From positions 7,673 to 71,672 of the IMG/VR virus record IMGVR_UViG_3300030102_007483: a DNA stretch of 64,000 nucleotides; one strand, 5' to 3'. This document shows positions 1 to 64,000 of this stretch, piece by piece. The position numbers and the translations under genes are program-made. Origin of the DNA: a virus. The notes beneath the pieces are model-generated. The model was not told the origin of the DNA. It ran no database searches and was given only the letters and a program-made list of their open reading frames with translations. Numbering within the stretch: position 1 is the stretch's first letter; the number at the start of each line of letters is the position of its first letter.

Positions 1-51
1 TTCGTTGGATGCACGGACGATGCGGTTTGGTGTTGTCGATTTTGTTGACAT
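1..51 (-). CDS. 5' end of a leftward gene (MSTKSTTPNRIVRASNE...), truncated by the window edge
   Basis: ATG at 51-49 on the minus strand, preceded by the SD-like AAGGAAG (63-57); open to the edge. Not in the ORF track. Confidence 0.6.
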   Translation of the reverse strand, partial: MSTKSTTPNRIVRASNE

Positions 52-131
52 GAGCACTTCCTTAGTGGAAAACGGGACGCTACGCGCCCCAAGGTTGAGA
101 CAACGGACAAACTCCGAATTGAATATGAACG

Positions 132-193
132 TTGTCAAAGAGCACACCTGAGGTCGAAATGACCCCAAGTTCGAAAGCCGACCATTTCGGCTT
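132..193 (-). promoter_or_regulatory. boxA-like antitermination motif preceded by two hairpins (boxB-like)
   Basis: Minus strand reads TGCTCTTTGACAA (144-132), one mismatch from E. coli rrn boxA TGCTCTTTAACAA. Hairpins AAGCCGA-N5-TCGGCTT (175-193) and GGTC-N5-GACC (152-164) lie just upstream in the transcript. Confidence 0.55.
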
Positions 194-272
194 GGTCTGA
201 GAAACAAAACCCAAACATAGTAAGCCGACGTGCTCAACAAACTGAGACGCGATTTACTTGTAAACATTTGGA

Positions 273-303
273 CCTCCTTTCTCACTGTCGTTGGGAAAGG
301 AGG
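273..303 (+). other. Strong 11 bp stem-loop in the non-coding region
   Basis: CCTCCTTTCTC-N9-GGGAAAGGAGG, with one G-U pair on the + strand. Confidence 0.5.
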
Positions 304-397
304 GCCAAGTTGAGCCGTAAAACACTAGTAGTAGTAGTGCAGAAAAATCCTATTGCAAAAGACTCGATTCCGGGTCGTAACCCCGGCAAAAAACAAA

Positions 398-1165
398 GGT
401 CGCGTAAGCGACTCCAACTGCCGCCTTTAGGCGGAATCGAGCCCCAATCCCATAGGGTACGACTCGTTTTGCGAAAAACGACCGCTGGATTTTTCCCCGC
501 ACGCGTGAGGCTAAGGATAGTCCTTCGCGCTGCGGGAGTGAAGCGTAGGCTTTTTCCTTAGAATCTAAACAAGAAGTACGAAAAACTACGAGCGATAGTG
601 ACTTCACTCCGTCTAGCAGCGCAACAGAAATAGTGTCCGGATGTGGCCACCAAATAGACCGGATGACCAAACTTGTTTGGTCACCCCATGCGACTTGCTC
701 CGCTGAGTGGATAATCGCTGTTAACATGGATCACGTATCGTGATTCTGCGATTATACACCTTAAATACTGGTCGCCTAAGCGACTCCTATATACAATTGC
801 CCTTCTGGTTGACTGACCGAGGCAATCGATCGAAGATCGAAAGAAGGGTCAGCGGGGGCAACGTGTTTGGTCGCGGGGGTTTGCCGGTCCAAAAAAGAAG
901 CCAGAGTTCAGAGCGTTTCCCAGCGAATGAAGATGTCCTTTCGTTCGTTCTGCGGTTAGTGATCCGCGAGGAGCGGCTTATCGAACTGGACGGAAGTGAG
1001 TAGAGACCAAATGTCCGAAAACCGAACCAGTGAGAATCGTGTAAGCTACTAGGATTATTGAGGTTTGTCGGCATGCCCGGCGGGCCGGTGGTCTCTAGTT
1101 ACTTCGCGAGGAGGGTCGATAAGGGATAGCGACGAGTGGAAAAAACTGGTCGCGCAAGCGACTCC
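398..1165. repeat. Three dispersed copies of the palindrome GGTCGC-NYAA-GCGACTCC (398-415, 770-787, 1148-1165)
   Basis: Read directly; spacing 372 and 378 bp; each copy follows an A-rich stretch. Confidence 0.85.
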
Positions 1166-1205
1166 GCTGATTGGCTCAAGTAACCAAACTGATCAATCCG
1201 CCCGG

Positions 1206-1383
1206 ACGATCAAGTCACCACGCGACGATGCTGGAGAAACGATGAAGCCCCCACGCGTTGATCCGCCACAACGATGAAACCGCCACGCCTCGATGCCGGA
1301 ACAACGATCAATCCGCCACCCCGCCGCTGAGAGGAACTCGACGTGATCTTCGCAGATAGTTTGAATCCGCCACCCCGTCGCTG
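1206..1383. repeat. Degenerate 32-33 bp tandem repeats (iteron-like), core ACGATSAAnyCnCCACsC
   Basis: Units start at 1206, 1239, 1271 and 1304; AATCCGCCACCCCGYCGCTG occurs at 1310 and 1364 (19/20 identical). Confidence 0.8.
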
Positions 1384-1588
1384 GTCGTAGCAGTACTTAT
1401 AATACCGGAACCGGAGGTTGATAGTGGAGGGGGGGAGGGTACCCCTGTTGTGCGCCGTACCACCCATAATGCCGAGAGCGCTTTCCCGACCGGGCCTATT
1501 CCCCAACTGCCTTACCGCTGTGGTATTACCACCTTGCTACGAAAGGGCTTACGTGGTACTTTTCTGATCCAACCCATTGAGGACCACT

Positions 1589-2206
1589 ATGCCACGACCC
1601 AAATCAGACGAGATCAAGCTAAATTTAGACTCCGACACCCTTGAACGACTGGACAGACTGGTACCGATCGTCGCTTCATCGGCTGCTGCTAGAGAGTTTG
1701 GGGTCGAAGTCGACCGTAGACTGGTCTCTCGGGTCGCTTTGTTGCGTGGTCTGACCGCTATGGAGGCGGCGGTGCCTCAAGAATCGGCACCTACACCGCC
1801 AGAAACTCCTGTTATGGACGTCGCGCCCCCTCCTCCGCTGTCGATTCCGGTCCCGGAGCCCGAAAACGAGCCAGAATCGGAGTCTGAAGAGGTCTCGATG
1901 GACGTTGAGTCCGTCGAAGTTGGGGATGATGGCTTGATTCGGCCCCCTGAAGGCTGGAATCTGTGGAGTTCTCGGGAACGGATCCCGCCGGAGCACGTAG
2001 ATGTCGACAACCACTACCAAAAAGGTGGCTGGAACCGGTACTGGGGACGTTCTGGGGAGGAAGTTATTGCGTTTTATTGGACTCCAGAGCCGGAAAAGCA
2101 GGATTATCCGTCATATAAGAAGACTGACGCCAACGGTAAGGAGATTATTGTGCAGAAAACCCCATATGGCCCCGGTCACATGATTCCCCACGGGTGGTCA
2201 GCGTGA
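1589..2206 (+). CDS. Hypothetical protein, N-terminal ribbon-helix-helix-like DNA-binding segment, Pro/Glu-rich linker, Trp-rich C-terminal domain
   Basis: SD GAGG before ATG 1589; MPRPKSDEIKLNLDSDTLERLDRL resembles CopG/RHH starts. Confidence 0.6.
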   Translation: MPRPKSDEIKLNLDSDTLERLDRLVPIVASSAAAREFGVEVDRRLVSRVALLRGLTAMEAAVPQESAPTPPETPVMDVAPPPPLSIPVPEPENEPESESEEVSMDVESVEVGDDGLIRPPEGWNLWSSRERIPPEHVDVDNHYQKGGWNRYWGRSGEEVIAFYWTPEPEKQDYPSYKKTDANGKEIIVQKTPYGPGHMIPHGWSA

Positions 2207-2661
2207 AACTGCAACCAACATCCGAAGAAATCGCGGCATATTTGGAAGAAATGAACCCTGAAGCCTTAATGTACGAGGGATTCGAGGATGCTCTGGTTGG
2301 ATTTGCGAGTCGGTGCTCGACTCAGCCACTCGCTTTGTACGATCGCGGGAAATGCATTGATATCCTAGTAGATAGCGGAATGAGTCCCGAAGATGCCGAG
2401 GAGTACTTCGCATATAACGTCGAAGGTTGCTGGGCTGGACCCAACACTCCTCTAATCGCCGCCTTTTGTCTTGAGCCGATAGGACTCCGGTACCCCATAT
2501 CGAACTTGGAGTTGATTACAGAGACGGGCGGTGACGTCGAGGTATACGTCGGCAGACATACCGGGCCGGAATCCGTGACCGACTCTGCAGATACTGGGTC
2601 GGGTGGCGTAGACGGTGCATCCGAGTCCGGGGGTCCCGTCGGATCTAGTAAACAAACCTAA
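2203..2661 (+). CDS. Conserved phage hypothetical protein (GFEDALVG...YD..KCIDIL...M..EDAEEYF.YN.EG.WAG..TP family)
   Basis: GTGA start/stop overlap with the upstream gene; motif recalled from a widespread phage family; last ~67 codons overlap the antisense gene. Confidence 0.75.
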   Translation: MKLQPTSEEIAAYLEEMNPEALMYEGFEDALVGFASRCSTQPLALYDRGKCIDILVDSGMSPEDAEEYFAYNVEGCWAGPNTPLIAAFCLEPIGLRYPISNLELITETGGDVEVYVGRHTGPESVTDSADTGSGGVDGASESGGPVGSSKQT

Positions 2662-2808
2662 ATGTCCGCACGATCCGTCAGGTTTAATTTTAAAATCAAA
2701 CTGTTTATCCTCTTCCGGCAGCTCGATGTAGGGCAGTCGGTCCTTTATGTTGGCACAACAGCACCCACAAGATGTGCATTCAAACCTTTTATTGAGAGAT
2801 TTATTCAT
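2452..2808 (-). CDS. YkgJ-family cysteine-cluster (CxxCxxCC) protein
   Basis: FECTSCGCCC...DGSCGHL...CTVYATRPSICR is the complete YkgJ/CxxCxxCC signature. Confidence 0.85.
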   Translation of the reverse strand: MNKSLNKRFECTSCGCCCANIKDRLPYIELPEEDKQFDFKIKPDGSCGHLGLFTRSDGTPGLGCTVYATRPSICRVGHGFRPGMSADVYLDVTARLCNQLQVRYGVPESYRLKTKGGD

Positions 2809-2992
2809 GCCTTTGTATGTATTTAAGTGTGATAAGTGCGAGGAAAAGATCGAAGTCTTACAGGCGTTCGGAGATCCTGAGCCCGATTGCCAAGACTGTC
2901 AGGTACCGATGATAAAGCAAGTTGCCTTTGCTTCGTTTATCTTGCAGGGGTCTGGTTGGGCAAAAGACAACTACGGATTGAAGGAAGACTAA
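2807..2992 (+). CDS. FmdB-family zinc-ribbon protein
   Basis: MPLYVFKCDKC...CQDC...FILQGSGWAKDNY matches the FmdB consensus (MPxYxYxCxxC...FKGSGFY). Confidence 0.9.
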   Translation: MPLYVFKCDKCEEKIEVLQAFGDPEPDCQDCQVPMIKQVAFASFILQGSGWAKDNYGLKED

Positions 2993-3027
2993 ACTCGTTA
3001 TAGTATTTTTAAGGAGAACGATCGATT

Positions 3028-4167
3028 ATGGCATTGAAGGAAACCAAATCTCCTCAGGAAATTATCAACGAGATGAAGGCAGAGGAGCGTAGTCGATTAG
3101 CAAAAGCCGAGATCGAGATGGAGGGCGCGACGATTAGAGGTGCTATGCCGACCTTTAAGAACCTCACCAAAACTATCGATTACGGTATGACAGGGGATTC
3201 CACCCCTCGCCGCGACCTTTCTCATCCAACTGGTCAGATTTTTACGTTGCCCAACGGTAATGAAGTTGTGCTCGTCCCCGAGGCCGAGCTTCCAGAATTT
3301 TTGTTCGACGACACTGTGACAGGGAAGGATACAAACGAGGTTCGCGAATACTATCCACAGCGCCGGAGGCCCGAATATGACCCGTCCACTTACGAAGAAT
3401 ATGTTCTGAAGAGGCGCAACGATCGATTACGCAGAAGGAGAGTTAGCCCTCGTAATGAAGATGAGGGAGTCGATGCTCGACGAGTTATGGTCCCCGAAGC
3501 TGCCAAAGCCCTCAGAAAAGATAGAGCTTTTGGGGTTGAGGGCAGCTTTCCGGTTCATCATTTGGGTAATGGATTTTTCGTTCTGTTAGGTGTTGAGCAG
3601 CAGTATCAGCCTGATAAGAGTTCTTTCGGTACATATGAAATGACGTCTGACGGTCCTGTCCGCACCGACGACGGGCAACCAACTACGAAGTCTATCCCGA
3701 TCGTATTTTATTCCGATCCAAATAAGCCCATTGAATATGAAGCCTTAGACGATTACGACAAGAAAACTGACACGTATAGTTACGTCAAAGACACGCGCCC
3801 CTCGTTTGGTGGTTATCTTTTGGACCCCTCGCGGAACTATGTCCGTCAGGGGTATCGGTCTGTCTCTGACACGCAGGTGCCGTTCTACAACGTTGATAAG
3901 TCTAAAATTAAGCCGGAGTTGATACCGGACTTTACGGGGCGTGACGTTATCGAGGGGTACAAAGCTGCCAAGGCGGCATCTAGGTCTACACCTCCACGGG
4001 AGGTAAAGCCTCCTCGGGTGATGAAGCCTGCGCCGCCACCAGAGCCTCGACCAGAGCCTCCACCGTCGTTTCAAGGTCGTGAGGTACCTGTGGTCGATAC
4101 CTTAAAGGGTCGACGTCGTAAGGCAAAACGAAGATTTGCTGAGCGTCAGGAACTTACAGATGAATAA
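3028..4167 (+). CDS. Hypothetical protein with Pro-rich C-terminus
   Basis: 379 aa ORF, SD AAGGAG. Confidence 0.75.
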   Translation: MALKETKSPQEIINEMKAEERSRLAKAEIEMEGATIRGAMPTFKNLTKTIDYGMTGDSTPRRDLSHPTGQIFTLPNGNEVVLVPEAELPEFLFDDTVTGKDTNEVREYYPQRRRPEYDPSTYEEYVLKRRNDRLRRRRVSPRNEDEGVDARRVMVPEAAKALRKDRAFGVEGSFPVHHLGNGFFVLLGVEQQYQPDKSSFGTYEMTSDGPVRTDDGQPTTKSIPIVFYSDPNKPIEYEALDDYDKKTDTYSYVKDTRPSFGGYLLDPSRNYVRQGYRSVSDTQVPFYNVDKSKIKPELIPDFTGRDVIEGYKAAKAASRSTPPREVKPPRVMKPAPPPEPRPEPPPSFQGREVPVVDTLKGRRRKAKRRFAERQELTDE

Positions 4168-4202
4168 GTAGTTGTTATACTTGGTCGAACAAGGAGTTTA
4201 CT

Positions 4203-4526
4203 GTGGCGGCGGATCCCGAAAAAGATAAAGATGAAGATGCTGACTTCGACGGTAAGAAAGTCGACGTCAAGGTTGTTAAGCGTAATCAGAGTTTGCCCTC
4301 TATGGTCGCCAAGAAGAAATCCAAAAAGGGCAGATTTGTTCGTGCCGGACGAAAGAAGGTCGGTGATGATACCCCGCAAAAAATGATTGACGCCGCTAAG
4401 CGTGATCTTCAAAAGGGGGACAAAAAAAGTTTTCCTGATTTGAACAAAGACGGGAAGATTACGAAGGCTGATATCCTCATGGGTCGTGGTGTGAAACCTG
4501 CAGGCAAAACAGACAAGTCTCAATAA
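4203..4526 (+). CDS. Small basic protein with an EF-hand-like motif
   Basis: SD AAGGAG plus GTG start; FPDLNKDGKITKADIL is a DxNxDG Ca-binding loop. Confidence 0.75.
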   Translation: MAADPEKDKDEDADFDGKKVDVKVVKRNQSLPSMVAKKKSKKGRFVRAGRKKVGDDTPQKMIDAAKRDLQKGDKKSFPDLNKDGKITKADILMGRGVKPAGKTDKSQ

Positions 4527-4544
4527 ATATTTGGAGAAGTAGAA

Positions 4545-4766
4545 ATGGATGAAGCGAAAGAAATGATTGAGGAGGAAAAATCAAAACTTCAATCACAGGC
4601 ATTTGGTCCCAAAGGCGGCAAGTTGACTAAGCGTCAGGAAAAAACCATGAAGGCGCACTCTGAGCATCACAGCAAAAAACACATGGACTTTATGCGTAAA
4701 GAGATGCTGAAAGGCGTATCGTTCACAGAAGCCCATAAAAAAGCGCAAAAGAAAATAGGGAAGTAG
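4545..4766 (+). CDS. Small His/Lys-rich phage protein
   Basis: SD GGAG; HSEHHSKKHM...SFTEAHKKA motif. Confidence 0.7.
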   Translation: MDEAKEMIEEEKSKLQSQAFGPKGGKLTKRQEKTMKAHSEHHSKKHMDFMRKEMLKGVSFTEAHKKAQKKIGK

Positions 4767-4768
4767 TC

Positions 4769-6742
4769 ATGGCTGACAAGGCTAAAAATATTTTGGGTAA
4801 TCCGCCTTCGATACCTGACGAAGATATTGCGGCTCCGGACCAAAAGGCGATCGAAAGATTTGAGTCTCGTGAGACATACAAGGGATTTAAGATTCCTCGT
4901 ATGAATCCAAACACGGGCAAACCTATGACAATGCCGGAACGTCGAGCCTTTAGAAAAGCTATTGATGAGCGTGAAGCTTTTGCTCCATCATTTCAGAGGA
5001 AATTTCCTCGTGTGGCGGACGATATTATCGGCGACACATTTCGTGGCGTTAAGAGATCTGCGAAAGACTCCGCTCGAGAAATGTTCAAAGAAGCCGAAGG
5101 TCTTAAGAAAGTTCCCGGCTTGGCGGCTGATGTTGGTGAAGGATTATTTGAGGCGGCCACTATTGTGCCCCGAACCAAAGCGGCGATTGCTGCCGATCCT
5201 GAGGGCGCTAAGCAGTTTGCTAGAGCCGTAATGTCTGGAGACCGAGAGGCAATACGGTCGATGGCTACAGAGGCTTCTGAGGGCGTTGCAGAGCCTTTCG
5301 CTACCTTTGGAGATGCAGTTTTGTCTGCGGATGCTCTCGAAAGGGGTGAGCCTCTTGAGGCTGCTGGGTACGCGGGCCTTGTCCTTGCACCTTCAGTCTT
5401 GCAGCTTTTGGGTAAAAACATTTCCAAGGGTTGGTTGAAGAGTGCCGCTGAGGCGGGCGAAGAGATCCCTGATGAAGCCGCAAGGAAGATGAACGACCTT
5501 GCGAAGCGTGTAGACGAAGGAAAAGTCACAGACGACATGCAGGTCCGACGTGAGATCGCGGCAATCGAGGACACTCATAAAGCTGAGTACATGCAAAGCA
5601 AACCCTCAGGCGGCGAGCGTAAATCAGCTTTCGAGCCCTTCCCTGAGTATGTTCCGTCTCCAACCGGTATAACGTCTGATCAAAGTAAGAGGAACATTGA
5701 AGACGTCGTCAGTAAGGTCAGAGAAACCTCTGAGCGCGTTATGGGCAAGCCCCCCGGCAGCGGTGGCCGTAGCATTGAGGAGCGTTTAGCCTCAGAGGGT
5801 ATTCCAGTCCGTATGCCAGCGGGAGTTGCTAGACCCCAGAGCACTGACGCTCTCATGAGAAACGCTATTAATAATTTTGATATGTTTGGTAGTGGCTTGG
5901 GCGGACCCACCAAACTCTACAGAGTGGGGCAGCCTAACTTTCCTGAAGGTTTTTCTTACATGGAAGCCAGTAGTCCAGAAGCTTTAGAGCAGATTTTGCT
6001 GACTAATGGCGAGCTTTTCGAAGAATTTATCGACATGGGTGGACTTGCTGAAGCCACTGAAGGTGGTGTTAGGCGCGATATCTCGGACTTTATTTCTGAG
6101 GCGTCACCAGAAGAATCAGCGAAATATTTTGGTATGAAGGGTGGAGGCGGAGGATACCCCGGCGGCGGTGGTGGAGTAGCTGAATTTAGGGCGATGCAAG
6201 AGGGTATACGGAGCTTCTTGAAATCTTCGGACCCTGATGCATTGATACGACCAAATCCGTCACCTAAATTTGGTTTGTCGGATCAAGGACATCACAATGT
6301 CGTAGAGGATTTGGGTCCGCTTCTTCCCCAAGACAGAAACCTGCTTGAAGAGTTTGCAGGTAAATACAATTTGAGCGAAACAGAGTTGCGTCAGTTGCGG
6401 GATGAGTATGTAGCCTATGGGTATGATGATTTCCCATCAAGATCTCAGCGTGGTTTTGAAGAAATCGACATCCCCGACGATCGCTCAAGAGGCGGTCGTA
6501 GCATCGACGATATTGAGGGACCGTCTGAGGCTGAGATTGAAGAAATGATTGGTAAGGATTTCCGTGAGGATATGCAGGAAGATGCCAAGCGCAGGAACTT
6601 TGAGCAATTTGGTTTGGAGGCGGTCAAAAATGATCCCACTGGACGGCTTGCTCGCAGGCGTCGGCAGAGGATGAAAGGTACAGAGCGGGATCGTCCTCGC
6701 GGTGGTGCTAGACGTCGAGATGGTTTGGACGACGATAACTAA
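4769..6742 (+). CDS. Hypothetical 657 aa protein, possibly virion-associated
   Basis: Long ORF tightly coupled to the upstream gene; Ala/Gly-rich helical N-terminal half; internal GGRSI(E/D) repeat. Confidence 0.75.
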   Translation: MADKAKNILGNPPSIPDEDIAAPDQKAIERFESRETYKGFKIPRMNPNTGKPMTMPERRAFRKAIDEREAFAPSFQRKFPRVADDIIGDTFRGVKRSAKDSAREMFKEAEGLKKVPGLAADVGEGLFEAATIVPRTKAAIAADPEGAKQFARAVMSGDREAIRSMATEASEGVAEPFATFGDAVLSADALERGEPLEAAGYAGLVLAPSVLQLLGKNISKGWLKSAAEAGEEIPDEAARKMNDLAKRVDEGKVTDDMQVRREIAAIEDTHKAEYMQSKPSGGERKSAFEPFPEYVPSPTGITSDQSKRNIEDVVSKVRETSERVMGKPPGSGGRSIEERLASEGIPVRMPAGVARPQSTDALMRNAINNFDMFGSGLGGPTKLYRVGQPNFPEGFSYMEASSPEALEQILLTNGELFEEFIDMGGLAEATEGGVRRDISDFISEASPEESAKYFGMKGGGGGYPGGGGGVAEFRAMQEGIRSFLKSSDPDALIRPNPSPKFGLSDQGHHNVVEDLGPLLPQDRNLLEEFAGKYNLSETELRQLRDEYVAYGYDDFPSRSQRGFEEIDIPDDRSRGGRSIDDIEGPSEAEIEEMIGKDFREDMQEDAKRRNFEQFGLEAVKNDPTGRLARRRRQRMKGTERDRPRGGARRRDGLDDDN

Positions 6743-6830
6743 TAGTTTTTGTTGCCGTTTTTCCTGCTCATGGTAGGATTTCTGTGCGTGATGATGCGCT
6801 TTTGTAACTCCTAAAAAGGAATGGAAAATC

Positions 6831-7478
6831 ATGGCTAAGTTTAAGCAAGAACAAATTATCCCCGGCGTAACGAAGACTCGTTCGAACGCCATCAAGGTTC
6901 ACTGTGGTGCTGCTATCGCAGAGAACGACATTATCGTCGCTACTGGTATGGAGGGTGATTTCCTGTCATGTGTGCCTGCCGACAACACGGACATTACTAA
7001 GTGTCGTGGTCCCTTCTTTGTCGCCGACTTTGCTGGTGCGTCAGGAGAGTTTCTCCCTCTTGCCCTGCCGTACAAGGTCATCACTGACAAGAACACCTCT
7101 GCCGCTGCTCAAGTTGGTGACGCCGTGTACTTGAGCACTGGCGGAGATGTCACTCTGGGTGCCGTGCCTGCTGCAACTGCTGATGGTGCTGCCTTCAGCG
7201 CGAACGTTCGTGTTGGTCGGATCACAAAGGTTGACGCTAGTGCAGGAGCCTACGTCCTTGAGCCTAGTGTAGCTAACGGTGCTCCAATCGTGGGCAAGGT
7301 GACATGCAGCGGTACATCATCGACAGTCACCGGTTTTACCGCAGAGCTTAATGGTGCTCCGGTCGTCGTGTCTATGGACGCAAACATCGCGACAACAGGC
7401 GCGGTCATTGCAGCAGGCACACTGACGATTCACCATGCCTCGTCCACCGACGATGCTACATACGCCATCTTCGCCTAA
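6831..7478 (+). CDS. Capsid decoration/cement-like protein (DUF2190-like)
   Basis: Beta-rich Ala/Gly/Thr composition; AIAENDIIV..., VGDAVYLSTGG..., RVGRI motifs; SD AAGGA; followed by a terminator. Confidence 0.55.
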   Translation: MAKFKQEQIIPGVTKTRSNAIKVHCGAAIAENDIIVATGMEGDFLSCVPADNTDITKCRGPFFVADFAGASGEFLPLALPYKVITDKNTSAAAQVGDAVYLSTGGDVTLGAVPAATADGAAFSANVRVGRITKVDASAGAYVLEPSVANGAPIVGKVTCSGTSSTVTGFTAELNGAPVVVSMDANIATTGAVIAAGTLTIHHASSTDDATYAIFA

Positions 7479-7493
7479 ACAGCGTAGACAAAG

Positions 7494-7531
7494 AAAAGCC
7501 CCCGGTCGCTTAGGCAATCGGGGGTTTTTTA
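7494..7531. terminator. Bidirectional intrinsic terminator between convergent operons
   Basis: AAAAG-CCCCCGGTCGC-TTAG-GCAATCGGGGG-TTTTTT. Confidence 0.85.
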
Positions 7532-7532
7532 T

Positions 7533-8471
7533 TTACTGACGAAGAAGAAGTTCTTGTTCGACCATGGCCTGCTTTCGCAGTTGGTCCATCATTTCTTCGA
7601 ACGACCGTGGATCTCCGCCCTCTGTACCAGATGCTGTGTCGGGTCCCATGTTCATTAGCTTCATACCTTCGGGTACTGGCTCAGGCTCAGGTTCCGGCTC
7701 AGGCTCAGGTTCTGGGGCAGGTGGTGGATACAACGCTCGTACCATCTTGACGGCATCTTCGGGAGTCACGTTAGCTCGTGCCAGTTCGCAGAAGCGATCG
7801 AACGCGTCGTCGTTTTCGTATACGTCTGACGCAGTAGTCGTCAGCCATTTTTCGAGTTGATCGACTTGCAATTCTACTTGGTTGTTTTGGAACTCCTCCA
7901 GTTGTTGGTAGACCTCTTGATACTGTCGCAGTGCTTTGTCCCGCTCTTGTGCGGCCTTTTCGAGCGCGCTTCCATGCGACATCGATGCCTTCTCGTGTGC
8001 CTGCTCTGCTTCTCTACGCAAGGTTTGCAGGGCCGAGTTGTGGGCGATCTTAAGCTCATCGATTTCGCGTTGTTTGGCGACCATAGGATCGATATCGCCG
8101 TGCATCCATCGTTGGACCTTGATCTCGTTCTCTCGAACTGTTTTCATCAGATCATCAACGGCGCGACGTTCCTTAGCAAGTTCTTGAAACTTCGATGTGT
8201 ATCCACGTTGGTAGTTCTGATACTTGCCTTGAATACCTTCGATGATCGTGTTTCGAATCGCTGGGTCAAGTTGCTGAACCCATTCTTTCGAGTTCAGATC
8301 TTCGATTTCGCCGTTCCACTCGAATACGGGGGGTGCTTCAACCTCTTCTTCAACTTCGACAGGTGTAGCTTCTACAGTCTCCTGTGGTTCGGCACTCACC
8401 TCCACTTCTGCGGCAGGTTCTGCTTCAGTTGTTTCTGGTGTTTCTACAGCTTCGTTATCTTCGTTGAACAT
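7533..8471 (-). CDS. Capsid scaffolding protein (putative)
   Basis: Acidic N-terminus, coiled coil, YQRGYTSKFQELAKERR resembles the scaffold motif 'DYTRKTQELA'; downstream of the portal in the same operon. Confidence 0.75.
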   Translation of the reverse strand: MFNEDNEAVETPETTEAEPAAEVEVSAEPQETVEATPVEVEEEVEAPPVFEWNGEIEDLNSKEWVQQLDPAIRNTIIEGIQGKYQNYQRGYTSKFQELAKERRAVDDLMKTVRENEIKVQRWMHGDIDPMVAKQREIDELKIAHNSALQTLRREAEQAHEKASMSHGSALEKAAQERDKALRQYQEVYQQLEEFQNNQVELQVDQLEKWLTTTASDVYENDDAFDRFCELARANVTPEDAVKMVRALYPPPAPEPEPEPEPEPEPVPEGMKLMNMGPDTASGTEGGDPRSFEEMMDQLRKQAMVEQELLLRQ

Positions 8472-8474
8472 GAA

Positions 8475-8972
8475 TTACATTCCTCCTTCTGGTCCCATGG
8501 GCGGCATCATTGGAGGCGCGCCCTCAGGCATCATTCCTTGCGGCTGTTCCGCCATGGGTTGTGGCTTAGGTTGATCTTGTTTACGTGCTGCAATCATTTC
8601 AAGTTGCATAAGAACATCAAAGTCAGACGCAATCATTTCAGCAAGTTCCTTCGGTGACTTGCCTCGTGTCTTGTCCAGTTCTTGTGCTGCGTCAAAAAGC
8701 ATTTGAGCCCGCTCTGGCGTCACACCCAAAGTTTCTACCAGATCTTTGAGTTCGCCACCAGCATCACCGGGAGAATCCATTCCGGACTCTTTGTCGCGAC
8801 GTTCTAACTCATCGTCGATCACCTTCAGTGCGTCGGTCGCCTTTTTCCCCGTTTCATCCATCGAGGCTTCACCCTCTGGCATAGGAGGTGCGTCGGCAGG
8901 TGCTCCGGGTTCCCCCGCGTACATTCCTGCTTTGCCGGGAAGGCGCTCACCAGTTTTTGGGTCAGTTGGCAT
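8475..8972 (-). CDS. Hypothetical Met/Pro-rich protein
   Basis: SD GGAG; ends 3 nt before the scaffold start. Confidence 0.7.
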   Translation of the reverse strand: MPTDPKTGERLPGKAGMYAGEPGAPADAPPMPEGEASMDETGKKATDALKVIDDELERRDKESGMDSPGDAGGELKDLVETLGVTPERAQMLFDAAQELDKTRGKSPKELAEMIASDFDVLMQLEMIAARKQDQPKPQPMAEQPQGMMPEGAPPMMPPMGPEGGM

Positions 8973-9013
8973 GTTGGCTCCGTTTTGATTGTTACCAGTG
9001 TGGTGTAACTAAT

Positions 9014-9268
9014 TTATATATTGTTGTTGTCGATTTCAATCTCTGGGTCAACCAATTCGAAAGTTGCCTTGTGACCAATCGCTAGTATGAATTTATTTGG
9101 GAGTGTTCGTCGCTCTCCCGACTCTCTGTCTTCGTATACAAGACTGTCACGAACGGCGTCTTCTTTTATCTTCCTGAGTATTCTGTCGTTTTTTGTCGCA
9201 AGTCGTTTTGCGTATTGTACGAGTTGTCCGTCTGACAGTAGATTTCGTCTGCTTGGATCTGGCATCAT
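9014..9268 (-). CDS. Hypothetical protein
   Basis: SD AGGAGGT; ATGA overlap with the upstream gene. Confidence 0.7.
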   Translation of the reverse strand: MMPDPSRRNLLSDGQLVQYAKRLATKNDRILRKIKEDAVRDSLVYEDRESGERRTLPNKFILAIGHKATFELVDPEIEIDNNNI

Positions 9269-9726
9269 TTACCTCCTACAAGTTCCGCTGCGCTTTTTGT
9301 TTGTTTCCGACCTTCAGCGTTTAAACGCTTGTTTTCGGCGCTGACCTCTTTGAGAATTTTGTCGTTGAGGCTTTTTGCTTTTTTGCGTTTCCAACTGTTG
9401 TGCCGGATTGTATCAAGTCGTTCAGATCGTTGTGCGAGAGTTTCCTCTTGAATGTTTACCCGTTTACCGGGGAACCGCTCTTCGATGGTCGCGATGCATC
9501 GATCGTAGTCCTCTTTGGTTTCGGCTTTGCCCAGCACACCAAAGTCGACGGCGGCGAAAGATCCGGGGCCTTGTCCATGGATAGCGTATCGGAGTCCACG
9601 GAAACTCATCTTGCGTTTGCTGCCGCACTCGGGGCAATCGTCGGGTCCATCTGCTCGCTTGTAGATTGCTTCCTCCTCAAAGAAGTCGCAACCAGTGCAT
9701 TCGAGGTTGTTCATTATGAGGCTCAT
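9265..9726 (-). CDS. Zinc-ribbon protein (FmdB-like N-terminus)
   Basis: CTGC...CPECGS; ATGA overlap with the upstream gene. Confidence 0.75.
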   Translation of the reverse strand: MSLIMNNLECTGCDFFEEEAIYKRADGPDDCPECGSKRKMSFRGLRYAIHGQGPGSFAAVDFGVLGKAETKEDYDRCIATIEERFPGKRVNIQEETLAQRSERLDTIRHNSWKRKKAKSLNDKILKEVSAENKRLNAEGRKQTKSAAELVGGK

Positions 9727-10589
9727 GATTCCTCAGGGTTTGTAAGTTCATCCGCACTGTCTAAGATACCAGCCAGACGGAGACGCTCGATTGTTGAAGA
9801 CATATCAAAAAACGGTGGAATTTCAAAAGGTTCCACAGGAGCAAATCTCTCTGTTGGTTCCTCGTTCTGCCCTCGGTACTTTTGTTGATCGCCCGACCTT
9901 ATATAAAATACTGCGCCGTCCTGATAGACCTCTTTTTCGTATTCCTCGCCGTCTTTAGTTACGTAGTCGACTGATCTTGGTTTTTGATTTGCATATTTCT
10001 CGTTGTAATTCTTTTCGGCTGCGTCTTCCGCCGCAAGTTTGAGTGCGTTGGGGTCAGGGTCATTTACGACATCTTCGGGCAAAAACTGTTTGTAGATTTC
10101 TTCGTTTTCTTCCGCAAAGCTTTTACTTTTTTGTGGGTCCCCATCGCCATCGCCGCCATCGCCGCCATCGCCGCCATCTTCTGTTCCCGGTCCAGATCGA
10201 CGACGATTTTCCTCGTCTCGCTTCCTGCCTGCGCGACGTTGTCGAGCCAAATCCAAAGCTTGATTCGTGCTGCCAATTTTGCCGACTGCCGACAAGAGAG
10301 CCCCTTGATCCGCTGGATCGTCGCGTTCTTCGTCAGTGTCTAAGTCAAAAGTAGCAGATTTTTCTTCTGGGTCTTTGTCTGCATCCAGATCGACTCCGGC
10401 GGGGCTGTCCGTACGCAATGGAGTTGCGTATCCCTCCTTGAATACGCCAGCGGCCTCAGCTTGTTTTTTCATCAATTCAGCCGATCGTTGTGCGACGCTT
10501 TTTTGTTTTTCGTCAATCAACTTCTTTGACTCATCTCCAGCCTGTGGCTCTGACTGCCGCATGCCCAATTTAATATCTTCTAAGTTCAT
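9723..10589 (-). CDS. Hypothetical acidic low-complexity protein
   Basis: 288 aa; TAATG coupling; GDG repeats encoded by a 9 bp repeat at ~10141-10178. Confidence 0.7.
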   Translation of the reverse strand: MNLEDIKLGMRQSEPQAGDESKKLIDEKQKSVAQRSAELMKKQAEAAGVFKEGYATPLRTDSPAGVDLDADKDPEEKSATFDLDTDEERDDPADQGALLSAVGKIGSTNQALDLARQRRAGRKRDEENRRRSGPGTEDGGDGGDGGDGDGDPQKSKSFAEENEEIYKQFLPEDVVNDPDPNALKLAAEDAAEKNYNEKYANQKPRSVDYVTKDGEEYEKEVYQDGAVFYIRSGDQQKYRGQNEEPTERFAPVEPFEIPPFFDMSSTIERLRLAGILDSADELTNPEES

Positions 10590-10858
10590 TACGCTTTCCT
10601 ACTTTTTACTGCCGCTGCTAATTTTTGTCGCTTGGCCTTTTTCCTGTACTTGGCGAATTGCTTGCCTTCCTTGGTTGCCTTGCGTTTGGCTCTTGTGTCT
10701 GCTCTAGTTTCCGCTGGTGAGTCATCTGCATGATCGGCGGCAGGCTTGTACCTCTCACCAGTCGCGTCAGGTCCCTGTGTGCTGGGCTTACCCGACTTTG
10801 TGCGCCAATCTTCTCCCGTCCACTGTTTTAGAGACTTTTGTGACTTAGCTAATGCCAT
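10589..10858 (-). CDS. DUF5872-like protein, C-terminal half
   Basis: Start MALAKSQKSLKQWTGEDWRTKSGKPS...GERY.P; TGATG coupling with the upstream gene. Confidence 0.75.
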   Translation of the reverse strand: MALAKSQKSLKQWTGEDWRTKSGKPSTQGPDATGERYKPAADHADDSPAETRADTRAKRKATKEGKQFAKYRKKAKRQKLAAAVKSRKA

Positions 10859-11091
10859 CAGCTTGTGTATCCCCCGCCAGCTTTCTTGTATGCCTTGGCA
10901 AGCATCTGTGCCTTGCGCGCGGACCATTGACCCGGACGACCGCCCTTGCCGCCAGCCTTAATGCGATTGAAGATTCGTTTACGCATAGTCGGCTTGGTGT
11001 AGTTACCTGCCTCGTTAACGCGGCTCTTGCTCTTCCGTCCTTTGATGGCTTTACGCAATTTCGACCGTTTTGCTTTTCGTTTATATGCCAT
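10858..11091 (-). CDS. DUF5872-like protein, N-terminal half
   Basis: NYTKPTMRKRIF..IKAGGKGGRPGQWSARKAQMLAKAYKKAGGGY; TAATG coupling. Confidence 0.8.
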   Translation of the reverse strand: MAYKRKAKRSKLRKAIKGRKSKSRVNEAGNYTKPTMRKRIFNRIKAGGKGGRPGQWSARKAQMLAKAYKKAGGGYTS

Positions 11092-11399
11092 TACCATTTC
11101 ACCTTGTCGGCCCAGTAGGCCGCGCTCATTTTGCCCTTAGCAATATTCTTGCGATGACGATCCTTAAAACTCTTTCGTTTTTTCTTCATCCGATCGCTCT
11201 CACCCTTCTTGGGCTTGCCTGCGGTGCTCGCCCCTTGCTCACCAAACCGAATGAGTTTGAGTCGACTGCCTTCTTGCGCCAGTACAATATGACTTTTCTT
11301 GGGATGATCAGGCGTGCGTTTAGGTATGTTTACGCCCTTGAGCCTATGTTTTTTGAGTAAAGCTGCTTTGCGGAGTTTGTCTCTTTTCGATAGCGCCAC
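11091..11399 (-). CDS. Small basic conserved phage protein
   Basis: NxPKRTPDHPKKSH.V..., LIRFGEQG, RKSFK.RH, SAAYWADKVKW; SD GAGGTG. Confidence 0.8.
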   Translation of the reverse strand: MALSKRDKLRKAALLKKHRLKGVNIPKRTPDHPKKSHIVLAQEGSRLKLIRFGEQGASTAGKPKKGESDRMKKKRKSFKDRHRKNIAKGKMSAAYWADKVKW

Positions 11400-11408
11400 A
11401 AATCACCT

Positions 11409-13193
11409 CTATGCTTCACCGCGAATCGGCGAACCGCCGCCGCCCGGTAACGCGTCTTCCATTAGTTCCTCCGCTCCCGGTATAGGTTGCCCCATTTGTT
11501 CCGCAAACTTAGCCGCCTCCTCAGGCGGTAAATTTCTTAGCATAGCCTCAACCTCTTTGGCTTGATTTGCGGCTAACTGTGGTGCGCCACCGGCAGCACC
11601 TCCAAGCTTGGATTGTGCTTCGAGTTGAGCCGCGATTTGTTGTTGCTCTGCGGCCTGTTGCTTCGCCTGAAGAATATCCTCTTCTGGGATGAGAATACGA
11701 TTGGGAAGTCCCATGTTGGACAGTATTTCTTCTGTGAGACGTCGAACGTTTACGTTTTCGTTTTGAGACAAGAATGGCAACATTTGAATCAGCGTTTCTG
11801 CCATCATGCCGGGGTTGCGTCTGATGGGGTTGTAGCTGACAATCTCGAAGTCAACATCGACATCGACCAAATCTTTGTGGCTCAACTCTTGCCACTTTGT
11901 CGATCCTGCAATTCGTACAAGACGATTTGTTTTCATGTACTTCTTACACAGATAGAATGCCTTCTTGGCTACGTCCTCCAAGGCGTCGTTTAGATGACCC
12001 TCTCGCGTGGCAAGACGAGTTCTAAGTTGGGCGTCAATGATCGCCATTTCGGTGGCGGTACGAGCACCTGCAACCTGCCCTCGAGCCGCTTCTGCAAGTG
12101 CAGAAATGAATGCCGCATCTTCTTCTTGTCGAGCGATGAACTCTTTTACTCCGTTTGGTGCCGCAGGCACTGGCATCTCGTAAAATAGCGTAGCGAGACT
12201 CCGAAGTGCCTCACTGTTGGACGGGTTGACACCGACAAACGATCCAGCAGAGGCTTCTACTGCCTTGTTGAGGTCTTCTTCAGTTACTCGACCAGAGTCA
12301 TACATGACACGAGGTACCTGCAGATAGGTAATCTGCTTCATGTGTGTCAGAAGATCGTTGATAGTTTCTTGTTGTCGCAGAACCAATTGAACTTCGCTCA
12401 TACCCAGACAGTCAATACCTGACTGGTTGAGTGAGAACATGCTGTAAGGGATGTAATCAATCTTATCTTCAAACACTACTGCGTCAGCTTGCTTGATGTA
12501 GTGCTGCATCAGGCCGCGCTCACGATCGTAGTATTCGTACACAGTCACCCATTTGAATGCGTCACGAACCTGATCGGTAGAACTCTTTACGTTTTCGTCC
12601 AAAAGCCACTTCGGGTATCGATCAGGCTTTACCTCTTTGATTAGCTCGGACTTGTATTGTCCTGACTTCACTCGAGCCTTGAACTCATCGAACGAAATGA
12701 CGGTAGCTTCGATCCAGTATCGAATGTCGTCTGTGTCACGAACGGTAAGGTCAAAGAAAACACTTGATGGGTTTACCGCTCGAATGATCGGTATATCTTT
12801 TTTTGCGTCCCACCCAGTCTTGAAGATTCCTCTCTTGCACAACACAGCGTCAATCAAAGCGGTTGCTGCCTTGCGTCGAAACTTATTTGCGTCAAACACG
12901 TAATCAATGAGACCAGTCACGGAGGGGGCGGCGTCTTGAGACTTGGGCGTCCGTGCCATGGCTCCTACAGATGGATTCGGTCCCAACAAGGAACTGATAG
13001 CCGTATCTGCAATCGCGTAGATGATGTTCTTCGAGCACAAGAATGAATGTTGATTCATTCCCGAAAGGTCACTATCCGAGGTAGTAAAAAACTTGCCTCG
13101 ATAAAACCTTCGAGCTTTGTCGAAGTCCTTCTTCTCTGAACGCTTGTAGTGGTCCAGATGACGATCAATAAGTTTTGAGAGTTTCATTGTCAT
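11409..13193 (-). CDS. Portal protein (P22-like/podoviral)
   Basis: 594 aa downstream of TerL; DAVLCKRGIFKTGW, VNPSSVFFD, RGQ...RTATE motifs; Gln-rich barrel-like C-terminus. Confidence 0.9.
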   Translation of the reverse strand: MTMKLSKLIDRHLDHYKRSEKKDFDKARRFYRGKFFTTSDSDLSGMNQHSFLCSKNIIYAIADTAISSLLGPNPSVGAMARTPKSQDAAPSVTGLIDYVFDANKFRRKAATALIDAVLCKRGIFKTGWDAKKDIPIIRAVNPSSVFFDLTVRDTDDIRYWIEATVISFDEFKARVKSGQYKSELIKEVKPDRYPKWLLDENVKSSTDQVRDAFKWVTVYEYYDRERGLMQHYIKQADAVVFEDKIDYIPYSMFSLNQSGIDCLGMSEVQLVLRQQETINDLLTHMKQITYLQVPRVMYDSGRVTEEDLNKAVEASAGSFVGVNPSNSEALRSLATLFYEMPVPAAPNGVKEFIARQEEDAAFISALAEAARGQVAGARTATEMAIIDAQLRTRLATREGHLNDALEDVAKKAFYLCKKYMKTNRLVRIAGSTKWQELSHKDLVDVDVDFEIVSYNPIRRNPGMMAETLIQMLPFLSQNENVNVRRLTEEILSNMGLPNRILIPEEDILQAKQQAAEQQQIAAQLEAQSKLGGAAGGAPQLAANQAKEVEAMLRNLPPEEAAKFAEQMGQPIPGAEELMEDALPGGGGSPIRGEA

Positions 13194-13199
13194 GATGAT

Positions 13200-13439
13200 C
13201 TACTTTTTAAACATCGCCTGAACTTTCTTCTTTTTCTCTTCTGAGGCTTTCTTGTCTTCGGCGAGGGCCTTTTTTTGATCCTCAGGAGACATTGCCTTAA
13301 TTTCTTCCTCTCGTTTTTTCTTCTCCTCAGCCGCACCTTTTTTTGCGGCTGCCATCCGTGATTCAAAATCATCAGATCCGGCCATCCTGACCTTTTTTTC
13401 TGATGCCTTTTTTGCTTGGTCGTAGTCTGTGTCTGCCAT
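13200..13439 (-). CDS. Small charged (Lys/Glu) protein
   Basis: ATG 2 nt after the TerL stop; fills the gap to the portal. Confidence 0.6.
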   Translation of the reverse strand: MADTDYDQAKKASEKKVRMAGSDDFESRMAAAKKGAAEEKKKREEEIKAMSPEDQKKALAEDKKASEEKKKKVQAMFKK

Positions 13440-13441
13440 TT

Positions 13442-15106
13442 TTAATCCCAAATGTTTGATGCGGGTTGATAAAGAGATCGAGCGGCACGTCGCTTCGTTG
13501 CTTTGTGGCGATCAAGTTGTTGAATAGTAACGTGTCCCGGTAGGTAATCTGATTCTACTGAAACTGCAGCATTAGTAAAGTGTCTGCGCGAAAGAATATC
13601 AGCGGCCATAACGGCTGTACGTGCCCGGTCAAAGTGGTGAACTGTGCCGTCGTCGCCTCGAACACGTTTTTTTCGGGTGCCGTCATAGTTCAACAATTGA
13701 TGCAGCATACCACGACTTCGTATTTGTAGTTCGTGTTGTCGTAGCATTTGTACCAGACGTGCCTCAGACTCTTGAAGACGTTTGCTGGTCGCGTACCATC
13801 CGGGGTGATTCCTGTCCGTCCACAGAAGGTTTCTTGTCCCTTGATCTTTTAGTATCGCAATGCAAGCAGTGGCGTTGGATTCGACTGCCAGTAATGCGCC
13901 AAGGTATCTTTTTTGTACCGTCTTCAATCGTTGCGCAAATCGATCGGGTGATTCTCGATCCTCCCAAAACGCAATCTCTCGCCATTCGAGGGCGTCCCAG
14001 ACTGTGAGCGCCGACTTGTCACCAGTGCTCCCAAATCCTGCGGGGTCTGCGGTAATCAGATACTTGTGACCCGGTTTTGGTCCTTCAAACTCATGACAAG
14101 CATATCGTCCCAAACTCGGATCCTGCTTGGCTCGCTCCAGAGATGGTTTTAGTATCTCTGCAGGCATCACGGGATTGGTTGTTCCCAGCCATCCATCGTA
14201 CGCATCCGATGGGTACTTGCAGGAAAAAAGACGAGTGTCTCCAACAAACTCAGTGTTCAAGCCTCGTCTACGAAAGGCTAGATTGTACGCTGACATGCCA
14301 TCGTGGCGTGACATGTACTCTCGCTCTGGTTGTGTTGGTTTGAAGGAGTCATCAAGTTCTCTGCAGCTTTCGTCCTCCCACCATTCTAGAAACAGTGGGT
14401 GGAATCGACTGGATCCCTCCAAGGCCGAACGCCACATTTGTTCGTGATGAGATCCTGCTCGTCCCGGAGTTGACTCGAGAATAACCTTTGCGTTTGGTCG
14501 TTTGTTTACAGTCGGGAAGATGTTGATTGCAGCTTTGCGTTGCCACTGAGCTTCACCGAACTCGGTGATTACGAGTCGGTCAATCGATCGACCAATCGCA
14601 GGAGACCGGCCGCCTGCCGTCAATACCTTGATGCCTCCTCCATGAACGAACTGCATCTGCGTTGCGCCTGCCTTCCTACCCGGAGCCAGTGGCATGCGAA
14701 CATCTTTTGGTAGACGATTGTAGGCAAAAAGTATTCGCTCGAAAATATCTTCGGCGGTGTCCTGTCGTTCTGCGATGAGCAATCCTTTGACACCACTCAG
14801 ATACATGCAGTCTCTCAAAAGAAGCATGACAGACACCGTCGTAATTTTTGCCTGACGGAACTTGTTGACCATGATCCATCTGTTTTCATCGTAGGCTTTC
14901 AACAGTTTTTTCTGCGTATGTGTGGGCTCCATGTACCCCGTTGACTCGTCTTCGCGGACAATCTGACACATAGATACAAAAGCGTCAGGCGTAGCGAACA
15001 AAGCTTTTACCTTGCCTTCATGTATGCCGGGTGCGCTGGCAAACTCTGCACCACTCGTTGTGGTGTCATTTTTATTCTTGTTGGTTTGTTTTCGCGATGT
15101 TGCCAT
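13442..15106 (-). CDS. terL: Terminase large subunit
   Basis: Deviant Walker A KFRQAKITT, Walker B LVITE, coupling motif ILESTP, RNase H-fold nuclease ADPAG...DKSA...VESN...HFD. Confidence 0.93.
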   Translation of the reverse strand: MATSRKQTNKNKNDTTTSGAEFASAPGIHEGKVKALFATPDAFVSMCQIVREDESTGYMEPTHTQKKLLKAYDENRWIMVNKFRQAKITTVSVMLLLRDCMYLSGVKGLLIAERQDTAEDIFERILFAYNRLPKDVRMPLAPGRKAGATQMQFVHGGGIKVLTAGGRSPAIGRSIDRLVITEFGEAQWQRKAAINIFPTVNKRPNAKVILESTPGRAGSHHEQMWRSALEGSSRFHPLFLEWWEDESCRELDDSFKPTQPEREYMSRHDGMSAYNLAFRRRGLNTEFVGDTRLFSCKYPSDAYDGWLGTTNPVMPAEILKPSLERAKQDPSLGRYACHEFEGPKPGHKYLITADPAGFGSTGDKSALTVWDALEWREIAFWEDRESPDRFAQRLKTVQKRYLGALLAVESNATACIAILKDQGTRNLLWTDRNHPGWYATSKRLQESEARLVQMLRQHELQIRSRGMLHQLLNYDGTRKKRVRGDDGTVHHFDRARTAVMAADILSRRHFTNAAVSVESDYLPGHVTIQQLDRHKATKRRAARSLYQPASNIWD

Positions 15107-15165
15107 AACGGTAACTGTATCACTGTTTATGGTTGAGAAAATTTTTATGATTAAAAAACAGGGCC

Positions 15166-15194
15166 TTGCAGCTTTTTCACGCGTGATGTATACA
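15166..15194 (+). promoter_or_regulatory. Putative sigma70-type promoter of the capsid operon
   Basis: TTGCAG-17-TATACA; a divergent extended -10 (TGATACAGT, 15122-15114) lies just upstream of terL. Confidence 0.5.
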
Positions 15195-15297
15195 CATATT
15201 GCACCCAGATAGATGTGTCAGGTAGCCGCTACGGTCTGACGTAAGCATCGCGGGCAGGCGAGACAAACGTTTTTTAACCCCTCTCTGTGAGAACAAA

Positions 15298-16353
15298 ATG
15301 GCTATCAGTACTGAATTGCTGAACACCACGTTCGCCGATCTGCGCGGACCTCTGGTAAATTCCTTTGTTCGTAGCAACGAGTTGTTCGAAGCACTCAATG
15401 CCAAGGCTCGCATGCCAATGGAAGGCGGAACGAAGATTGAACGTTCCTTCTCCGGTGGTGCGCCTGCCAAGGGTGTTGGTGTCTACGTGGGCGACGAGCT
15501 ACTGAACATGACCCGACGTCAACAAATCCGTAAGTTTGAAGTTGAGCCCCACCGCTTGGTTATGGCTGTCAACATTCCTAAGAAGGAACTCAACCAAAAC
15601 AGCGGAAAGCTCGCCATCATGCGGCTGATTGAAGAGTACCCACAAACCTCTATGGAGGCCATGAAGGCAGACTTGAACAAGTACTTCCTGACTGGTGCCA
15701 GCCGTGGTTTGGCGTTCGCTTCTTCCGAACTCTTTGGACTTCAGACCTTCAACGGTCAGTTCTCCTCTGGTATTGGAACTGGTGTAACCAACGGTCTTCT
15801 GGATTTTGTCGCACCTGCATCGCAGACTGATAAAGTGCAGAGTGTGACGAAGAGCAGCAGCTACTTCCACTTCAACCAATTCAACGACATCTCATCGTTC
15901 GGTGCTAACGGTATTACGCAACTGCGTAAGACCTATCGTCAGTGCTCGCACTTTGCTGGTGGCGTAGGCAAGGGTCCTGATCTTGTGATCATGGATGACG
16001 ACACCTACACCAACTTCGAAGATGCTCGCCGCGATAACGTTCGTGTCACCCTCGTTGATGACAAGATTGACAAGAGCAACACCTTGGGTCTTTCCATGGG
16101 TCTTGCTTCGGTCACGTCTTCCATCGACTTGGACCGTACTGACTCGACGTTCTCTGGCGTAGCTTCGGACGGTATCACCTACATGCTCAACACTGACTTC
16201 ATTGAGTTCCCGATGCTCGAAGCACCGAACATCAGTGAGTTCAAGGAGCGAGTTGGTGATCAAGATGTCGTAACTGCAATCTTCGCAATGCAAGGAAACA
16301 TTATCTGCACCAAGCTCGTGGCGCAGGGAGTGGTTTCTGGCGGCGCGGTCTAA
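15298..16353 (+). CDS. Major capsid protein (HK97 fold)
   Basis: 351 aa; LVNSFVRSNELF, EGGTKI, NSGKLAIMRLI, PDLVIM, YMLNTDFI, GNIICT...QGV pattern typical of P22-like/N4-gp56-like MCPs. Confidence 0.9.
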   Translation: MAISTELLNTTFADLRGPLVNSFVRSNELFEALNAKARMPMEGGTKIERSFSGGAPAKGVGVYVGDELLNMTRRQQIRKFEVEPHRLVMAVNIPKKELNQNSGKLAIMRLIEEYPQTSMEAMKADLNKYFLTGASRGLAFASSELFGLQTFNGQFSSGIGTGVTNGLLDFVAPASQTDKVQSVTKSSSYFHFNQFNDISSFGANGITQLRKTYRQCSHFAGGVGKGPDLVIMDDDTYTNFEDARRDNVRVTLVDDKIDKSNTLGLSMGLASVTSSIDLDRTDSTFSGVASDGITYMLNTDFIEFPMLEAPNISEFKERVGDQDVVTAIFAMQGNIICTKLVAQGVVSGGAV

Positions 16354-16364
16354 GGAGGTACATC

Positions 16365-16913
16365 ATGGCACTTGGAAATAAATTCGCTACTGGCGGTGAC
16401 ATCGTCGACGGTCAGGATTCACAACCATTCTGGACTCGCACCTATACAGATGAGCAATATCCTTTGGGTACTCTTCGTCTTGAGTCTGCCGATAATGTTG
16501 CGGATGCTGAGCACACTGATGGAACTGCCTTGGGCCTGAAAGGAGATCGCACATGGATCTTTGTGAAGGCAACGACTGCACTGACTATCTACGATTGCGC
16601 TATTGTTAAGGCAGCAGATACGGCAACAGCTTCTTTTGAGGTTGCTCCGTCGGATGCTGCTGGTGACAATGCACTCGATGTCGTTGGTGTGACGCAGACT
16701 GCGATTGCCGAAAACTCTTTCGGCTGGATCGTTTGTGACGGTGAGTGTGTCGTCAATGGTAACGCCGGTATTACTGCGGGTCAGTTTCTTGACACGCACA
16801 CTGGTGGTCAAGTAGACGACAGCACTGCTGCTGGAACGTTGATTGGTAAGGCTCTTTCAGGTACCGATACACCGGTTACTGGAACGATCCGCGCCCGGAT
16901 TCGCCTGCCGTAG
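16365..16913 (+). CDS. Capsid cement/decoration protein
   Basis: Directly after the MCP; YPLGT...RTWIFVKA...VVGVTQTAIAENSFGWIVCDG motif; SD AAGGAGG. Confidence 0.8.
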   Translation: MALGNKFATGGDIVDGQDSQPFWTRTYTDEQYPLGTLRLESADNVADAEHTDGTALGLKGDRTWIFVKATTALTIYDCAIVKAADTATASFEVAPSDAAGDNALDVVGVTQTAIAENSFGWIVCDGECVVNGNAGITAGQFLDTHTGGQVDDSTAAGTLIGKALSGTDTPVTGTIRARIRLP

Positions 16914-16936
16914 CATTTGACTACGTGATACACTTA

Positions 16937-16973
16937 GGGGGCGTGGCTTTCGGGTTACGCCCCCTTCGTCTTT
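16937..16973 (+). terminator. Intrinsic terminator after MCP-cement
   Basis: GGGGGCGTGGC-TTTCGG-GTTACGCCCCC followed by a T-rich tail. Confidence 0.7.
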
Positions 16974-16982
16974 GGAGGTACA

Positions 16983-18854
16983 ATGGACGTTTCGCTCGCA
17001 GCACTTCGTAGTCGTTTATACGCCTTGAGGTCATGGGACTCAACCGGCACAACACTCGACAATCGGATCCGTGCTGCACTGAACTTGGCACTCGATCGCA
17101 TCGCTGGAGATATTCCCGAAGCATTGGTGCCCGACGAGGAACACATCGTATTGTTGCCCGACGTAGATGGTCAGGCCGATGTCATTAGCTCTAAGGTTTG
17201 TACCTTCGATAATGACAAGCGTTTGCTGTATTTCGTGGACACTGCAGGCGTTTCGATTGGTGCTGCGGCAAGTGCCACCTCATGGACACCCACTGTGACT
17301 GGTGAGTGGGATGGGATCATGCACCTTGAGATCACGGACTCGACCGGCCGGATTCGTCGTCGTCAGAGTCGAGAGTGGTTCAAGGTGACTTCAAATGCGA
17401 CTCTTTTTTATGTCGTTAGTCTTGACCGCCCAATGCCAGACATCATCGCGGCAAACGCAGGTCAGGATTTTCGAATCCATCAGCCGGAGTTTTTCTTCGC
17501 CGATGACGTCATGGAGGTTTTAGAGCCTGCTAAAATCTTTGATAGCTCACGCCAGAAAGTAACAAAAATTGCCACCTCATCCGCCAACCGTGATGATCTC
17601 TTTGATTTTCAGGGAAGCGCCACCGGTAGGCCGCACACTTGTTGGCGAGACCGGCACTTTCAGATACCAGCCCCTACTCAGGCTCCAGCCATTGTGGAAG
17701 TGGACATACGACAGCCAAAGATACCACCTCAAAAGGGTGCGGAAGTCAAAGCTGATGACGTCAAAAAACCGCCCGTAGAGAAGCCTCCACAAAAGAAAAA
17801 CAGTTGGGCGTCAGCTTCAATCGCATACGAAGGGTCGATCAGCGAAGCTGTCATTGTGGATGAATCAGCAAAGTTGCCCGAACCAGATGGCGCTTACAAA
17901 TGGAACAATGAAAAGTCTTTGAGATCAGGTACTTGGGCTATTCGTTACACATACGTATGGGGCCGGAGAGACGACGAGTTTCAGCAGTCACCATCGATTG
18001 CTCCCGGAGGGGACGAAGATCATGACAGTTCGTTCGACTTGTCTTGGGCGTATGAGACGGGGTCAGTGACATCAACTGTTAGTCGATACACTGGTATCCA
18101 TGATCCAGTTTGGGAAAGCGCACCCTCTCCTGTGACGGTGGTTGAGCAGAAGGATGTGAGCGCAGGGGTAGATGGTGCCCTCGTTCTTTCGGCTACAAAC
18201 ATCGACTCGATGCTCGGATTCGGGGACCCGGCATTCTTCCGGTTCAGCCGATCGGGACTGAGGATTCGTTACTACGTTGCCCATATCGATAAGACAATAT
18301 CTGGTCGAGGAGAATTCAATTCTGTCGAGATCGGTGAGAAGTTTTATCTTCTCTGTGAGGTCGAGCCCACGTTTGATCATGTAGCTGCTCTGAGTGCCGC
18401 AGGTACGGCAGCGCCTTCTGGTTTGACAGGTATCGATCACCTGAAGGGTGGTCGAGTAGTTTGGAACGGTAGCCAGATTTATGATTACTATCGTCCCTTG
18501 AAGCACAGCACTGGATACTACGCGTGGCAGGTTTATCCGCAGCAAGATCAGCGATACGAGCTTGATTTTCGTGTTCTTCGTCTGCCTCGTAAGTTCGTGG
18601 ACGCCCAAGATACTGCGCCTATCCAGAGGGACGCTGTTCCCTGTCTTATAGAGTTGGCGCTATACTATGTCAGTCTTGACGACGGTAACGATCAGACGAG
18701 CGCGCAGGCACATTTAAATCGATATCATGAGTTGATGCGGGGGTTCAGGGATCGATACGCTAATGTGGGTGGTGCGGTCACACCCGTTCCATTTACTGGA
18801 CATCGAGACCGTAGCCGCTATGGTACATTTGGTTCACTTCCATTGGAAGATTAA
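16983..18854 (+). CDS. Head-tail adaptor (P22 gp4/T7 gp11-like) with large insertions
   Basis: N-terminal helices (LAALRSRL...RIRAALNLAL) and C-terminal VYPQQDQRY...DTAPI...LIELALY...AQAHLNRY adaptor motifs. Confidence 0.7.
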   Translation: MDVSLAALRSRLYALRSWDSTGTTLDNRIRAALNLALDRIAGDIPEALVPDEEHIVLLPDVDGQADVISSKVCTFDNDKRLLYFVDTAGVSIGAAASATSWTPTVTGEWDGIMHLEITDSTGRIRRRQSREWFKVTSNATLFYVVSLDRPMPDIIAANAGQDFRIHQPEFFFADDVMEVLEPAKIFDSSRQKVTKIATSSANRDDLFDFQGSATGRPHTCWRDRHFQIPAPTQAPAIVEVDIRQPKIPPQKGAEVKADDVKKPPVEKPPQKKNSWASASIAYEGSISEAVIVDESAKLPEPDGAYKWNNEKSLRSGTWAIRYTYVWGRRDDEFQQSPSIAPGGDEDHDSSFDLSWAYETGSVTSTVSRYTGIHDPVWESAPSPVTVVEQKDVSAGVDGALVLSATNIDSMLGFGDPAFFRFSRSGLRIRYYVAHIDKTISGRGEFNSVEIGEKFYLLCEVEPTFDHVAALSAAGTAAPSGLTGIDHLKGGRVVWNGSQIYDYYRPLKHSTGYYAWQVYPQQDQRYELDFRVLRLPRKFVDAQDTAPIQRDAVPCLIELALYYVSLDDGNDQTSAQAHLNRYHELMRGFRDRYANVGGAVTPVPFTGHRDRSRYGTFGSLPLED

Positions 18855-18897
18855 TTGGCTTGGTTCCCTTCGGGGAAGAACAACAAAGAGGTAGTAC

Positions 18898-19407
18898 ATG
18901 TCCGAAATCAAAAAATTCTATACAACTCTCACTGCAATTCCACGACCCAAAGTTGGGGATCGGTTTTATCGTACGACGCTCGTCAAACAATATGAGGAAG
19001 CTCTTATTGTCAGCATGCTCAGTCAGAGCGAGGACTCGGAAAACTGGTCTGCGACCCTCATGACTAAGAATGGTTTGGAGCAAGTGAGCGGGAACGTCGA
19101 GCACCGCAGTATTCATGATTGGATGCCTGTTGGTTGGCGTTTTGACGCTACGCTCGTCGGATGGATTCCGCCTGAGAGTGTTTTGCGAGACGACAGCAAA
19201 GATGCTGCAGATATCGAGGATCCCGTTGAGGCTGAAGCCGCAGCAACCACTGATGTGTTTGTAGTACCTGCACCGTGGGAGGGCGAAAAGTTCATGTCTT
19301 GGCGTTCGCGTGTGCTTAAGTCTGTGCCTGCACTCAAGGGTAAACGTGCGATCCAATCAAAGCTTTCCGACTCATGGAAGTCGAAGCAGTATGAAATCAC
19401 TATTTAG
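18898..19407 (+). CDS. Hypothetical protein
   Basis: SD GAGGT; 169 aa. Confidence 0.7.
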   Translation: MSEIKKFYTTLTAIPRPKVGDRFYRTTLVKQYEEALIVSMLSQSEDSENWSATLMTKNGLEQVSGNVEHRSIHDWMPVGWRFDATLVGWIPPESVLRDDSKDAADIEDPVEAEAAATTDVFVVPAPWEGEKFMSWRSRVLKSVPALKGKRAIQSKLSDSWKSKQYEITI

Positions 19408-19419
19408 TAGGGGTTGAAT

Positions 19420-21888
19420 GTGGCTGGACCCACTCGTCAACAAACTAACTCTGTCATTGTACCTCCCGGAGAGGGCCGCAAAGCGTACGCTTCTGCCTCT
19501 CTTGCTTGGTTTGTGGAAAACCTTGAGATGGAGGACGATGATTGTTTGAAGAGTGTAGTGGGTCCATCCATACTTAGAATTGGTGAGTCTGTTGAGGTAG
19601 AGACCTCACCACCACCCTCGCAGTCAACAGTTTTTGTGCCTGATCTCAGCACTGGTGTGACGTGTGAGGGGGCGAACGATTTGGGTTCTTCGTTTGCTGA
19701 TTTTGGTTTTAAAGCCGGAAGCAGACCCCACAGCATTTTTGCTGCAAACCTCATGAACGGTTCCGTCAATACTTTGATATATCGTTTTGGTACGCGACTC
19801 TTCCGCTTCAAGGGTGGTGTAGATGAGCCTGATGAGGTGATCGAGTCTGGCTTAAGTTCTGTCGAGAACCCCCGTTTTCCAGACCAATACGTGACCATCG
19901 GTAACACTATTGTTTGGACAAATGGAGTTGATCATCCGAGAGTGATGCTGTACACCGGGGATGTCTTTGACTTAGGATTCAAGATAAAGGCGTCAACACC
20001 AAGTGTCGCAGGTCCAACACAACCTGACTTTGACGAAATACCACAATACTTCCCAAACTCTGTTGGATACTCATGGCCCGGTCGCATTGGAACGCCGGGT
20101 GATGTACTTGCGGGGAGGGAGGGATCACTACTCAACGGTGGTTGGTACTATTATTTTCAGTTCGAAGATTTGTTCGGTAATCTCTCTGCGTTTTCGAGCC
20201 CAAGTGAGCCTGTATCGATCAACTCAAATCAAGCTGATCCGTATGTGTCTGTCCGTAATGGTAAGCCGAGATACATCGCAGATACAGAATCGGCGGCTAC
20301 ATTTGCTTATGGCGGCCCCCGCACAGAGGCTGCTCAGGGCACGGAGATTGATGACCTGACTCGTAGGTTTCTTGTCCGTTTCAACGGTGACGCACCCGAA
20401 AATTCCGTCGCCGTCCGAGTCTTTCGAACCCCTGACACCAAACATGTTGGTAATGATCCACAATTTTTGGCTCGTGTTCCGGGCTCAGGTCAGTTTACTT
20501 TCGATGATAACAAAAGTGATTCAGAGCTTGGTCTTGTTTGGGAAGAGACGGTTGAGACGCCTGTGTTCCGCGTTGCTTGTTCCCATCAAGGCAGATTGAT
20601 TGTCGGTAACATTTCAGGCGATCCGGGTGCTGTTCGTCAGTCCCGTCCGGGTCTTCCGGGAACATTTAGTAAATTCGACATCGTTTACCCCGATGCGGGG
20701 GGAGCAGAGATAACCGGACTGGTCTCACACAATGGCCACCTGTTGGCTTTCACTGAAAACGCGACGTACGCCATTGGGCAAGATTTTAAGATGGCCCAAC
20801 CAGTGTCACTGGGCGTAGGCTGCATGGCACCAAGATCCATCAACGCATTGCCAGATGGTACATTGATGTGGCTTGGTAGAGACGGTTTCTACGGTATGAG
20901 GAGTTTTGGTCAGATTGTTCGCATGAGCATGCCGATCGAACAATCCTTTAAGACTGACGTCAACTCTTCTCGAATGCATATGGCAGTCTCTGTAATCGAC
21001 TCAGAAACAAAAGAGTATCGCTGCGCTCTAGCCAAGTCAGGTGAAACACATAATCGTCTGATGTTTTGTTTCGACGGAAAGTATTGGAGACGTCAAACTC
21101 TTGGAATTCACATAGCGGATATGTGTAACAGCAAGGACTGGCGTAAGTACACTTTTGTGGCTGGATTAGATCCTAGAGAAAAAGACCTTTCGTTAAAGGC
21201 AAAATTTTCTGGTGCAACAAACAAAGACATATCGACTGCGGTAGAAAATAGGACTCACGACTACAGTAGAGTTTTTGTTCTCGACCGGCAGACTACTGAT
21301 TACTTCGGTCCACCACGACGGATTAGGTATCGATCGAGTTGGATACAAGCTTCGGAAAACGGGCTTGTGCCGACGAACGTACGAACCTTGTACGTTGGAC
21401 TAAAGGATGCTTGGAACGGATTCGCGACGGTCAGAATCTACAAAAATGGGTCATGGAAACCTTTCCAAGAAATGAAAGATCTGCTTCTGGTTGGGCCCGA
21501 TGACGAGTCTGACGTAGTTAACGACATTGCAGGTAATGCGGTTTACGGAGAGTCGAAGGTGCATCGTCCGCGCTTGTTTTGGCGTCAGGTGCCCGTGGAT
21601 CTACACAATGTAAATTCATGGGCCTTCGAGATTGAATTGATTGGTTGGCCATCTGGTATGCCCCTTGCAGCGTCAAGCATTCCGTCGTCCGTGGGCAAAA
21701 ACGATAAATCCTCTTACATCGATCTTTTTGGGTCAAACAAAGATGGCATTGAATCCTTCAACGAGAAAATGCAAAATCCGAAGTCTCTGGAGCTTGGACG
21801 CCTGCGACTCGCTGCTTTTGCTTTCGACGTAAGTATTGCTACTATGGGATCGCCGTTCGGTCGAGTTCCAAAGAGAATGGACGAGTAG
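19420..21888 (+). CDS. Tail nozzle/stabilisation protein (P22 gp10/T7 gp12-like beta-propeller)
   Basis: WTNGVDHP, HQGRLIVG, ITGLVSHNGHLLAFTE, GVGCMAPRSI, LMWLGRDGFY, MSMPI motifs. Confidence 0.85.
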   Translation: MAGPTRQQTNSVIVPPGEGRKAYASASLAWFVENLEMEDDDCLKSVVGPSILRIGESVEVETSPPPSQSTVFVPDLSTGVTCEGANDLGSSFADFGFKAGSRPHSIFAANLMNGSVNTLIYRFGTRLFRFKGGVDEPDEVIESGLSSVENPRFPDQYVTIGNTIVWTNGVDHPRVMLYTGDVFDLGFKIKASTPSVAGPTQPDFDEIPQYFPNSVGYSWPGRIGTPGDVLAGREGSLLNGGWYYYFQFEDLFGNLSAFSSPSEPVSINSNQADPYVSVRNGKPRYIADTESAATFAYGGPRTEAAQGTEIDDLTRRFLVRFNGDAPENSVAVRVFRTPDTKHVGNDPQFLARVPGSGQFTFDDNKSDSELGLVWEETVETPVFRVACSHQGRLIVGNISGDPGAVRQSRPGLPGTFSKFDIVYPDAGGAEITGLVSHNGHLLAFTENATYAIGQDFKMAQPVSLGVGCMAPRSINALPDGTLMWLGRDGFYGMRSFGQIVRMSMPIEQSFKTDVNSSRMHMAVSVIDSETKEYRCALAKSGETHNRLMFCFDGKYWRRQTLGIHIADMCNSKDWRKYTFVAGLDPREKDLSLKAKFSGATNKDISTAVENRTHDYSRVFVLDRQTTDYFGPPRRIRYRSSWIQASENGLVPTNVRTLYVGLKDAWNGFATVRIYKNGSWKPFQEMKDLLLVGPDDESDVVNDIAGNAVYGESKVHRPRLFWRQVPVDLHNVNSWAFEIELIGWPSGMPLAASSIPSSVGKNDKSSYIDLFGSNKDGIESFNEKMQNPKSLELGRLRLAAFAFDVSIATMGSPFGRVPKRMDE

Positions 21889-21889
21889 T

Positions 21890-24481
21890 ATGCCCTTTAT
21901 TTTTCCGAAACGTTTTCTCCGTCCTCGCGACGTACTCGATCCTTTTGAGTACAACCAAGACAAGGAGCCTGTTCAGGAACTTCTTGACGGAGAGTTGGAC
22001 CGAACAAACTTCAACGGAAAAAGGTTGAAGAGTGAACTGAAGCCTCACCCCGAAAGTGACACCGGTCTTGGTTCAGAACTGGAATTTGAACGTAGTGTCG
22101 CCGAGGACGCGTACTATCAAATGTTTAGGGCCGAGTCCGAAGTACCGACAATTTTTGAGAGTGGCGAACCGACGGACACATCAGGCAAAAAAGCTGCGTT
22201 GGGGATACCAATTAATAAGTTTCGAGGGGTTCCAAATTTCTTTCATTTTGCTGGTAAGGAGTTTCGTGAGGATGATCTCAATAGCCAAGCTGAGGCTGAA
22301 ACCGGATCTACAAATTTCTACACCAACTACACGTCAGATCCCTTTGTAGTTCCTAACAGCGGAGAATGGGACGCGGTTACGGGGGCGTCCTGTGTTGTGC
22401 CTTCAGGTCAGGATAACCTCTACATCAATGCTTTTCTTCAGTACGTATGGCAGGGATTCTTCGAGCCCAAGCCACCATGGCGATACGAAGGTGCCACCGC
22501 AAGAACTACACGGTTTTCCTACATGGGCAATCATAAACCCGCTAAAGGAAAGTGTGCCCAGAGAGAAGCTCAAAACTTGAATAATTTTGGTCCCAGCGAC
22601 AACTGGGTTTTTTGGCAAACTGCTTATAGTTTTAATGCGGGACTAAAAACATTCAATGAGTCTACGGGTGAGGCGACATTCAAAACACCATTTGAGGGTG
22701 AGTTGTCGACGGGTCAAACGCCTATGATTCAAGCTTATCCTTACGCCTACCCGTTGAACGAAGCCTCAGCCACGGAAGAGGCAGAAAGGCCCCAACTCGG
22801 AGGGTATCATCACATTTCGAAAGGTTTTTACCCGTGTCTGGTCCAATTTGCAATTCGTGTTGACGGTAGGATTCTAGACGACACAATTACGGGTAAAACA
22901 TTTTCTTTTGAGGAATCGGCTCACGGACTACGAATTGACGACAGTGCTCTCGTTGGCGATTCAGATGGTAAGTTTGTGTTCGGTCAACGCAGTGCTTCAA
23001 ACTCTATGAGCTACGAGGACACAAAAAACGCTCGCCCCGGACAAAAGATTCGTGCCTCCAGAGCAACAGCATGTGGCCCAGAAATCCTACCGGTCAGAAT
23101 CGGCGCTGTTATCCCTGTGAGTCCCGGTTCTCACACGGTTGAAATCGTGGCTCGCAGACTTATTAGGAAACGTAAAAAGTTCGAGGTAGGTGATTTCGTT
23201 GGGGTTTTTAGTCGCCGACTGAACGTCATGAAGCTACCAATTTTTCCGGTAAATGTCGACGGATCGTCTGTTGAATCAGCCGTGACCACCAAATCTTTGG
23301 TGACGGAAGATTTGATTGACAACAGTCAAAAGCGAGACTTCCAAGCTTTGGAGGATCGCGTCAATAACATTCGATCTTCCGATATTAAAAAACATTCCTT
23401 GCCTCACACGCACCTCCCATCGAAAGTCACAAAATTTGCTTCGGTGGGCGTATCTCCGAGTTTCAGCGTAGGTGAGAATCGAGAAACCGTATCAAGCTGC
23501 GTGATTAGTTCTCGGTTTCCCGGATTCAAAAATTTACAGTATTTAGATAGGCGAGTCATCGACACGGCAAACCATGTGACAGCAGCGTTTGGGTTTAGCA
23601 CTGCTTTAACTGGTGCTGGTTGGCAGTTGCTGCATGACGGAGAGTCTGGCTCTGATCAAGACTTTCTATCGATCAAAGACGAAACTGGCGGATCGTTGTC
23701 GATCGCCGAAAACGAAAAAATGCTGATCTTTGCCGACGTCGAAGTGCGCGGTATCCGGCCTGAGCTTGATATGAGGGTTTCGAGTCTTATCGAAAAATTC
23801 TTAGCTGGTGAAGCGCATCCGAGAGATGTGTCAGATTTTTATTCCTTTATTCTTCCCGACCGATATCTAGACTTATTTGCGTTGTTTAATATTGGTTATC
23901 GAACTGGAACCGACTCGTTTGACAACTGGACAATTGGGTCAAAGTTTGCGCCTGCAGTTATAAACTCATCGAATTGGTTGAACCGCACTGCTGCGTTCCT
24001 ACCTTCGTTCGAGTTTGAGACTAAACACATGGTTGCTACTCAGGGAGGGAATGTTCAGTCGGAGGTTGGAATAGACTCCACAGTTCGTGTAGATTTGAGA
24101 GGGAATCAGGGTGCCCCGAATAATTTGGGTATTACCGTCCCCCTGATGCTTTGTCTTGACTCAAGTGATTTTGCCTCCGAGGCCGATCGTTCCATTACAG
24201 AAATAGGTGTTTTAGGCTGTACCGCGATGCCTTTTTGGTGGGATGGGCTTGTTGCTCATAGCGCATCAAGTTGCACTAAAAGTCGCCAAGAAGGATTAGA
24301 GGCCGTGGTGCCTGACCCTGATGACGGATCGGGGGCGGAGTTGAGCACGACAGAAAAAAGTTTTATGAACGCTTGGATGAGCCCCGCACGCAGCCTTGAG
24401 ACGCCGGGACGTGGGATACTGTCTGGTGTTGACGCTCATATTGGTCGATGCCGACTTACCGTTATCAAAATGTTGAAGTGA
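21890..24481 (+). CDS. Tail collar/short-fibre protein containing two tandem homologous modules
   Basis: Start MPFIFPK 1 nt after the nozzle stop; anchor motif (DG)ELDRTN, repeated internally as VNNIRSSDI. Confidence 0.6.
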   Translation: MPFIFPKRFLRPRDVLDPFEYNQDKEPVQELLDGELDRTNFNGKRLKSELKPHPESDTGLGSELEFERSVAEDAYYQMFRAESEVPTIFESGEPTDTSGKKAALGIPINKFRGVPNFFHFAGKEFREDDLNSQAEAETGSTNFYTNYTSDPFVVPNSGEWDAVTGASCVVPSGQDNLYINAFLQYVWQGFFEPKPPWRYEGATARTTRFSYMGNHKPAKGKCAQREAQNLNNFGPSDNWVFWQTAYSFNAGLKTFNESTGEATFKTPFEGELSTGQTPMIQAYPYAYPLNEASATEEAERPQLGGYHHISKGFYPCLVQFAIRVDGRILDDTITGKTFSFEESAHGLRIDDSALVGDSDGKFVFGQRSASNSMSYEDTKNARPGQKIRASRATACGPEILPVRIGAVIPVSPGSHTVEIVARRLIRKRKKFEVGDFVGVFSRRLNVMKLPIFPVNVDGSSVESAVTTKSLVTEDLIDNSQKRDFQALEDRVNNIRSSDIKKHSLPHTHLPSKVTKFASVGVSPSFSVGENRETVSSCVISSRFPGFKNLQYLDRRVIDTANHVTAAFGFSTALTGAGWQLLHDGESGSDQDFLSIKDETGGSLSIAENEKMLIFADVEVRGIRPELDMRVSSLIEKFLAGEAHPRDVSDFYSFILPDRYLDLFALFNIGYRTGTDSFDNWTIGSKFAPAVINSSNWLNRTAAFLPSFEFETKHMVATQGGNVQSEVGIDSTVRVDLRGNQGAPNNLGITVPLMLCLDSSDFASEADRSITEIGVLGCTAMPFWWDGLVAHSASSCTKSRQEGLEAVVPDPDDGSGAELSTTEKSFMNAWMSPARSLETPGRGILSGVDAHIGRCRLTVIKMLK

Positions 24482-24484
24482 CGT

Positions 24485-25435
24485 ATGCCTAAAATTCAAT
24501 TGGACCTTTCGCCGTTTTCCGAGTCTGAAAAAATATTACGAACTACGGATCCTAAAGCTGCGGCTCGTGTGGATGAGCCGTATACAGAAAACATACATGC
24601 TCGCCCTGACGTCAGAGACGCGGCCGAATCTGCGGAATTTGTTGTTTCGGGTTCAGCAATCAGAGAGGGATTGATGTCGGCCTCGAATGGATTGTTGGAT
24701 TCTTTCAATCTGCACTCAGGCACAGAAATTAGAGACATACACGTCATGCCTGAGCAAGCTTCGTATGCTCGAATGGAATCATATACAGACTCCTCGACTC
24801 TTTACGGAAACGGAATGGGTCAACGGAACATGGGGGAAAAGAACGAAAGGTTTGTCACGCTTCCCGGTGTTACGATCCGTTGGTTTCAGCCCTTCGACAC
24901 TACAGTCAGTCTGATGCACTGGGATTTATTTTTTAGCTACAACAACTGGCAGGGCGAATACGTAGACAAAGAGGCGCGGTTTAGCAACAACGGCAGAAAA
25001 ACAAAAATGGATCTTCAATGTATTCTAGACGGTGAGTACATCCCGTTTACTAAACGAAGAATATCAGAAAATATGTTTCACCCTGTGTCTCCGGGATTTA
25101 AGAACACGGTTCCCGAAATTCCCGGTCCCGGACGTAATCTCTATAGTACCTACCCAGAAGGTTTAGAGAATAAACAAGGTGGTGGACCGAAGTATTGTTT
25201 TTCCGAAGCTCACTCGGCCGCACCATTAAGCCTTCATTTTGCACAAGCACTTACCAAAGGGTTTCACGAGATTTCCGTGCAGGTCAAAACAGTAAACATT
25301 GGAGGCGAGGCCGTGTATGTTCAGAACATTGGATCTGAGCATCGTACTTCTCAAGTCCGTGGCCGAGGATTTTTCGAGTTATGTGCAAAGCTAAGTTTAG
25401 GAATCCGAAACGCTCGAGTGATTTCGCTTTTGTAA
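24485..25435 (+). CDS. Tail collar/short-fibre protein, paralogous to the modules of the upstream gene
   Basis: NGLLDSFNL, CILDGEYI, LTKGFHEISVQ match equivalent motifs of the upstream protein. Confidence 0.6.
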   Translation: MPKIQLDLSPFSESEKILRTTDPKAAARVDEPYTENIHARPDVRDAAESAEFVVSGSAIREGLMSASNGLLDSFNLHSGTEIRDIHVMPEQASYARMESYTDSSTLYGNGMGQRNMGEKNERFVTLPGVTIRWFQPFDTTVSLMHWDLFFSYNNWQGEYVDKEARFSNNGRKTKMDLQCILDGEYIPFTKRRISENMFHPVSPGFKNTVPEIPGPGRNLYSTYPEGLENKQGGGPKYCFSEAHSAAPLSLHFAQALTKGFHEISVQVKTVNIGGEAVYVQNIGSEHRTSQVRGRGFFELCAKLSLGIRNARVISLL

Positions 25436-25464
25436 ACGCGCTATACTTCGCGGGGAGAGCAAAT

Positions 25465-26241
25465 ATGACACCCATTTTTCCGCCGTTCCATCCGATCGCA
25501 ATCGTTTGTATTCTTGTTTTTGGGTTGATGTGTCTGTTTCTCGGAGGCACCCTGTCGACGGATGTACTCTACGCTATAGACCCTTTTACGGGGACAGCCA
25601 TAGCTTTGGGTGTCGCTAAAGTTGCCTCTGACGTCGTTAGCGGTTTGCGAGAAGCTAAGGCAGGTAGAGACGCCATTAAAAACCTTAGGGCAAGTCCAGA
25701 GTTCAAAGCTTTAAGTGCCGAACAAAAGAAAGCCCGAGAGCGTCAAGAAGCCGATTCATATGGCCTGAGTGCCGCCGCAAAGCGAAAACTTGGGATCGAA
25801 TCCGGTAAGCAGTTCAAAGCCTCTGTCGCTAAGACTCAGGCAGATTTACAAGCCGGCAAAGCAGACCCAACAAAGATGGCTGGTAGCCGAGAATTGGTCG
25901 ATAGGATCTCAGCCGGAGCGGCAGATACGGCAGTCAAGACTGCTGCTGCAGCTGAGGAGCAATCCGGAAAGCTCGCTATGGCTCAAAAGGCTCAAGACTC
26001 CAAGACTATCGCTACCGCAGCCAGTCAGGCACAGGCCTTAATCGCGGCAGATGAGCAGGCAAAGCTGAAGCGAGATCAGGCGATTCTTGGTGGTGTATCA
26101 GACGCAGCAAGTATGGGCTTAGACGCGACGTTAGGGTTGGCTCAAAATCAAGCTAACCGCCGCTTGGACGCATCAAAGGTCAACGTGGGCACCGATCCCA
26201 ATATGATACCGGGGTCAACTAATACTGGGACGGGATTCTAA
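25465..26241 (+). CDS. Ejection (internal virion) protein 1, gp7/gp14-like
   Basis: SD GGGGAG; hydrophobic N-terminus, DPFTGTAIALG, Ala/Gln-rich helices; first of the post-tail cluster. Confidence 0.7.
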   Translation: MTPIFPPFHPIAIVCILVFGLMCLFLGGTLSTDVLYAIDPFTGTAIALGVAKVASDVVSGLREAKAGRDAIKNLRASPEFKALSAEQKKARERQEADSYGLSAAAKRKLGIESGKQFKASVAKTQADLQAGKADPTKMAGSRELVDRISAGAADTAVKTAAAAEEQSGKLAMAQKAQDSKTIATAASQAQALIAADEQAKLKRDQAILGGVSDAASMGLDATLGLAQNQANRRLDASKVNVGTDPNMIPGSTNTGTGF

Positions 26242-29135
26242 TGAGTGTAGATACAAGCGCGGTGATGAAAAAGATTCTCGCAACCGCAAGCGCGAGACGA
26301 TCATCTAGAAAAACCGAGTCGGATTCCGGTGAGAGCATCGATTGGCTTAGTAGGTGGTTGGATTCTATTGAGTTAGAAGCGGATATTTTGGGGAGCATTG
26401 CGACTCATGAACTCAAGTCGTACAAGGCTGCGATCGAGTTCCACACCAACGTGGCCGGTCTCCAGTTCAAGTATGAACAACTTGAGACTTCGACGAACGT
26501 CGAAAGGGCGAAGATCTATGCGGACATTCTAAAAGCGCAAATCGCAGCACAAAAAACGTACTATTCGAAGACCCGCGTTGCAGACACTAATATCACAGGA
26601 GCTTTTTTGAACTCTGTCGGGGACAGCGCGGACCCGGTAATTTTGTTAAATAAAGCAGCAGATGCGTTGAAGGCTGGAATGGCCATCAATAATCTCAGTG
26701 GTAAACCGAACATTTCTCCCACTGATCCTGCGTTTACCGCAACAATGCGGGCACTTCTGGAGGGTGCGAATAGGCACAACGGAAAAAAACTTGTTGTGTT
26801 TGGTCGAGATGGACTCGTCGATATAAGAGCGACACAAGCAAATATTAACGCTCGGAAAATGTCGGGTCCCGAGATGACAAATTTAGTCAACTCGATGAAG
26901 GCGTACAACGCAAAACGACTGCAAGAGATTGGAATTGACGAAGGCTACGAGGAGGCGATTACACTTGCCGATAATCGATATCAGGCTGCTGTAGCTAAGC
27001 TCCGAAAGGATCCAAATGACGCTGAGGCTTTGAATGATCTTGAGGCCATCAATGAGCAGATTGAATCGGGCAAGATCCAATTTTTGGCTGATGCAAATCT
27101 CGTTAGTAAAGAAGAAGCCGAGAAAGAACTTGAGATCATCGATCTTAGAATGGATGCGGCAACAGAGGCTCGCACCGCAGCGGCGTACGCAAAGAGTAAA
27201 CTTGGTGGCGATGATCAGGATGAAGTCCGCGAAGGTTTAGCGAAGGGTGTGAGCAACTCTGCATTTCGGGCATGGGCGGCAGATCATGGTTTCGATCGAC
27301 TTGGTTCTGTTGATTTCGACAAGGACGGTAAAGTAGATGTCGACACCTACAAAGAGGGTGGCGACGATGTTGCTGCTCTGTTGGCGTGGCAGAAACAATC
27401 TCTTCGAAAACCGGGCAACTATGGATTCCGTGCCGTCAACTCTGGCGAGATCTGGCGTGTCGAACTCAAGGACGGCACCGAGGTAACAGGGCACCGCTTG
27501 CGTCGTCATGCGGCAGACCCTAACGGGGCGATTCGCATTGTTACGGCTGAGGGTGCTCGACTGATTACTCCTGCAGAGGCATCACAGGCACAGATTCTTC
27601 AAAGACAAAAAACCGGGTTGAGTCGTATCGATCGACGTGCTCGACGAATGTTCAAGAAGAATAAATTTAAGTACGAAAAGCTGGGGGCTACTGCTCGATT
27701 CCGTGCGGGTGAAATGGCGAAAGCCGACTTAGCCCAGACCGAAAATCTTGAGTACATCGTCGATCCTGAAACGGGTCAAGGTATTACGAAGCGGGAGTTT
27801 GAGACTGCAAAGCAGAACGCTCGTACCAGTGCTTCTTTTATTTTTGAATCCGACGGGATGATGTACATTGTCGATCCTGCGACAGCAAAGGTTTACTCCG
27901 CAGATTTTGCTGGAAACAAGTTTACGGAACTCACAGATGATCAAAGGGACGCGATACGGGACAAGATTCCTGTCGACGGTCAACGCATGTATTTCGGTGT
28001 AGGCAAGGATGGCAAGCCTGTAAAGCTTTTCCGTACGGCCGATATCGAGGCCCTTGTCAAAGGAGAGTTGGAGATAGACGGTGACTTTTCTGGCTTCGAC
28101 TCTGATGAGTTCAATGCGTTGTTGGAGCAAGACACGACGTTGGCCGGGCTCGGTTTTGAGATGTCTCCTGATGTTCCCGCTACCCCTGTTTCTGGTACGA
28201 CATCGAGATTGGCTGGTTTCAATATTGTTGAGCAGGAAGACACTCGACGTATATCGGATGAAGATGAAGTAAAAGCAAACGATGCTCTAGACTCATATTT
28301 GGTTTTGGCTCCGGTAGGCGAGGCTCCAACTATTGATGATGGACAGGACGACAACGTGAGTGGTCCCGGAGCGGTGGGCGGCGATGTAACTGCTGAAATG
28401 ATTAAGTCGTTGCTCGATCCCAATAGAACACCGGAAGAAAAAGCTAAGTTGTCTGAGATTTACAACGAGCGGTTTCCGGACCTTTACAGGACGGCCTTCT
28501 TCAATCTGGATACTGAAAGCCTTGATTTCGATCCGACGGATCCCACGTTTGAGCCGCCTCCACCAAAGGAGGAGCCGGGGCTTCCTCCAGCAAAGGGTAC
28601 TTTGATTGATGCTGAGCAAGTCGATGAGTTTACTGCTGAAGAGATGGGAGTTGCTCCAACAGAGACTGCTCCGGGTGCGACACCTCCAGTGGGTGATGTT
28701 GCTCCACTCCCTACTAAGGCGCGACCTTCGACGGTCGATACTTCTGCTCCCGGAGTTGGAAAGAAAACGCCGAAGTCTTTGAAGTCAGTACCTATGATTG
28801 ACGTTGGCGCACTGCCAATGGACACAAGCACTGGCGGTAAGTCAAAGATTGTTCGATCAACTCAACCACCTTCACCGGACATTGATGCTGGGTCAATGTC
28901 TATGTTCAAGGGTATGAACCTGCAGGGGGTTTTTGGGGCGGGCAAACAAGAGGACAAAACGTCAACTGATGAGAAAGCAGAGTCATCAGATGACAAACCT
29001 GATAGCATTGATTCTCCATCCGTTCCCGGAACAGGAGGAATTTTCGGTGGCCTCAGAGATCGTCGAAAGAAGAAACGTGAAAAAGAAAAACCTGAAGCAG
29101 ATACGAATTCTGATGATGATGAGGTACAACTATGA
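26241..29135 (+). CDS. Ejection/internal virion protein 2 (putative)
   Basis: 964 aa helical protein; TAATG coupling; position in the cluster. Confidence 0.6.
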   Translation: MSVDTSAVMKKILATASARRSSRKTESDSGESIDWLSRWLDSIELEADILGSIATHELKSYKAAIEFHTNVAGLQFKYEQLETSTNVERAKIYADILKAQIAAQKTYYSKTRVADTNITGAFLNSVGDSADPVILLNKAADALKAGMAINNLSGKPNISPTDPAFTATMRALLEGANRHNGKKLVVFGRDGLVDIRATQANINARKMSGPEMTNLVNSMKAYNAKRLQEIGIDEGYEEAITLADNRYQAAVAKLRKDPNDAEALNDLEAINEQIESGKIQFLADANLVSKEEAEKELEIIDLRMDAATEARTAAAYAKSKLGGDDQDEVREGLAKGVSNSAFRAWAADHGFDRLGSVDFDKDGKVDVDTYKEGGDDVAALLAWQKQSLRKPGNYGFRAVNSGEIWRVELKDGTEVTGHRLRRHAADPNGAIRIVTAEGARLITPAEASQAQILQRQKTGLSRIDRRARRMFKKNKFKYEKLGATARFRAGEMAKADLAQTENLEYIVDPETGQGITKREFETAKQNARTSASFIFESDGMMYIVDPATAKVYSADFAGNKFTELTDDQRDAIRDKIPVDGQRMYFGVGKDGKPVKLFRTADIEALVKGELEIDGDFSGFDSDEFNALLEQDTTLAGLGFEMSPDVPATPVSGTTSRLAGFNIVEQEDTRRISDEDEVKANDALDSYLVLAPVGEAPTIDDGQDDNVSGPGAVGGDVTAEMIKSLLDPNRTPEEKAKLSEIYNERFPDLYRTAFFNLDTESLDFDPTDPTFEPPPPKEEPGLPPAKGTLIDAEQVDEFTAEEMGVAPTETAPGATPPVGDVAPLPTKARPSTVDTSAPGVGKKTPKSLKSVPMIDVGALPMDTSTGGKSKIVRSTQPPSPDIDAGSMSMFKGMNLQGVFGAGKQEDKTSTDEKAESSDDKPDSIDSPSVPGTGGIFGGLRDRRKKKREKEKPEADTNSDDDEVQL

Positions 29136-29395
29136 CTGACGAAGAAAAGGTTGCGTCGATTGAGATAAAACCGAGTGCGGAAAACATTAAGGTTGAAGGC
29201 TCACCCGTGGCTGAAAAGGCTCGAAGGGATGCAAGACGAGCCCAACGACTGAAAAAATTGATGCCGGTAGTAAAGGCTATGAGAGGTAAATCGTCTGAAT
29301 CAACGAAGACCGCTTCTTCTTCGGACGATAATCAGCAGTTTTCTGATATGCAGATTGCTATGCAAAATGTCGCGAATGCGTTTAAGCCGAGGTAG
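29132..29395 (+). CDS. Hypothetical protein
   Basis: ATGA overlap; SD GAGGT. Confidence 0.65.
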   Translation: MTDEEKVASIEIKPSAENIKVEGSPVAEKARRDARRAQRLKKLMPVVKAMRGKSSESTKTASSSDDNQQFSDMQIAMQNVANAFKPR

Positions 29396-29398
29396 TCC

Positions 29399-30793
29399 AT
29401 GCGAGTTTTTGGGCAGACGCCGAAACCTAAGGTTGTCAATAAACCGCCGCAGCCTGAGGTTGTTTCAGCACCTAAATCACCGGAGTCAAAGACCGAAGGC
29501 GCTAAGCCGAAGGAACAACCGACCTTGGATGCGGATGCGGGTACGCCTGCTTCGGTAACTATCGAGCCGATTGTTGGAATAGATGACGCGGTTAAAGCTG
29601 CGGAGTCGGTCTCCTACGAAGACAAACTAAAAGTTATCGACAGCAAAATTGACAGACTGAGGGAGGTTGTGCGGTCGCAGGATGCTCAGCGAGAAAGGTT
29701 TGGTTCACCGATTCTTACAGCCACCATTGCTGAGCGAGAAGCCCAATCTTTAGATAAAGATCTTTTAGAATCACAAAGGCTGGACAATAAAGACAAACTT
29801 CGGAATCTTCTCAAAGAAAGGTCAGATTTGGTTCGCGCAAACGTTCCCGGAGCCTTGGCGGCTGGTATGGCCCCAATCACACCAATCCTGCCCGACACGA
29901 GTCCGGATATGTTAGCCGGTCCCGTTTACAATCGTAGTCCTCAGCGCCAAGAGGAAAGGCTTCGAGAGGTAGAAAGTAATATATTCACGGCGGATAAAAT
30001 GTATTCCAAGCCGTCGATGGAATTTTCGACTATGGGGCCGAGAAGAAGACAAACAGTAATTACACCAAGAAGTTTTGACAAAGATGGTAAACTCAGAATT
30101 GGTGACCCGCAGACATACGCAGTAAGTCGTTTACGAGAAGGATTCCTTCAAGACTTTGGACTGCGCGGTAAACGAGGTGAAGTCGATTTACTGCCGGATA
30201 TTATTGATCCTATGGCGGCAGGAGCCTACACACTTCTAGATCGAATTCTAACACCTACGCTGGATACTATTACTGGTGGTCCTGTGAGAGGTTTGGCTGG
30301 AGTACCCTCGTTCAGTGGTCAGATGTTTCCCTCGACCCGGATGAATCCAGATCGATACATTGACCCCAATACGGGAGAAGAAACCTTTTTTGCGCAAGGC
30401 AAGCCGCTTTCACTGACAGAACAACCAAATCGACAAGGTGGAATTATTCGTGCTCCTCGTTCGCCAAGAAAAACTCGAACCGGCAAAACGTTGACCCCTG
30501 AGTTAATGCTTCAAAATGCTCGGAAGGCTTTGGAGCTAAGGACTAATATGATTATCTCCGCCCAAGGCGCAATATCGGAATTAAGGGAAAAGCTACGGAA
30601 TGATCAGGTTGCTACATTGGATCAGCCGAACGCTTACGCTTCGATTTCTGCGTTCGAGGATACCATCGAACAGTTATCGGCAGAAAGCGATCAATTGCGA
30701 CGTATCATAGGTGTTAGTATCCCACGGTCTGAGGCGGCGGAGGAAATCGCTCCAATGTATGCAGGATCTGGAATCGTACCAACAGAAGACTAA
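29399..30793 (+). CDS. Putative internal virion protein
   Basis: 464 aa; SD GAGGT; lies between ejection genes. Confidence 0.55.
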   Translation: MRVFGQTPKPKVVNKPPQPEVVSAPKSPESKTEGAKPKEQPTLDADAGTPASVTIEPIVGIDDAVKAAESVSYEDKLKVIDSKIDRLREVVRSQDAQRERFGSPILTATIAEREAQSLDKDLLESQRLDNKDKLRNLLKERSDLVRANVPGALAAGMAPITPILPDTSPDMLAGPVYNRSPQRQEERLREVESNIFTADKMYSKPSMEFSTMGPRRRQTVITPRSFDKDGKLRIGDPQTYAVSRLREGFLQDFGLRGKRGEVDLLPDIIDPMAAGAYTLLDRILTPTLDTITGGPVRGLAGVPSFSGQMFPSTRMNPDRYIDPNTGEETFFAQGKPLSLTEQPNRQGGIIRAPRSPRKTRTGKTLTPELMLQNARKALELRTNMIISAQGAISELREKLRNDQVATLDQPNAYASISAFEDTIEQLSAESDQLRRIIGVSIPRSEAAEEIAPMYAGSGIVPTED

Positions 30794-30805
30794 TCGGAGA
30801 CACTG

Positions 30806-33800
30806 GTGGCAGAAACTCAAAAGCAGATGGAGGATCGTTTAGCTCGACTGAAAGCCAGCGACCCCGGCGATATGACGATTGATCTCGATGACGCTCCTGT
30901 GGGGGACAAGAAGCCTGCAAAGAAAGGCACTGATGTTGACGAAAAGCCACCAACCGAAGATGACAAACTAGGTAAGTTTGAAAAATTCCCTGAGTTCGAG
31001 GAGATGGACATTGATCTCCTCACAAAAGACCTTCAAATGAAACGGCTCGGTATTCGGATTGCGAGTGAGGCAGAATCGACAAAGCGAATAAATCCAAAGC
31101 TTGCGGCAGAAAAGAAAGAAAAAAACGAACCTATTCTCGCGTCGGACGAAATCCTCAAAGCGCATGCAGAGCTTGCGGGATTTACTGTCGAAGATTTCAA
31201 AAAGGCTGCCGAGTTTCAGGAAGCACCAATCCAAAATTTTTTCCGAGATATTGGAGATCAGGGTCGACCTGTCCAAGAAGTATTTGATGCCTACAAAACA
31301 CAAGAAAGTCTGTGGTCAAAAACACAGCAACAACGAAAAGTGTTGGCTAGAGGTGAAAAGGTTCGAATCAAAGGTATCGAACGAGTGGTTACGGGGGAAA
31401 AGAAATTGTCCCCTGAAAAAAGAAAGGAGACACTTCAAGTTCTCCTAGCGGCTAAAGACCCCCGATTGAAGAGCCGAATTTTTACGGGTGACGCCGACAG
31501 CGGTGAGGCTGAAGATGCAATCGCCAAGCCGGGTCAGGCTGGGTACGACCGTCTCACGATGCAGGCGAACAAGCTCATCAATAAAGAACTCGCAGATGAC
31601 AAGGAGCAGGCAGAGATTTATCAGAGTCACATTGCGGCTCTGGGGCCACCAACGACGGGCGCGATGATTCGTAACACTCTTGGTGAACGAAAGTTTCAAG
31701 AGATGGTAAATCAGATCTCCACTCATAAGCTCAACAAAATGGCTAAACGCCAAGGTGTTCAGAGAGGTACAGAAGCATATGAGGAATTGAGAGCTAAATC
31801 CAATCGTGACGCTCTGTACGAGGCCGCACTTCTAAGGACCGTGAATAAATACTATCTCCCCGGATTCGTGCAGTACGATCAGATTGACCCCGGAAACGTG
31901 CGTGGCGCGGAAGACACCAAGGATAAGTGGTGGATCACGCAAGCCATGAAAAACGCTGCGGATGTACGGATTGAGGTCGTCGGCTTGGACCCTAAGGGTA
32001 TTCCTGTCTATCGACTTACATCGCCTACATGGCATATTTTTGAGATGGCGGATTCGGTTCAGGCAGGTATTGCGGGTGCCATTGAGCGATTGTCCGACGA
32101 TGAGAGAGATGAGAGCATCTTGACTGCGATTCGAGAAGGATCCCTTGATGGTATTCGTAATCGACGAGACTTCTTGAAGGCGGCGCTGTCGAGTGAGGCT
32201 GCTGAGAACGGTGGTCTGGCTTCGTTTGCTATGGGGTCTGCGGGGCTTGTTGCTGCCATCCTCACTCCTGATCTCTTTATGGGCGCTGCCGCAGTCGCAC
32301 GAACAACAAAAAGGGTTGCGCAAATCGCGTCGGAAACTGCTGGGTTCCGTCGAGCCGCACCGGCATTGGTTGAATCTCTGGGAGATGGAGCGACAAGCTA
32401 CGCTAAAACCGAAGATGTGCTGGAGGCAGCAGAGGCTGCTGTTGCTAGAGGCGATTATGACTCGGCACTACTGATACTCGAAGAAGCTAAAACTATAGCT
32501 AAAAAAGGCGACGAGGCCCTGTCCAAGGCCCGTGGTGAGAATGTTGAGATTGCACGAGAAGTAGATCGATTGGATGTCGACATCGCTGCTCGCATGGGCA
32601 AAAAGGTGCCGGAAAGCACGTTTGCAGAGGGTAAGAGAGTCGCGTCAAAGATACCCGGATCCTTCGGAGAAACAGCCCAGAATGTTCATATGGGCGCTCG
32701 ACGGGTCATGTTGAGGGGCGAGTCACTCGATCAATTTACAGGATTTCCTGAGCTTCTGAGCTTCGAGAAGATGATCGATTCGTTGAAAGAAAGTGTCGAC
32801 ATTCTCAAGTCAGGCGACCTTAAAAACGCGTTCAATGCCAAACTTCGAGAGATGGTTGCAAACCCTTTTCGTAATGCCGTCGATGAACTTTTGACCGAAA
32901 CAGGCGTAGGCGTAGGAGATATAAATCGGAGTGTTGGCCTTAGACAACAATCTTTGGATTTGATGACATTCTTAAACAGTACAAAGAGTACTAGAATTCT
33001 ACGAGATGACCCGCAGTTGTATCGATCAGAGGTCATTCGCATCGCAAAGAAAATTGATTTCGATGACGCAGATAAAGAAAAGGCCTTCTTCAACGCGCTC
33101 GAAAAACGATTCCCAGACCTTTTAGACGAAGCTAATAATATTGGTAAAACACTGTCTAAAGTTTCCATCGCAGAGGCTCGTCAGGCCACATCGAGAGGGA
33201 TTGCTGCAATTAGGGGGAATCTTGAGTCTCGCGCAGCCTCATCGGCGTTTATTCGCGAACGTGTGGCCGAACAGGCCAAGGTGGCGGCTGAACCTCTTTT
33301 GATAAAGCTAACGGATCGATATGCCGAAGTTGGTCGAGATCGACTCTCGCCTCAAGCTCTGCAGATTCAAGACGCTATTTTGGACATCTACCCAAACATA
33401 GACTCATCAGAAATACGAAAGTTTACTCGTATGATGGATCAAGAGGCGAAGAAGTTTGCAGATTCTAAAAAAGGTAGAACTGTTGCAGACTTCTACGCGG
33501 AGAGATTTGGTGGTATCAAGAAGGGACTAGACGACGTTGCCGATGAAGTAAAGCCGAAGGACGTTAAACCGGAGACACAGAAGGATCCCACGATTGATGA
33601 GGTTACTCCAAAGGATGTTGCTCCGGAACCACAACCAGCACCACCAGCACGAGACCTTTTGGATGATGTTGAGGCCGGAAATATTTCTAAGTTGCCGAAG
33701 GGGCTTCAGGATGCTCTACGTGGAATTGCTAACGACGCGAAGAAAAGAGGCGGGTTTTCAGGACCAATTCAGGGTGTAAAACCTCAGCAGGTTTTGCCTG

Positions 33801-36800
33801 AGGTTGAAGACGCGTTCGCCGATTTGATGAATGCTGATCGACGCACCCAAGAAGTAAGGCCAGCAATACACGTTTTAAAATCATCCTCGCCGGGTTTGAG
33901 TGCCCGTACTTTATATAATCACGTCTCTAAGATGACACGCATGGACGAAGTGTGTGATTTTTTAGCCCGTCATGCGGAGCTTGATTCCACCAGACTGTTG
34001 GCTCAAAAAATACTGCCGAACCTACGTCGTGATCCGGGACAGTTTCGTGTCATCAGCGGTAAAGTCGATGACGTCGACCTTAGTGTGCGAGACGCTCATG
34101 GATTGTATTTTCCTAACACCCATAGAATATTTATACGTGGCGCACAAAAACCGGCAAGATTGGGCGATGAAATTCCGATCGAGACGGGTCTGACCGAAGA
34201 AACTCTTATTCATGAGTTGCTTCATGCAGCGACGGCAGTGTTCATCCAAAAAAACCCGAACGCTAAAGTTGTTCGAGATTTAGATCAACTTATTTCCGAA
34301 GTTCGAACTGGTTTGGGTGATTTGATCAAACAGATGACTGATGCGGGGCGAGGCAATCAACTCGGCTCGGTTTCCTTCTACTCCAATAACTTTGACTCCT
34401 ATGTTGGTTCTGCGGATGAGTTTCTTGTCCGCGCAATGACAGATCCAAAGTTCCAACGACTTTTGAAGCTAATTAAAGTAACGCCTAGATTAAGTATCTG
34501 GAATAAGTTTACGCGCGCTGTGGCATCTATTTTTGGTATTCGCAAAGAAGATGAAACAACCGCTCTGTCACAGGCGTTGATTGCCAGTGAAAGAGTTATA
34601 CAGAAGTCAGTAAAATTTGATCAACGACCTGCGTCAGATGCTGAACCCATCGTTAAGGTTCTTCGCCCTACACAAGGCACACCCGGAGTCGATGTAGGTG
34701 AACAAGTGGGCATGATCGATGAGTTTAGTGGCTTACCACTGTATGCAGAAAATGCATTACCCGACAGAATTAAACCGGATGTTTTTATCACATCGCCCAA
34801 ACTACGAAATCGCCCAGAAAATGGAATCACTCTGCAGACAGACAATCTTAGCGACCTTATTTCTCTGCGTGATTCGTTTACAGAAACATTTTCTGGTGTT
34901 CGAATTCCTAGATCAGATTCGGAGCAAGTTGTTCGTGTTTCAAACAGCTTCATTGACGTTGGTTTGAGGGGTAGAGGATTCGGCACCGACCTTTATCTGA
35001 GGGCATTGAAGTACGCACAAAATGAGGGAGTCGGTTTTGTAAGTGATGTCAGCCCAACGGGCGAAGCTCTTCGGGTTTATGCGAAATTGCGTTCGATGGG
35101 AGTTGGGTTTCGTCGATTACCCGTTCGTCTTGCAGACGGTAGTTTAGGGGAGGCCTCGTACATAGACGCTGTGTCTCTGGCTAAAGTTGATCTGGATGAT
35201 CTGGCGGTAACTCATGGTCTGCAAAATCGCTCAAGTATGTTTGGTCCATATGATAGTTTCGAAACGATTCCATCGAAGGTCCTGTACTCAAAACTAGCCG
35301 ACACATCGGATCCTTTGGTTGTTGAATTTTTGGAGAACGGGCAAGCAATCATTCGCGCTATTGGTGAGACTGCGAGTGTTGATGATTTTATTCGTGTTCT
35401 TGGTCGAATCTCACGCAGAGATCTTGATGAAAAGGGCATGAATATTGTTACGGATTGGCTCAAAACTAGAGGTATTAATGTCGGTTTTCAGGGTGCAAAG
35501 TTTACATCTGCTAACCCTGCTGACATTGAAAGGGCTGAGTCTGAGTTTGCGTCCGCCTTTGCTGCCTACGTTGACTCTGGTAGGGCAACGGACCCCGAAC
35601 TTGTAAAGCCTTTCAACACAGTTCGTGAGTGGGTTTCAGGTAAATATACTGCTCTTAGGAGTGCTGAAGCCGATGGAGCACCGTTTGAAATCGACGATCG
35701 TCTGACACTTCAACTCGACAAGATGATGCGGGTCCCTTCAAAGCGTGTCGGCATGCCGAACATCGTAGGCATGCTCAAAGACGCACTCATCAAACCAGAT
35801 TTGGGTGGGACATCAGTTGATGTTTTGGAGGAGATTGCTCGAGAAAGTTTCCGCTTGGGTACACCGATCAAAAAGAAAGACCTTCAAGAGCAGTTTACCA
35901 AGGCCTTGAAAGCGTACAACGCGGGCCGTAAAGAAGAGGCCGTCATAAGGTTACCGGGCCCCGTATCTATACGTGGGTGGAACGCTAGTTCAAGCACTGG
36001 CGCTAAAGAGTTTACCCTCGATGAGCTTGCCGACATACAACAAAGCTTGGAAACTGCAAAGCGTTTGGAGCTTCAGGAGGCCAGAAAGCTTGGTATGCCG
36101 ACTGCGGCACGAGCAATTGAAGAGAAGAATCCATCAGAGTTGGTCGATCAGTGGGTCACACAGAACCCAGTACAGGGCGCGTTCCGGTTCATGTATTTGG
36201 GTGGTGACGCGTTCGCAGATATGAGGCTGCTGCCTCCAGTCGTCCGTGATGCAATCATGGCCGGTACCCGAGCAGTGCAGCAAGCCATCGGTGATGCGAT
36301 TACTCTGGTTGCAGAAAAAGACATTGCTAAGTTGACCCAACTTTTGACTGGTGCTCCGAATGTTCAGTTTACAAAAGGTGGTCGATCAGCAATCAGTGCT
36401 GGCCACGATCACATGGCGGCTGTTTCATTAAACTTAGGGCGGTACTTCGCATCCGTGAATCAAACGAACTTGGGCATTGTACGAAACTTTGTTCAAAGAG
36501 TAAGAGTGTTGGACTCCACTGCGAAGGCAGCAGCAGAACTAAGTGCGGAAGAATTGGGCAAGGTATCCGAAATCGTTAATGATCTGATATCTGGAGATAA
36601 GGCTTCACGTTTTGTCACTGAGGTTTTCAAAGCGGCTGGATTTACGGGTAGTCGCATCGAGCCAAAGTTCTTTACGGAACCAGCTACAGGCCTTGATCCC
36701 GGCGGTCTGCTTGAAATATTGATGTATTACAGCAACGTATCCGGTCGTGTTGATCCTTCGATGACGACTCAAGATGGTCGACAAGTGTTTGCTTTCTTCA

Positions 36801-39349
36801 ACGAATCTATGAAGAACCGTGGTGCTCAGCGTGTGACATCGCAGAACATGTTTACAGGTCTTTACGCAGACATCAACGCAAAGTTTACAGACGACCCCAC
36901 AGTAGCTAACCGGGTTGCGGTGTTGATTGCTGGGCATGGTCAAGCTCACGCGGCGAAAAAACGTTGGGTCGACCTTGGAGTGGCGGCGGACGAAGATCTG
37001 GCAAGATCAATGCGCCAATACATCGTCGGTGAGTCTATCGATCCCGATGATGTCGTTCGAGTCAAAAACGCTTTCGACTCTCTTGGTTACAACCCCAACA
37101 TGGTCGAGGGATACGCTTTGGACGGCGTAACTATGTTTATACCCAGAGCCGGTAGAGAGCGTTTGAATATGGTTCTCGCTCAAGCTCAGGATCCTTCGCT
37201 GCTCAAAACAGACAATATGGATACTATTTCTGCCTTGAATGAAATCTCATCGGCGGGAGAAAGAATCATTACTGGTGCCGGTACAAACAGCACTACGGCA
37301 CTTAGTTTCGCACTTTTTTACCGATACCTGAAAACACGAATGGTTCGTGGTCACTTTGTTCTTAAGTCTCGATATTTTTGGATGAACACATTTGATCACT
37401 TCAATCAAACGGCTCAACGCGCCGGGTTTAGAACTGCCGCGATATCAACGACTCGTATGTTCACGCAGAATGTCCTTTCAAACCCAATAGGTCAGGCGTT
37501 TGTTTTTGCGGCAAGAAGAACGGGTAAGGGAGATGCCGCAGAGGCTGCGCGTCGGGTTCTGCAAGAAGGTGGGGACAAAGCTGCCGAGTGGGCGGGTAAA
37601 CTGACTCGCGGGTCAAAATGGCACATCAAACTCAATCCAATATTGGAGGGTGCGGAAGGCATCGTAATGATTGCCGGAAAGCCCTACAGGAACACAGATA
37701 TTAGGCAAGCGGCTCTTGAAGCAGGTATTTTTGCCTCATTCGACACCAGTCAGTTGGGTACAAAAATTCAAAATGTCGGGAACCTTTTTCTTCAGACTGA
37801 GGCGAAGAAGGGTCGACTGACAAAACTTGGAACAGATATCCTCGACGACGTGAAGGGAGCATCGGAAGACATCGCAGAAGCGTGGGCCGAACGAGAGCGA
37901 CTCGGATGCATGATTACCCTGATGGAAGCGGGTATCGACCCGAGAACTGCCGCAAAGATAAGCATCGAGGCACTGTACGATTACGCAGGAAGCATGTCGA
38001 AAGGTGATCGAAACTTTTTGCTGAACATATTCTTCCCATTCTGGGCCTTCCAGAAAAACGCAAACCGACAAATTTTCGACGCGATGTTCAGTCCCGAAGG
38101 CGCTTACAGGCTCGGTGTCATGCGTAGAGCCTATGACAAGGGCAGTGAATACCTTAGTTATCTTACCTATGGTGCAATGGTCGACGAGAACGGTATTGCC
38201 GTCGACTCTTTGCCCCCAGAACTACGAAGCACATATTTTGCTTTCAAAAAGCAAATGCAAGACCTGTATGGTGAGAACGGAAAAATTCCAGCACCTATAC
38301 AAGAGGAAATACGATTGTTTGTCGCGCAGTCCATGATCAAGACAACCGGCGGTAAAGTCATGCAAGGGTCTGTGTACTACGACGATTTTATCGATATTGC
38401 TGCGTCGATCAAGGGTGAGGATGGTAAATCTGTGGGCTTAGATCGAAGAGCACTCGCTTCGTACTACATGCCTATTCCTGATAGGTCCGGACTGCAGACC
38501 TACTTTAGAGATCGCATTTCATTCCCTCTGCCCTACGCGCCAGAGAAGTTCGGTGAAACGCCTGTAAACTACGCTCCTCCCGAAGATTTTCAGAACACAA
38601 CTAAAGCTTGGAATGATCTGTATCGACAGAAGAGAGCCGACGCTCCTTACATGGCTTTCTTTATGCCTGAACCCACTTATGTTGCAGCGTTCAATCACTT
38701 CTCGTACTTGATGGCAACTAAGATCCTCATGATGCAAAAAATGGAGGACATGGGTGACCGTTGGTTTACGGACGAAGACGATGGTTCCGATGCCATCACA
38801 CCACTTGCTGCAGTCAACGCGCTGCTGAGCCCCGCTCGTGCGCCGGTCCTTTCCGACGTTCAAGCAAGTTTAGGTACGGGTGGAGCGACGATTCCGAAAA
38901 GAATTGCCCAAGACCTTGTTCATTTTTTCGACTATCACCTGATTGATTTGCTTGAGTTAGATGAGTCCGAAGATATTTTTGATATTCAACTGCAACAACA
39001 ACGGGATGAGGCCGAGGGTCGAGAGCCTCGGGATCTGCCGATAAAACCTATTGATGCAGCTATTGTGCCGACAAAACGATACTACATGATGCCCGGCGTA
39101 GCACAAATGTTGTTTATCAATAGTCCGCTTGGAGAGTTGAACGACATCCTCCTGAAGGCAGAAAAGACTCCGATGGAAAAAGCATCCGGCATAAGAGGTG
39201 ACGTTCAAAAGTGGTTGAGAGTGTTCACGGGTCTGGATCAAAGAGAAATTATCAGAGACAGGACGGTGATGTCAGAAAAGTTCCGGGCCGAAGATCAAAC
39301 GTCTGACGTCACAAAGGAAAGGGCCAGAGAAAAAACTCAACTAGATTGA
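30806..39349 (+). CDS. Giant ejection/polyvalent protein with zincin metallopeptidase-like and GNAT-like domains
   Basis: 2847 aa; TLIHELLHAAT...DEFLVRAMTDPKFQ (HExxH); LRGRGFGTDLY (GNAT motif A); C-terminal ALYDY...FFPFWAF typical of T7 gp16-type proteins. Confidence 0.8.
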   Translation: MAETQKQMEDRLARLKASDPGDMTIDLDDAPVGDKKPAKKGTDVDEKPPTEDDKLGKFEKFPEFEEMDIDLLTKDLQMKRLGIRIASEAESTKRINPKLAAEKKEKNEPILASDEILKAHAELAGFTVEDFKKAAEFQEAPIQNFFRDIGDQGRPVQEVFDAYKTQESLWSKTQQQRKVLARGEKVRIKGIERVVTGEKKLSPEKRKETLQVLLAAKDPRLKSRIFTGDADSGEAEDAIAKPGQAGYDRLTMQANKLINKELADDKEQAEIYQSHIAALGPPTTGAMIRNTLGERKFQEMVNQISTHKLNKMAKRQGVQRGTEAYEELRAKSNRDALYEAALLRTVNKYYLPGFVQYDQIDPGNVRGAEDTKDKWWITQAMKNAADVRIEVVGLDPKGIPVYRLTSPTWHIFEMADSVQAGIAGAIERLSDDERDESILTAIREGSLDGIRNRRDFLKAALSSEAAENGGLASFAMGSAGLVAAILTPDLFMGAAAVARTTKRVAQIASETAGFRRAAPALVESLGDGATSYAKTEDVLEAAEAAVARGDYDSALLILEEAKTIAKKGDEALSKARGENVEIAREVDRLDVDIAARMGKKVPESTFAEGKRVASKIPGSFGETAQNVHMGARRVMLRGESLDQFTGFPELLSFEKMIDSLKESVDILKSGDLKNAFNAKLREMVANPFRNAVDELLTETGVGVGDINRSVGLRQQSLDLMTFLNSTKSTRILRDDPQLYRSEVIRIAKKIDFDDADKEKAFFNALEKRFPDLLDEANNIGKTLSKVSIAEARQATSRGIAAIRGNLESRAASSAFIRERVAEQAKVAAEPLLIKLTDRYAEVGRDRLSPQALQIQDAILDIYPNIDSSEIRKFTRMMDQEAKKFADSKKGRTVADFYAERFGGIKKGLDDVADEVKPKDVKPETQKDPTIDEVTPKDVAPEPQPAPPARDLLDDVEAGNISKLPKGLQDALRGIANDAKKRGGFSGPIQGVKPQQVLPEVEDAFADLMNADRRTQEVRPAIHVLKSSSPGLSARTLYNHVSKMTRMDEVCDFLARHAELDSTRLLAQKILPNLRRDPGQFRVISGKVDDVDLSVRDAHGLYFPNTHRIFIRGAQKPARLGDEIPIETGLTEETLIHELLHAATAVFIQKNPNAKVVRDLDQLISEVRTGLGDLIKQMTDAGRGNQLGSVSFYSNNFDSYVGSADEFLVRAMTDPKFQRLLKLIKVTPRLSIWNKFTRAVASIFGIRKEDETTALSQALIASERVIQKSVKFDQRPASDAEPIVKVLRPTQGTPGVDVGEQVGMIDEFSGLPLYAENALPDRIKPDVFITSPKLRNRPENGITLQTDNLSDLISLRDSFTETFSGVRIPRSDSEQVVRVSNSFIDVGLRGRGFGTDLYLRALKYAQNEGVGFVSDVSPTGEALRVYAKLRSMGVGFRRLPVRLADGSLGEASYIDAVSLAKVDLDDLAVTHGLQNRSSMFGPYDSFETIPSKVLYSKLADTSDPLVVEFLENGQAIIRAIGETASVDDFIRVLGRISRRDLDEKGMNIVTDWLKTRGINVGFQGAKFTSANPADIERAESEFASAFAAYVDSGRATDPELVKPFNTVREWVSGKYTALRSAEADGAPFEIDDRLTLQLDKMMRVPSKRVGMPNIVGMLKDALIKPDLGGTSVDVLEEIARESFRLGTPIKKKDLQEQFTKALKAYNAGRKEEAVIRLPGPVSIRGWNASSSTGAKEFTLDELADIQQSLETAKRLELQEARKLGMPTAARAIEEKNPSELVDQWVTQNPVQGAFRFMYLGGDAFADMRLLPPVVRDAIMAGTRAVQQAIGDAITLVAEKDIAKLTQLLTGAPNVQFTKGGRSAISAGHDHMAAVSLNLGRYFASVNQTNLGIVRNFVQRVRVLDSTAKAAAELSAEELGKVSEIVNDLISGDKASRFVTEVFKAAGFTGSRIEPKFFTEPATGLDPGGLLEILMYYSNVSGRVDPSMTTQDGRQVFAFFNESMKNRGAQRVTSQNMFTGLYADINAKFTDDPTVANRVAVLIAGHGQAHAAKKRWVDLGVAADEDLARSMRQYIVGESIDPDDVVRVKNAFDSLGYNPNMVEGYALDGVTMFIPRAGRERLNMVLAQAQDPSLLKTDNMDTISALNEISSAGERIITGAGTNSTTALSFALFYRYLKTRMVRGHFVLKSRYFWMNTFDHFNQTAQRAGFRTAAISTTRMFTQNVLSNPIGQAFVFAARRTGKGDAAEAARRVLQEGGDKAAEWAGKLTRGSKWHIKLNPILEGAEGIVMIAGKPYRNTDIRQAALEAGIFASFDTSQLGTKIQNVGNLFLQTEAKKGRLTKLGTDILDDVKGASEDIAEAWAERERLGCMITLMEAGIDPRTAAKISIEALYDYAGSMSKGDRNFLLNIFFPFWAFQKNANRQIFDAMFSPEGAYRLGVMRRAYDKGSEYLSYLTYGAMVDENGIAVDSLPPELRSTYFAFKKQMQDLYGENGKIPAPIQEEIRLFVAQSMIKTTGGKVMQGSVYYDDFIDIAASIKGEDGKSVGLDRRALASYYMPIPDRSGLQTYFRDRISFPLPYAPEKFGETPVNYAPPEDFQNTTKAWNDLYRQKRADAPYMAFFMPEPTYVAAFNHFSYLMATKILMMQKMEDMGDRWFTDEDDGSDAITPLAAVNALLSPARAPVLSDVQASLGTGGATIPKRIAQDLVHFFDYHLIDLLELDESEDIFDIQLQQQRDEAEGREPRDLPIKPIDAAIVPTKRYYMMPGVAQMLFINSPLGELNDILLKAEKTPMEKASGIRGDVQKWLRVFTGLDQREIIRDRTVMSEKFRAEDQTSDVTKERAREKTQLD

Positions 39350-39428
39350 TACTTAGTGTCATAAGGTCGTTTATCTCTTATACATTTTTAGTGTTACAAT
39401 GGTGCCACCGCTGCACCGGGAGTCATCG

Positions 39429-39860
39429 ATGGGCATCAAACAATTCACTCACTTCGGATATTCGTACAAACACAACGCGAGTTTGACCGATTCATATTCA
39501 GTCTTCGAGCTTACGGTAGACGCAACCAACTCTCCAAATTCAGCAGCGGTTCCCTCAAGCTGTCATCTTGATTCGATCGAGTTTGAGTTGTCATCTACCG
39601 ACGCCACAGAAAAAGTGACGATGTTTTTGGCTCGAGACTCAGCGGGCGTGGTTCCGATTACAACCGATCAGCTTTCAACAGCAGAGCAGGTACCTACAAT
39701 TATTACCGGTTCTGCTGGCGGATGTAGCTTTACAATTGGTAAGGATTTTCACTTCGACTCAAGCGTTACAAACGCAACAATTGGATCTATTTATGTGGCG
39801 GCTAAGCTCCCTTCGGGCAAGAGCAGCACCGCAAAAATTAGATTGAACTGGAGAGGATAA
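39429..39860 (+). CDS. Small beta-sandwich virion protein (putative)
   Basis: SD GGGAG; Ser/Thr-rich all-beta composition; TAATG-coupled to the fibre gene. Confidence 0.6.
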   Translation: MGIKQFTHFGYSYKHNASLTDSYSVFELTVDATNSPNSAAVPSSCHLDSIEFELSSTDATEKVTMFLARDSAGVVPITTDQLSTAEQVPTIITGSAGGCSFTIGKDFHFDSSVTNATIGSIYVAAKLPSGKSSTAKIRLNWRG

Positions 39861-41809
39861 TGGGAAGTAGCTCACTTGTCGGAAATCTATTTGACGGATC
39901 TGTAAAAGCTGATGCCGATGGCAATGTCAGCATTTCTGGGGATCTGGTCGTAAGCGGTTCGACAACAACAGTATCGACATCGAATACTACATTAGCAGAT
40001 CAACTGATCGAGTTAGGTTCGGGTCGAACTGGGTCGGCCTCCGGCGACGCCGGAATCATCATTGAGCGCGGCAGCGACACCAACGTTTTTCTCGGATTCG
40101 ACGAGAGTGAGGACAAGGTCACGTTTGCCACCACCTCCGCCACGGGTGCTTCTACTGGTGACCTCACACTTACTGACGCTGCCCTCAAGACGGGTGCAAT
40201 CACAGCTTCTGGCGACATCTCCACAACCGGAGAGGTGAAGACCGCCAAGGTTTCATTCACCGATGGCGACGACGCAATCACAATCGCCGACGGTGGCGGC
40301 ATCACAGCCAACACCAGTCTGACGCTCGCGAGCGGTGCCACAGTCACTGCAATCAATGACGAAGACAACATGACCAGCAACAGTGCGACCGCACTGGCGA
40401 CTCAGCAGAGCATCAAGGCGTACGTTGACGCTCAAGCAGGTGGCGGTGGTACCATGGATAACTGGGTGCTGGAGGACGACGACGGCACCGAAGTCACAGT
40501 ATCCAACGGCAAGGAAGTCAAGTTCATCGGATCTGGTCTGACAACCAACTTTACAGATACCGACAACGGAACCGACGCTGACCCATTTGACCTCACGTTC
40601 ACCGTGGATGCCGCACAAACTGGCATCAACTCTATTCTCAACACAAGTTTGGTCGTAGGACGAGACGCAGACAATCAGATTAAATTCAGCACTGACAACG
40701 AGATCATTTTCCGAGTATCTGGCGGTGATGGCGTCACAATGAAGGCCAGCGGTGAAATCGAGGCTACGTCACTGGATATTAGTGGTGACGCGGACATCGA
40801 CGGCACGCTTGAAGCAGACGCCATCACGGTGGGCGGCACGGCTCTTGATGAGTTTATTCAAGACACTGTCGGTGCCATGGTTTCATCGAACACTGAGACT
40901 GGCATTGCAGTTACCTACGAGGACGGTGACGGAACACTCGACTTTGTTTTATCAGCACCAACTTCTCTTGGAACCATCACCCAAGACACCGTGACGTTTA
41001 CGTCGACGAACGCAAACGACCCTCAAGTCTTTATCAAGAACACGACTAACGATGCCAGTGGCCCTGTTCTGGTGCTTGAAAACGATCGAGGCTCCAACAA
41101 CGGAGCAGACAATGACATTTGCGGAATCATCGAGTTCAAGGGAACTGATGACGCTTCGGAACAGACTACTTTTGCGCTGGTGTCTGCCACCGTAAAGGAT
41201 GCAAGCAACGGCGCTGAAGGTGGAGAGTTTGGTGTTGAAGTCGCAACTCACGATGGCGAGATGCAGTTTGGCTTGAAGATCACCGATGGTGATGCTGAGG
41301 ATGAACTGGATGTTGAGATCGGTAGCGGTATTAACTCCGTCACTACAGCCGCAGGATACGTCAAGGGCGCCAATGGTGTATTGATTCCAGAGGGGAAATC
41401 GCTGCATATCGAAACGCCAATGCTTGCTACAGCAGATCACACTGCGACCGGCATTACAACTCTCCTGACTGCCAGCGAAAACATCGCCCAAGGAAACTTG
41501 GTTTATGTATCTGGTAACGGGACGATTGGGATTGCCGACGCGGATGCAGTAGCTAAAATGCCTGCCATTGGAATCGCAGTTGCGGCTATCAATCAAAATC
41601 AGCCGGGGGCTGTGCTTCTGCAAGGAATGTTCCGCGATGACACGTTCAACTTTACCGCGGGCAACAGATTGTTTGCGAGCACCACTGACGGCGGGATCAC
41701 AGCGACTGTACCTAGCGGTAGCAATGATGTGGCTCAAGCTGTTGGAGTTGCACTGAGCGACGACGTTATTTACTTCAAGCCCGACATGACACTGGTGGAA
41801 ATCAGTTAA
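39860..41809 (+). CDS. Tail fibre protein
   Basis: Fibre motifs GDLVVSGSTTTV...DAGIIIERG, DEDNM.SNSATALATQQSIKAYVD, LDISGDADIDGTLEADAITV; C-terminal cement-like domain ending IYFKPDMTLVEI. Confidence 0.88.
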   Translation: MGSSSLVGNLFDGSVKADADGNVSISGDLVVSGSTTTVSTSNTTLADQLIELGSGRTGSASGDAGIIIERGSDTNVFLGFDESEDKVTFATTSATGASTGDLTLTDAALKTGAITASGDISTTGEVKTAKVSFTDGDDAITIADGGGITANTSLTLASGATVTAINDEDNMTSNSATALATQQSIKAYVDAQAGGGGTMDNWVLEDDDGTEVTVSNGKEVKFIGSGLTTNFTDTDNGTDADPFDLTFTVDAAQTGINSILNTSLVVGRDADNQIKFSTDNEIIFRVSGGDGVTMKASGEIEATSLDISGDADIDGTLEADAITVGGTALDEFIQDTVGAMVSSNTETGIAVTYEDGDGTLDFVLSAPTSLGTITQDTVTFTSTNANDPQVFIKNTTNDASGPVLVLENDRGSNNGADNDICGIIEFKGTDDASEQTTFALVSATVKDASNGAEGGEFGVEVATHDGEMQFGLKITDGDAEDELDVEIGSGINSVTTAAGYVKGANGVLIPEGKSLHIETPMLATADHTATGITTLLTASENIAQGNLVYVSGNGTIGIADADAVAKMPAIGIAVAAINQNQPGAVLLQGMFRDDTFNFTAGNRLFASTTDGGITATVPSGSNDVAQAVGVALSDDVIYFKPDMTLVEIS

Positions 41810-42999
41810 TGGGTGACTACTCACAAGTGCACGATGTTGGTGTTGCTAACATTGCACAAATCAACGACGTTCCCGTAGCTAACTGCGGTCAAGTAAACGA
41901 CTGCACAAAGGCGGCAGCGGCATCAGGGGCCACTCGTTGGGTTGTTGGTATGTCCACATTCCGGGTTGGGTATGCAGCAAACAGCGACCGTACATCATGG
42001 ACTTTTTATGACATGGTTGCAGGTACAGGACACCCGGATGCGATTGATTTAGGATTCGGAAAAGACTCAAGCGGCAATGGTATTTATGTCATGTCGCGCG
42101 ACTCATCTAGCAAAGAACTATTTGTTAGCGGCACAGACGTAACAAACGTCGCAGACTGGAGTACAGTAAACCTAAGTCCCAACAGTGACATTACCACTGT
42201 GCGATGGCGCGCCGCATCAAGTGGCGCCACTGCTGGCGTTTGGATCGCGGTAGGCGTGCAAAGTAATAAGAAAATTTATCGTTCAACTGACGGAGCATCG
42301 AGCTGGACAGCTATTAATCTTAGCGGGCTCACAGGCCACAACACCGATAAAATAAAAGGGATTGATGGTGATGGCGCAGGTAAGTGGATGTTTGGCCAAG
42401 AAGACAGGATTTATTACAGCACGGACGATGGAGCTAACTGGGCGGTTTCGACGCCTTTCTCCGGCGACACAGGTGAAAACGCTGTTCATGACATAACTGG
42501 GATTAAGTACACAAATTCATCTTGGGTTATTACATACGAAGTTGTGTTGTCAGGTGTCTTCCAAGCCAAGACTTACATTCGATCTTGCGCCGAGACAGAC
42601 ATCACAGATTGGAGTGATGGGGTCGATACTGGCGCACCAAACCATAGCAGTGGAAATGTCGCTAGTCGAACATCAATTGCATCCAGCAACGGTCGAATTG
42701 CTATTGTGCCTCATAAATCACCAACAGTTGCAAGGGCAGATATTAACGGGAAAACAATCAGTAATGTCGCGGCAATCAACAAAGCAAGCGACACAGGATC
42801 TACTGATCGGTTCCGAGATATTGAGTGCGATGGATCAACATGGATGATTGTCACACTTAACGGTGATGTATACGAATCAACGGACAATGCAGAGTCGTGG
42901 TCTAAAACTCTTGACGACATGGGGTCAACAAACGCTACAGGTGGTGTAACTGGTGATGACTCGATCGCAGTAACTTGCGATGTGTTCGGTCCACTTTAA
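41809..42999 (+). CDS. Fibre-associated BNR/Asp-box beta-propeller protein A (putative receptor-binding protein)
   Basis: Asp-boxes STDGASSW, STDDGANW, STDNAESW; N-terminal 11 aa repeats. Confidence 0.75.
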   Translation: MGDYSQVHDVGVANIAQINDVPVANCGQVNDCTKAAAASGATRWVVGMSTFRVGYAANSDRTSWTFYDMVAGTGHPDAIDLGFGKDSSGNGIYVMSRDSSSKELFVSGTDVTNVADWSTVNLSPNSDITTVRWRAASSGATAGVWIAVGVQSNKKIYRSTDGASSWTAINLSGLTGHNTDKIKGIDGDGAGKWMFGQEDRIYYSTDDGANWAVSTPFSGDTGENAVHDITGIKYTNSSWVITYEVVLSGVFQAKTYIRSCAETDITDWSDGVDTGAPNHSSGNVASRTSIASSNGRIAIVPHKSPTVARADINGKTISNVAAINKASDTGSTDRFRDIECDGSTWMIVTLNGDVYESTDNAESWSKTLDDMGSTNATGGVTGDDSIAVTCDVFGPL

Positions 43000-44171
43000 T
43001 GGGTGACATCAACCAAATAAGCGACGTAGCTCCTGCAAGCATCTCGCAGATCAACGACGTGCCATACGCAAACTGTGCGGAGGTCAACGACTGCACGTCG
43101 CCATCACTCGGAGCTACCCGGTGGGTCATCGGTGCCGATGATGGACTCATTGCACACGCCGCCAACAGTGACCGAACTTCGTGGACCACATACGACAGCA
43201 TCGCCACTTCAGACACAAACGACAATGACTATGATATTGCGTTTGGAAAAAATAACAGCGGCGCAGGCATTTTCGTCTGCACACGAGACGGTTCAGTCCG
43301 TGAGCTTCAGGTTTCAGGCACAGATGTGACCTCTACCGCCTCTTGGACCGACGTTTCAACGAACGCGGCAGCCGAGGGTGGATCAGCAAACAAGAAGCTC
43401 ATCATGTCGGTTCGATGGGGTGCTCGATCCGACGGGACTGCCGCAGGAACTTGGATGGCTGTGGGTCACCAAGGAGACCAAGACATTTATCGATCTACGG
43501 ATGGGGGCGCGAACTGGAGCGCGATTGACTTGTCTGGTTTGACGGGTCACGACAGTCAGGTTTTCATCAACGGTATTGCCAGCGACGGTCAGGGGAAATG
43601 GGCCTTCGCTCAAGGAAATCGGTTTTACTACAGTACGAACGATGGGGCATCATTTGCTGTTTCTACACCTTTCGATAGCGGAGGTGGCAAAGGCGTTCCG
43701 GGTCGAATCCATGCAATCATTTTTACCAACAACTCGTGGGTAATCATGTACAGCACTAGCTCCCAAGTTCATGTCCGCTCATGCGCGGCATCGGACATTA
43801 CTGACTGGGGCACCGAGGTTCGGCTGAACAACCTACTGCACATGTCGTCCAATAAACAAAAGGGACAAATGGCGGCTGACGCTTCAGGTCGTGTGGTTGC
43901 AACAACGAATAGACTCGAAGCTGATCTGTACTACTTTGACGTGAATGGCAAGGTCATCAGCAACAGCAACCTTGTGACTTTGAGTATGTCTGGCGATAAT
44001 ATTCAAGATGTTGCAACCGATGGCTCAACATGGTTGCTCGCTTGCGCCGATGGTGATGTCTGGGAGTCCACAAACGCCGGTGCATCGTGGAGTCAGATCG
44101 CTAATAATCAAGGTGCGGACAGTGCTGATGACTTTACATCTGTTACGTGTGACGTAGTTTTACCCCTATAA
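42999..44171 (+). CDS. Fibre-associated BNR/Asp-box beta-propeller protein B (paralogue of A)
   Basis: STDGGANW, STNDGASF, STNAGASW; colinear with A end to end; TAATG coupling. Confidence 0.75.
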   Translation: MGDINQISDVAPASISQINDVPYANCAEVNDCTSPSLGATRWVIGADDGLIAHAANSDRTSWTTYDSIATSDTNDNDYDIAFGKNNSGAGIFVCTRDGSVRELQVSGTDVTSTASWTDVSTNAAAEGGSANKKLIMSVRWGARSDGTAAGTWMAVGHQGDQDIYRSTDGGANWSAIDLSGLTGHDSQVFINGIASDGQGKWAFAQGNRFYYSTNDGASFAVSTPFDSGGGKGVPGRIHAIIFTNNSWVIMYSTSSQVHVRSCAASDITDWGTEVRLNNLLHMSSNKQKGQMAADASGRVVATTNRLEADLYYFDVNGKVISNSNLVTLSMSGDNIQDVATDGSTWLLACADGDVWESTNAGASWSQIANNQGADSADDFTSVTCDVVLPL

Positions 44172-44197
44172 TGGATTGAATCTAAGAGGAGCTATCC

Positions 44198-44587
44198 GTG
44201 AGCAGTAATCTAAAAATAGCGAGTTTTGACTCAGCAACGCTTTCGTACAAAATTATTTCTGACTCTAGTATTGGCGCGGCTCCTATAGTCGATGTGACAT
44301 CAGGTAGCGGTAAGATTTACGATATCAATGTAGATACGTCATCTGGCATCAACAACGATTACTTTTTGAAGCTTTGGTTGACAACAGCGTCCGTTAGCAT
44401 CGGAACTACACCGCCTGACGTAATCATAAAAATTCCTCAGGACAAAGTCATTCGAACCAACTATCCGGGTGGTTTGCCTTACACATCGCTAAGTGCTGCG
44501 TTGGTTTCTGGTGCGGAGGATAGTAATACTACGCATACTACAAGCGGTAATAGTGGTACGGTCAACCTCACAATCGTCACGTCATAG
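44198..44587 (+). CDS. Small beta-sandwich virion protein, paralogue 1 of 4
   Basis: GKIYDINVD...FLKLW...PDVII...YPGGLPY...GTVNLTIVTS. Confidence 0.7.
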   Translation: MSSNLKIASFDSATLSYKIISDSSIGAAPIVDVTSGSGKIYDINVDTSSGINNDYFLKLWLTTASVSIGTTPPDVIIKIPQDKVIRTNYPGGLPYTSLSAALVSGAEDSNTTHTTSGNSGTVNLTIVTS

Positions 44588-44596
44588 GAGTTATCA

Positions 44597-45010
44597 ATGA
44601 GCGTTAGAGTAACCAATGTACCTCAAAGATTAGCCGAAACACTTGTTATTGATTCGTCTGCGGACGCGACGACGGGTAATGCCTCTGGCGCGGCGGGCAC
44701 AGGAGAAAACATTTTCTCTGGTACAAGCGGAGCGACCAAATTTTACGCGTGGAAAATTGATGGTACTCAGGCAACAACAGCGTTTTATGTGAAAGTCCAA
44801 GAGGCTACTACATACACGCAGAGCACTAACTCCCATCCAAGCTATCGATTTTATTGTCCCGCTGGTCAGATCGTTCACTATCTTTTCCCCGAAGGTCAGA
44901 CGTTTAGTACCGGGATTAGTTTTATTGCCACGACAACAGCAGCAACATCTGCAGCCAGCCAAACTGCTCCTACAGGGACAGTGTCAGTTACAGTTCTCGG
45001 TGGAACCTGA
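44597..45010 (+). CDS. Small beta-sandwich virion protein, paralogue 2 of 4
   Basis: FYAWKID...YVKVQEA...PSYRFYCPA...FPEGQTFSTGIS...GTVSVTVL. Confidence 0.7.
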   Translation: MSVRVTNVPQRLAETLVIDSSADATTGNASGAAGTGENIFSGTSGATKFYAWKIDGTQATTAFYVKVQEATTYTQSTNSHPSYRFYCPAGQIVHYLFPEGQTFSTGISFIATTTAATSAASQTAPTGTVSVTVLGGT

Positions 45011-45012
45011 TC

Positions 45013-45372
45013 ATGGCGGCGTCACTTTCACTGACAAAGTTTCATGACTCGGTCGACTACAAACTCGTGCAATGCACTGAGATTGAAGACGCTACCGTTT
45101 TTGTGAATGTGACTGGTGCTCCGGGAACCCTTCATTCAGCTTCCATTGATTCGAGCAAGTCCAGTAGCAATCTTTCGTTGCATATTCTGGACGGTAAAGA
45201 CACGAGCAACAGCGAGTTTATTATTCGAGGAACTGGTCTTGCTGTAAGGTCCGTTCAGATTCCTACTGGATTTACTTTCGACATGTTGAACTTTCGGGTA
45301 TCTGCGAATAGCGCGGAAAATGATACTACTGATTTCAGTGGGACCGTTAACGTAACTTTGGTTTGTAGTTGA
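45013..45372 (+). CDS. Small beta-sandwich virion protein, paralogue 3 of 4
   Basis: GTLHSASID...LHILDG...IPTGFTF...GTVNVTLVCS. Confidence 0.7.
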   Translation: MAASLSLTKFHDSVDYKLVQCTEIEDATVFVNVTGAPGTLHSASIDSSKSSSNLSLHILDGKDTSNSEFIIRGTGLAVRSVQIPTGFTFDMLNFRVSANSAENDTTDFSGTVNVTLVCS

Positions 45373-45379
45373 GGTTCGA

Positions 45380-45754
45380 ATGGCAGTTACCGCTACTACT
45401 AATATTACGGCTCTCGGAGGAATGCTGATAACGGACTTCGAGGCCAACTCGTCCGTTGAGCAGCACATGACTGCGAATACTTCGGGTTTACTGTTCCTCA
45501 TCGAAATCGACAATACGGCTAATGCTTCGACGTCAGCATATGTGCGCATCAAAGATGCTCAATCTGCGGGAGCAGAAGGAACTTTGGTTCCAACGTTTAT
45601 GTTTTACGCCGCTCCTGCCTCTAAGGCGTCATATGTTTTACCTGAAGGTCAACTGTATTCCACGGGACTAACGATGTGGTGTACTACAAGTAACGCTCCG
45701 GCTGACACAACCTCTCCACAGTCAGCCGTGATAGTGAAACTTATCGCAACATAG
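45380..45754 (+). CDS. Small beta-sandwich virion protein, paralogue 4 of 4
   Basis: GLLFLIEID...YVRIKDA...PTFMFYAAP...LPEGQLYSTGLT...AVIVKLIAT. Confidence 0.7.
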   Translation: MAVTATTNITALGGMLITDFEANSSVEQHMTANTSGLLFLIEIDNTANASTSAYVRIKDAQSAGAEGTLVPTFMFYAAPASKASYVLPEGQLYSTGLTMWCTTSNAPADTTSPQSAVIVKLIAT

Positions 45755-45762
45755 GACATAGG

Positions 45763-46161
45763 ATGTTTAAGATGGAACCTGTTTCGTGGACGGTGATTGC
45801 TGTTGTAGCCTCTCTTGGTGTAGGTTTTGGTGCAGGTTGGGGTCTCAAGCCTGATGCGAGTGTGAAGGCCATAGAGGCTCAAACAGAGGCCATCGAGCAA
45901 CTTAATAATGGTAATCAGGCTCTGGTTGACAAGGTACAAAAGGTTGCATTGACGGAGGCCGAAAAAGAGGCTTCGATCGCCGACAAGTTGACCGACATCC
46001 CACCGCCCTGCATCAAGGAGATTGGAGGAAATCCAATGTCAATGCAATGCATGTGGGCATTGTGTATCCGAACAGGTGAAACAGATCGGCAACGATGTGA
46101 GCCCGCTAAGTTGACGGACCAACTGCTCAGTACTTATAGTTGTTCTGATACCCCTGACTAG
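45763..46161 (+). CDS. Membrane-anchored coiled-coil protein with Cys-rich tail (spanin-like, putative)
   Basis: N-terminal TM helix, coiled coil, five Cys; first gene of the lysis cluster. Confidence 0.45.
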   Translation: MFKMEPVSWTVIAVVASLGVGFGAGWGLKPDASVKAIEAQTEAIEQLNNGNQALVDKVQKVALTEAEKEASIADKLTDIPPPCIKEIGGNPMSMQCMWALCIRTGETDRQRCEPAKLTDQLLSTYSCSDTPD

Positions 46162-46171
46162 CGGAGTCGTC

Positions 46172-46468
46172 ATGGACCTCAAAGACTTTGTTGTACCAGC
46201 AGTAACAGTTGTTTTTGCTGCCGGTGTTTCTTTCGCTTCGTTTGAATCGTCCGCTCAAGAGGTGGAAGATATCGACGAGCGTCTCACCGTTCTCGAGTCT
46301 AACTTGGGCAAGCAAGAGGTGGTTGATGTCAAGATCGAGGGTATTGAAAAACGCCTTGATAAGATGGAAGATATTGTTCAGAAAATGCTGGATATTCAAC
46401 AGAAACAGGCCGTTAATATCGCGCAAATCTGCCAAGCAACAAACGCAAACTGCAGTAGTGGTAACTAA
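46172..46468 (+). CDS. Small TM plus coiled-coil protein (holin/antiholin-like)
   Basis: SD GGAG; single N-terminal TM helix; directly before the endolysin. Confidence 0.5.
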   Translation: MDLKDFVVPAVTVVFAAGVSFASFESSAQEVEDIDERLTVLESNLGKQEVVDVKIEGIEKRLDKMEDIVQKMLDIQQKQAVNIAQICQATNANCSSGN

Positions 46469-46469
46469 T

Positions 46470-47057
46470 ATGAGACCAGAAATTTTGGACCACTCCGCCT
46501 CTCTCGGACACACAGTATTCGAAAGTGGGCAGTATAACCTCAACATTATTGGTATTCGGAATGCTGATCATCAAGCAAATCGTTTCGATGACACTATTCA
46601 TTGCGTGTACAAAGACGAGAGTGGTGATTGGATCCACAAGTCATGGCCTTGTACAACGGAGCCGGGAAAGTATTGGCTTGAGAACCCCACCAATGTGAAT
46701 GGCACCGCAGTATTGGTTCCCGGACAGTACCGAAGCGTGTGGAAGATTGATAAGCATCAAGGCAAGTATTATGCCCTGTGTCAGCGCAATGGAACCGTGA
46801 AGGTGTATCGTGACGACAATCGGGATGAAATTATCGACTGTGACCCTGATTCAATCACTGAAGGCTTTTACGGCATTAACATTCACAAGGCCGGTACTCA
46901 ATCGACTCAAATCGATAGATGGTCTGCAGGGTGCCAAGTGTTCGCGAATGAATCAGATTTCGACGAGTTCATGGTTATTTGTGGCAAAGCTCGTGAGAAC
47001 TGGGGCAATGCCTTTTCATACACTTTGATTCTCGAACATGAGAAAGGTTCTGACTGA
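46470..47057 (+). CDS. Putative endolysin with an L,D-transpeptidase (YkuD)-like His/Cys catalytic motif
   Basis: NIIGIR..NRFDD, TTEPG, GTAVLVPGQY, VYRDDNRD, GINIH...WSAGCQV; flanked by TM genes. Confidence 0.7.
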   Translation: MRPEILDHSASLGHTVFESGQYNLNIIGIRNADHQANRFDDTIHCVYKDESGDWIHKSWPCTTEPGKYWLENPTNVNGTAVLVPGQYRSVWKIDKHQGKYYALCQRNGTVKVYRDDNRDEIIDCDPDSITEGFYGINIHKAGTQSTQIDRWSAGCQVFANESDFDEFMVICGKARENWGNAFSYTLILEHEKGSD

Positions 47058-47365
47058 TGGAAGCGTTGGTCGACTCACTATTAGCAGACGGCCATTTAGG
47101 AGTTTTTGCCGCGTTTCTGCTGTATCAATTTGTAATGATGCAGCGCCGTTTGGATAAACTAGTAAGCGGATTTCAAGAGCAAGTAGAGCAGATGAGGTCG
47201 GAGTATGATGAGCGATCAGAAAAGATGCGTGACAGATACGACAACGTCATCAAAGAATATCGTGACCGAGAAGATACTCAGTCCAAAGATTTTTTAATTA
47301 CGCGTACCAAAGTTCATAATGATATTGTCGCTAAGCTCGATCGAATACTGGATCGTGACAAGTAG
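47057..47365 (+). CDS. Holin-like protein (BhlA/UviB-like)
   Basis: One TM helix (LGVFAAFLLYQFV) followed by a charged coiled coil; TGATG coupling. Confidence 0.55.
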   Translation: MEALVDSLLADGHLGVFAAFLLYQFVMMQRRLDKLVSGFQEQVEQMRSEYDERSEKMRDRYDNVIKEYRDREDTQSKDFLITRTKVHNDIVAKLDRILDRDK

Positions 47366-47371
47366 GTCATT

Positions 47372-48010
47372 ATGGAATGTGTAGTAGAAGAAGGGTCTGA
47401 CTGTAAGCTTGATGTTGGATCACCAATTCGGATTTACGACAAGAAGCCTGTGCAAGAGGAGACAAAGCCCATGGCAAACGAAACGAAACAAGAAGCACCT
47501 CAGCCTGTCCCTGCACCAGCTAAGGCCCCTGACCCTGTTGCTGAGCCAGAACCAGAGGCTGTTGAGGCTGTGACTTCTCCGGCTGTTCCAGATCTTGTGG
47601 AGTCCGTGGGTGTAGCTCAAGACATCACAGCGGCTGCTGACGCAGCCAAGTCACTCGGAGGGGACTATGCCCCGATGGTGGCGATTGCTTTGGCTGGCAT
47701 GGCTGTTGCGGGCGGTTCGAAGGCATGGAGCTACTATCGTGATCGCGCTGAGCAGAAGCACGAACAAGAGATGCAGAAGCTCAAGATCGAAGCGCAGTCA
47801 CAAGGTATGGACGGTCAACAGCCTCCACCTTGCCAAGCAGCAAATCAAAAGCTGCAGGCTGAGTTGGACGAGATCAAGTCGAAGCTTAGTGCAGTGCAGA
47901 AAAAGACATCGATGATCTCGGCTGATTTTGATGGCGAAGATGTCGAGCGTCAGATCAAGCGTATGAAGAAGCGCATCGATGAGTTGTTTGAGATCACAGA
48001 CCAGAAATGA
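47372..48010 (+). CDS. Membrane protein with Pro-rich N-terminus and C-terminal coiled coil
   Basis: TM MVAIALAGMAVAGGSKAW; part of the lysis cluster. Confidence 0.6.
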   Translation: MECVVEEGSDCKLDVGSPIRIYDKKPVQEETKPMANETKQEAPQPVPAPAKAPDPVAEPEPEAVEAVTSPAVPDLVESVGVAQDITAAADAAKSLGGDYAPMVAIALAGMAVAGGSKAWSYYRDRAEQKHEQEMQKLKIEAQSQGMDGQQPPPCQAANQKLQAELDEIKSKLSAVQKKTSMISADFDGEDVERQIKRMKKRIDELFEITDQK

Positions 48011-48375
48011 TTGTAGCTGCGCTAGTATTCTTTGGGACTCTGGTGATACTCCCTGCGGGTATCAGCTTCGCTGTGGAGCGAGAGGGTAAGCAGAGGGCGC
48101 CCAAGCCAACACCCGTGGCAGTTGTGCCGGAACCAGAGCCCGAACCAATTCCTAAACCCGAGGTAGTGGTTGAGCCTGAACCAGAACTCGTACCGACTAC
48201 TGTTGTGACCATCGCACCGAAGTGTGACGACGAAGAATCCATCGTCCGGCTCCGCGCAGCCACATTTGACTTCTTGTCCCAAACGCCGGATCTTCCTCCG
48301 AACATTTCGTTTGATGTGATCGACTGCACTGAAGAGGGTATGGTTGATATCGAAATTATCGAGATACCGAAGTGA
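48007..48375 (+). CDS. Membrane-anchored Pro/Glu-rich protein
   Basis: ATGA overlap; N-terminal TM helix; two Cys. Confidence 0.6.
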   Translation: MIVAALVFFGTLVILPAGISFAVEREGKQRAPKPTPVAVVPEPEPEPIPKPEVVVEPEPELVPTTVVTIAPKCDDEESIVRLRAATFDFLSQTPDLPPNISFDVIDCTEEGMVDIEIIEIPK

Positions 48376-48380
48376 TGCTG

Positions 48381-48635
48381 TCATACTTCTGGTATGTCGT
48401 GATAAAAAAGGTCGGCAGCCCGGTCTAATAATTTTTCTGTAGCTTCGATTTCATCCTCAGATATGCCTGCTGCAAGCATCACGTTGCCGGAGTATAGACC
48501 GTATCCGCCCTCAATCTTGAGTATCGATAGACCCTCGAAACCAAGATCAGTCAGGGCAACGAGTAGCTGCTCTATGTTTTCAGACACCACCATCAAGGAG
48601 TCTATTAGTTCTGCCGTATCCATGCTCAGAACCAT
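48381..48635 (-). CDS. Hypothetical acidic protein
   Basis: ATG 1 nt after the XRE stop; converges on the end of the late operon. Confidence 0.6.
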   Translation of the reverse strand: MVLSMDTAELIDSLMVVSENIEQLLVALTDLGFEGLSILKIEGGYGLYSGNVMLAAGISEDEIEATEKLLDRAADLFYHDIPEV

Positions 48636-48636
48636 A

Positions 48637-48936
48637 TCATCTTCTTGACCATCGTCCCGGACCACTTCTGGCATCGATGCGGGCACGTTCACCTAGATCT
48701 ACAAGATGAGCTACCCAACTTTCATATCGAACAGGTTCGTTCTCACCTTTTTTGGGTGAAGAAGAAAATGCTTCGGCTAAGCCTTTGACGTGTCTCATAG
48801 TAGGTAATCTTGCACCTGATTCAATCCGACTCACTTCTGACTGACTCAATCCTGCAGATCGGGCAAGATCAGCAAGAGTCCATTGTCTCGACTCTCGCGA
48901 TTGACGCATAAATCTTGAAAAGGCACTATCAGGCAT
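48637..48936 (-). CDS. XRE/Cro-CI-type HTH transcriptional regulator
   Basis: MRQSRESRQWTLADLARSAGLSQSEVSRIESGARLP is an HTH_3 consensus; SD GGAG before ATG 48936. Confidence 0.9.
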   Translation of the reverse strand: MPDSAFSRFMRQSRESRQWTLADLARSAGLSQSEVSRIESGARLPTMRHVKGLAEAFSSSPKKGENEPVRYESWVAHLVDLGERARIDARSGPGRWSRR

Positions 48937-48957
48937 ATCAACTCCAGATGAACCACT

Positions 48958-49024
48958 ACGGTAGCCCATGTGTACTCATACGTCAACTTTAGGCCTTGAC
49001 ACCCTGTCACGATTAACATAAGCT
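48958..49024. promoter_or_regulatory. Back-to-back divergent sigma70 promoters
   Basis: Minus: TTGACG(48986-48981)-17-TACCGT. Plus: TTGACA(48996-49001)-17-TAAGCT. Confidence 0.75.
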
Positions 49025-49030
49025 CGTCCC

Positions 49031-50980
49031 ATGATTCAACAGCCTCACATAAGCTACATGATAGCCAACCCCGATAATCCTGATTTTTTGGAGCGCATCG
49101 AATCGTTGGTTCCGGGGTCACTTGTCTACGGTCGGGCATCAGGTGCTTACCGGCGAAGCAGGCTAAAAAACTGTGATCCGGATACTAAAAATAACTTGTC
49201 TATCTGTGAGATTTACGCACCTATCCACTGTGCTTGGCTGGTAGAAAGAATCTTGTGTCACAACAAGTTGAGTTTCTCTTCGATCGCTACATCGTATTCG
49301 GACAGGGTGATCACGGCTTGGTCAAACGAACCGATGAGGCGAGACTCTTTGGAGCGTCAAGGCAGATCGAGTTGCCGCAGATCTGTAGTTCGAGGTGAGC
49401 TTCGTCGAGACGTGCTAGACATCGCGACACCATATCAGTTTATGGGTGTTGAATGGTGTCGAACAAGACCTTGGGCAATGAACGTTTGGTCTTGCGGCTC
49501 GGGTAAAACACTGGGCGCTATCATGTCGGCTCTCTGTAGGAGCGAGTCAAAGGAGTCCGTTCTTGTCGTGTGCCCTGCAAAAGCCCGCCATGTTTGGTGG
49601 AGTCAGGTACAGGAGTATACTCACATCAAACCATTTAGAGTGAAACCTGCGTCGGAGAAAAGGAAGTCAGATCAGTCGTTCGACGAATACATGCGAGAGT
49701 GCAACATATTGAACGCCTACAACAAGGTGCCGTTTGTAATTGTTGGTGCTGAGTCTTTGCCTGACAACATGGATTTGATTCGAAAATTAGAACCTAAGAT
49801 TCTTATTCTAGATGAGATACATACTCATGGTAGTCGGAAGAGATGGACTGCAATTCATCAAGCCGATGGGTCTGTGTCCTTCAAACGAAAGAAGACTGCG
49901 GCAAGCAACAGAGCGAATTCAAAGGTAGACCGGGAGAATCGCGCGGTTGCTGCAATGGATCTTAGTCGGATGAAGAGTTTGAATCTTCGTATAGGTTTGA
50001 CAGCTACTCCATTGGATGACGGTCGTCCAAGAAGATTGTGGTCGCAGCTTGATCTGTTGTCACCGGGTGGATTTTCTCACAGCTACTCTAATTTTGCGCA
50101 TCGATACTGTTCTGCGAGACCGGGTCAGTTTGGTGGTTTAGACGATACCGGCAGTAGCAACCTCGAAGAGTTGAAAGCTCGATGCTCCTTTTTTGTCCAT
50201 GAGGTACCGTACTCGGAATCTCATGCATCACTACCTGATACTCGAGTTCAGGTCATGTATTTGAGTTCTTCGGAACTGAATCGTGCGGAGAGGTGGAGTG
50301 AAGATCAAACGTTTGGTCAAGCAACAAAGGATTTTGTACGAGAAGCAAAAACAAATCCTCTTGCCCGTGAGCGGGTTGTAGAGGCCCGTCTTTCAGAAGC
50401 GTGCAGTCGGAAACGTAAGTACGTGGTGGGTGAAGCCATCGAAGGTCTGAAGGGAGGGGGTAAGGTCGTCATCTTTACCGCTCGGAGGCGCGAGACAGAG
50501 CTTTGGGAGTATGATCTGCGTCGTGCTTTGAAGAAGGGTGATGAGGCCTTAGGCGAGGTCCCAGTTTGGATGGCACACGGGGGTGTGTCTGAGACTGAGA
50601 GAGATCAGATGATCGATGCCTTTAGGGAAGCCGATGGTCCATGTTGTCTAATCGCAACTGGCCAAAGTGTCGGTACAGGTGTCGACGGCATGCAGACTGC
50701 GGATCTCGCCATTTTTGCCATGCTTCCGTGGAAGCCCGGAGATTTTGTGCAATGGAAGGGTCGGTTTGATCGACTTGGGGGAAGCCCAACCTTGCTCAAA
50801 GTAGTCGTCGCGCAGGGCACCTATGACGAAAGAGTCGTAGAGATACTTGTTGAGAAGTTTGGTCCTATCGAATCATTTTTAAAGGCCGATGAACTCGATG
50901 GTCTGGGGCAGAAGCTTCTGGGAATGGAGAACGAAGAGGCACTTGTGAGCAGCATCATCAGCAAACTGGAGGTTGTGTAA
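49031..50980 (+). CDS. SNF2-family (SF2) helicase/ATPase
   Basis: CGSGKT, LVVCPA, LDEIH, LTATP, LWSQL, KVVIFT, GTGVDGMQ, QWKGRFDRLG. Confidence 0.92.
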   Translation: MIQQPHISYMIANPDNPDFLERIESLVPGSLVYGRASGAYRRSRLKNCDPDTKNNLSICEIYAPIHCAWLVERILCHNKLSFSSIATSYSDRVITAWSNEPMRRDSLERQGRSSCRRSVVRGELRRDVLDIATPYQFMGVEWCRTRPWAMNVWSCGSGKTLGAIMSALCRSESKESVLVVCPAKARHVWWSQVQEYTHIKPFRVKPASEKRKSDQSFDEYMRECNILNAYNKVPFVIVGAESLPDNMDLIRKLEPKILILDEIHTHGSRKRWTAIHQADGSVSFKRKKTAASNRANSKVDRENRAVAAMDLSRMKSLNLRIGLTATPLDDGRPRRLWSQLDLLSPGGFSHSYSNFAHRYCSARPGQFGGLDDTGSSNLEELKARCSFFVHEVPYSESHASLPDTRVQVMYLSSSELNRAERWSEDQTFGQATKDFVREAKTNPLARERVVEARLSEACSRKRKYVVGEAIEGLKGGGKVVIFTARRRETELWEYDLRRALKKGDEALGEVPVWMAHGGVSETERDQMIDAFREADGPCCLIATGQSVGTGVDGMQTADLAIFAMLPWKPGDFVQWKGRFDRLGGSPTLLKVVVAQGTYDERVVEILVEKFGPIESFLKADELDGLGQKLLGMENEEALVSSIISKLEVV

Positions 50981-51153
50981 TGGACTTGAGCGATGAACGA
51001 TTGCATCGAAGGCGGGTACCGTGGAAAGCTTTGACGAGAGAGGGGTACGAGCCGCGAAAGGTGATGCTCGAAGCCCAGAAACTCGGAATGTGGAAGCTTG
51101 CGACAAGCGCCAAACAAAGAATCGACAATGAGAAACGAGTTGTCAATAAATGA
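50980..51153 (+). CDS. Small hypothetical protein (57 aa, MDLSDERLHRRRVPW...)
   Basis: Not in the ORF track; SD GGAGG; TAATG and ATGA overlaps fill the gap exactly. Confidence 0.7.
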   Translation: MDLSDERLHRRRVPWKALTREGYEPRKVMLEAQKLGMWKLATSAKQRIDNEKRVVNK

Positions 51154-52136
51154 ATAAGATACTGATCGACGCGGGGAGAAGTAGTCGCGGGTGGTCACGG
51201 ATAGGATCATTCTTCCGTTGCCCCCAACTTTTTGCCTATCAAAACAGACTGAATATGAGTTTGATTCCTGCGAGCGCATTGACGCGTGGGAGTATGGGTC
51301 ATGTGATCCAAGCGCATCAGCATGCAATCTGGGGCGCTCGGACTGCATCTGGTGTTTGGGTGGACGAAACATGGTACGACGACCCCACTGTTTTTCTCGA
51401 TCCTGAAGATGCCGTACACCTTTGGTGCGATACCAACGGTGGGCATGAGCATCTTGATCGAATGGTCGAAACGTTTCATCAATATATGAGTCAGTACCCC
51501 GAGTGTCCCGGCGATGTGATTGCTGTAGAATATCCAATTACTGCAGTGTTGGGAACAAAGGATAATGAATGGGGATTGTGGGTTGTTCACAAAGATGATC
51601 AACATTTCGATCGTCGGGTGGCATATGTAAAAGCATTCGATGGCGGGAAGATCATACCTGCCCCCCTGAACTGTCCGGGTCACCCAGACTGCGGATCAGC
51701 TATCGTTTTGACTAGACGTCTCGATATGGTCATCAAAGACAGCTCTGGTCGGATATTTATATGGGATCACAAGCATCAGGCGAGGGTCGCTGTGAACGGA
51801 AGTGTTGATGGCTACGCCGCAGATGGTGGCTTTGCTGCCTTTAGAATCATGGGTAAACAACTTTACGGTAATGATTTCGGAGGGATTGCTCTCAACCTTA
51901 TTCAAACCCAGCAGCCATGGAAGGTAGCAAGACCTCTTGTTCCTTCGACACCTCACAGAGATAAGCATTTTGCCGACATGCTATGGAGAGCAGAGCATCA
52001 ACTGGCGAGGCTCGATTTGGAGCTACCTGAGTTCTGGAACTGGCCAAAAGTACAGCACGAGACTGCATGCGTCGGTAGATACGGTGCATGTGCCGGAATC
52101 AAAATGTGTTTCCATGGCGAAGCGGCCACAATCTGA
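51150..52136 (+). CDS. Cas4/AddB-like PD-(D/E)XK exonuclease with Fe-S staple
   Basis: CPQ, RGSMGH, VE, RLD, WDHK and C-terminal C-x6-C-x5-C. Confidence 0.85.
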   Translation: MNKILIDAGRSSRGWSRIGSFFRCPQLFAYQNRLNMSLIPASALTRGSMGHVIQAHQHAIWGARTASGVWVDETWYDDPTVFLDPEDAVHLWCDTNGGHEHLDRMVETFHQYMSQYPECPGDVIAVEYPITAVLGTKDNEWGLWVVHKDDQHFDRRVAYVKAFDGGKIIPAPLNCPGHPDCGSAIVLTRRLDMVIKDSSGRIFIWDHKHQARVAVNGSVDGYAADGGFAAFRIMGKQLYGNDFGGIALNLIQTQQPWKVARPLVPSTPHRDKHFADMLWRAEHQLARLDLELPEFWNWPKVQHETACVGRYGACAGIKMCFHGEAATI

Positions 52137-52199
52137 CCGAAAGTAATCGCCGAGACTTGATACTATTCAAACCCCAAAGCAACCAATATTGGAGAAACC

Positions 52200-53177
52200 A
52201 TGACCAGTGCAGAACTGCCTACCGTAATGATTACGGTTTACGGCAAACCAAAACAAAAGAAAACCAGTGACGCATTAGCGGCATTTCCTACCGCTCTTTT
52301 TTGTGGAGTTCCATCTGCAATTACACTTGTCGCACAGAATGAGTTGGGATTTACGCCTACGGTTCATCCGGATTCACCCAAGAACTTAAATGAGCTTGTG
52401 GGAATGTTGAGAATGATGGCCACTGATGGATCAGCAAAACCTTACGGTGCTGTTGTTGTAGATGATCTGAGTCATCTTTGTCAGAGGTCGATGCTTGAGT
52501 GGACCGAATCGGCACCTTCAGGTCGTAGCGGGAAAAAAGATCGGTTCTATCCATATCAGCAGTTGAATCAAATGCTGCTTGAGATTGCTCACATTTCGAG
52601 GCACTTGGGCGTTCACTTACTCATGAACTTCCATGAACGGACTCCCGGCACAAATGCTGAAGGTCGTTTTTGTCCGGGCGGCCCAGATGTGCCATCGCGT
52701 AATCAGATCGAAACACTGCCATCATGGTGTGACATAAACGTTCGGGCGATGGTTGATCCAAATTACCCGGATCCTTGGTTCCCCAGTATTTATTATTGCG
52801 ACCCGACAGACCCCGATTGGGTGACTGGAGACAGAACTGGAGTATGCACTAAGAAGACTCCCGGTAACATTCGAGAGATTTTGCGGGCAAGCGAGAGCAA
52901 CTATCACCTTGCTCGGTTGCCGGGTCTTGAATGGCAGGATGAGGTTGCTCAATCCGTAGCAGACGATATGGTAGGTGGTGCCGCAGTTCAGGATGCAATC
53001 CAGTCTGCGGTGTCAGGTCGGACTGACAACCCTCTACACCTCAGATGGGCGTGCCAAGATGGCATCGCTCGTGGTGTCTTGTTGCAGCAGGCGAAAACGT
53101 CACTGTTTGATTTCGAGATCAAAGAAACCAAGACAGCAAACTCTCCGTCTATGCCACCTCCACCACCTAACAAATAG
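52200..53177 (+). CDS. Sak4-like (AAA_24) recombination ATPase
   Basis: ITVYGKPKQKKT (deviant P-loop), VVVDDLS, FHER, WCD; lies between the nuclease and SSB. Confidence 0.75.
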   Translation: MTSAELPTVMITVYGKPKQKKTSDALAAFPTALFCGVPSAITLVAQNELGFTPTVHPDSPKNLNELVGMLRMMATDGSAKPYGAVVVDDLSHLCQRSMLEWTESAPSGRSGKKDRFYPYQQLNQMLLEIAHISRHLGVHLLMNFHERTPGTNAEGRFCPGGPDVPSRNQIETLPSWCDINVRAMVDPNYPDPWFPSIYYCDPTDPDWVTGDRTGVCTKKTPGNIREILRASESNYHLARLPGLEWQDEVAQSVADDMVGGAAVQDAIQSAVSGRTDNPLHLRWACQDGIARGVLLQQAKTSLFDFEIKETKTANSPSMPPPPPNK

Positions 53178-53224
53178 TTTCAACCCCCCGGTCATAAGAC
53201 CACAACCCAAAAAAGGAGCCATTC

Positions 53225-53821
53225 ATGGGCATCAAAATTTCTGGTAACGCATTTCAAGGTATTAGTTCGTTGGGATCTGCCGTCCCTAACGCGGGCTTTT
53301 ATCCTGTCTCAATCGTACGTATTGAGACTGGAGCAAACGACAAACCCGGAACTCGGAGGTTTCACGTCCAGTTCGATAATGGGTTCAAGATGTTTACGTT
53401 TGTGAGCCTGCCATACGACAACAGCGGCAACCTACTGCCGGGCCTCAGTGACAAGCAGGTACGTGGTCGAATGGCCGCTCTTCGAACTATTCTCGAGTCT
53501 CTTGGTTACACAAAAGAAAATATCGAGACTGCAGATGAGATCAATGATGCATGGTTCTTGGGAACTATGAACAATGGTCGAGTAGCATACGTTGAGTTTG
53601 AGCCGGGTCAGAAAGGAGTTGCAGGGTCATACAACGAGATCAAACGATTCCTTACTAAAGAACAATTCGAAGCTTTGAGTGAAGTAAGCAACGAAAAACC
53701 TGTAGAGACCGTGGATCAGAAACAAGCCGCGCCCGAACCGACAACTAATGGTGCCCCAGTACCTCCGTCTGGAGTGTCTTTGCCGCCGCCTGTTAGTGCT
53801 GCCCAGAACATCGTGGGCTGA
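53225..53821 (+). CDS. Single-stranded DNA-binding protein (DUF669-like OB fold, putative)
   Basis: VPNAGFYPVSI...YNEIKRF plus a flexible tail; follows Sak4; SD AAGGAG. Confidence 0.7.
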   Translation: MGIKISGNAFQGISSLGSAVPNAGFYPVSIVRIETGANDKPGTRRFHVQFDNGFKMFTFVSLPYDNSGNLLPGLSDKQVRGRMAALRTILESLGYTKENIETADEINDAWFLGTMNNGRVAYVEFEPGQKGVAGSYNEIKRFLTKEQFEALSEVSNEKPVETVDQKQAAPEPTTNGAPVPPSGVSLPPPVSAAQNIVG

Positions 53822-53824
53822 TTA

Positions 53825-56605
53825 GTGGCATCCTTCAACCCCAAAGAATGTGGCGCGCGGTGTGACGTCTGTCCGTTGGGGCCAGAAGGACCACTTCATA
53901 AAGATGAGTGGCGGCCTGTGGGTGGTGAGTTCCATCGACAGGCTGCCATCATCGCTGTAGCTGAATCCCCCGGAGCAGATGAGGTTCAGCACGGGAGACC
54001 TTTAGTTGGTCGAGCAGGTACAGAGTGGGCGAACGCTCTGGTGCAGGCTGGAAAAGGTAGAGTGGACGTCGACTTGGATCACGTCATCTCATGCAAGCCG
54101 CCGGGACAAGACTCTGGGTCGTGGCGTCGTATGGAAAAGGCACTCGACAGACTCAACAGAAGACGACTGAAGAATGGTGATGATCCTCTGCCTCACCCAG
54201 TCGAATGTTGTCGGCCTCGCCTTATGAGTGTGGTCGAGAAGTATGAAAACATTATTACCTTAGGTAAAACTGCAACGTCAGTATTGACGGGTCAATCAAG
54301 CAGCATCCAAAGTTTGCGAGGTGGCCCGATGCAGATTGACGACGACTTTGATTGGGTGTCCGATCGTGGGACGAGAAAAATTATGCCCATGCTGCACCCG
54401 TCGTTTATTTTAAGGTCACCGAGTTGGAGGCATGTATTGCACTCTGACGTGGCCAAAGCATTTAGGTGGTTCGACAATTGTTTGCGCTGGACATCGCCAG
54501 ATAGTCTGATCAACCCATCGCCTGATGAACTTGCTGACTGGTTGTCCCAAAGCGCGCCGTTCTGGGCTTACGACGTTGAGACAGACGGGATCGAACCCTT
54601 AGAGTGCAATCTGCGAACAATCGCGATTGCTATCCCTGACATGGATGAAACGGGTAAAGCTGCTCGGTCAAACGTGTATCAAAATGCGAAGGCCGTAGGT
54701 GTCGGTCTGCTGTCGGTTGATGGTCGCACACGAATCTACAACCCTGAAGATGAGAGAAAGATTTTGGATCTTCTCCGTCAGGCATTTACAGACGGACGAG
54801 TATGGGTTGGTCACAACGCAGGATACTACGACAGGATGGTGGTCGAGACTCAACTCGGAGTCACACCCTACCCGCTTGTGGACACTCTTTTTCATGCACG
54901 TTTTAGGGCCCCAGATCTGCCGAAAGGGTTGAAGACAATTGGTTCAATACTGACCGATGTCGAGCGTTGGGAAACAACAGAAAAGGGAACACACATATCG
55001 ACCGGTAGTCAGGATGACGATGAGCTACTGCGATACAACATCGTTGATTCTACAGTCAACGCACGGATCGTTGTGCCCTTGATGGACGCTTCTGCTGCTG
55101 CTGGAGCATTCGAAAGCATATCACCAGACATCAAACCTTCTGGTTGGTCAATCGCTCGACCGTGGAATCTAAATGAAATCGACCATGCCACACAAGAGAT
55201 GTGTGTTGGAATGCACAAGTCGGGTGTTTGGGTCGATCAAAAGCTTCGTTCATTGTTGGAAGCGGAGTATGATGTATCAGTACGAAAACGCTACAAGAAC
55301 CTGCAGTCACTGGCTCAGTGCGTTGGGTTGTCTAAATTGGACTCAGACTCGGTGAACGAGTTGAACCCCGGTAGCGCCGATCAAATTCGTAATCTGCTCT
55401 ATGAGCGTTGGGGCTTGGGTATACCTGCATCAATGGATGCGCGGGAGTTCTACACCGAGACGGGCGCTCCGGGTACTGGTGACGCGGTGCTGAGGGCGCA
55501 TCTTGCCTCAGGTCGATTGACGGAAGATCAAGAATCATTTGTTCGTGAGTTGAGACTGTATCGGAGGGAGAAAAACAAAATCTTGGGAACCGTTTTGATT
55601 CCACTGCGCAGACGCGATCAAGACTCTAAAAAAGGATTGGTCCATGAAGATGGTCGTGTCCGATCAACATGGAATGCTCACGTAACAAGTGTGGGCCGAC
55701 TGAGTAGTAGCGGACCAAACTTACAGAATATCGGTAACCGAAAAGGTCAGGGAAGACTGAAAAAGATTTTTGCCGCTCCTCCCGGACGAATACTTGTTGG
55801 AGCCGATCTCGATCAAGCGCACCTGAGAATCACGGCTTGTTATTGGCAAATACCCCGTTTGCTTGAATGCTTTGCAACTGGAAAGGATCCCCACAATCTT
55901 CTTGCTTACGACGTTTTTGGTAAAGACTTTAAGAATGCAAGCGGATGGGGTCCGGATGGTTTCAGCTTGAACCGCAAGCCTACAGGCGGTGAAGCAAAAG
56001 CTATGCGCGATGTAATGAAGACCTTTCGGTACGCGTCAATCTATTGGGCAGACCCTACGACTGTATGGCAGGTACTGACTAGCACAGAGACAGATGATGG
56101 TCGTATGCCATACCTGAAGTTCGAGACGAGGGAAGTAAGGCATTTCCACAACAAGTGGCTCGAGGCAGAGCCTGAGTGGGAGGTGGCGTGGAAGAACATG
56201 CTGCAGCTTTATGAGAAGCAGGGCCATATGTTTGAGCCGGTGTTCGGTCGCAGGTCAGGGCCACTGTCAGACGGTAAAAAGAATGAGGTCGTAAACTTCC
56301 CAATCCTCGCGGCAGAATCGTCGATTATGAGAATCGCAGAACAAGAGGTAATCTCGGCGTTCCCGTTTGACTACGCGGGTCGTGGAACTGGAATGATCCA
56401 TCAGTGCCATGATTCTATAGCAGTTGAAATTGAACTGCCATCGGGGCTACCTCAAGACTGGCAGCCGGTATCCGGTGAACCGTTGCCACCACAAATAGAG
56501 CATGCACGAAAAACTATCGAATCATGCATGACAGTTTCTCTTCCGGGATGGGAAGTCCCAATGACTGCTGAGGCCGACGTCGGTCGCAGCCTTAAAGATG
56601 TTTGA
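53825..56605 (+). CDS. polA: Family A DNA polymerase with N-terminal family-4 UDG-like domain and 3'-5' exonuclease
   Basis: UDG: CxxC, AESPG, GRPLVG, C, C, HPS. Exo: YDVET, GHNAGYYD, YNIVD. Pol: GRLSS..PNLQNI, DLDQAHLR, RDVMKTFRY...Y, HD. Confidence 0.95.
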   Translation: MASFNPKECGARCDVCPLGPEGPLHKDEWRPVGGEFHRQAAIIAVAESPGADEVQHGRPLVGRAGTEWANALVQAGKGRVDVDLDHVISCKPPGQDSGSWRRMEKALDRLNRRRLKNGDDPLPHPVECCRPRLMSVVEKYENIITLGKTATSVLTGQSSSIQSLRGGPMQIDDDFDWVSDRGTRKIMPMLHPSFILRSPSWRHVLHSDVAKAFRWFDNCLRWTSPDSLINPSPDELADWLSQSAPFWAYDVETDGIEPLECNLRTIAIAIPDMDETGKAARSNVYQNAKAVGVGLLSVDGRTRIYNPEDERKILDLLRQAFTDGRVWVGHNAGYYDRMVVETQLGVTPYPLVDTLFHARFRAPDLPKGLKTIGSILTDVERWETTEKGTHISTGSQDDDELLRYNIVDSTVNARIVVPLMDASAAAGAFESISPDIKPSGWSIARPWNLNEIDHATQEMCVGMHKSGVWVDQKLRSLLEAEYDVSVRKRYKNLQSLAQCVGLSKLDSDSVNELNPGSADQIRNLLYERWGLGIPASMDAREFYTETGAPGTGDAVLRAHLASGRLTEDQESFVRELRLYRREKNKILGTVLIPLRRRDQDSKKGLVHEDGRVRSTWNAHVTSVGRLSSSGPNLQNIGNRKGQGRLKKIFAAPPGRILVGADLDQAHLRITACYWQIPRLLECFATGKDPHNLLAYDVFGKDFKNASGWGPDGFSLNRKPTGGEAKAMRDVMKTFRYASIYWADPTTVWQVLTSTETDDGRMPYLKFETREVRHFHNKWLEAEPEWEVAWKNMLQLYEKQGHMFEPVFGRRSGPLSDGKKNEVVNFPILAAESSIMRIAEQEVISAFPFDYAGRGTGMIHQCHDSIAVEIELPSGLPQDWQPVSGEPLPPQIEHARKTIESCMTVSLPGWEVPMTAEADVGRSLKDV

Positions 56606-56612
56606 GGTTTGT

Positions 56613-57041
56613 ATGAAATCGCAATGGTTCCTAGCTCACAGTAAAAAAGATGAACCCGAAGAAATTGAACTCTGGTGCAAAGAGATCGGCGAGAATCTTA
56701 CAGGTGATGGATGGGAGGCGTTTGTCATCTCTGGTCGCGATGACTACGCCAATCGATCCGCCGCAATGGGTGGGTGGAAAGCTTGGTGCCGGGACGTACC
56801 TTCTGGTACAGACTATGCTGGTCATCCGATGTACCACGGTGTCATCGTTCCCGCAGATTCATTGATAGAAGAACCGACCGTGGGCAAGGCTACCGCACAA
56901 ATCATCGAGGGTTTTCTGAGGGAAGGCAAGCATGCATATACATGGTGCCCCGATTCTAAAAAGTTCAAGCAAATATATTCTGTCGAAACACTTCCAAATG
57001 ATGACTGGGTGGCTTGGGCAAAACTTGTGTTTGAGTCTTGA
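56613..57041 (+). CDS. TIR/nucleoside 2-deoxyribosyltransferase-like fold protein (putative)
   Basis: WFLAHSKKD, YHGVIVP, VGKATAQIIEGFLREGKHAY follow the flavodoxin-like NDT/TIR pattern; SD GAGGT. Confidence 0.5.
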   Translation: MKSQWFLAHSKKDEPEEIELWCKEIGENLTGDGWEAFVISGRDDYANRSAAMGGWKAWCRDVPSGTDYAGHPMYHGVIVPADSLIEEPTVGKATAQIIEGFLREGKHAYTWCPDSKKFKQIYSVETLPNDDWVAWAKLVFES

Positions 57042-57065
57042 CACTGCGGTACATTCGTGTAAAAA
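57038..57065 (+). promoter_or_regulatory. Putative sigma70 promoter of the Rad50-like gene
   Basis: TTGACA-16-TAAAAA. Confidence 0.45.
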
Positions 57066-57097
57066 ACTTTTAACCCAAAGCAACTAACGGAGAAACC

Positions 57098-59095
57098 ATG
57101 AGACCTTACGTCAAACATGTCTACAGTAATTTAAAATCACCAATGCCTGAGGGAGAAGCTTGGCAGGTTGAACTGAGTCAAAGAACACTTTTTGTTGGCT
57201 CTAATACGAGTCATAAGAGCAGCGTCATTCAGTCTGTTGAGTTGGCACTTGCAGGTTCAGCAGACGACATCTTTGGTCGTAGTGCCGTGTCCGATGCTGC
57301 GCTGTTGCTGACCCTCGCCCCCAAAGATGAGCTTGGTATCACGGCGACGTTGTCCAACTCGAAAACAGCATCCTTCAATGTAAAAAGGGAGGGGACAAAG
57401 GTTAAGCGACCAACACATGATGGTCCCGGTGCGGGATCGCTTGTTCATCGCTCTGTCGCTGCCGCTCTTTCGGGGTCGCCCGCATCTGCTCGTAAAGCTT
57501 TCCTTGGGTGGTCGGGTGGCAACGTTGATCTCAATCGTGTGCTTCAATATCTTCCTGACAGCATGCACTCAAAGTATAAGGACATCGCACAGTTCAAGGG
57601 CAGGGGTAAGACTGCGGTTGAGACTTTGATTGATGTTGCTGCGTATGCAGGACAGAAGCAGCGTGAAGCGGCAAAGGAGGCCAAGGGCGCAGAGATTCTT
57701 CTTAACGGAATCAACAATGAGCTTGATGCCCGTCCTGACGATGATGACATGGTTCGCATGAGGTCAGCGGTAGCTCAGGCAAAGATGATTCTAGATCGGT
57801 CGGTCAGGGCTGGGAAGCAAGGCATGACGCTTGAGGAGAAGAATAAAAAGATAGACAGCATCAAGTCGATGCTTGAATTTTTGGAGAGTAAAAGATTGAA
57901 CGCTGTCCATGAACGAGACCAACTTCAAAACTCTCTGCCGTCGAAAGGTGAGAACGTTGATCACGCCATCGCAATTGTTGATGTCGCAGTCAAGCATGGT
58001 CTCGACGCCTGCCCTGTTTGTAGTAGTAAAGTTGGATTGGATCACTTGAAGAACTGCCAGTCATTTTATCAACAACAAGCAGATCAATGGCAGCGGCAAT
58101 CCAAAGGAACAATGGAGTCCATTCAGAACTTCGAAAACAATATCCGTACTTACGAAGCTGATATTGCTATTCATAGAGAGAAACTTCAAGAGACTGAAGC
58201 GGTCAAACCAAATCAGAAAGATCCGAACGTAATCCCAGTTGTCGATGCGACGGCAAGACTTGAGGCGGCCATGGATGCCATGACCAAGATGGATCATGCT
58301 GTTGCACAATGGGACAGCTTTCAACGGGCAAGAGGTAAGGTGATCCGCATGAAGGAAGATGTGGAGACCTATAAGTCGATGAAGAAAGAATGTGAGTCAG
58401 CGATCGGAATGTTGTTGAATGACCAGACAAAGACTTTCTCAAACAAGGTGCAAAAGTATCTGCCCGAAGATTGGAAGTTCAACATTGAGCTTATTGACGG
58501 TGATCGGGAAGTCTTTCGTATGGGTATTATGAGGGGCGACAAGCTACACGCCGCACTGTCCGGGGCTGAGTGGACCTCTGTTGTCACTGCTATATCGATG
58601 GCTGTTGTCGAAGGTCTGGGAGAGGATCAACCTGCTGTGTTGATTCCTGAGGATAGAGCGTGGGATGGAAAGACACTCGCCTCTGTGATGCGTGGGTTTA
58701 GTAACTTCGATGGTCAAGTTGTAATGGCGAGCACTACACGTCCTGTTGGAAAGACACCCAAGGGCTGGACGATTGTTGAAATGGATAAGCTGATTGAGTC
58801 TTGGACAACGTCCGAAGTTGACGAGGAGGAGGCCCCAGTTGAGGACGCTCCGACTGTTAGCAAAACAAGTATCAATCATGCCAGCGGTGGGTTTAGGGTA
58901 ACAACTCGAACAGCGATCATGCTCGAAACATTGGGTTACCGAACAGATGTTATTCAATCGATGTCTCGCGATACTGTCGCAGAGCTTATCAGACAGCAGA
59001 TTCCGCCAGAGAATGTTTGTGTGACTGAGGACGGAGGCTTTTATATTCGTAAGGGCGGCAACGTCTTGCCCATGCCACCCGCACCAAAAGTATAG
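57098..59095 (+). CDS. Rad50/SbcC-like ABC ATPase with coiled coil and Zn hook
   Basis: LFVGSNTSHKS, central CPVC, signature LSGAE, VLIPED...WD, QVVMAST. Confidence 0.85.
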   Translation: MRPYVKHVYSNLKSPMPEGEAWQVELSQRTLFVGSNTSHKSSVIQSVELALAGSADDIFGRSAVSDAALLLTLAPKDELGITATLSNSKTASFNVKREGTKVKRPTHDGPGAGSLVHRSVAAALSGSPASARKAFLGWSGGNVDLNRVLQYLPDSMHSKYKDIAQFKGRGKTAVETLIDVAAYAGQKQREAAKEAKGAEILLNGINNELDARPDDDDMVRMRSAVAQAKMILDRSVRAGKQGMTLEEKNKKIDSIKSMLEFLESKRLNAVHERDQLQNSLPSKGENVDHAIAIVDVAVKHGLDACPVCSSKVGLDHLKNCQSFYQQQADQWQRQSKGTMESIQNFENNIRTYEADIAIHREKLQETEAVKPNQKDPNVIPVVDATARLEAAMDAMTKMDHAVAQWDSFQRARGKVIRMKEDVETYKSMKKECESAIGMLLNDQTKTFSNKVQKYLPEDWKFNIELIDGDREVFRMGIMRGDKLHAALSGAEWTSVVTAISMAVVEGLGEDQPAVLIPEDRAWDGKTLASVMRGFSNFDGQVVMASTTRPVGKTPKGWTIVEMDKLIESWTTSEVDEEEAPVEDAPTVSKTSINHASGGFRVTTRTAIMLETLGYRTDVIQSMSRDTVAELIRQQIPPENVCVTEDGGFYIRKGGNVLPMPPAPKV

Positions 59096-59100
59096 CCGAC

Positions 59101-59322
59101 GTGAACTGTGAGCATTGCGGACAAAAAACGAGGGTAGTTGATTCTCGCAACGGTGATTCAACTGCCTCGTTTCGTGGACAAGGACTTATCCGTGAGCATG
59201 TGTCTTGGTACACAAGCGATTGGGTATGTCGTCAACGCAAGTGTTTGAGTTGCGGCCGTGTTTCGGTCACTGTTGAGATTTCAATCACTGACCTTAACAA
59301 CGGCTGGCAACGAAAGACTTAG
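59101..59322 (+). CDS. NrdR-like N-terminal zinc-ribbon protein (no ATP-cone)
   Basis: CEHC...TRVVDSR...RQRKCLSCG...TVE. Confidence 0.8.
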   Translation: MNCEHCGQKTRVVDSRNGDSTASFRGQGLIREHVSWYTSDWVCRQRKCLSCGRVSVTVEISITDLNNGWQRKT

Positions 59323-59684
59323 TGTTCTTCGACTGAGTATTTATTGATTGTACGGAAACTGAAGGATTTATTTGTGCCTTCAATTGTGATTAGCCGTGGA
59401 ATCATACGGCTTCCGTATCCACCCTTTGGAGCTTCTGTGACCTGCTTGAGAGCCGCATTAAACGATGCGTCACCAACAAAATTGAGTCGAACCTCACCTG
59501 CGTTTGTAATCAAATGTAAGGTTCGATGTTTTGGTGGAGGCGGTGGAGGGGCTTCAGCCTTGGGCTTTGGCGCAGCCTTTGGTGCCGATTTCTTCGCGGC
59601 AGTTTTCTTTGGCGCAGTTTTTTTCGGGGCTGCCTTTTTCTTGGGTGCAGCCTTTGCCTTCGCTGGTTTTTTTGTCGGGGCCAT
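59319..59684 (-). CDS. Protein with histone H1-like Lys/Ala/Pro-rich N-terminus
   Basis: SD GGAGA; (A)APKK repeats; own extended -10 TGTTATACT (59718-59710). Confidence 0.75.
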   Translation of the reverse strand: MAPTKKPAKAKAAPKKKAAPKKTAPKKTAAKKSAPKAAPKPKAEAPPPPPPKHRTLHLITNAGEVRLNFVGDASFNAALKQVTEAPKGGYGSRMIPRLITIEGTNKSFSFRTINKYSVEEH

Positions 59685-59737
59685 GATCTCTCCGTTATCG
59701 GGTGAGCTTAGTATAACAGGATGTTGTGTCTTGGTGT

Positions 59738-59767
59738 TTGACACGATGCTTGGTGGCCCGATAGAGT
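59738..59767 (+). promoter_or_regulatory. Putative sigma70 promoter
   Basis: TTGACA-18-TAGAGT. Confidence 0.55.
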
Positions 59768-59773
59768 TGTCTC

Positions 59774-59856
59774 GTCTGGTACTCATTCTTCCCATGAATG
59801 GTCCGGCTTTGGGTGGCATCGTCTGAGTCCTTCTCTCAGGCGGTGCTTTCTCGTCT
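59774..59856 (+). ncRNA. Candidate small RNA or attenuator leader with two pyrimidine-looped hairpins
   Basis: CATTC-TTCCCAT-GAATG; GCATCGTCTGAG-TCCTTCT-CTCAGGCGGTGC (12 bp, two G-U pairs) followed by TTTCTC. Confidence 0.45.
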
Positions 59857-59895
59857 TGATGTTTCGTAAATTATTTGACTTTTAAGGTGGTGAGC

Positions 59896-62010
59896 ATGGA
59901 AAGTGATGGCTCAGCGACGGTAGATGAACCTCGCAGTGCAGCAAATGCTGAGCCCAGTGAAGAAACTAACAACAGTCATCGAGACATTTTGTCTCGATTG
60001 TTAGCGTCCCTTCAAGCTGGTGGTCGTGAAGAACAACGTGCGGCGTGGGCTGCAATACAAGATCCCGATGTGATGGCGGCTCTTGCCGATGGATGGCGAG
60101 CAAATGAAGCAGAGGTCAGTGCTGCGTTCTCAGTGATTGAAACTGTTCCGGGACAGGTGCAGAGAACACGCAACATGAGGTCGGCAGTCAGACGGTTGGC
60201 TGAAGAGCGTAGTCGTCGAGATGCAGATCGATTGATTGATCAGCTTGAAGAACAACTTGGTCAACCCCAAACGCTCGCGTCACTTTTGGGTGGTGGTGCG
60301 CCACCCCCATCTGTGCTGCCAATACAAACACTTGAGACACTTCACATGCCCCGTGGTTTCGACATGGATGTGTCAGGTGTCTACCGGCTATCAGCCTCGG
60401 TCGATGGTACTCTTAACCGCACGAGGATTGCTCCTGCTCCCATTTTTATAGCTGGTCGAACGGTCGATGTGCATTCGGGTGAGGCGAAGCGTCAGGTCAT
60501 CTGGAGGGGTCCAAGCGGGTGGTGCTCACGGGTGATCGACCGCAGGACAATTCTTGACGCGTCAAAGATTATTCTTCTTACAAATCTTGAGGCACCGATC
60601 AATTCAAACACAACAGGTCAGATGGTTCAGTACCTCGCCGACTTCGAGGCTGATAACAGTCATCGATTCCCTGTCGTTCGTTCTGCTGCTCGTATGGGTT
60701 GGCAGCCTGATGGTGGGTTCCTGTTGCCTGATGTGTTTTACGCTGTGAATGATGAGGCAAGCTCCAACTTTGCGCTTACCCCGCCAAGCGGGTTGGAGAC
60801 ACTTTCTTCTGGATGGACCACTGCTGGCACATGGGAAGGGTGGCTCGAAGCTATGGGGCTTGTCTCATCATTCCCCTACATGTACATCGCCATGTACGCT
60901 GGGGCAGCGGCTCCACTGCTTTCTGTGTTGCGTATCCCCGGATTCGTCGTTGACTTCAGTGGTGAAACAAGTGGAGGAAAGACAACGGCACTCCGATTTT
61001 CCGCGTCGGTTTGGGGAAGACCTGCTGAGTCGTACCCAACTGCAATGTATTCGTGGGATGCCACAAAGGTTTGGATTGAACGGACTAGTGGATTTCTTCA
61101 CAATCTGCCGTTGATTCTCGACGAGACTAAGCGAGCAAGGCACCCAAGGATTGTGCGTGATGTCATTTACGACTTTTGCCAAGGACAAGGTCGTGGTCGT
61201 GGGTCCGTCGATGGTACAAGGCATACAGAGTCTTGGCGTTCAGTTCTAATCAGCAGCGGTGAGGGCGCGGCAACATCGTTTTCGCAGGACGCAGGAACGC
61301 GAGCGCGAGTGCTCAGCTTGAAAGGTAAGCCGCTTGGCAGTGATGTTGATGTCGGCTCAAGAGTGAGTGAAGAAGCGCAGATTATTTTGGCAACAAACTA
61401 CGGCCATCTTGGCAGAAGACTTGTGCAATATCTTGTGGCCAATCGTGCGAGTCATGATGACATCCGTCAGATCTTTCGGCAGGCCAGAGACAAGTACGCA
61501 AGTATTGCACGGACTGCTGTTGCTCGTAGACATGCAGGTCACCTTGCTGTCTTGGAAGTTACGGCCGCGATTGTGCACCTGTTGGGTGTACCACAACCTG
61601 ATGTTGATCCGTTTGGGTATCTGATCGAGTCTCAGGAAGCTGCTGCTGCAGACGCAGACAGACCGTTGGCTGCCTTGCAAGACATGTTGTCTTGGTGTGC
61701 GACACATCAAACAAGGTTTTGGGGGCGTGCTGACCTTGATAACAATGGGCGTCCTCGCGCACCGAATGCCGGTTGGGCGGGCTCTTGGGGCTCAGGCGAA
61801 GACTGGGACTTCATTGCAATATCAACGCTCACCTTCAAAGAGGTGATCAGAAATATCGGACATGACCCAGATGAAATTATCCAACGGTGGGTGGCTCGTG
61901 GGTGGCTGAACACAGGATCAGGAAGGCATCGTACCCGAGTTGTCAGGATCGATGGGGCACCTACCCGATGCTACTGTATTGATAAGACAGCAAGTGACTA
62001 TGCTCTTTAG
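59896..62010 (+). CDS. DUF927/Cch-like replicative helicase without a recognisable primase domain
   Basis: ARMGW, TWEGW, FSGETSGGKTT, SVWG, LPLILDE, GQGRGR, LISSGE, GTRAR, NYGH; C-terminal winged-helix-like end. Confidence 0.88.
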   Translation: MESDGSATVDEPRSAANAEPSEETNNSHRDILSRLLASLQAGGREEQRAAWAAIQDPDVMAALADGWRANEAEVSAAFSVIETVPGQVQRTRNMRSAVRRLAEERSRRDADRLIDQLEEQLGQPQTLASLLGGGAPPPSVLPIQTLETLHMPRGFDMDVSGVYRLSASVDGTLNRTRIAPAPIFIAGRTVDVHSGEAKRQVIWRGPSGWCSRVIDRRTILDASKIILLTNLEAPINSNTTGQMVQYLADFEADNSHRFPVVRSAARMGWQPDGGFLLPDVFYAVNDEASSNFALTPPSGLETLSSGWTTAGTWEGWLEAMGLVSSFPYMYIAMYAGAAAPLLSVLRIPGFVVDFSGETSGGKTTALRFSASVWGRPAESYPTAMYSWDATKVWIERTSGFLHNLPLILDETKRARHPRIVRDVIYDFCQGQGRGRGSVDGTRHTESWRSVLISSGEGAATSFSQDAGTRARVLSLKGKPLGSDVDVGSRVSEEAQIILATNYGHLGRRLVQYLVANRASHDDIRQIFRQARDKYASIARTAVARRHAGHLAVLEVTAAIVHLLGVPQPDVDPFGYLIESQEAAAADADRPLAALQDMLSWCATHQTRFWGRADLDNNGRPRAPNAGWAGSWGSGEDWDFIAISTLTFKEVIRNIGHDPDEIIQRWVARGWLNTGSGRHRTRVVRIDGAPTRCYCIDKTASDYAL

Positions 62011-62219
62011 TCGCAAGTCCAGCATTTGCCCTGATTGCAAACTTTGCGCAGGGCTTTTGCTGTCGCCCAAACTGGTCCGTGTTGGCGTTTACATGATCGG
62101 CATTTTACATAAACGATTTGCGTCGAACCTGTTGCTGAGAAGGTGAGGCGGTATGAGTGAAACTTGGACAGTTCCTGTTGTGCGTCTGATGCTGGCTGTC
62201 GATTCCAAGATAAAGACAT
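62007..62219 (-). CDS. Small zinc-finger protein
   Basis: SD AGGAGG; CRSC...CWTC. Confidence 0.7.
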   Translation of the reverse strand: MSLSWNRQPASDAQQELSKFHSYRLTFSATGSTQIVYVKCRSCKRQHGPVWATAKALRKVCNQGKCWTCD

Positions 62220-62315
62220 TGGTCCTCCTGTTACTAACGTACCACACTGGTACGTGATGCGCTACTGTTTCGCGGTTGGGTTGTGACACACAAATGAATC
62301 AGGTAGAGTGAGACC

Positions 62316-62867
62316 ATGCCAGACGACACTACAGTTCAGATGCCCAGTCCGCCAAACATTGAAGAGGCACCTGCAAGCCAATCATTACATATGGTTCCAA
62401 CATCAGTCGTCCCCGCAGGAGAGCAGGAGGTAGCGGCGATGTTGGCAGAGCAGGCACGATTCAATGACGAGCCCGAAATGAAAGCTGTCGCGGGTCAGTT
62501 GTTGGCGGCCGGTCACACGGTGAGGTCAACGTCGAGGAGACTCGGAATACGAGCATCGACAGTTTGGTCGTGGTCGAAGGAGCCAAACATCGCAGAGGCA
62601 ATGGCGGCAGGCGTAGAGAGGCGTAAGTCTGCGCTCGGACAGGGACTTGAAGAGGCTGCGCATCAGGCGCTCGGTGCATTGCTCGAGGTCGCTAATGATG
62701 TGGGCGCTCAGCCAAAGGACAGAGTTAAGGCATCCGAGGCGATCCTTGACAGGTGTGGGATCACGCCAGACGTCAATGTTGCCAGTACTCAGGTTGGAGT
62801 GACCGTTGATGTTGACTTTGACGAGAGGTTGGCGCGCATTGTAGCCGGAGCAAAAACTGAAACGTGA
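62316..62867 (+). CDS. terS: Terminase small subunit (putative)
   Basis: HTH (RSTSRRLGIRASTVWSW) followed by DRVKASEAILDRCG, a common TerS oligomerisation motif. Confidence 0.7.
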   Translation: MPDDTTVQMPSPPNIEEAPASQSLHMVPTSVVPAGEQEVAAMLAEQARFNDEPEMKAVAGQLLAAGHTVRSTSRRLGIRASTVWSWSKEPNIAEAMAAGVERRKSALGQGLEEAAHQALGALLEVANDVGAQPKDRVKASEAILDRCGITPDVNVASTQVGVTVDVDFDERLARIVAGAKTET

Positions 62868-62906
62868 TTCGTGTTATGCGGTATGCTGATGCTGTTGGAG
62901 GCAACA

Positions 62907-63218
62907 ATGCACGGACCAAAGATTATGATCATCGCGAAGAAAGAAATGATGGGGGACGAGATGCCTGATTTTGATGGCGATTCCTTTCATGATGCGCGAA
63001 AGAAGATGATGAAGGAAAAGCCAACGGATAGCAAATATCCTGAGGATCCGCATGATGCGATGAAGGCCATGGCAGAGGAATTGTACAAGGCCTCGAAGAT
63101 GCATGCTGGTCAAGCTGATAAGTTGATGGAGTTGTGCGAGCAGATGTATGGCAAAAAGGAAGAGCCATTTGTAGCGTCGGGGCACAATCCGCATGGAAAG
63201 AAGTCGTCAATGTATTGA
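62907..63218 (+). CDS. Small Met/His-rich hypothetical protein
   Basis: SD GGAGG; ELYKASKMHAGQA motif. Confidence 0.65.
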   Translation: MHGPKIMIIAKKEMMGDEMPDFDGDSFHDARKKMMKEKPTDSKYPEDPHDAMKAMAEELYKASKMHAGQADKLMELCEQMYGKKEEPFVASGHNPHGKKSSMY

Positions 63219-63293
63219 TGCGCTCGAAAAAATGCCAGTACTCTGGTTGTTGGTTGCCGTTTGGCTCTGGGCTTTGATTGGATTGGCAGTCAT

Positions 63294-63336
63294 AAAAAAA
63301 CCCCCAACCGGCGAAAGTGCAGAACCGGAAGGGGGT
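63294..63336 (-). terminator. Intrinsic terminator ending the leftward operon
   Basis: Minus strand: ACCCCCTTCCGG...CCGGTTGGGGG-TTTTTTT. Confidence 0.7.
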
Positions 63337-63422
63337 CAGCGGGTGTTACCCCGCGATGTTTCGGACTGACCAGTGGTCGTGTGTCCTTTATGCTGAACCT
63401 TAGGCTGCGTCAACCTGCAGCG

Positions 63423-64000
63423 CTAGTGCATCAGAAAGATGATGTATTGTTGTTTGGTTTGGTGGTTGCTGCACAAACCGCATGAGTTGCAGTCGATGCC
63501 GCGTTGAGTTTGTGCGGGACAGACAACACCAAGCTTGCCTGATGGTGTTCTGAATTTTTCACCGTTCCATACTGGAAGATGTTTCAGCGAAGTCCGTTTG
63601 CTGTCGGGAGTTCGGAAGGGCACTGTTTGAGCGACGTGCCAGCCATCGGATAGTAGTTTGTCAGATTGTTCGAAGGTCTCGGTGCTTGCCATCGAGAGGC
63701 CTTTGAGGTGGGAACCTTTGGACTCGGCGAAGTGAGTGTAGATGAGCAAGCCTTTGAAGCCTGCTGCCTTGAACTTGTTGGTCCAGTGTTGGACGACTGA
63801 TCTGCTGAATATCCATGGATCACCACCAACTGCTGCTCGTCCGTATTGAGCTGAACGTCTGGACTTGTCGATTGCACGGTCAATACTGTAGCGTGAGGGG
63901 TCAGTTGCGTTGCGGCGTTGCATACCTGAATGTGCAGCGACTGGCATGCCACGCCAGTAGTAACAACCGTTGTCTCGCATTGGGCAGCCATCGCATGACT
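63423..64000 (-). CDS. Cys-rich GP88/DUF7227-like Fe-S (radical-SAM-like) protein, 5'-truncated by the window
   Basis: The frame stays open to the edge and reads SCDGCPMRDNGCYY; also AVGGDP, YTH, ASTET and C-terminal VCPAQ...CNSCGLC. Confidence 0.7.
   Translation of the reverse strand, partial: SCDGCPMRDNGCYYWRGMPVAAHSGMQRRNATDPSRYSIDRAIDKSRRSAQYGRAAVGGDPWIFSRSVVQHWTNKFKAAGFKGLLIYTHFAESKGSHLKGLSMASTETFEQSDKLLSDGWHVAQTVPFRTPDSKRTSLKHLPVWNGEKFRTPSGKLGVVCPAQTQRGIDCNSCGLCSNHQTKQQYIIFLMH

Follow-up and report, generated by a model that had tools for sequence, protein, structure and literature searches.

An uncultured phage with a ~72-kb genome encodes, within the 64,000-nucleotide stretch of DNA analysed here (the window), a polymerase that we read as a replicative family-A enzyme with a built-in, still functional family-4-type Fe-S uracil-recognition domain, serving replication-coupled uracil surveillance; we give this reading a probability of about one half. 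An N-terminal UDG-type domain, a 3′-5′ exonuclease and a family-A polymerase lie in one polypeptide, as in the UDG-PolA fusions already described (Czernecki 2023, PMC10201439), and the odd residues of the pocket are recurrent natural variants within a very large UDG-PolA family, a known design and not a new one. The result does not alter the general picture of UDG-polymerase enzymes, which tie replication to the surveillance of bases and for which a mechanism was, on the account of Missoury 2026 (NAR, PMC13697223), first solved only in 2026. It does show that the family-4 pocket occurs in nature in recurrent alternative forms of two kinds, G/F versus A/L and Asn versus His. Such variants are ready-made material for asking what residues govern how efficiently and how specifically uracil is recognised, and they bear on whether phages without dUTPase, ligase or PolX depend on such a domain.

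We envisage the UDG domain sitting beside the exonuclease and fingers, where it would take the single-stranded 5′ template before the polymerase site, flip bases into its pocket and remove, or at least capture, uracil before it is copied; the abasic sites would be finished by host enzymes, because the phage is without PolX or an ATP-dependent ligase. A46 and L60 would form a compensated pair in place of G and F, and H86 (the numbering is that of the 926-residue product) would stand in interchangeably for the uracil-reading Asn, these changes probably lowering, not abolishing, uracil handling. Coordinates of the features are collected in Table 1.

Table 1. Features of the polymerase gene and of its UDG domain, in window coordinates (Tth, T. 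thermophilus UDGa numbering).
Feature	Position	Strand	Basis or remark
UDG-exo-PolA fusion gene	53825..56605	+	926 aa; GTG start, 3 nt past the stop of the upstream ORF
Family-4-like Fe-S UDG domain, residues 1-220	53825..54484	+	Pfam PF03167, PDB phmmer, domain model, Foldseek
C13-x2-C16, first two putative [4Fe-4S] ligands	53861..53872	+	invariant 110/110; 232/232 non-gap rows
Motif A, A46-E47-S48-P49-G50	53960..53974	+	canonical form G-E-A/G-P-G
E53 (Tth E47), thymine-excluding residue	53981..53983	+	HMMER mapping; role as described in Xia 2017
L60 (Tth F54), base-stacking position, in GRPLVG	54002..54004	+	codon TTA
H86 (Tth N80, which reads N3/O4 of uracil), in DLDHVISC	54080..54082	+	codon CAC
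C90, third putative Fe-S ligand	54092..54094	+	invariant 247/247
Q95 (Tth N89), motif 3	54107..54109	+	not conserved here
Insert of ~25 residues (96-120), Arg/Lys-rich, modelled as helix 99-116	54110..54184	+	alignment gaps; models
C128-C129, C129 being the fourth putative Fe-S ligand	54206..54211	+	C129 247/247; C128 222/247
Motif B, H191-P-S-F-I-L-R197, catalytic His (Tth H155)	54395..54415	+	
3′-5′ exonuclease domain, ~residues 221-440, Exo I D250-x-E252	54485..55144	+	weak Pfam PF01612
PolA polymerase domain	55145..56602	+	Pfam PF00476; D661 and H862-D863 conserved

The GTG start is supported by the N-terminal 31 residues, which include the conserved C13/C16 and can be aligned to homologues starting at residue 3-5. 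Pfam places the UDG match over residues 36-201 (E 2.5e-10) and DNA_pol_A over residues 511-870 (E 3.7e-28); D250 and E252 are invariant in 110/110 aligned full-length homologues, in which D661, Q664, R668, H862 and D863 of the PolA domain are nearly so, and Foldseek and VIA match this domain to Klenow, Bst and the apicoplast Pol. The AF2 full-length model (pLDDT 93.3) has a pTM of 0.90, which suggests a domain arrangement fixed across the whole chain. Its final UDG helix terminates at residue 216, and the span that the initial annotation gave to the UDG domain (53825..54480, residues 1-219) stands. From residue 220-226 on, Klenow-type structures superpose on the model in VIA-align (Z 28-30). 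The phiLo polymerase structure 9qhs is not among the 50 Foldseek or 50 VIA-align matches listed for the full-length model, and is matched by the model of the UDG domain (Foldseek E 7e-7).

That domain model (pLDDT 95.9) has the alpha/beta UDG fold of family-4 type (UDGa). Its top Foldseek matches are 1l9g, 1vk2, UdgX, 1ui0/1ui1 and 4zbx (E 1e-12 to 1e-14), with target-normalised TM scores of 0.72-0.77 for 1l9g, 1vk2, 1ui0, 1ui1 and 4zbx, and a PDB sequence search with residues 1-232 likewise returns the T. maritima family-4 UDG 1l9g/1vk2 as best (2e-17), with T. thermophilus 1ui0 at 1.6e-12. The free-standing UDGa enzymes of T. thermophilus and T. maritima are thus the best matches in both sequence and structure. 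A search for shorter proteins gave no evidence of a free-standing UDG lineage of the A/L/H type: of the ten proteins it returned, most are fragments or may come from split genes, and one is a cellular family-4 UDG at 28% identity.

Residues were mapped through a gap-free HMMER stretch (query 28-94 onto T. thermophilus 22-88, so that query residue n is T. thermophilus n-6), H191 being matched to H155 through a second aligned stretch, and the codons were verified at their window coordinates. The domain shares with the free-standing enzymes the four Fe-S cysteines, E41, E47, H155 and motif B, and differs from them in its fusion to a polymerase, in G40A, G42S, F54L, N80H and N89Q, and in two inserts (residues 96-120 and ~171-183). 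The initial annotation had already recorded the kept residues together with G40A, F54L and N80H, all of which mapping and codons bear out; it had overlooked G42S, N89Q and both inserts. We infer that C13, C16, C90 and C129, which align with Cys residues of a cellular family-4 UDG (P0265) and are invariant in all 110 aligned full-length homologues, bind the Fe-S cluster.

Motif A departs from the canonical G-E-(A/G)-P-G in its first and third residues, A46 (T. thermophilus G40) and S48 (G42), and keeps the Glu (E47, equivalent to E41), the Pro and the last Gly; across 107 close homologues E47 is present in 100, position 46 is A in 76 and G in 20, and position 48 is S in 63 and A in 22. The aromatic stacking residue and the uracil-reading Asn expected of family 4 are replaced by L60 and H86. 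The E53 position is E in 74 close homologues and D in 31, and position 95 varies (Q 51, A 16, K 13, T 6, E 5). Motif B, described in PMC10359453 as H-P-S-(S/A)-(L/V)-(L/V)-R with the catalytic His, is present as HPSFILR at residues 191-197 with F at its fourth position, as in phiLo, whose H178 and F181 align with H191 and F194. H191 itself is H in 94 and S in 13 of 112 sequences (P192 in 112/112), and H191S recurs in 20/247 rows of the wider alignment. The insert 96-120 is missing from cellular family-4 UDGs and from phiLo; its helix 99-116 is modelled at block pLDDT 85-95 (full-length model) and 94-98 (domain model), and at least 90% of the 110 full-length rows keep its N111.

How far such a pocket could still act on uracil may be gauged from the T. 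thermophilus mutants in Table 1 of Xia 2017, where H155S (about 2500-fold) and E41Q (888-fold) are the most damaging losses and N80A (~44-fold), F54A (~17-fold) and N89A (~7-fold) cost less; the positions changed here are therefore the milder ones. Even so, G42S, F54L, N80H and N89Q alter 4/7 T. thermophilus pocket or catalytic positions, with G40A in addition, and activity could be very low if the effects multiply.

It is here that a non-catalytic module, in which the fold, the Fe-S cluster and a DNA-binding surface are kept to guide or hold the 5′ template with no base excision, has to be weighed. It would serve processivity, strand displacement or docking, as proposed for N4-like UDG-PolAs; a role of inactive UDG domains in processivity and strand displacement is put forward by Czernecki 2023 (PMC10201439) and in the account of Missoury 2026 (PMC13697223). 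The five pocket-region positions that differ from active family-4 enzymes would be at home in such a module, the Arg/Lys-rich helical insert, itself conserved, could have been added for DNA binding, and the subclade that has lost the catalytic His (H191S) still retains the domain, which points to a value independent of catalysis as well. We nevertheless think the proposal somewhat unlikely, since E41, E47, H155, motif B and the pocket Pro/Gly are conserved here under strong purifying selection, and a purely structural role leaves the kept thymine-excluding Glu, and the missing Asp at position 86 discussed below, unexplained. Across 14 close relatives the median dN/dS, approximate as dS is saturated, is 0.066 for the UDG domain, 0.064 for the exonuclease and 0.035 for the polymerase. 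With its confident fold and with family-4 UDGs as its best structural matches, the UDG domain is not decaying, in line with the view of the initial annotation, from the kept residues, that this is not simple decay.

The same annotation went on to propose that the altered residues fit recognition of a base other than uracil, or tolerance of uracil, and named variability at these positions among relatives as evidence against this. Such variability is what the N80 position displays: it is H in 35, N in 29, Y in 2 and L, T and C in one each of the 69 close IMG/VR rows, N in 48 and H in 46 close homologues, and N in 114 and H in 5 of 144 cluster representatives of the wider family. H86 is fixed in the immediate subclade of the query (relatives at 81-100% identity), N is found in L019 and L065, whose polymerases are about 80% identical to the query, and N-type near relatives use the codon AAT, one transversion away from His. 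On a tree of the exonuclease-plus-polymerase part, N and H require at least 12 parsimony changes, with 10 contrasts on supported branches. E47 and H191 are retained in 47/48 H86-type rows.

The L60 position is more uniform among close homologues (L 94, F 9, M 2, I 2) and the 69 IMG/VR rows (L 58, I 8, V 2, M 1), and in the 144 wider representatives is F in 83 and L in 51. It does not vary alone. Positions 46 and 60 pair as AL in 100 sequences, GF in 69, GL in 16 and AF in 4, and independent contrasts go the same way in 16 cases, the opposite way in none and without difference in 7 (median p 3e-5). On this covariation A46 and L60 are a coupled pair with many origins among UDG-PolAs, and not the independent remodelling of G40A and F54L that had first been supposed; the pair also stands in N-type UDG-PolAs (AESELNH in 21 rows, AEAELNH in 16). 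Two other couplings were tried and rejected: an Asp-His dyad (D85-N 28 rows, D85-H 22, T-H 25; contrasts p 0.5) and H86 with L60 (L-N 70, F-N 68, L-H 44; contrasts p 1).

We accordingly regard a pocket retuned through L60 and H86, whether to hmU, hypoxanthine, xanthine or a modified pyrimidine or to uracil tolerance, as improbable. It would account for the replacement of N80, the reader of uracil N3/O4, and for the fixation of H86 in the nearest relatives; CP-51, a relative of SPO1 (5hmU for T), also lacks the Asn and has Ala, and Czernecki 2023 (PMC10201439) speculated that phage polymerase UDG domains select for or against modified uracils. However, a substrate switch is difficult to reconcile with the alternation of N and H among close relatives whose pocket motifs are otherwise identical; L60 belongs with A46 to a compensated pair widespread in UDG-PolAs, N-type ones included; and E53, a steric block to C5 substituents (the role of T. 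thermophilus E47 being, as described in Xia 2017, the exclusion of thymine), is kept. Nor do the genomes offer a ready source of a modified base: among 13 near-complete genomes of the clade a ThyA-type hydroxymethylase and a dUTPase are each found in 0/13 and ThyX in only 1/13, and a Pfam scan of 61 ORFs in the phage's own genome finds no nucleotide-modification gene, although, with about 50 of the 61 having no family match, a novel modification pathway is possible. Together, the repeated N/H swaps, the A/L coupling, the kept Glu and these gene absences leave the remodelled-specificity reading weak.

In human UNG, the N204D change creates a cytosine glycosylase. Asp is one transition from Asn, yet position 86 is Asp in 0/247 rows and His in 51/247, and its absence fits selection on an active pocket. 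It is a doubtful suggestion that Asn/His switching on the Ala/Leu background is adaptive, the His-type reading a different lesion or base (telling U apart from a pyrimidine peculiar to host or phage, for example) or acting as a stalling sensor; if so, the toggling could follow a contest with host defences that raise dUTP or with inhibitors of the glycosylase, and the clade would offer a natural set of specificity switches in a glycosylase coupled to replication. A search of open-access PMC and bioRxiv, judged by titles, found no report of Asn→His at this position in UDGs.

Very unlikely, to our minds, is that the domain is a uracil sensor, binding template uracil tightly and cleaving it slowly while the polymerase pauses before dU for host repair. 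Archaeal family-B polymerases work in a similar way, with a read-ahead uracil pocket. The kept binding and leaving-group residues, and the loss of the aromatic stack and of the water-positioning Asn (the role proposed for motif-3 N89 in Xia 2017, here the variable Q95), would suit a sensor, as would the cis position on the 5′ template of the UDG domain in the SP15-like structures presented in Missoury 2026 (PMC13697223). Sequence cannot separate sensing from slow excision, but the Km of T. thermophilus H155S is, as given in Xia 2017, almost unaltered, so that H155 is mainly a catalytic-step residue and its conservation argues for chemistry over binding.

Uracil surveillance by a working domain finds its closest functional parallel in the SP15-like UDG-PolAs of Thermus phage phiLo and Yersinia phage YerA41 (PDB 9qhs), which share the N-terminal UDG, exonuclease and PolA. 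In the account of Missoury 2026 (PMC13697223; October 2026) these enzymes excise dU from the template in front of the fork and bypass the resulting abasic site with dA, YerA41 excising dU even with a MUG-like domain of non-canonical motifs. The initial annotation had given as background that UDG-PolA fusions occur in SPO1-like phages with a proposed non-catalytic, DNA-binding role; this background is slightly off, and excision of dU by SP15-like enzymes is now shown. By analogy with these enzymes we infer uracil excision by the domain and its position on the template, and the working principle, in which the UDG acts on the 5′ template before the polymerase site, is likely shared. The phiLo UDG is of family-4 type and has GEAPG, GRPF, TN and NHPSF motifs that can be lined up with those of the query, but is only about 25-26% identical to it; it has G/F/N where the query has A/L/H, and no helix insert of 25 residues. 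The query (926 aa, against 1142-1306 aa) leaves, judged from length alone, no room for the SP15-like Inserts 1/2 and C-terminal domain. SP15-like phages also have PolX, a DNA ligase and a T-hypermodified genome, whereas ATP ligase, the PolX palm and ThyA-like genes are each found in 0/13 near-complete genomes of the query clade. The query thus falls outside the SP15-like group, with its inserts judged by protein length.

Those missing partners, which accompany active SP15-like enzymes, are an observation against a functional UDG here; absence of ligase and PolX is the pattern listed in Missoury 2026 (PMC13697223) for N4-like phages with an inactive UDG, and would sit well with a non-catalytic module. 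The N4-like PolA (cluster #17 in Czernecki 2023, PMC10201439) also carries an N-terminal UDG-derived domain on PolA, and N4 gp37-gp44 and the query phage (about 70 kb) have the same replication-module gene types and no phage ligase. However, the UDG domain of N4 gp39 has decayed beyond Pfam detection, whereas the query keeps the Fe-S cysteines, E41, E47 and H155, and only 199 aa of polymerase core align between the two, at 31%. Judged by residues and pairwise similarity, the query lies outside cluster #17, in which UDG catalytic residues are lost or deleted and sequences cluster with N4 gp39. An N4-like identity of the phage was considered and is not claimed: its giant 2847-aa ORF has no Pfam or PHROG match and no significant similarity to the N4 vRNAP, the best BLASTP/phmmer match being at E 0.02 over 45 aa.

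The SPO1-like UDG-PolA of Bacillus phage CP-51 (gp104) is a UDG-exo-PolA of similar length, its UDG aligning at about 24-27%; it reads QENPY at motif A, GKYFSG at the F54 position and T-A at that of N80. In SPO1 DNA hmU replaces T (Czernecki 2023, PMC10201439); in the query clade no ThyA-type enzyme was found.

The clade to which the query belongs is very large, uncultured and distinct from the N4-like, SPO1-like and SP15-like groups. In IMG/VR, 69 loci of it were found. With the UDG domain as query, a library grouped into 50%-identity clusters gives 122 clusters at E <= 1e-30, and the top 150 proteins by score are mostly as long as a polymerase. Close cultured relatives were looked for in 50,697 phage records: megablast with the gene matched none of them, and tblastn gave only matches at <=30% identity. 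The replication module of the phage comprises a helicase, a PD-(D/E)XK exonuclease, a Sak4-like annealase and a primase, and as no dUTPase is found in the 13 clade genomes, these phages may plausibly have to cope with dU in their DNA. Lastly, three distant relatives (P0127, P0179 and P0208) carry inteins within the C90 stretch, directly before Cys90 in two of the three, and these mark the Cys90 site as strongly conserved.

A sequence search of PDB with residues 1-232 of the 926-aa UDG, 3'-5' exonuclease and PolA fusion gave family-4 UDGs as top matches (T. maritima 1l9g/1vk2, 2e-17; T. thermophilus 1ui0, 1.6e-12), and T. thermophilus UDGa (Tth) aligns without gaps over its residues 22-88 to query residues 28-94. 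This alignment, a codon check at window coordinates and the homologue alignment agree with every residue call of the initial annotation, which had the Fe-S cysteines and catalytic residues retained, including the His of the HPS motif (H191), but the Tth G40, F54 and N80 positions changed. C13, C16, C90 and C129 are invariant in all 110 aligned full-length homologues. Beyond that list, G42 is replaced by Ser and the motif-3 Asn, N89, by Gln, five positions of the canonical pocket being altered in all; residues 96-120 are, moreover, an Arg/Lys-rich insertion, about 25 residues long, predicted in the AF2 model to form a helix (99-116). Xia et al. 2017 propose that N89 positions the attacking water; in our close set of relatives this position is variable.

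Features of the polymerase locus, the fusion protein and the structural region (window coordinates or protein residues)
Feature	Location or Tth equivalent	Strand	Remarks
UDG-exo-PolA ORF	53825..56605	+	GTG start, 926 aa
UDG domain	residues 36-201 of 926-aa protein	+	Pfam, E 2.5e-10
3'-5' exonuclease domain of 926-aa protein		+	Pfam, weak match
DNA_pol_A domain	residues 511-870 of 926-aa protein	+	Pfam, E 3.7e-28
A46	Tth G40		alignment to 1ui0; codon checked
E47	Tth E41		alignment to 1ui0
S48	Tth G42		alignment to 1ui0
E53	Tth E47		alignment to 1ui0
L60	Tth F54		alignment to 1ui0; codon checked
H86	Tth N80		alignment to 1ui0; codon checked
Q95	Tth N89		alignment to 1ui0
198-aa ORF	53225-53821	+	ends 3 nt upstream of polymerase start; Pro/Ala-rich tail
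147-aa ORF	56598-57041	+	8-nt overlap with polymerase stop
2847-aa ORF, structural region	30806-39349	+	

The earlier suggestion that this pattern is not simple decay was borne out, as the key residues are kept, the domain model is confident (pLDDT 95.9; full-length AF2 model pLDDT 93.3, pTM 0.90) and its top Foldseek matches are family-4 UDGs and UdgX (E 1e-12 to 1e-14), with family 5 (2d3y) and the phiLo polymerase 9qhs at about 1e-7. Median pairwise dN/dS among 14 close relatives comes to 0.066 (UDG), 0.064 (exonuclease) and 0.035 (polymerase), rough values since dS is saturated and only 36, 24 and 11 of 91 pairs, respectively, had a computable dS. Table 1 of Xia 2017 gives losses of k2/Km in Tth UDGa of ~2500-fold for H155S, 888-fold for E41Q, 120-fold for E47A, 89-fold for G42D, 44-fold for N80A, 17-fold for F54A and 7-fold for N89A, and E47 is described there as blocking thymine. 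By this comparison, the residues kept in the query are those that matter most in Tth UDGa, and the changed ones the milder. We propose, with a probability of about one half, that the most likely function of the domain is replication-coupled surveillance of the template for uracil, by a somewhat weakened family-4 pocket.

The initial annotation also held that the pocket might recognise a base other than uracil, and this part of its interpretation was left without support. In the close set (112 rows, the query among them, with this region absent from 5; query numbering), position 46 is A in 76 and G in 20, position 53 is E in 74 and D in 31, and position 60 is L 94, F 9, M 2 and I 2; E47 is kept in 100 of 107 rows. 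Position 86 is N in 48 and H in 46 (Y 3, L 2, T 2, few others), and such variability at the N80 position was the annotation's own sign against a specificity change. The IMG/VR set (69 rows, loci plus query) is similarly divided at position 86 (H 35, N 29, Y 2, L, T and C 1 each), and aliphatic in every row at position 60 (L 58, I 8, V 2, M 1). Asn (AAT) occurs at position 86 in two loci about 80% identical to the query (L019, L065), and His (CAT/CAC) in relatives 81-85% identical. In the wider family (144 cluster representatives), canonical residues prevail (F 83 vs L 51; N 114 vs H 5). Pooling nearest relatives and best-scoring cluster representatives gave 256 proteins, not a random sample, of which 247 had both positions present for signature counts; the commonest seven-residue signatures were GEAEFNH (47), AESELNH (21), AEAELNH (16) and the query's own AESELHH (15).

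A FastTree tree was built from the exonuclease and polymerase part only (219 rows, 669 columns, trait columns left out). Positions 46 and 60 are strongly coupled by sequence covariation (AL 100, GF 69, GL 16, AF 4), with 16 independent contrasts changing together, none opposed and 7 without difference (median p 3e-5). Thus two of the three supposedly remodelled positions are a single compensated switch of many origins. The third is a recurrent toggle, as 12 changes between N and H are required at position 86 (10 independent contrasts fall on supported branches, the support values deserving moderate trust only); H86 is coupled neither to D85 (p 0.5) nor to L60 (p 1) in independent contrasts. 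No paper describing the A/L coupling or the N/H toggle was found in the open-access literature. His occurs at position 86 in 51 of the 247 pooled proteins and Asp in none; the equivalent N204D change in human UNG creates a cytosine glycosylase. The absence of Asp, one transition from Asn, hints that an active pocket is under selection but does not prove it. Altered base specificity, for which the changed specificity residues would speak, is in our estimate unlikely.

The template-surveillance reading finds parallels among known polymerases. Czernecki et al. 2023 (PMC10201439) reported that other UDG-PolAs (SPO1, SP-10, SP-15) keep catalytic residues, and proposed a second editing mode for active UDG domains and a processivity role for inactive ones. 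Missoury et al. 2026 (PMC13697223) solved the structures of two such polymerases, from phiLo and YerA41, and showed that dU is excised from the 5' template in advance of the polymerase site and that abasic sites are bypassed with dA; PolX and ligase co-occur with these polymerases. The phiLo motifs are canonical (GEAPG / GRPF / TN / NHPSF), those of SPO1-like CP-51 are QENPY / GKYF / TA, and N4 gp39 has no Pfam UDG match and aligns to the query over 199 aa of polymerase core only; the query therefore lies outside all three named groups (N4-like, SPO1-like, SP15-like). In the CP-51 protein (gp104, locus L005), Ala takes the place of the uracil-reading Asn and motif A reads QENPY, with the Phe and HP motif retained.

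The query belongs instead to a large uncultured UDG-PolA clade with an additional helix and a variant pocket. A word-indexed search with the UDG region gave 111 fused UDG-PolAs (28-100% identity in the best local alignment to that region), many on 65-73-kb contigs; an exhaustive search of a 50%-clustered library gave 4523 matches at E <= 1e-3 (122 at E <= 1e-30), most of the best 150 being polymerase-length. IMG/VR contains 69 related loci (59-100% identity), and searches of phage records found no cultured phage close to the query. H191 is kept in 94 of 112 close-set rows and is Ser in 13; one subclade carries Ser instead of the catalytic residue, a His following two positions further on (FSPHY), and still keeps its UDG domain. 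This speaks against full activity, as do the five altered pocket positions of the query and the variability at the N89 position. By its sequence, this subclade could have a relocated catalytic His or have lost catalysis. Its members (L021-L035, P0022-P0040; ~73-74% identical overall to the query; TFSPHYVTR) have G46, I/L/V60, N86 and Arg in motif A (GEAPR). A domain kept after losing catalysis would suit a non-catalytic, template-handling module, which we regard as a possible though clearly less probable function for the query; this, and the far more doubtful idea of a stalling sensor, would have to accommodate the query's retained catalytic residues.

In 13 near-complete clade genomes (91-100% complete; H, N or Y at position 86), dUTPase and ThyA-like proteins were found in none, with positive controls responding, and ThyX in one; these dUTPase and ThyA-like counts are evidence against an hmU-type thymine replacement. 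ATP-dependent ligase and PolX palm were likewise found in none of the 13 (controls again responding), so that repair of any abasic sites would fall to the host. In the query's own genome, a Pfam search of 61 ORFs, about 50 of them without a match, in addition to the six scanned at the polymerase locus, found no nucleotide-modification or dNTP-metabolism gene.

The IMG/VR record of the phage (71,672 bp, rated 100% complete; the window being bases 7673-71672) includes in the window genes for portal, large terminase, major head protein, SNF2-type helicase, PD-(D/E)XK exonuclease, Sak4-like annealase and DUF927 primase; a search for tRNA genes gave none. The 198-aa and 147-aa ORFs flanking the polymerase, without Pfam or PHROG match, look co-translated with it. 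The 2847-aa ORF also has no such match, nor is it significantly similar to the virion RNA polymerase of N4. Upstream of the window, a DUF3228 protein (E 2.7e-31; G000:C1:4421-5065, minus strand, in the query's own genome = L002:4424-5065) adjoins a canonical SSB (PF00436).

Among related proteins outside the window, three distant relatives, P0127, P0179 and P0208, have a UDG domain interrupted by an intein (Intein_splicing matches below Pfam's cut-off; LAGLIDADG domain in P0127). The intein of P0127 and P0179 lies directly before the Fe-S Cys aligned to C90, four residues after the N80 equivalent, so this Cys is the +1 extein residue; the P0208 insertion point is close by, and P0221 and P0151 have inteins in the polymerase part. 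Six proteins (P0102, P0104, P0105, P0150, P0204, P0223) have G-A-N-P-G rather than G-E-A-P-G as motif A (signature GANEFNH, 6 rows), and MUG/SMUG-type enzymes have their catalytic Asn where this group carries Asn, here on a family-4 Fe-S scaffold. Three UDG-only proteins on 6-45-kb contigs, P0258 (239 aa), P0259 (208 aa) and P0260 (278 aa), share 46-62% identity with the UDG domain of the query and may represent the fusion in split or frameshifted form. In the related locus L015 (polymerase match 2620-5397, 81% identical), an in-frame stop at about codon 484, with the downstream part no longer aligning in frame, may stem from a frameshift or a sequencing error, or mark a split gene.

What the first reader, a model, noticed from the sequence alone, without database searches (positions are those of the whole stretch)
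55660..56430. PolA with His at the steric gate and altered base-reading residues
Seen: motif A DLDQAHLR (His codon 55820-55822) versus DYSQIELR; motif B RDVMKTFRYASIYW versus RRSAKAINFGLIYG; NFPILAAES versus NAPMQGTAAD; motif C HDS. In E. coli Pol I numbering D705, D882, H881, R668, R754, K758 and Y766 are intact, while E710H, N761R, F762Y, G763A, G767W and Q849L differ. Established: E710 excludes rNTPs, Q849 reads the template minor groove, and both are near-invariant; Y762 is the T7-type variant. Inference: an active enzyme with changed sugar/base selectivity, either using rNTPs (self-priming) or adapted to a non-canonical nucleotide.
Basis: partly seen in the sequence, partly recalled or inferred. 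Interest (0 to 1): 0.88.

Follow-up and report, generated by a model that had tools for sequence, protein, structure and literature searches.

The report
Phage DNA polymerase with histidine sugar-gate
The only DNA polymerase of this uncultured 72-kb marine phage has swapped four normally fixed residues of its nucleotide pocket as one linked set, including histidine for the glutamate that keeps RNA building blocks out; the variant is widespread in uncultured phages, I found no description of it, and its effect on the enzyme is untested.

Summary
ORF 53825-56605 (+) is a 926-aa UDG / 3'-5' exonuclease / family A polymerase. Profile alignment to E. coli Pol I and T7 gp5 gives H666=E710 (codon CAC 55820-55822), L828=Q849, S864=E883, Y736=F762, W741=G767 and R735=N761. 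D705, D882, H881, R668, R754, K758, Y766 and N845 are kept.

Of 148 cluster representatives, 74 carry [V/P/I/N]-H-[L/I]-E and 74 the canonical [T/S..]-E-[Q..]-[A/G..]. None is mixed. All 136 close relatives carry the His set. W767 is not linked, and HDS/HDA is family-wide.

One AU test rejects a single origin (p 0.008). A sparser one did not (p 0.49).

Most likely this is an active, proofreading replicase with a compensated re-wiring of the sugar and minor-groove check. rNTP use and self-priming are not supported. No gene for modified nucleotides was found, and Glu-type relatives share the same replication module.

I found no paper describing the variant. This scan has noted the same variant before on other genomes, with the same four-site reading.

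The parts
53825..56605 (+). UDG / 3'-5' exonuclease / family A DNA polymerase gene, 926 aa, GTG start
   Evidence: ORF list; Pfam; PHROG 17, E 1.3e-59; AF2 model with mean pLDDT 93.4 and pTM 0.91; Foldseek best hit Klenow 1kfs, TM 0.80 on the target
53930..54427 (+). Family-4 UDG-like domain (Pfam span aa 36-201). Fe-S cysteines and the HPS His are kept. The uracil-reading Asn is His86 and the stacking Phe is Leu60.
   Evidence: Pfam PF03167, 41 bits; alignment to TM0511 and T. thermophilus UDG; C13, C16, C90 and C129 conserved
54527..54937 (+). 3'-5' exonuclease domain (Pfam span aa 235-371; Exo III lies further on, at Y404/D408)
   Evidence: Pfam PF01612, 18.3 bits, below its cut-off; D250, E252, D336, Y404 and D408 invariant in 52 sequences
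55691..55699 (+). TGR motif read as VGR. V623 = E. coli T666 (linked site 1); R625 = R668 is kept.
   Evidence: R625 invariant
55805..55828 (+). Motif A, DLDQAHLR. D661 = D705. H666 = E710, codon CAC 55820-55822 (linked site 2, the sugar gate).
56006..56047 (+). Motif B (O helix), RDVMKTFRYASIYW. R728 = R754, K732 = K758, Y736 = F762 (T7 type), Y740 = Y766, W741 = G767 (variable, not linked).
56294..56320 (+). Motif 6, NFPILAAES. N824 = N845 is kept. L828 = Q849 (56306-56308, linked site 3). E831 = A852 (56315-56317, linked site 4). All lie on predicted helix 819-845 at i, i+4, i+7.
56408..56416 (+). Motif C, HDS. H862 = H881, D863 = D882, S864 = E883. The loss of Glu here is family-wide.
56613..57041 (+). 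Conserved small gene directly after the polymerase (142 aa from the ATG at 56613). It is present next to both His-type and Glu-type polymerases, so it is not tied to the His set.
   Evidence: AF2 pLDDT 94.4; best structural Z 6.7, SEFIR/TIR/NDT-like, tied rows, inconclusive

Best explanation
This is the phage's replicative, proofreading family A DNA polymerase. The polar cluster under the incoming nucleotide has been replaced as one compensated unit. In canonical enzymes that cluster is Thr666 of the TGR motif, the sugar-gate Glu710, the minor-groove Gln849 and a small residue at 852.

Shown here: the replacement V623 / H666 / L828 / E831 is all-or-none across hundreds of natural sequences, it is under purifying selection, and the catalytic core is intact.

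Inferred:
- The imidazole ring of H666 now lies under C2' of the incoming sugar, as the aromatic gates of other polymerase families do.
- The carboxylate lost from 710 reappears one helix turn after 849, at E831. There it can hold the His ring and keep the charge balance with R625.
- L828 and V623 pack the ring where Gln and Thr used to hydrogen-bond the Glu.

Expected consequence: the enzyme still makes DNA from dNTPs, with the gate helped by Tyr736. It has lost the direct Gln849 hydrogen bond to the template base at the primer terminus, and it has altered the Glu/Asn/Gln-held water that reads the incoming base. Mismatch or lesion extension and analogue tolerance are therefore likely to differ from Glu-type enzymes.
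For: Mapping to E. coli and T7 residues.

Linkage:
- 148 representatives at 50% clustering split into 74 with [V/P/I/N]-H-[L/I]-E and 74 with [T/S/G/A/N]-E(D)-[Q/S/A]-[A/G/C/M/S]. Of these, 4 His-type rows and 1 Glu-type row have gaps at one or two of the sites. None of the 148 is mixed.
- Of 136 close relatives, 135 carry V/P-H-L-E and 1 is gapped.
- Of 110 proteins around P0236, 12 are VHLE, 97 are [T/S]EQ[A/G] and 1 is SDQA.
- Of 78 loci, none is mixed.
- Mutual information with the His/Glu state is 1.00, 1.00 and 0.98 for sites 831, 828 and 623. The next column scores 0.94. The N-terminal 520 aa reach at most 0.51.

More than one switch:
- With the trait columns removed, IQ-TREE places the His type in 2 clades (64 rows) or 3 clades (55 rows).
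- The AU test on the 55-row set rejects a single clade (delta lnL 45.8, p 0.0083).
- The second His clade has the Glu-type residue at secondary positions 679, 693, 735, 785, 811 and 909, which argues against transfer of one segment.

Selection and activity:
- Synonymous codon variation occurs at all four sites in 65 loci.
- D661, R728, K732, Y740, N824, D863, R625 and the exonuclease D250, E252, D336, Y404 and D408 are invariant.

Structure: N824, L828 and E831 lie on one predicted helix (819-845) at i, i+4, i+7, and H666 starts helix 665-673 right after the D661 strand.

Literature (passages seen):
- In KlenTaq ternary complexes one water bonded to O2 of the incoming dNTP is held by E615, N750 and Q754 (= E710, N845, Q849), and Q754 also bonds the template base (PMC6125688).
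- In Bst, Q797, R615, E658 and D830 lie close together and interact electrostatically (PMC10520511).
Against: - No biochemical data exist for any member.
- I could not read coordinates of the model, so the H666-E831 contact and the ring position under the sugar are inferred from helix spacing and covariation. They were not measured.
- The first AU test (64 rows, only 3 rows of the second clade) did not reject a single origin (delta lnL 1.49, p 0.493). I chose the rows of the second set after seeing the first tree.
- If there was one origin, part of the linkage could be shared descent.
- E710A, and Q849 replacements in Klenow, are reported to impair catalysis or change fidelity (review passage), so an unchanged phenotype cannot be assumed.
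- The UDG catalytic residues are less conserved in the His type (Glu of the GE.PG motif 33 of 66 against 55 of 73; Asn 44 of 66 against 63 of 73; His 43 of 66 against 63 of 73). My explanation does not account for this.
Confidence: 0.6

Rival explanations
1. Relaxed sugar gate. His, pulled back by E831, opens room for a 2'-OH. The polymerase would then use rNTPs and could start or extend RNA, replacing a primase.
For: - No Toprim_2, Toprim_4 or Prim-Pol match in the complete genome.
- The DUF927 helicase protein has an unassigned N-terminal 155 aa.
- The Glu that defines the family A sugar gate is absent.
Against: - Tyr at position 762 is kept in 245 of 284 relatives. A review reports that the equivalent F710Y change in Bst nearly abolished rCTP use (passage).
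- An imidazole ring is not smaller than the Glu side chain (general knowledge).
- Glu-type relatives carry the same replication module. The two Glu-type records searched also show no TOPRIM and only a sub-threshold Prim-Pol hit, so the missing primase is not tied to His. Both records are rated incomplete by CheckV.
- Proofreading residues are intact.
Confidence: 0.1
2. Adaptation to a non-canonical nucleotide. The lost Gln849 contact and the new His would accommodate a base or sugar modification in the phage DNA.
For: - UDG-fused family A polymerases of SPO1-like and SP15-like phages go with thymine-modified genomes (PMC10201439 and PMC13697223, sections and passages read).
- Most ORFs of this genome have no known family, so a new pathway could be hidden.
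- The UDG pocket of this protein is altered: Asn to His86 and Phe to Leu60.
Against: - No thymidylate-synthase/hydroxymethylase or adenylosuccinate-synthetase (PurZ-type) match in the complete genome.
- No ThyA-type match in 5 relatives' records.
- No nucleotide-metabolism Pfam hit in about 58 ORFs scanned.
- Known natural phage base modifications that I can recall sit in the major groove, apart from 2-aminoadenine. The DpoZ hallmark (Phe at the Y766 position, PMC10201439) is absent: Y740 is invariant.
- Glu-type and His-type polymerases sit in syntenic modules.
Confidence: 0.12
3. A functionally equivalent alternative. The four residues are simply a second stable way to build the same pocket, with no measurable change in selectivity or fidelity.
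For: - Both states persist over deep divergence in otherwise similar phages with the same gene neighbourhood.
- No accessory gene tracks the state.
Against: - Leu cannot replace the hydrogen bond that Gln849 makes to the template base (passage).
- The switch needs several nucleotide changes at four codons. No intermediate was seen among the 393 proteins examined that are read at all four sites (148, 136 and 110 proteins, 4 shared), which suggests low-fitness intermediates and hence selection to complete the set.
Confidence: 0.15
4. Artefact or decaying gene: an assembly error or a pseudogene.
For: None found.
Against: - The frame is open for 926 aa.
- An identical or near-identical protein occurs on many independent contigs.
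- Synonymous variation with the residue conserved.
- High-confidence fold.
Confidence: 0.01

Closest known systems
Bacterial DNA polymerase I large fragments (E. coli Klenow, KlenTaq, Bst BF)
   Same: - The exo+pol fold matches: profile E 2.5e-62 to Klenow over aa 228-857; Foldseek TM 0.80 on the target.
- D705, D882, H881, R668, R754, K758, Y766 and N845 are kept.
- Exonuclease motifs are kept.
   Different: - About 20% identity or less.
- An N-terminal UDG domain is present.
- T666V, E710H, Q849L, A852E, E883S and F762Y.
Glu-type sister lineages of the same uncultured UDG-PolA family (for example P0176 / locus L004, P0294)
   Same: - Same three-domain architecture, 35-48% identity, with Tyr at position 762 in most of them and HDS or HDA at motif C.
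- Same exo / Sak4 / PolA / orf147 / SbcC-like gene order.
   Different: - They keep the canonical T/S-E-Q-A/G set.
- L004 has an integrase nearby.
N4-like UDG-PolA (cluster #17 of Czernecki et al. 2023, PMC10201439)
   Same: N-terminal family-4 UDG fused to exo and pol, in phage genomes of about 70-75 kb (passages).
   Different: - Cluster #17 has Phe at B3 and a UDG that has lost its catalytic His hairpin. This protein has Tyr736 and keeps the HPS motif.
- The N4-like phage phiA41 has S-E at positions 666/710.
- Only about 25% identity over aa 218-702.
SPO1-like and SP15-like UDG-PolAs (YerA41, phiLo; Missoury et al. 2026, PMC13697223)
   Same: UDG+exo+pol fusion with the UDG catalytic motifs retained (section 15 read).
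   Different: - SP15-like enzymes have about 1200-1400 aa, with two large inserts and a C-terminal domain. They have Phe next to the sugar and the E710-type gate is cited. Their genomes carry thymidine-modification genes.
- None of these features is present here.
- I did not fetch SPO1, YerA41 or phiLo sequences.
T7 gp5
   Same: Tyr at the 762 position (Y526) and a replicative role.
   Different: T7 keeps T427, E480, Q615, G618 and E655. It has no UDG domain.
Virus Rctr197k PolA (KX853510), the best named record in the phage collection
   Same: Full-length similarity, covering 97% of the query.
   Different: 22% identity, with the canonical T-E-Q-A set and HDY at motif C.

Membership tests
Family A DNA polymerase (Pfam PF00476) | Match to the family profile above the curated cut-off | tested here: met
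   99 bits against a cut-off of 34.3, aa 511-870
Family A DNA polymerase | Catalytic Asp of motifs A and C; motif B Arg, Lys and Tyr; R668 of the TGR motif | tested here: met
   D661, D863, R728, K732, Y740 and R625 are aligned to E. coli or T7 and invariant in 52 sequences
Family A DNA polymerase | Glu at the sugar gate (position A2, E. coli E710) | tested here: not met
   H666
Family A DNA polymerase | Thr of the TGR motif, Gln of motif 6 (Q849), Glu after the motif C Asp (E883) | tested here: not met
   V623, L828 and S864. The text of Czernecki et al. names only one cluster that replaces the TGR Thr.
DnaQ-like 3'-5' exonuclease domain of Pol I | Exo I DxE, Exo II D, Exo III YxxxD | tested here: met
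   D250, E252, D336, Y404 and D408 invariant. The Pfam score of 18.3 is below the 23.6 cut-off.
Family-4 uracil-DNA glycosylase | Profile match and the four Fe-S cysteines | tested here: met
   PF03167, 41 bits against 24.3; C13, C16, C90 and C129
Family-4 uracil-DNA glycosylase | Uracil pocket: GE(A/G)PG Glu, stacking Phe, uracil-reading Asn, HPS His | tested here: inconclusive
   AESPG and HPS are kept, but Phe is Leu60 and Asn is His86 in the alignment to TM0511 and the T. thermophilus UDG. The roles of these residues are recalled, not tested.
N4-like UDG-PolA (cluster #17) | Phe at B3; UDG lacking the catalytic His hairpin | tested here: not met
   Y736 and HPS are present. The definition comes from passages of PMC10201439.
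SP15-like UDG-PolA | Two large inserts plus an about 80-aa C-terminal domain; length about 1200-1400 aa | tested here: not met
   926 aa, colinear with Klenow apart from the UDG domain. The definition comes from PMC13697223 section 15.
SPO1-like UDG-PolA | Clustering with SPO1 / SP-10 polymerases | not tested
   No SPO1 sequence was fetched. No phage record exceeds 29% identity.
DpoZ (2-aminoadenine polymerases) | Phe at position B4 (Y766), and PurZ in the genome | tested here: not met
   Y740 is invariant. No Adenylsucc_synt match in the genome. The hallmark comes from PMC10201439.

The most novel reading that the evidence does not exclude
The V/H/L/E set changes what the polymerase accepts. 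It might admit ribo-, 2'-modified or minor-groove-altered nucleotides, or extend from template positions that offer no minor-groove contact, such as abasic sites left by its own UDG domain. In that case a very abundant group of marine phages would replicate with a chemistry or a priming mode not yet described for family A replicases, and the four-residue set would be a natural recipe for altering polymerase selectivity.
Probability: 0.15. Interest if true: 0.9.

Novelty: new variant of a known kind. Interest (0 to 1): 0.63.

Why it matters
E710 and Q849 are textbook residues of the Pol I family. They are treated as conserved in the 19-cluster survey of family A polymerases (text of PMC10201439).

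A large natural clade replaces both of them, together with the TGR Thr, and adds a Glu at 852 in an all-or-none fashion. This gives three things:
- a clear case of multi-site epistasis in an essential active site;
- a direct test of how the sugar gate and the minor-groove check depend on each other;
- a natural template for engineering family A polymerases.

It also matters for metagenomic work that types viral polA genes by position 762 alone.

Tried and rejected
- **Full-length MAFFT** of 290 proteins timed out. I replaced it with HMM-anchored alignments.
I used single proteins instead. P0236 found nothing in viral contigs, so I have no genomic context for the second His clade.
- **Host**: the one hit in genome contigs is a 70,027-bp contig in a MAG labelled Myxococcaceae. 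It is phage-sized, so I take no host from it.
- **Primase**: the sub-threshold Prim-Pol hits in two relatives have no homologue in this genome (phmmer, E 0.01 or better). One of them contains two in-frame TGA codons. This does not show that a primase exists or is absent.
- **Named phages with His**: 5 of 5 INPHARED polymerases that I fetched have Glu or Asp at position 710: Rctr197k, Mel-JY34, phiA41, MW202665 and Vibrio phage K479. Those five were picked from 835 and 432 matching records, so the rest are unchecked.
- **Literature**: searches for E710H / E615H / E658H / E480H found 0 papers. Searches combining steric gate, histidine, family A and phage, UDG fusion, and steric gate, virioplankton and polA found no description of a His gate. 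Passages of PMC10201439, PMC13697223, PMC8599892, PMC6302109, PMC11348598 and bioRxiv 10.64898/2026.05.20.726624 contain none either. Figures (the motif logos) and supplementary files were not visible and could hold such a logo.
- **divPolA1**: earlier scan notes say this family also has a His gate. I did not test that.
- **orf147**: Foldseek found no match at E 0.001 or better. VIA-align gave a best Z of 6.7 with ties among SEFIR, TIR, STING-TIR and 2'-deoxyribosyltransferase folds, which is too weak to name a family.
- **Not run**: sequencing-run look-up, read laying, complex prediction and the ESM Atlas.


Full report
**What is there**

The window is 64 kb of a single 71,672-bp virus record that CheckV rates 100% complete. 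It encodes:
- a portal, a large terminase and a major head protein;
- a 2847-aa ORF with no known family;
- a replication block: SNF2-type helicase, PD-(D/E)XK-like exonuclease, Sak4-like ATPase, a 198-aa ORF, the polymerase, a small conserved ORF, an SbcC-like protein and a DUF927 helicase;
- an SSB in the 7.7 kb outside the window.

The finding lies in ORF 53825-56605 (+), 926 aa. Pfam gives family-4 UDG (aa 36-201), a weak 3'-5' exonuclease match (235-371) and DNA_pol_A (511-870). An AlphaFold2 model built on 52 relatives has mean pLDDT 93.4. Its best structural neighbours are Klenow, phage G20c Pol I, M. smegmatis Pol1, KlenTaq and Bst (TM about 0.8 on the target).

**Check of the observation**

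The equivalences hold under three independent alignments:
- phmmer against Klenow;
- a family HMM against E. coli PolA and T7 gp5, both fetched from annotated records;
- a 52-sequence profile that aligns to Klenow in one piece from the exonuclease domain to the C-terminus, E 2.5e-62.

The result is:

| Query residue | E. coli | Status |
|---|---|---|
| H666 | E710 | changed |
| L828 | Q849 | changed |
| S864 | E883 | changed |
| Y736 | F762 | changed |
| R735 | N761 | changed |
| A737 | G763 | changed |
| W741 | G767 | changed |
| D661 | D705 | kept |
| D863 | D882 | kept |
| H862 | H881 | kept |
| R625 | R668 | kept |
| R728 | R754 | kept |
| K732 | K758 | kept |
| Y740 | Y766 | kept |
| N824 | N845 | kept |

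**How widespread it is**

The protein has hundreds of close relatives on metagenomic contigs of about 65-76 kb. A search of 1.84 billion cluster representatives gave 476 hits at E 1e-30 or better, of which the best 150 were listed.

No record of the GenBank phage collection exceeds 29% identity. The best full-length hit is Virus Rctr197k at 22%. The whole family, including its Glu-type half, therefore has no cultured member in that collection.

**The linked set**

Across 284 collected relatives, position 710 is His in 209, Glu in 73 and Asp in 1. Position 849 is Leu in 202, Ile in 5 and Gln in 70.

I scored every polymerase-domain column against the His/Glu state in the 50%-identity representatives (71 His, 73 Glu). 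Three further columns came out at or near the maximum:
- L828 (= Q849), 1.00;
- E831 (= A852, T7 G618), 1.00;
- V623 (= T666, the Thr of the TGR motif), 0.98.

The four-site signatures are:

| Set | His-type | Glu-type | Mixed |
|---|---|---|---|
| 148 representatives | 74 [V/P/I/N]-H-[L/I]-E | 74 [T/S/G/A/N]-E(D)-[Q/S/A]-[A/G/C/M/S] | 0 |
| 136 close relatives | 135 V/P-H-L-E (1 more gapped) | 0 | 0 |
| 110 proteins around the distant member P0236 | 12 VHLE | 97 [T/S]EQ[A/G], 1 SDQA | 0 |
| 78 loci from public contigs | 73 (4 H only, 1 L/S only) | 5 | 0 |

The loci were scored at positions 710, 849 and 883.

The N-terminal 520 residues hold no comparably linked column (maximum 0.51).

Position 767 needs 62 parsimony changes on the tree, position 762 needs 27 and position 883 needs 42, against 3 for position 710. 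Ser, Ala or Gln at 883 occurs in both halves.

In 65 related loci all four sites show synonymous codon variation while the residue is kept.

**One origin or several**

- A FastTree of 148 rows and an IQ-TREE of 64 rows (columns 710 and 849 removed) placed the His type in two separate clades. The AU test on that set did not reject a single clade (p 0.493).
- I then added relatives of the second clade. A 55-row tree with all four columns removed placed the His type in three clades. One of them (8 rows) is sister to 4 Glu-type rows with 99% SH-aLRT support.
- The AU test on this set rejects a single His clade (delta lnL 45.8, p 0.0083).
- The rows were hand-picked and the second set was chosen after I had seen the first tree, so I treat at least two coordinated switches (gains or reversals) as likely, not proven.
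- The second clade has Glu-type residues at the secondary type-associated positions 679, 693, 735, 785, 811 and 909. This speaks against transfer of one contiguous segment.

**Mechanistic reading**

Passages of a KlenTaq structure paper state two things (PMC6125688):
- In ternary complexes a water bonded to O2 of the incoming nucleotide is held by E615, N750 and Q754 (= E710, N845, Q849).
- Q754 also bonds N3 or O2 of the template base at the terminus.

A Bst review states that Q797, R615, E658 and D830 lie close together and interact electrostatically (PMC10520511).

In the model, N824, L828 and E831 sit on one helix (819-845) at i, i+4 and i+7. H666 opens the helix that follows the strand ending in D661.

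From this I infer the following:
- The carboxylate has moved from 710 to 852.
- His fills the place under the sugar and is held by that Glu.
- Leu and Val replace the partners that hydrogen-bonded the old Glu.
- N824 and R625 stay in place.

This keeps charge and packing but removes the direct Gln-template contact. I could not measure distances, because model coordinates are not returned.

*rNTP use or self-priming.*
- The genome has no detectable TOPRIM or Prim-Pol.
- The Glu-type relatives share the gene order exo / Sak4 / PolA / orf147 / SbcC-like. The two Glu-type records searched also gave nothing above threshold. CheckV rates them 35% and 53% complete, and one has terminal repeats.
- Tyr at 762 and an intact exonuclease argue for ordinary DNA synthesis.

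*Non-canonical nucleotide.*
- No ThyA/hydroxymethylase or PurZ-type gene in this genome.
- No ThyA-type gene in five relatives.
- No nucleotide-metabolism family in about 58 ORFs scanned.
- Most ORFs are of unknown function, so this is absence of evidence only.

**Comparison with what is known**

UDG-PolA fusions are described in three groups: N4-like (inactive UDG, Phe at B3), SPO1-like and SP15-like (large inserts, thymine-modified genomes) (PMC10201439 passages; PMC13697223 outline, section 15 and passages).

This protein fits none of them. It has Tyr at B3, it keeps the HPS motif, it has 926 aa without the SP15 inserts, and it shares about 25% identity or less with N4-like phages.

The survey text speaks of strict conservation of the crucial catalytic residues across 19 clusters and names only one cluster that replaces the TGR Thr. 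I could not see its logos or supplements.

Four literature searches and passages of six papers gave no description of a His gate in a family A polymerase.

Five of five named phage polymerases that I fetched have Glu or Asp at 710.

**Relation to earlier notes of this scan**

After I had derived the four-site set, look-ups showed that follow-up agents had reported the same His-gate variant on other genomes. Those reports describe three or four linked substitutions and more than one origin. My results agree with them. They are not independent evidence.

**Verdict**

This is a real, strongly conserved natural variant of a textbook active site, carried by the replicase of an abundant group of uncultured marine phages. 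Its anatomy and its evolutionary coupling are well supported. Its biochemical meaning is open.

Noticed in passing
window 53930-54427 (UDG domain): The fused family-4 UDG keeps the Fe-S cysteines, AESPG and HPS. It has His86 where T. maritima and T. thermophilus UDG have the Asn before the Cys, and Leu60 for the Phe of GRPF. Across the family the UDG catalytic positions are less conserved next to His-type polymerases than next to Glu-type ones, for example Glu 33 of 66 against 55 of 73.
   Followed up: partly
window 56613-57041: A 142-aa gene directly after the polymerase stop is conserved next to both His-type and Glu-type polymerases. Relatives start at the MKSQWFLAH-type ATG, so 56613 is a better start than 56598. 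The model is confident (pLDDT 94.4). Only weak, tied fold matches to SEFIR / TIR / STING-TIR / 2'-deoxyribosyltransferase were found (best Z 6.7).
   Followed up: partly
whole genome (G000) and relatives G001-G005: No TOPRIM or Prim-Pol family match in the complete genome, and none above threshold in five relatives. The DUF927 helicase protein (59875-62010) has 155 unassigned N-terminal residues. How replication is primed is unknown.
   Followed up: partly
relatives P0086, P0093, P0095, P0143, P0179, P0163, P0222, P0231, P0247 and others: Large insertions of 131-407 aa, some with HNH, LAGLIDADG or intein Pfam domains in the source annotation. They recur at four active-site spots: about query residues 623 (TGR), 633, 739 (motif B) and 830 (motif 6).
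   Followed up: partly
window 30806-39349: A 2847-aa ORF in the structural region with no PHROG or Pfam match at the thresholds used.
   Followed up: no
L003 4424-5065 (-), outside the window: A DUF3228 protein (E 2.7e-31) lies near the SSB gene in the 7.7 kb of the genome that precede the window.
   Followed up: no
L004 16013-17113: The Glu-type relative has a tyrosine integrase 3 kb downstream of its polymerase. No integrase was seen among the window ORFs scanned.
   Followed up: no
L090 (genome contigs): A 70,027-bp contig with a 61%-identical His-type polymerase is filed in a MAG labelled Myxococcaceae. By its size it is probably a phage genome binned with a bacterium.
   Followed up: no

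What the first reader, a model, noticed from the sequence alone, without database searches (positions are those of the whole stretch)
53825..62010. Candidate undescribed primase-free replisome: open-gate UDG-PolA, NDT/TIR-fold protein, lone Rad50 and DUF927 helicase
Seen: no TOPRIM or AEP motifs in any ORF here, and the DUF927 protein has only a helical N-terminus. Established: DUF927 helicases are often fused or adjacent to primases, and in SCCmec the Cch2 helicase pairs with CCPol, an A-family polymerase acting as primase. Inference: either this full-length PolA primes for itself, or priming is recombination-dependent (Cas4-like exonuclease, Sak4, SSB, SNF2). The genome continues beyond the window, so a primase could lie outside it.
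Basis: inference. Interest (0 to 1): 0.8.

Follow-up and report, generated by a model that had tools for sequence, protein, structure and literature searches.

The report
Phage replication module lacking recognisable primase
An uncultured 72-kb phage carries a conserved DNA-copying gene set (polymerase, helicase, recombination proteins) with no recognisable primer-making enzyme, but nothing shows that its unusual polymerase makes its own primers.

Summary
Window 49031-62010 encodes SNF2 helicase, Cas4-like nuclease, Sak4, an OB-fold SSB, a UDG-exo-PolA with His at the sugar gate, a 147-aa Rossmann-like protein, a hook-bearing Rad50-like ATPase and a DUF927/Cch-type helicase. The contig is 71,672 bp (CheckV 100%). 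Neither the 7.7 kb outside the window nor any of 76 ORFs matches a primase family. Seven primase-related HMMs gave nothing in six frames. Twelve near-complete relatives lack Prim-Pol and Toprim_2. Pfam scans of four further genomes show no primase family among the families listed.

The self-priming reading is not supported. The CCPol-MP-Cch2 analogy fails three defining features. The one complete relative with the normal Glu gate also shows no primase, so His does not track primase absence. "Open gate" is untested.

Most likely this is a helicase-polymerase-recombination module primed by host functions and by recombination. A hidden divergent primase remains possible, because most unannotated ORFs were not folded.

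This scan reached the same conclusion earlier on another genome (e1-6090524). The family is large: 476 cluster representatives at E<=1e-30.

The parts
49031..50980 (+). SNF2-family helicase (649 aa)
   Evidence: Pfam SNF2-rel_dom E 4e-11 and Helicase_C E 9.2e-11. Found in all five fully fetched His-gate relatives at 55-75% identity.
51150..52136 (+). PD-(D/E)XK (Cas4-like) exonuclease (328 aa)
   Evidence: PDDEXK_1 E 0.008, below cut-off. phrog_1218 exonuclease E 6.5e-7. PDDEXK_1 matched 2 ORFs in the G016+G021 scan, best E 7.9e-17. Conserved in all relatives.
52200..53177 (+). Sak4-like RecA-fold annealing protein (325 aa)
   Evidence: phrog_124 'Sak4-like ssDNA annealing protein' E 3.1e-8. 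AAA_24 E 5e-5.
53225..53821 (+). OB-fold SSB of the DUF669/PrgE kind (198 aa, disordered tail from residue 157)
   Evidence: AlphaFold2 with 41 sequences, mean pLDDT 79.7. Foldseek PDB: PrgE 8s4t_A E 1.9e-5. BFVD: 94 matches at E<=0.001, several named DUF669 or SSB.
53825..56605 (+). UDG - 3'-5' exonuclease - family A DNA polymerase (926 aa); motif A DLDQAHLR (His at the E710 position), motif B Tyr at 762, motif C HDS
   Evidence: Motif A with His in 63 of 63 relatives that cover it, HDS in 58 of 58, exo motifs conserved (66-row alignment).
56598..57041 (+). 147-aa conserved alpha/beta protein of unknown role. The start is either 56598 (8-nt overlap with PolA) or the Met at 56616.
   Evidence: No Pfam, PHROG or PDB sequence match. 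AlphaFold2 pLDDT 89.4. VIA-align best Z 7.1, then SEFIR, TIR, STING-TIR, NDT and ThsB at Z 5-6.6. Foldseek found nothing at E<=0.001. It follows PolA in His-gate relatives and in 5 of 7 Glu-gate loci.
57098..59095 (+). Rad50/SbcC-like ABC ATPase with a CxxC hook (665 aa) and no Mre11/SbcD partner
   Evidence: AAA_23 and SMC_N in relatives. Metallophos 0 matches in six frames.
59101..59322 (+). 73-aa NrdR-type zinc ribbon without an ATP-cone; present in only some relatives
   Evidence: Zn_ribbon_NrdR E 6.7e-7. Found in 25 loci at 85% coverage or more.
59344..59826 (.). Doubtful ORF. The + frame (160 aa) is low-complexity Gly/Phe/Ala, and a 166-aa frame lies on the opposite strand. Probably non-coding or variable filler.
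   Evidence: Translation. A similar frame occurs in only 5 close relatives. No family hit.
59875..62010 (+). DUF927 / Cch - SaPI Rep type helicase (711 aa; the database aa from Met8) with a lineage-specific N-terminal domain of about 90 aa and a C-terminal Cch HTH
   Evidence: PDB 8tch_A E 1e-31 and 5dgk_A E 4.1e-16. phrog_1139 'DNA primase' matches only profile positions 427-891 of 895. N-terminal alignment. All 19 homologues of residues 30-175 are DUF927 proteins of 460-714 aa with no primase domain recorded.

Best explanation
This is the conserved replication-recombination module of a large clade of uncultured tailed phages with genomes of about 65-80 kb.

Shown:
- A DUF927/Cch-SaPI-Rep-type helicase, a UDG-PolA with conserved proofreading motifs, a DUF669-like SSB, Sak4, a Cas4-like nuclease, an SNF2 helicase and a hook-bearing Rad50-like ATPase are syntenic across relatives down to about 45% PolA identity.
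- No recognisable DnaG/TOPRIM or AEP primase is found.

Inferred mechanism:
- The helicase loads itself at an origin, as SaPI Rep and Cch do. PolA with the SSB carries out strand synthesis.
- The first primers come from host functions: host DnaG, or host RNA polymerase transcripts/R-loops.
- Later rounds start from invading 3' ends made by the nuclease/Rad50-like/Sak4/SSB/SNF2 set (recombination-dependent replication).

The His at the sugar gate and the HDS motif are old, lineage-wide changes in the polymerase pocket. Their effect is unknown, and they are not tied to the absence of a primase.
For: Gene identities.

Synteny: 69 related loci, five whole relatives and the distant His-gate loci L098-L104.

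No primase found:
- The contig is 71,672 bp with CheckV completeness 100.
- Pfam over 76 ORFs gave 39 families at E<=0.01. The 25 shown (down to E 0.0017) include no primase family.
- Full per-protein Pfam listings at E<=0.01 for 38 of these ORFs also show none.
- Six-frame HMM searches of the contig at E<=10 found nothing for Prim-Pol, Toprim_2, Zn_ribbon_DnaG, PriCT_2, PriCT_1, Toprim_4 or DNA_primase_S.
- Prim-Pol and Toprim_2 each gave 0 of 12 relatives that are 91-100% complete.
- Pfam over 128 ORFs of G008+G011 gave 23 families, all shown, none a primase.
- Pfam over 126 ORFs of G016+G021 gave 28 families, 25 shown, none a primase.

[quoted passage not shown] Sak4 with a cognate SSB is a known phage recombination pair (PMC5928155, title and start of abstract only).
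Against: - No host is known, and no interaction of a DUF927 helicase with DnaG has been shown. DnaG normally docks on DnaB-type helicases (recalled).
- No clear iterons lie downstream of the helicase gene. Only two-copy short repeats were found, so the origin is not located.
- HMM absence is weak evidence in a phage where most ORFs match nothing. Of 76 ORFs only a minority have any family, and only two unknown proteins were folded.
- 14 Pfam families (E between 0.0017 and 0.01) and 3 were not displayed.
- A phage that invests in its own polymerase, helicase and SSB usually carries a primase as well. Kazlauskas et al. call the exceptions 'notable'.
Confidence: 0.45

Rival explanations
1. A divergent phage primase is present but unrecognised. 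It would be either a small or novel fold among the unannotated ORFs, or a domain inside a larger protein such as the 2847-aa virion protein, the SNF2 N-terminus or the Rad50-like C-terminal extension.
For: Most ORFs of this phage match no family. [quoted passage not shown] The protein-atlas features of helicase residues 1-170 gave a weak lead (score 0.81) to a cluster carrying PriCT_2, a helical domain that accompanies AEP primases.
Against: Genes shared by all six fully compared His-gate genomes are few. The replication-side ones are all assigned except the 147-aa protein and a 209-aa DNA-binding-like protein. The left-arm ORFs (248, 382, 406 aa and others) are not conserved, so none can be a clade-wide primase. 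PriCT_1 and PriCT_2 HMMs found nothing in six frames. The N-terminal domain's 19 homologues carry no primase domain. Atlas look-alikes of the giant protein's conserved part are unnamed viral clusters and LPD38 polyvalent-protein clusters.
Confidence: 0.25
2. Replication needs no dedicated lagging-strand primase. Synthesis starts from recombination intermediates or nicks and proceeds by strand displacement. The displaced strand is copied after annealing or invasion promoted by Sak4, the SSB, the Rad50-like protein and SNF2.
For: A full recombination set sits immediately upstream and downstream of PolA and stays with it even in Glu-gate relatives at about 36% PolA identity. PDDEXK, Sak4, PolA, the 147-aa protein and the Rad50-like protein are present in L091-L095 wherever the locus reaches them.
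Against: Known recombination-dependent systems such as T4 still use a primase for the lagging strand (recalled). The first round on an injected genome still needs a 3' end. Nothing in the sequence tests this.
Confidence: 0.15
3. The polymerase makes primers itself, alone or with a conserved partner (the 147-aa protein or the SSB), as CCPol-MP does. The His gate and HDS motif would then be adaptations for initiation.
For: - His at the gate and HDS are invariant in the close family (63 of 63 and 58 of 58).
- HDE is almost absent across the wider family (2 of 150).
- The 147-aa gene stays next to PolA across His- and Glu-gate lineages.
- An A-family polymerase can become a primase with a small partner (PMC7581432; PMC10061031 abstract).
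Against: - The complete Glu-gate relative G016 also shows no primase family, so the His does not track primase absence.
- CCPol keeps E710 and F762 and lacks the exonuclease domains. This enzyme keeps conserved exo motifs.
- The downstream partner is not an OB fold.
- The OB-fold SSB is of the DUF669 kind that pairs with Sak4.
- His is not a smaller side chain than Glu, so an 'open' gate is not implied.
Confidence: 0.1

Closest known systems
SaPI Rep and SCCmec Cch self-loading helicases (DUF927; PDB 8tch, 5dgk)
   Same: DUF927 core (E 4.7e-39) and the C-terminal Cch HTH. Direct sequence matches to 8tch_A (E 1e-31) and 5dgk_A (E 4.1e-16).
   Different: It sits in a 72-kb lytic-looking phage beside its own polymerase. 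It has an extra conserved N-terminal domain of about 90 aa that is found only in this lineage. No iterons were found next to the gene. SaPIs carry an AEP primase, and none is found here.
SCCmec CCPol-MP-Cch2 primase-helicase operon (Bebel et al. 2020, PMC7581432; Rice 2023, PMC10061031)
   Same: An A-family polymerase gene is followed by a small gene and, further on, by an MCM/SF3-like helicase with a Cch-type HTH. No classical primase is present.
   Different: The polymerase is full length with UDG and conserved exo domains. It has His and Tyr where CCPol keeps E710 and F762. The small protein is alpha/beta, not OB. The helicase is of the Cch (DUF927) type, not Cch2. Four other genes, counting the doubtful ORF, lie between polymerase and helicase.
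UDG-PolA fusions: N4-like cluster 17, SPO1-like, SP15/YerA41-like (Czernecki et al. 2023, PMC10201439; Missoury et al. 2026, PMC13697223)
   Same: [quoted passage not shown] The UDG catalytic His motif is lost in part of the family, as in N4-like enzymes.
   Different: At most 23% identity to any GenBank phage polymerase over 80% or more of its length. His replaces the gate Glu, and HDS replaces HDE. For the SP15-like, SPO1-like, N4 and T7 phages, the legend of Fig. 4 in PMC13697223 says it charts helicase/primase co-occurrence; no primase is recognisable here.
Sak4 with its cognate SSB (HK620; PMC5928155, title and start of abstract seen)
   Same: A Sak4-like gene is directly followed by an OB-fold SSB whose fold matches DUF669-named viral proteins.
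   Different: Here the pair is embedded between a Cas4-like nuclease and the replicative polymerase. A second, classical SSB (PF00436) sits in the variable left arm.
Phages listed as lacking a primase (phiKZ-like, HGTV-1, Pseudomonas phage 119X; Kazlauskas et al. 2016, PMC4889955)
   Same: They have their own polymerase and helicase but no detectable primase. The authors offer the same two readings: a missed divergent primase or non-canonical priming.
   Different: Different polymerase and helicase families. Their Supplementary file 1 could not be opened, so I cannot say whether any relative of this clade is in it.

Membership tests
DnaG/TOPRIM primases | TOPRIM catalytic domain, usually with a DnaG-type zinc ribbon | tested here: not met
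   Toprim_2, Toprim_4 and Zn_ribbon_DnaG gave 0 matches at E<=10 in six frames of the contig. No such family appears among the Pfam hits shown for 76 ORFs. Toprim_2 gave 0 of 12 relatives. HMM sensitivity limits apply.
Archaeo-eukaryotic primases (AEP / Prim-Pol) | AEP catalytic domain, often with PriCT-1/2 | tested here: not met
   Prim-Pol, DNA_primase_S, PriCT_1 and PriCT_2 gave 0 matches at E<=10. Prim-Pol gave 0 of 12 relatives. Two sub-threshold hits in other relatives (19.7 and 11 bits) fall in Arg-rich or low-complexity translations, one with in-frame stops.
CCPol-MP-Cch2 module | Polymerase domain only, with the exonuclease domains lost | tested here: not met
   UDG and exo domains are present and the exo motifs are conserved in 66 sequences.
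CCPol-MP-Cch2 module | Small OB-fold ssDNA-binding partner encoded after the polymerase | tested here: not met
   The 147-aa protein models as an alpha/beta three-layer fold at pLDDT 89.4. Its best fold matches are TIR, SEFIR and NDT.
CCPol-MP-Cch2 module | Cch2-type helicase (Primase_Cterm/D5_N) | tested here: not met
   The helicase is DUF927, the Cch type. The distinction is stated in PMC7581432.
CCPol-MP-Cch2 module | De novo DNA primer synthesis by the complex | not testable with these tools
   This needs biochemistry.
DUF927 / Cch - SaPI Rep helicases | DUF927 ATPase core plus a C-terminal Cch HTH | tested here: met
   PF06048 E 4.7e-39. PF18662 is 25.2 bits here (cut-off 26.2), and E 7.7e-9 in relatives. 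PDB 8tch and 5dgk.
DUF927 / Cch - SaPI Rep helicases | Binds an origin (iterons) next to its own gene | tested here: inconclusive
   Only two-copy repeats of 10-15 nt occur in 61800-62450.
UDG-PolA fusions | Family-4 UDG domain fused N-terminally to the exo and pol domains | tested here: met
   PF03167 E 2.5e-10. PDB family-4 UDGs 1l9g and 1vk2 at about E 3e-15 over residues 23-213.
Rad50/SbcC | Walker A, coiled coil with a CxxC zinc hook, signature motif, Walker B | tested here: met
   Invariant K40, C305, C308, S488, G489, E491 and D519 in 28 sequences. Rad50 hook fragments at E 5.2e-4 and 0.0039. AAA_23 and SMC_N in relatives.
Rad50/SbcC | Mre11/SbcD phosphoesterase partner | tested here: not met
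   Metallophos gave 0 matches at E<=1 in six frames.
TIR / NDT (flavodoxin-like) fold, for the 147-aa protein | Fold match standing clearly above background | tested here: inconclusive
   Best Z is 7.1 (7m5h_B). SEFIR, STING-TIR, NDT and ThsB score Z 5-6.6, under the tool's own mark of about 8. Foldseek found nothing at E<=0.001. The list is nevertheless rich in TIR and NDT entries.
TIR / NDT fold, for the 147-aa protein | Catalytic Glu of TIR NADases or NDT | not tested
   No structure-based residue mapping was done. Residues kept across His- and Glu-gate homologues include D49, T99 and K111, while H14 is not kept.
DUF669 / PrgE-like SSB, for the 198-aa protein | OB fold matching known members | tested here: met
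   PrgE 8s4t_A E 1.9e-5, probability 1.00. DUF669-named viral models at E about 1e-5.

The most novel reading that the evidence does not exclude
A very large clade of uncultured phages replicates without either classical primase family. Primers would be made by the His-gate/HDS family A polymerase working with a conserved partner. The best candidate partner is the 147-aa Rossmann-like protein, which stays beside PolA in both His- and Glu-gate lineages. That would be a third route to priming, related in principle to CCPol-MP but evolved independently in a full-length proofreading replicase.
Probability: 0.08. Interest if true: 0.9.

Novelty: new variant of a known kind. Interest (0 to 1): 0.42.

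Why it matters
If the absence of a primase is real, a widespread group of environmental phages must start DNA chains in a way that is not yet described for a phage with its own polymerase and helicase. The possible routes are host DnaG working with an MCM-like helicase, transcripts, recombination alone, or a new primase.

The family is large enough to matter: 476 cluster representatives at E<=1e-30. It offers clean material for biochemistry. That includes a proofreading PolA with a fixed His at the sugar gate and Ser or Ala in place of the motif C Glu. It also includes a conserved small partner of unknown role and a hook-bearing Rad50-like ATPase without a nuclease subunit.

As it stands, the result is a well-documented gap in annotation, not a demonstrated mechanism.

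Tried and rejected
Primase in the 7.7 kb outside the window: rejected. Pfam and PHROGs on its ORFs found only a classical SSB and DUF3228.

Primase domain fused to the helicase: rejected at sequence level.
- phrog_1139 matches only its helicase half.
- All 19 homologues of residues 30-175 are DUF927 proteins of 460-714 aa. That search covered lengths 391-1245 only.
- The Atlas gave only a weak PriCT_2 lead at 0.81, which the HMMs did not confirm.

Split primase made of the 73-aa zinc ribbon plus the 160-aa ORF: rejected. The zinc ribbon is NrdR-type and patchy among relatives. The 160-aa frame is low-complexity and occurs in only 5 close relatives.

Virion RNA polymerase as in N4 (same genome size, UDG-PolA, giant virion protein): not supported.
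- The 2847-aa protein has no PHROG hit.
- No RNA-polymerase family appears among the Pfam hits shown.
- A naive motif B/C search found nothing.
- Atlas look-alikes are unnamed viral clusters or LPD38 polyvalent-protein clusters.

Primase fused to PolA in relatives: rejected. The 48 long representatives carry 84-688-aa insertions at a few recurring conserved sites, or C-terminal additions of about 380 aa. I read these as inteins, by inference. N-terminal extra sequence is limited to 130 aa in one of them, not tested against families.

Prim-Pol hits in G021 and G016: rejected as chance after reading the translations.

Complex prediction with PolA residues 216-926 and the 147-aa protein returned 'no answer' (score 0.00). 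It counts neither for nor against binding.

Iterons after the helicase gene: none convincing.

The PDB profile search with the 147-aa family found nothing below E 0.2.

Gene contexts of most of the 150 polymerase representatives therefore could not be read, and the E-versus-H comparison rests on one complete Glu-gate genome plus six partial loci.

Supplementary files of PMC4889955 and PMC10201439 were not opened. They may list relatives or primase calls that bear on novelty.

Literature searches made: 'CCPol'+'Cch2'; 'DUF927'+'primase'; 'steric gate'+'UDG'+'phage'+'DNA polymerase I'; 'DUF669'+'Sak4'. In what I read of them (listings, the abstracts and passages named in this report) I saw no description of this clade or of a His gate. 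No other search for prior description was made.


Full report
WHAT IS THERE

The window is bases 7673-71672 of a single 71,672-bp IMG/VR virus record. It is classed as linear, with a CheckV completeness of 100. I found no terminal repeat.

The + strand from 49031 to 62010 carries a compact gene row:
- SNF2 helicase.
- A PD-(D/E)XK nuclease.
- A Sak4-like annealing protein.
- A 198-aa protein.
- A 926-aa UDG-exo-PolA.
- A 147-aa protein.
- A 665-aa Rad50-like ATPase.
- A 73-aa NrdR-type zinc ribbon.
- A doubtful low-complexity frame.
- A 711-aa DUF927 helicase with a Cch HTH.

The phage is far from anything cultured. The best GenBank phage match to PolA that covers 80% or more of it is 23% identical or less.

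THE UNKNOWNS IN THE MODULE

The 198-aa protein, folded with 41 relatives (pLDDT 79.7, tail disordered), is an OB-fold SSB. Foldseek gives PrgE of pCF10 at E 1.9e-5. There are 94 viral models at E<=0.001, several named DUF669 or SSB. DUF669-type SSBs are discussed together with Sak4 in PMC5928155; I saw only its title and the start of its abstract.

The 147-aa protein, folded with 43 relatives (pLDDT 89.4), is a three-layer alpha/beta fold. Foldseek finds nothing at E<=0.001. VIA-align gives Z 7.1 at best, followed by SEFIR, STING-TIR, NDT, TIR and ThsB entries at Z 5-6.6. It is not an OB fold.

The 665-aa protein has an invariant Walker A Lys, a CxxC hook, an LSGxE signature and a Walker B Asp. 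Its profile hits Rad50 hook fragments (E 5.2e-4 and 0.0039). Copies in relatives hit AAA_23 and SMC_N. No Mre11/SbcD-type phosphoesterase is found in six frames.

THE POLYMERASE

HMMER aligns motif A 'ADLDQAHLRI' with Klenow 'ADYSQIELRI', so the sugar-gate Glu is His. Motif B has Tyr at the F762 position, and motif C reads HDS.

In 66 aligned sequences (the window plus 65 from the related loci):
- The His motif is present in all 63 that cover it.
- HDS is present in all 58 that cover it.
- The three exonuclease motifs are conserved.
- The UDG 'HPS' His motif is replaced in about a third.

A search of 1.84 billion cluster representatives found 476 relatives at E<=1e-30. Among the best 150 the gate residue is His in 74, Glu in 73, Asp in 1 and not covered in 2. 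Only 2 of the 150 have HDE.

I built a FastTree tree of 142 sequences on 789 columns. Nine representatives shorter than 700 aa were left out. With midpoint rooting, His/Glu needs two changes by parsimony. The gate residue therefore marks old clades. It is not a recent oddity.

Forty-eight long representatives carry 84-688-aa insertions at a few recurring conserved sites, or C-terminal additions of about 380 aa. I read these as inteins. The only N-terminal addition is 130 aa in one representative, which I did not test against families.

IS THERE A PRIMASE?

The own contig:
- Pfam on 76 ORFs covering the contig gave 39 families at E<=0.01. The 25 displayed, down to E 0.0017, include no primase family.
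- 38 of those ORFs were also listed in full at E<=0.01, with none.
- The only PHROGs named 'primase' are two families hit by the helicase. One of them aligns only to profile positions 427-891 of 895.
- Six-frame searches at E<=10 gave nothing for Prim-Pol, Toprim_2, Zn_ribbon_DnaG, PriCT_2, PriCT_1, Toprim_4 or DNA_primase_S.

Relatives:
- Twelve relatives at 91-100% completeness gave 0 of 12 for Prim-Pol and 0 of 12 for Toprim_2.
- Pfam on 128 ORFs of the two most distant of the five relatives fetched whole (PolA 59% identical) gave 23 families, all shown, none a primase.
- Pfam on 126 ORFs of G021 (His gate, 45% PolA identity, terminal repeats) and G016 (Glu gate, terminal repeats) gave 28 families, 25 shown, none a primase.
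- Two sub-threshold Prim-Pol hits in G021 and G016 (19.7 and 11 bits) lie in Arg-rich or low-complexity translations. One has in-frame stops. I discount them.

The helicase N-terminus: residues about 38-125 are a conserved, by-eye helical domain, followed by a Pro-rich linker. Its 19 detectable homologues are all DUF927 proteins of 460-714 aa. It was not folded.

WHAT IS CONSERVED

Across six whole His-gate genomes the shared non-structural genes are SNF2, the nuclease, Sak4, PolA, the Rad50-like protein, the helicase, a 209-aa protein with an N-terminal DNA-binding-like part and, in most, the SSB and the 147-aa protein. The left arm, with a classical SSB and ORFs of 248-406 aa, is variable, so it cannot hold a clade-wide primase.

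Glu-gate relatives (PolA about 36% identical) keep nuclease-Sak4-PolA-147aa-Rad50-like. They show no SNF2 and no DUF927 helicase within 10 kb. The complete one, G016, has a DUF3987 helicase instead. G016 shows no Toprim_2, Toprim_4 or Zn_ribbon_DnaG, and no credible Prim-Pol. As far as one complete genome and six partial loci can show, primase absence is not tied to the His gate.

COMPARISON WITH CCPol-MP-Cch2

From passages of PMC7581432:
- CCPol is the polymerase domain only, with no exonuclease domains.
- CCPol keeps E710 and F762.
- Cch2 carries a Primase_Cterm domain, whereas Cch is the DUF927 helicase.

From the abstract of PMC10061031: MP is an OB-fold SSB, and such pairs exploit truncated polymerase N-termini.

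Here the polymerase is full length. The downstream protein is not OB. The helicase is of the Cch type. Three of the four defining features were tested and not met, and the fourth (activity) cannot be tested here. The module may still work without a classical primase, but it is not a member of that system.

MECHANISM

Shown: the parts list, its conservation, and the lack of a recognisable primase.

Inferred:
- The helicase loads itself, as SaPI Rep and Cch do.
- PolA with the SSB carries out synthesis.
- Primers come from the host (DnaG or transcripts).
- Later rounds start from recombination intermediates made by the nuclease, the Rad50-like protein, Sak4, the SSB and SNF2.

Precedents are that the SaPI primase is not essential and that helicase-encoding viruses without a primase are thought to use host proteins.

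My odds are:
- Host plus recombination priming: 0.45.
- Hidden divergent primase: 0.25.
- Recombination or strand displacement only: 0.15.
- Polymerase-based priming: 0.10.

Kazlauskas et al. already list phages with polymerase and helicase but no detectable primase, and they give the same two readings.

EARLIER WORK IN THIS SCAN

After my own tests, look-ups showed that the scan had met this polymerase and module on other genomes. One follow-up (e1-6090524) reached the same verdict: a primase-less module, and Glu-gate relatives that lack a primase too. Another (e1-6089441) reports that the His gate is fixed in a very large group and arose more than once. My tree needs two changes. These are AI notes, and I count only what I tested here.

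VERDICT

- It is a new variant of known kinds of parts, and an open question rather than a mechanism.

Noticed in passing
P0004-P0152; L059 10001-13948: 48 of the 150 best PolA representatives are 1120-2034 aa long. They carry 84-688-aa insertions at a few recurring conserved sites (about query residues 331, 408, 632 and 737), which look like inteins. Three have C-terminal additions of about 380 aa. The PolA match of L059 is likewise interrupted.
   Followed up: partly
L084 10245-11231 (G008): In the most distant His-gate lineage about 3 kb is inserted between PolA and the 147-aa gene. It includes a ThyX thymidylate synthase (E 3.1e-56), which argues that those phages keep thymine in their DNA.
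   Followed up: no
window 30806-39349: The 2847-aa virion protein is conserved mainly over residues about 1800-2500 and ranges from 2512 to 4861 aa in relatives. It carries one HExxH site at residue 1136. Atlas look-alikes include LPD38 polyvalent-protein clusters. It has no PHROG hit.
   Followed up: partly
window 1577-2206: A 209-aa protein is conserved in all six compared genomes and in G021. It has an N-terminal DNA-binding-like segment, an acidic/Pro linker and a Trp/Tyr-rich C-terminal domain of about 100 aa, with no family match.
   Followed up: no
window 59101-59322: A stand-alone NrdR-type zinc ribbon without the ATP-cone is present in only part of the relatives. It could interfere with host NrdR control of ribonucleotide reductase genes.
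   Followed up: no
G016 52934-53611 (L117/L118): The Glu-gate relative uses a 416-aa DUF3987 helicase instead of DUF927. The polymerase-147aa-Rad50-like trio is therefore older than the choice of helicase.
   Followed up: partly
window 53825-54480: The UDG His motif (HPS) is replaced (for example by TFSPHY) in about a third of the 66 aligned relatives, while the Fe-S cysteines mostly stay. Glycosylase activity is probably not conserved across the family.
   Followed up: partly
L001 3159-3542 and 4421-5065 (outside the window): A classical SSB (PF00436, E 7.5e-31) and a DUF3228 protein sit in the variable left arm, so this phage has two SSB-type genes.
   Followed up: no
window 62088-62115: Two copies of TTTACAT-N-A-N-CG lie 16 nt apart in the gap after the helicase gene. 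This is too little to call an origin.
   Followed up: no
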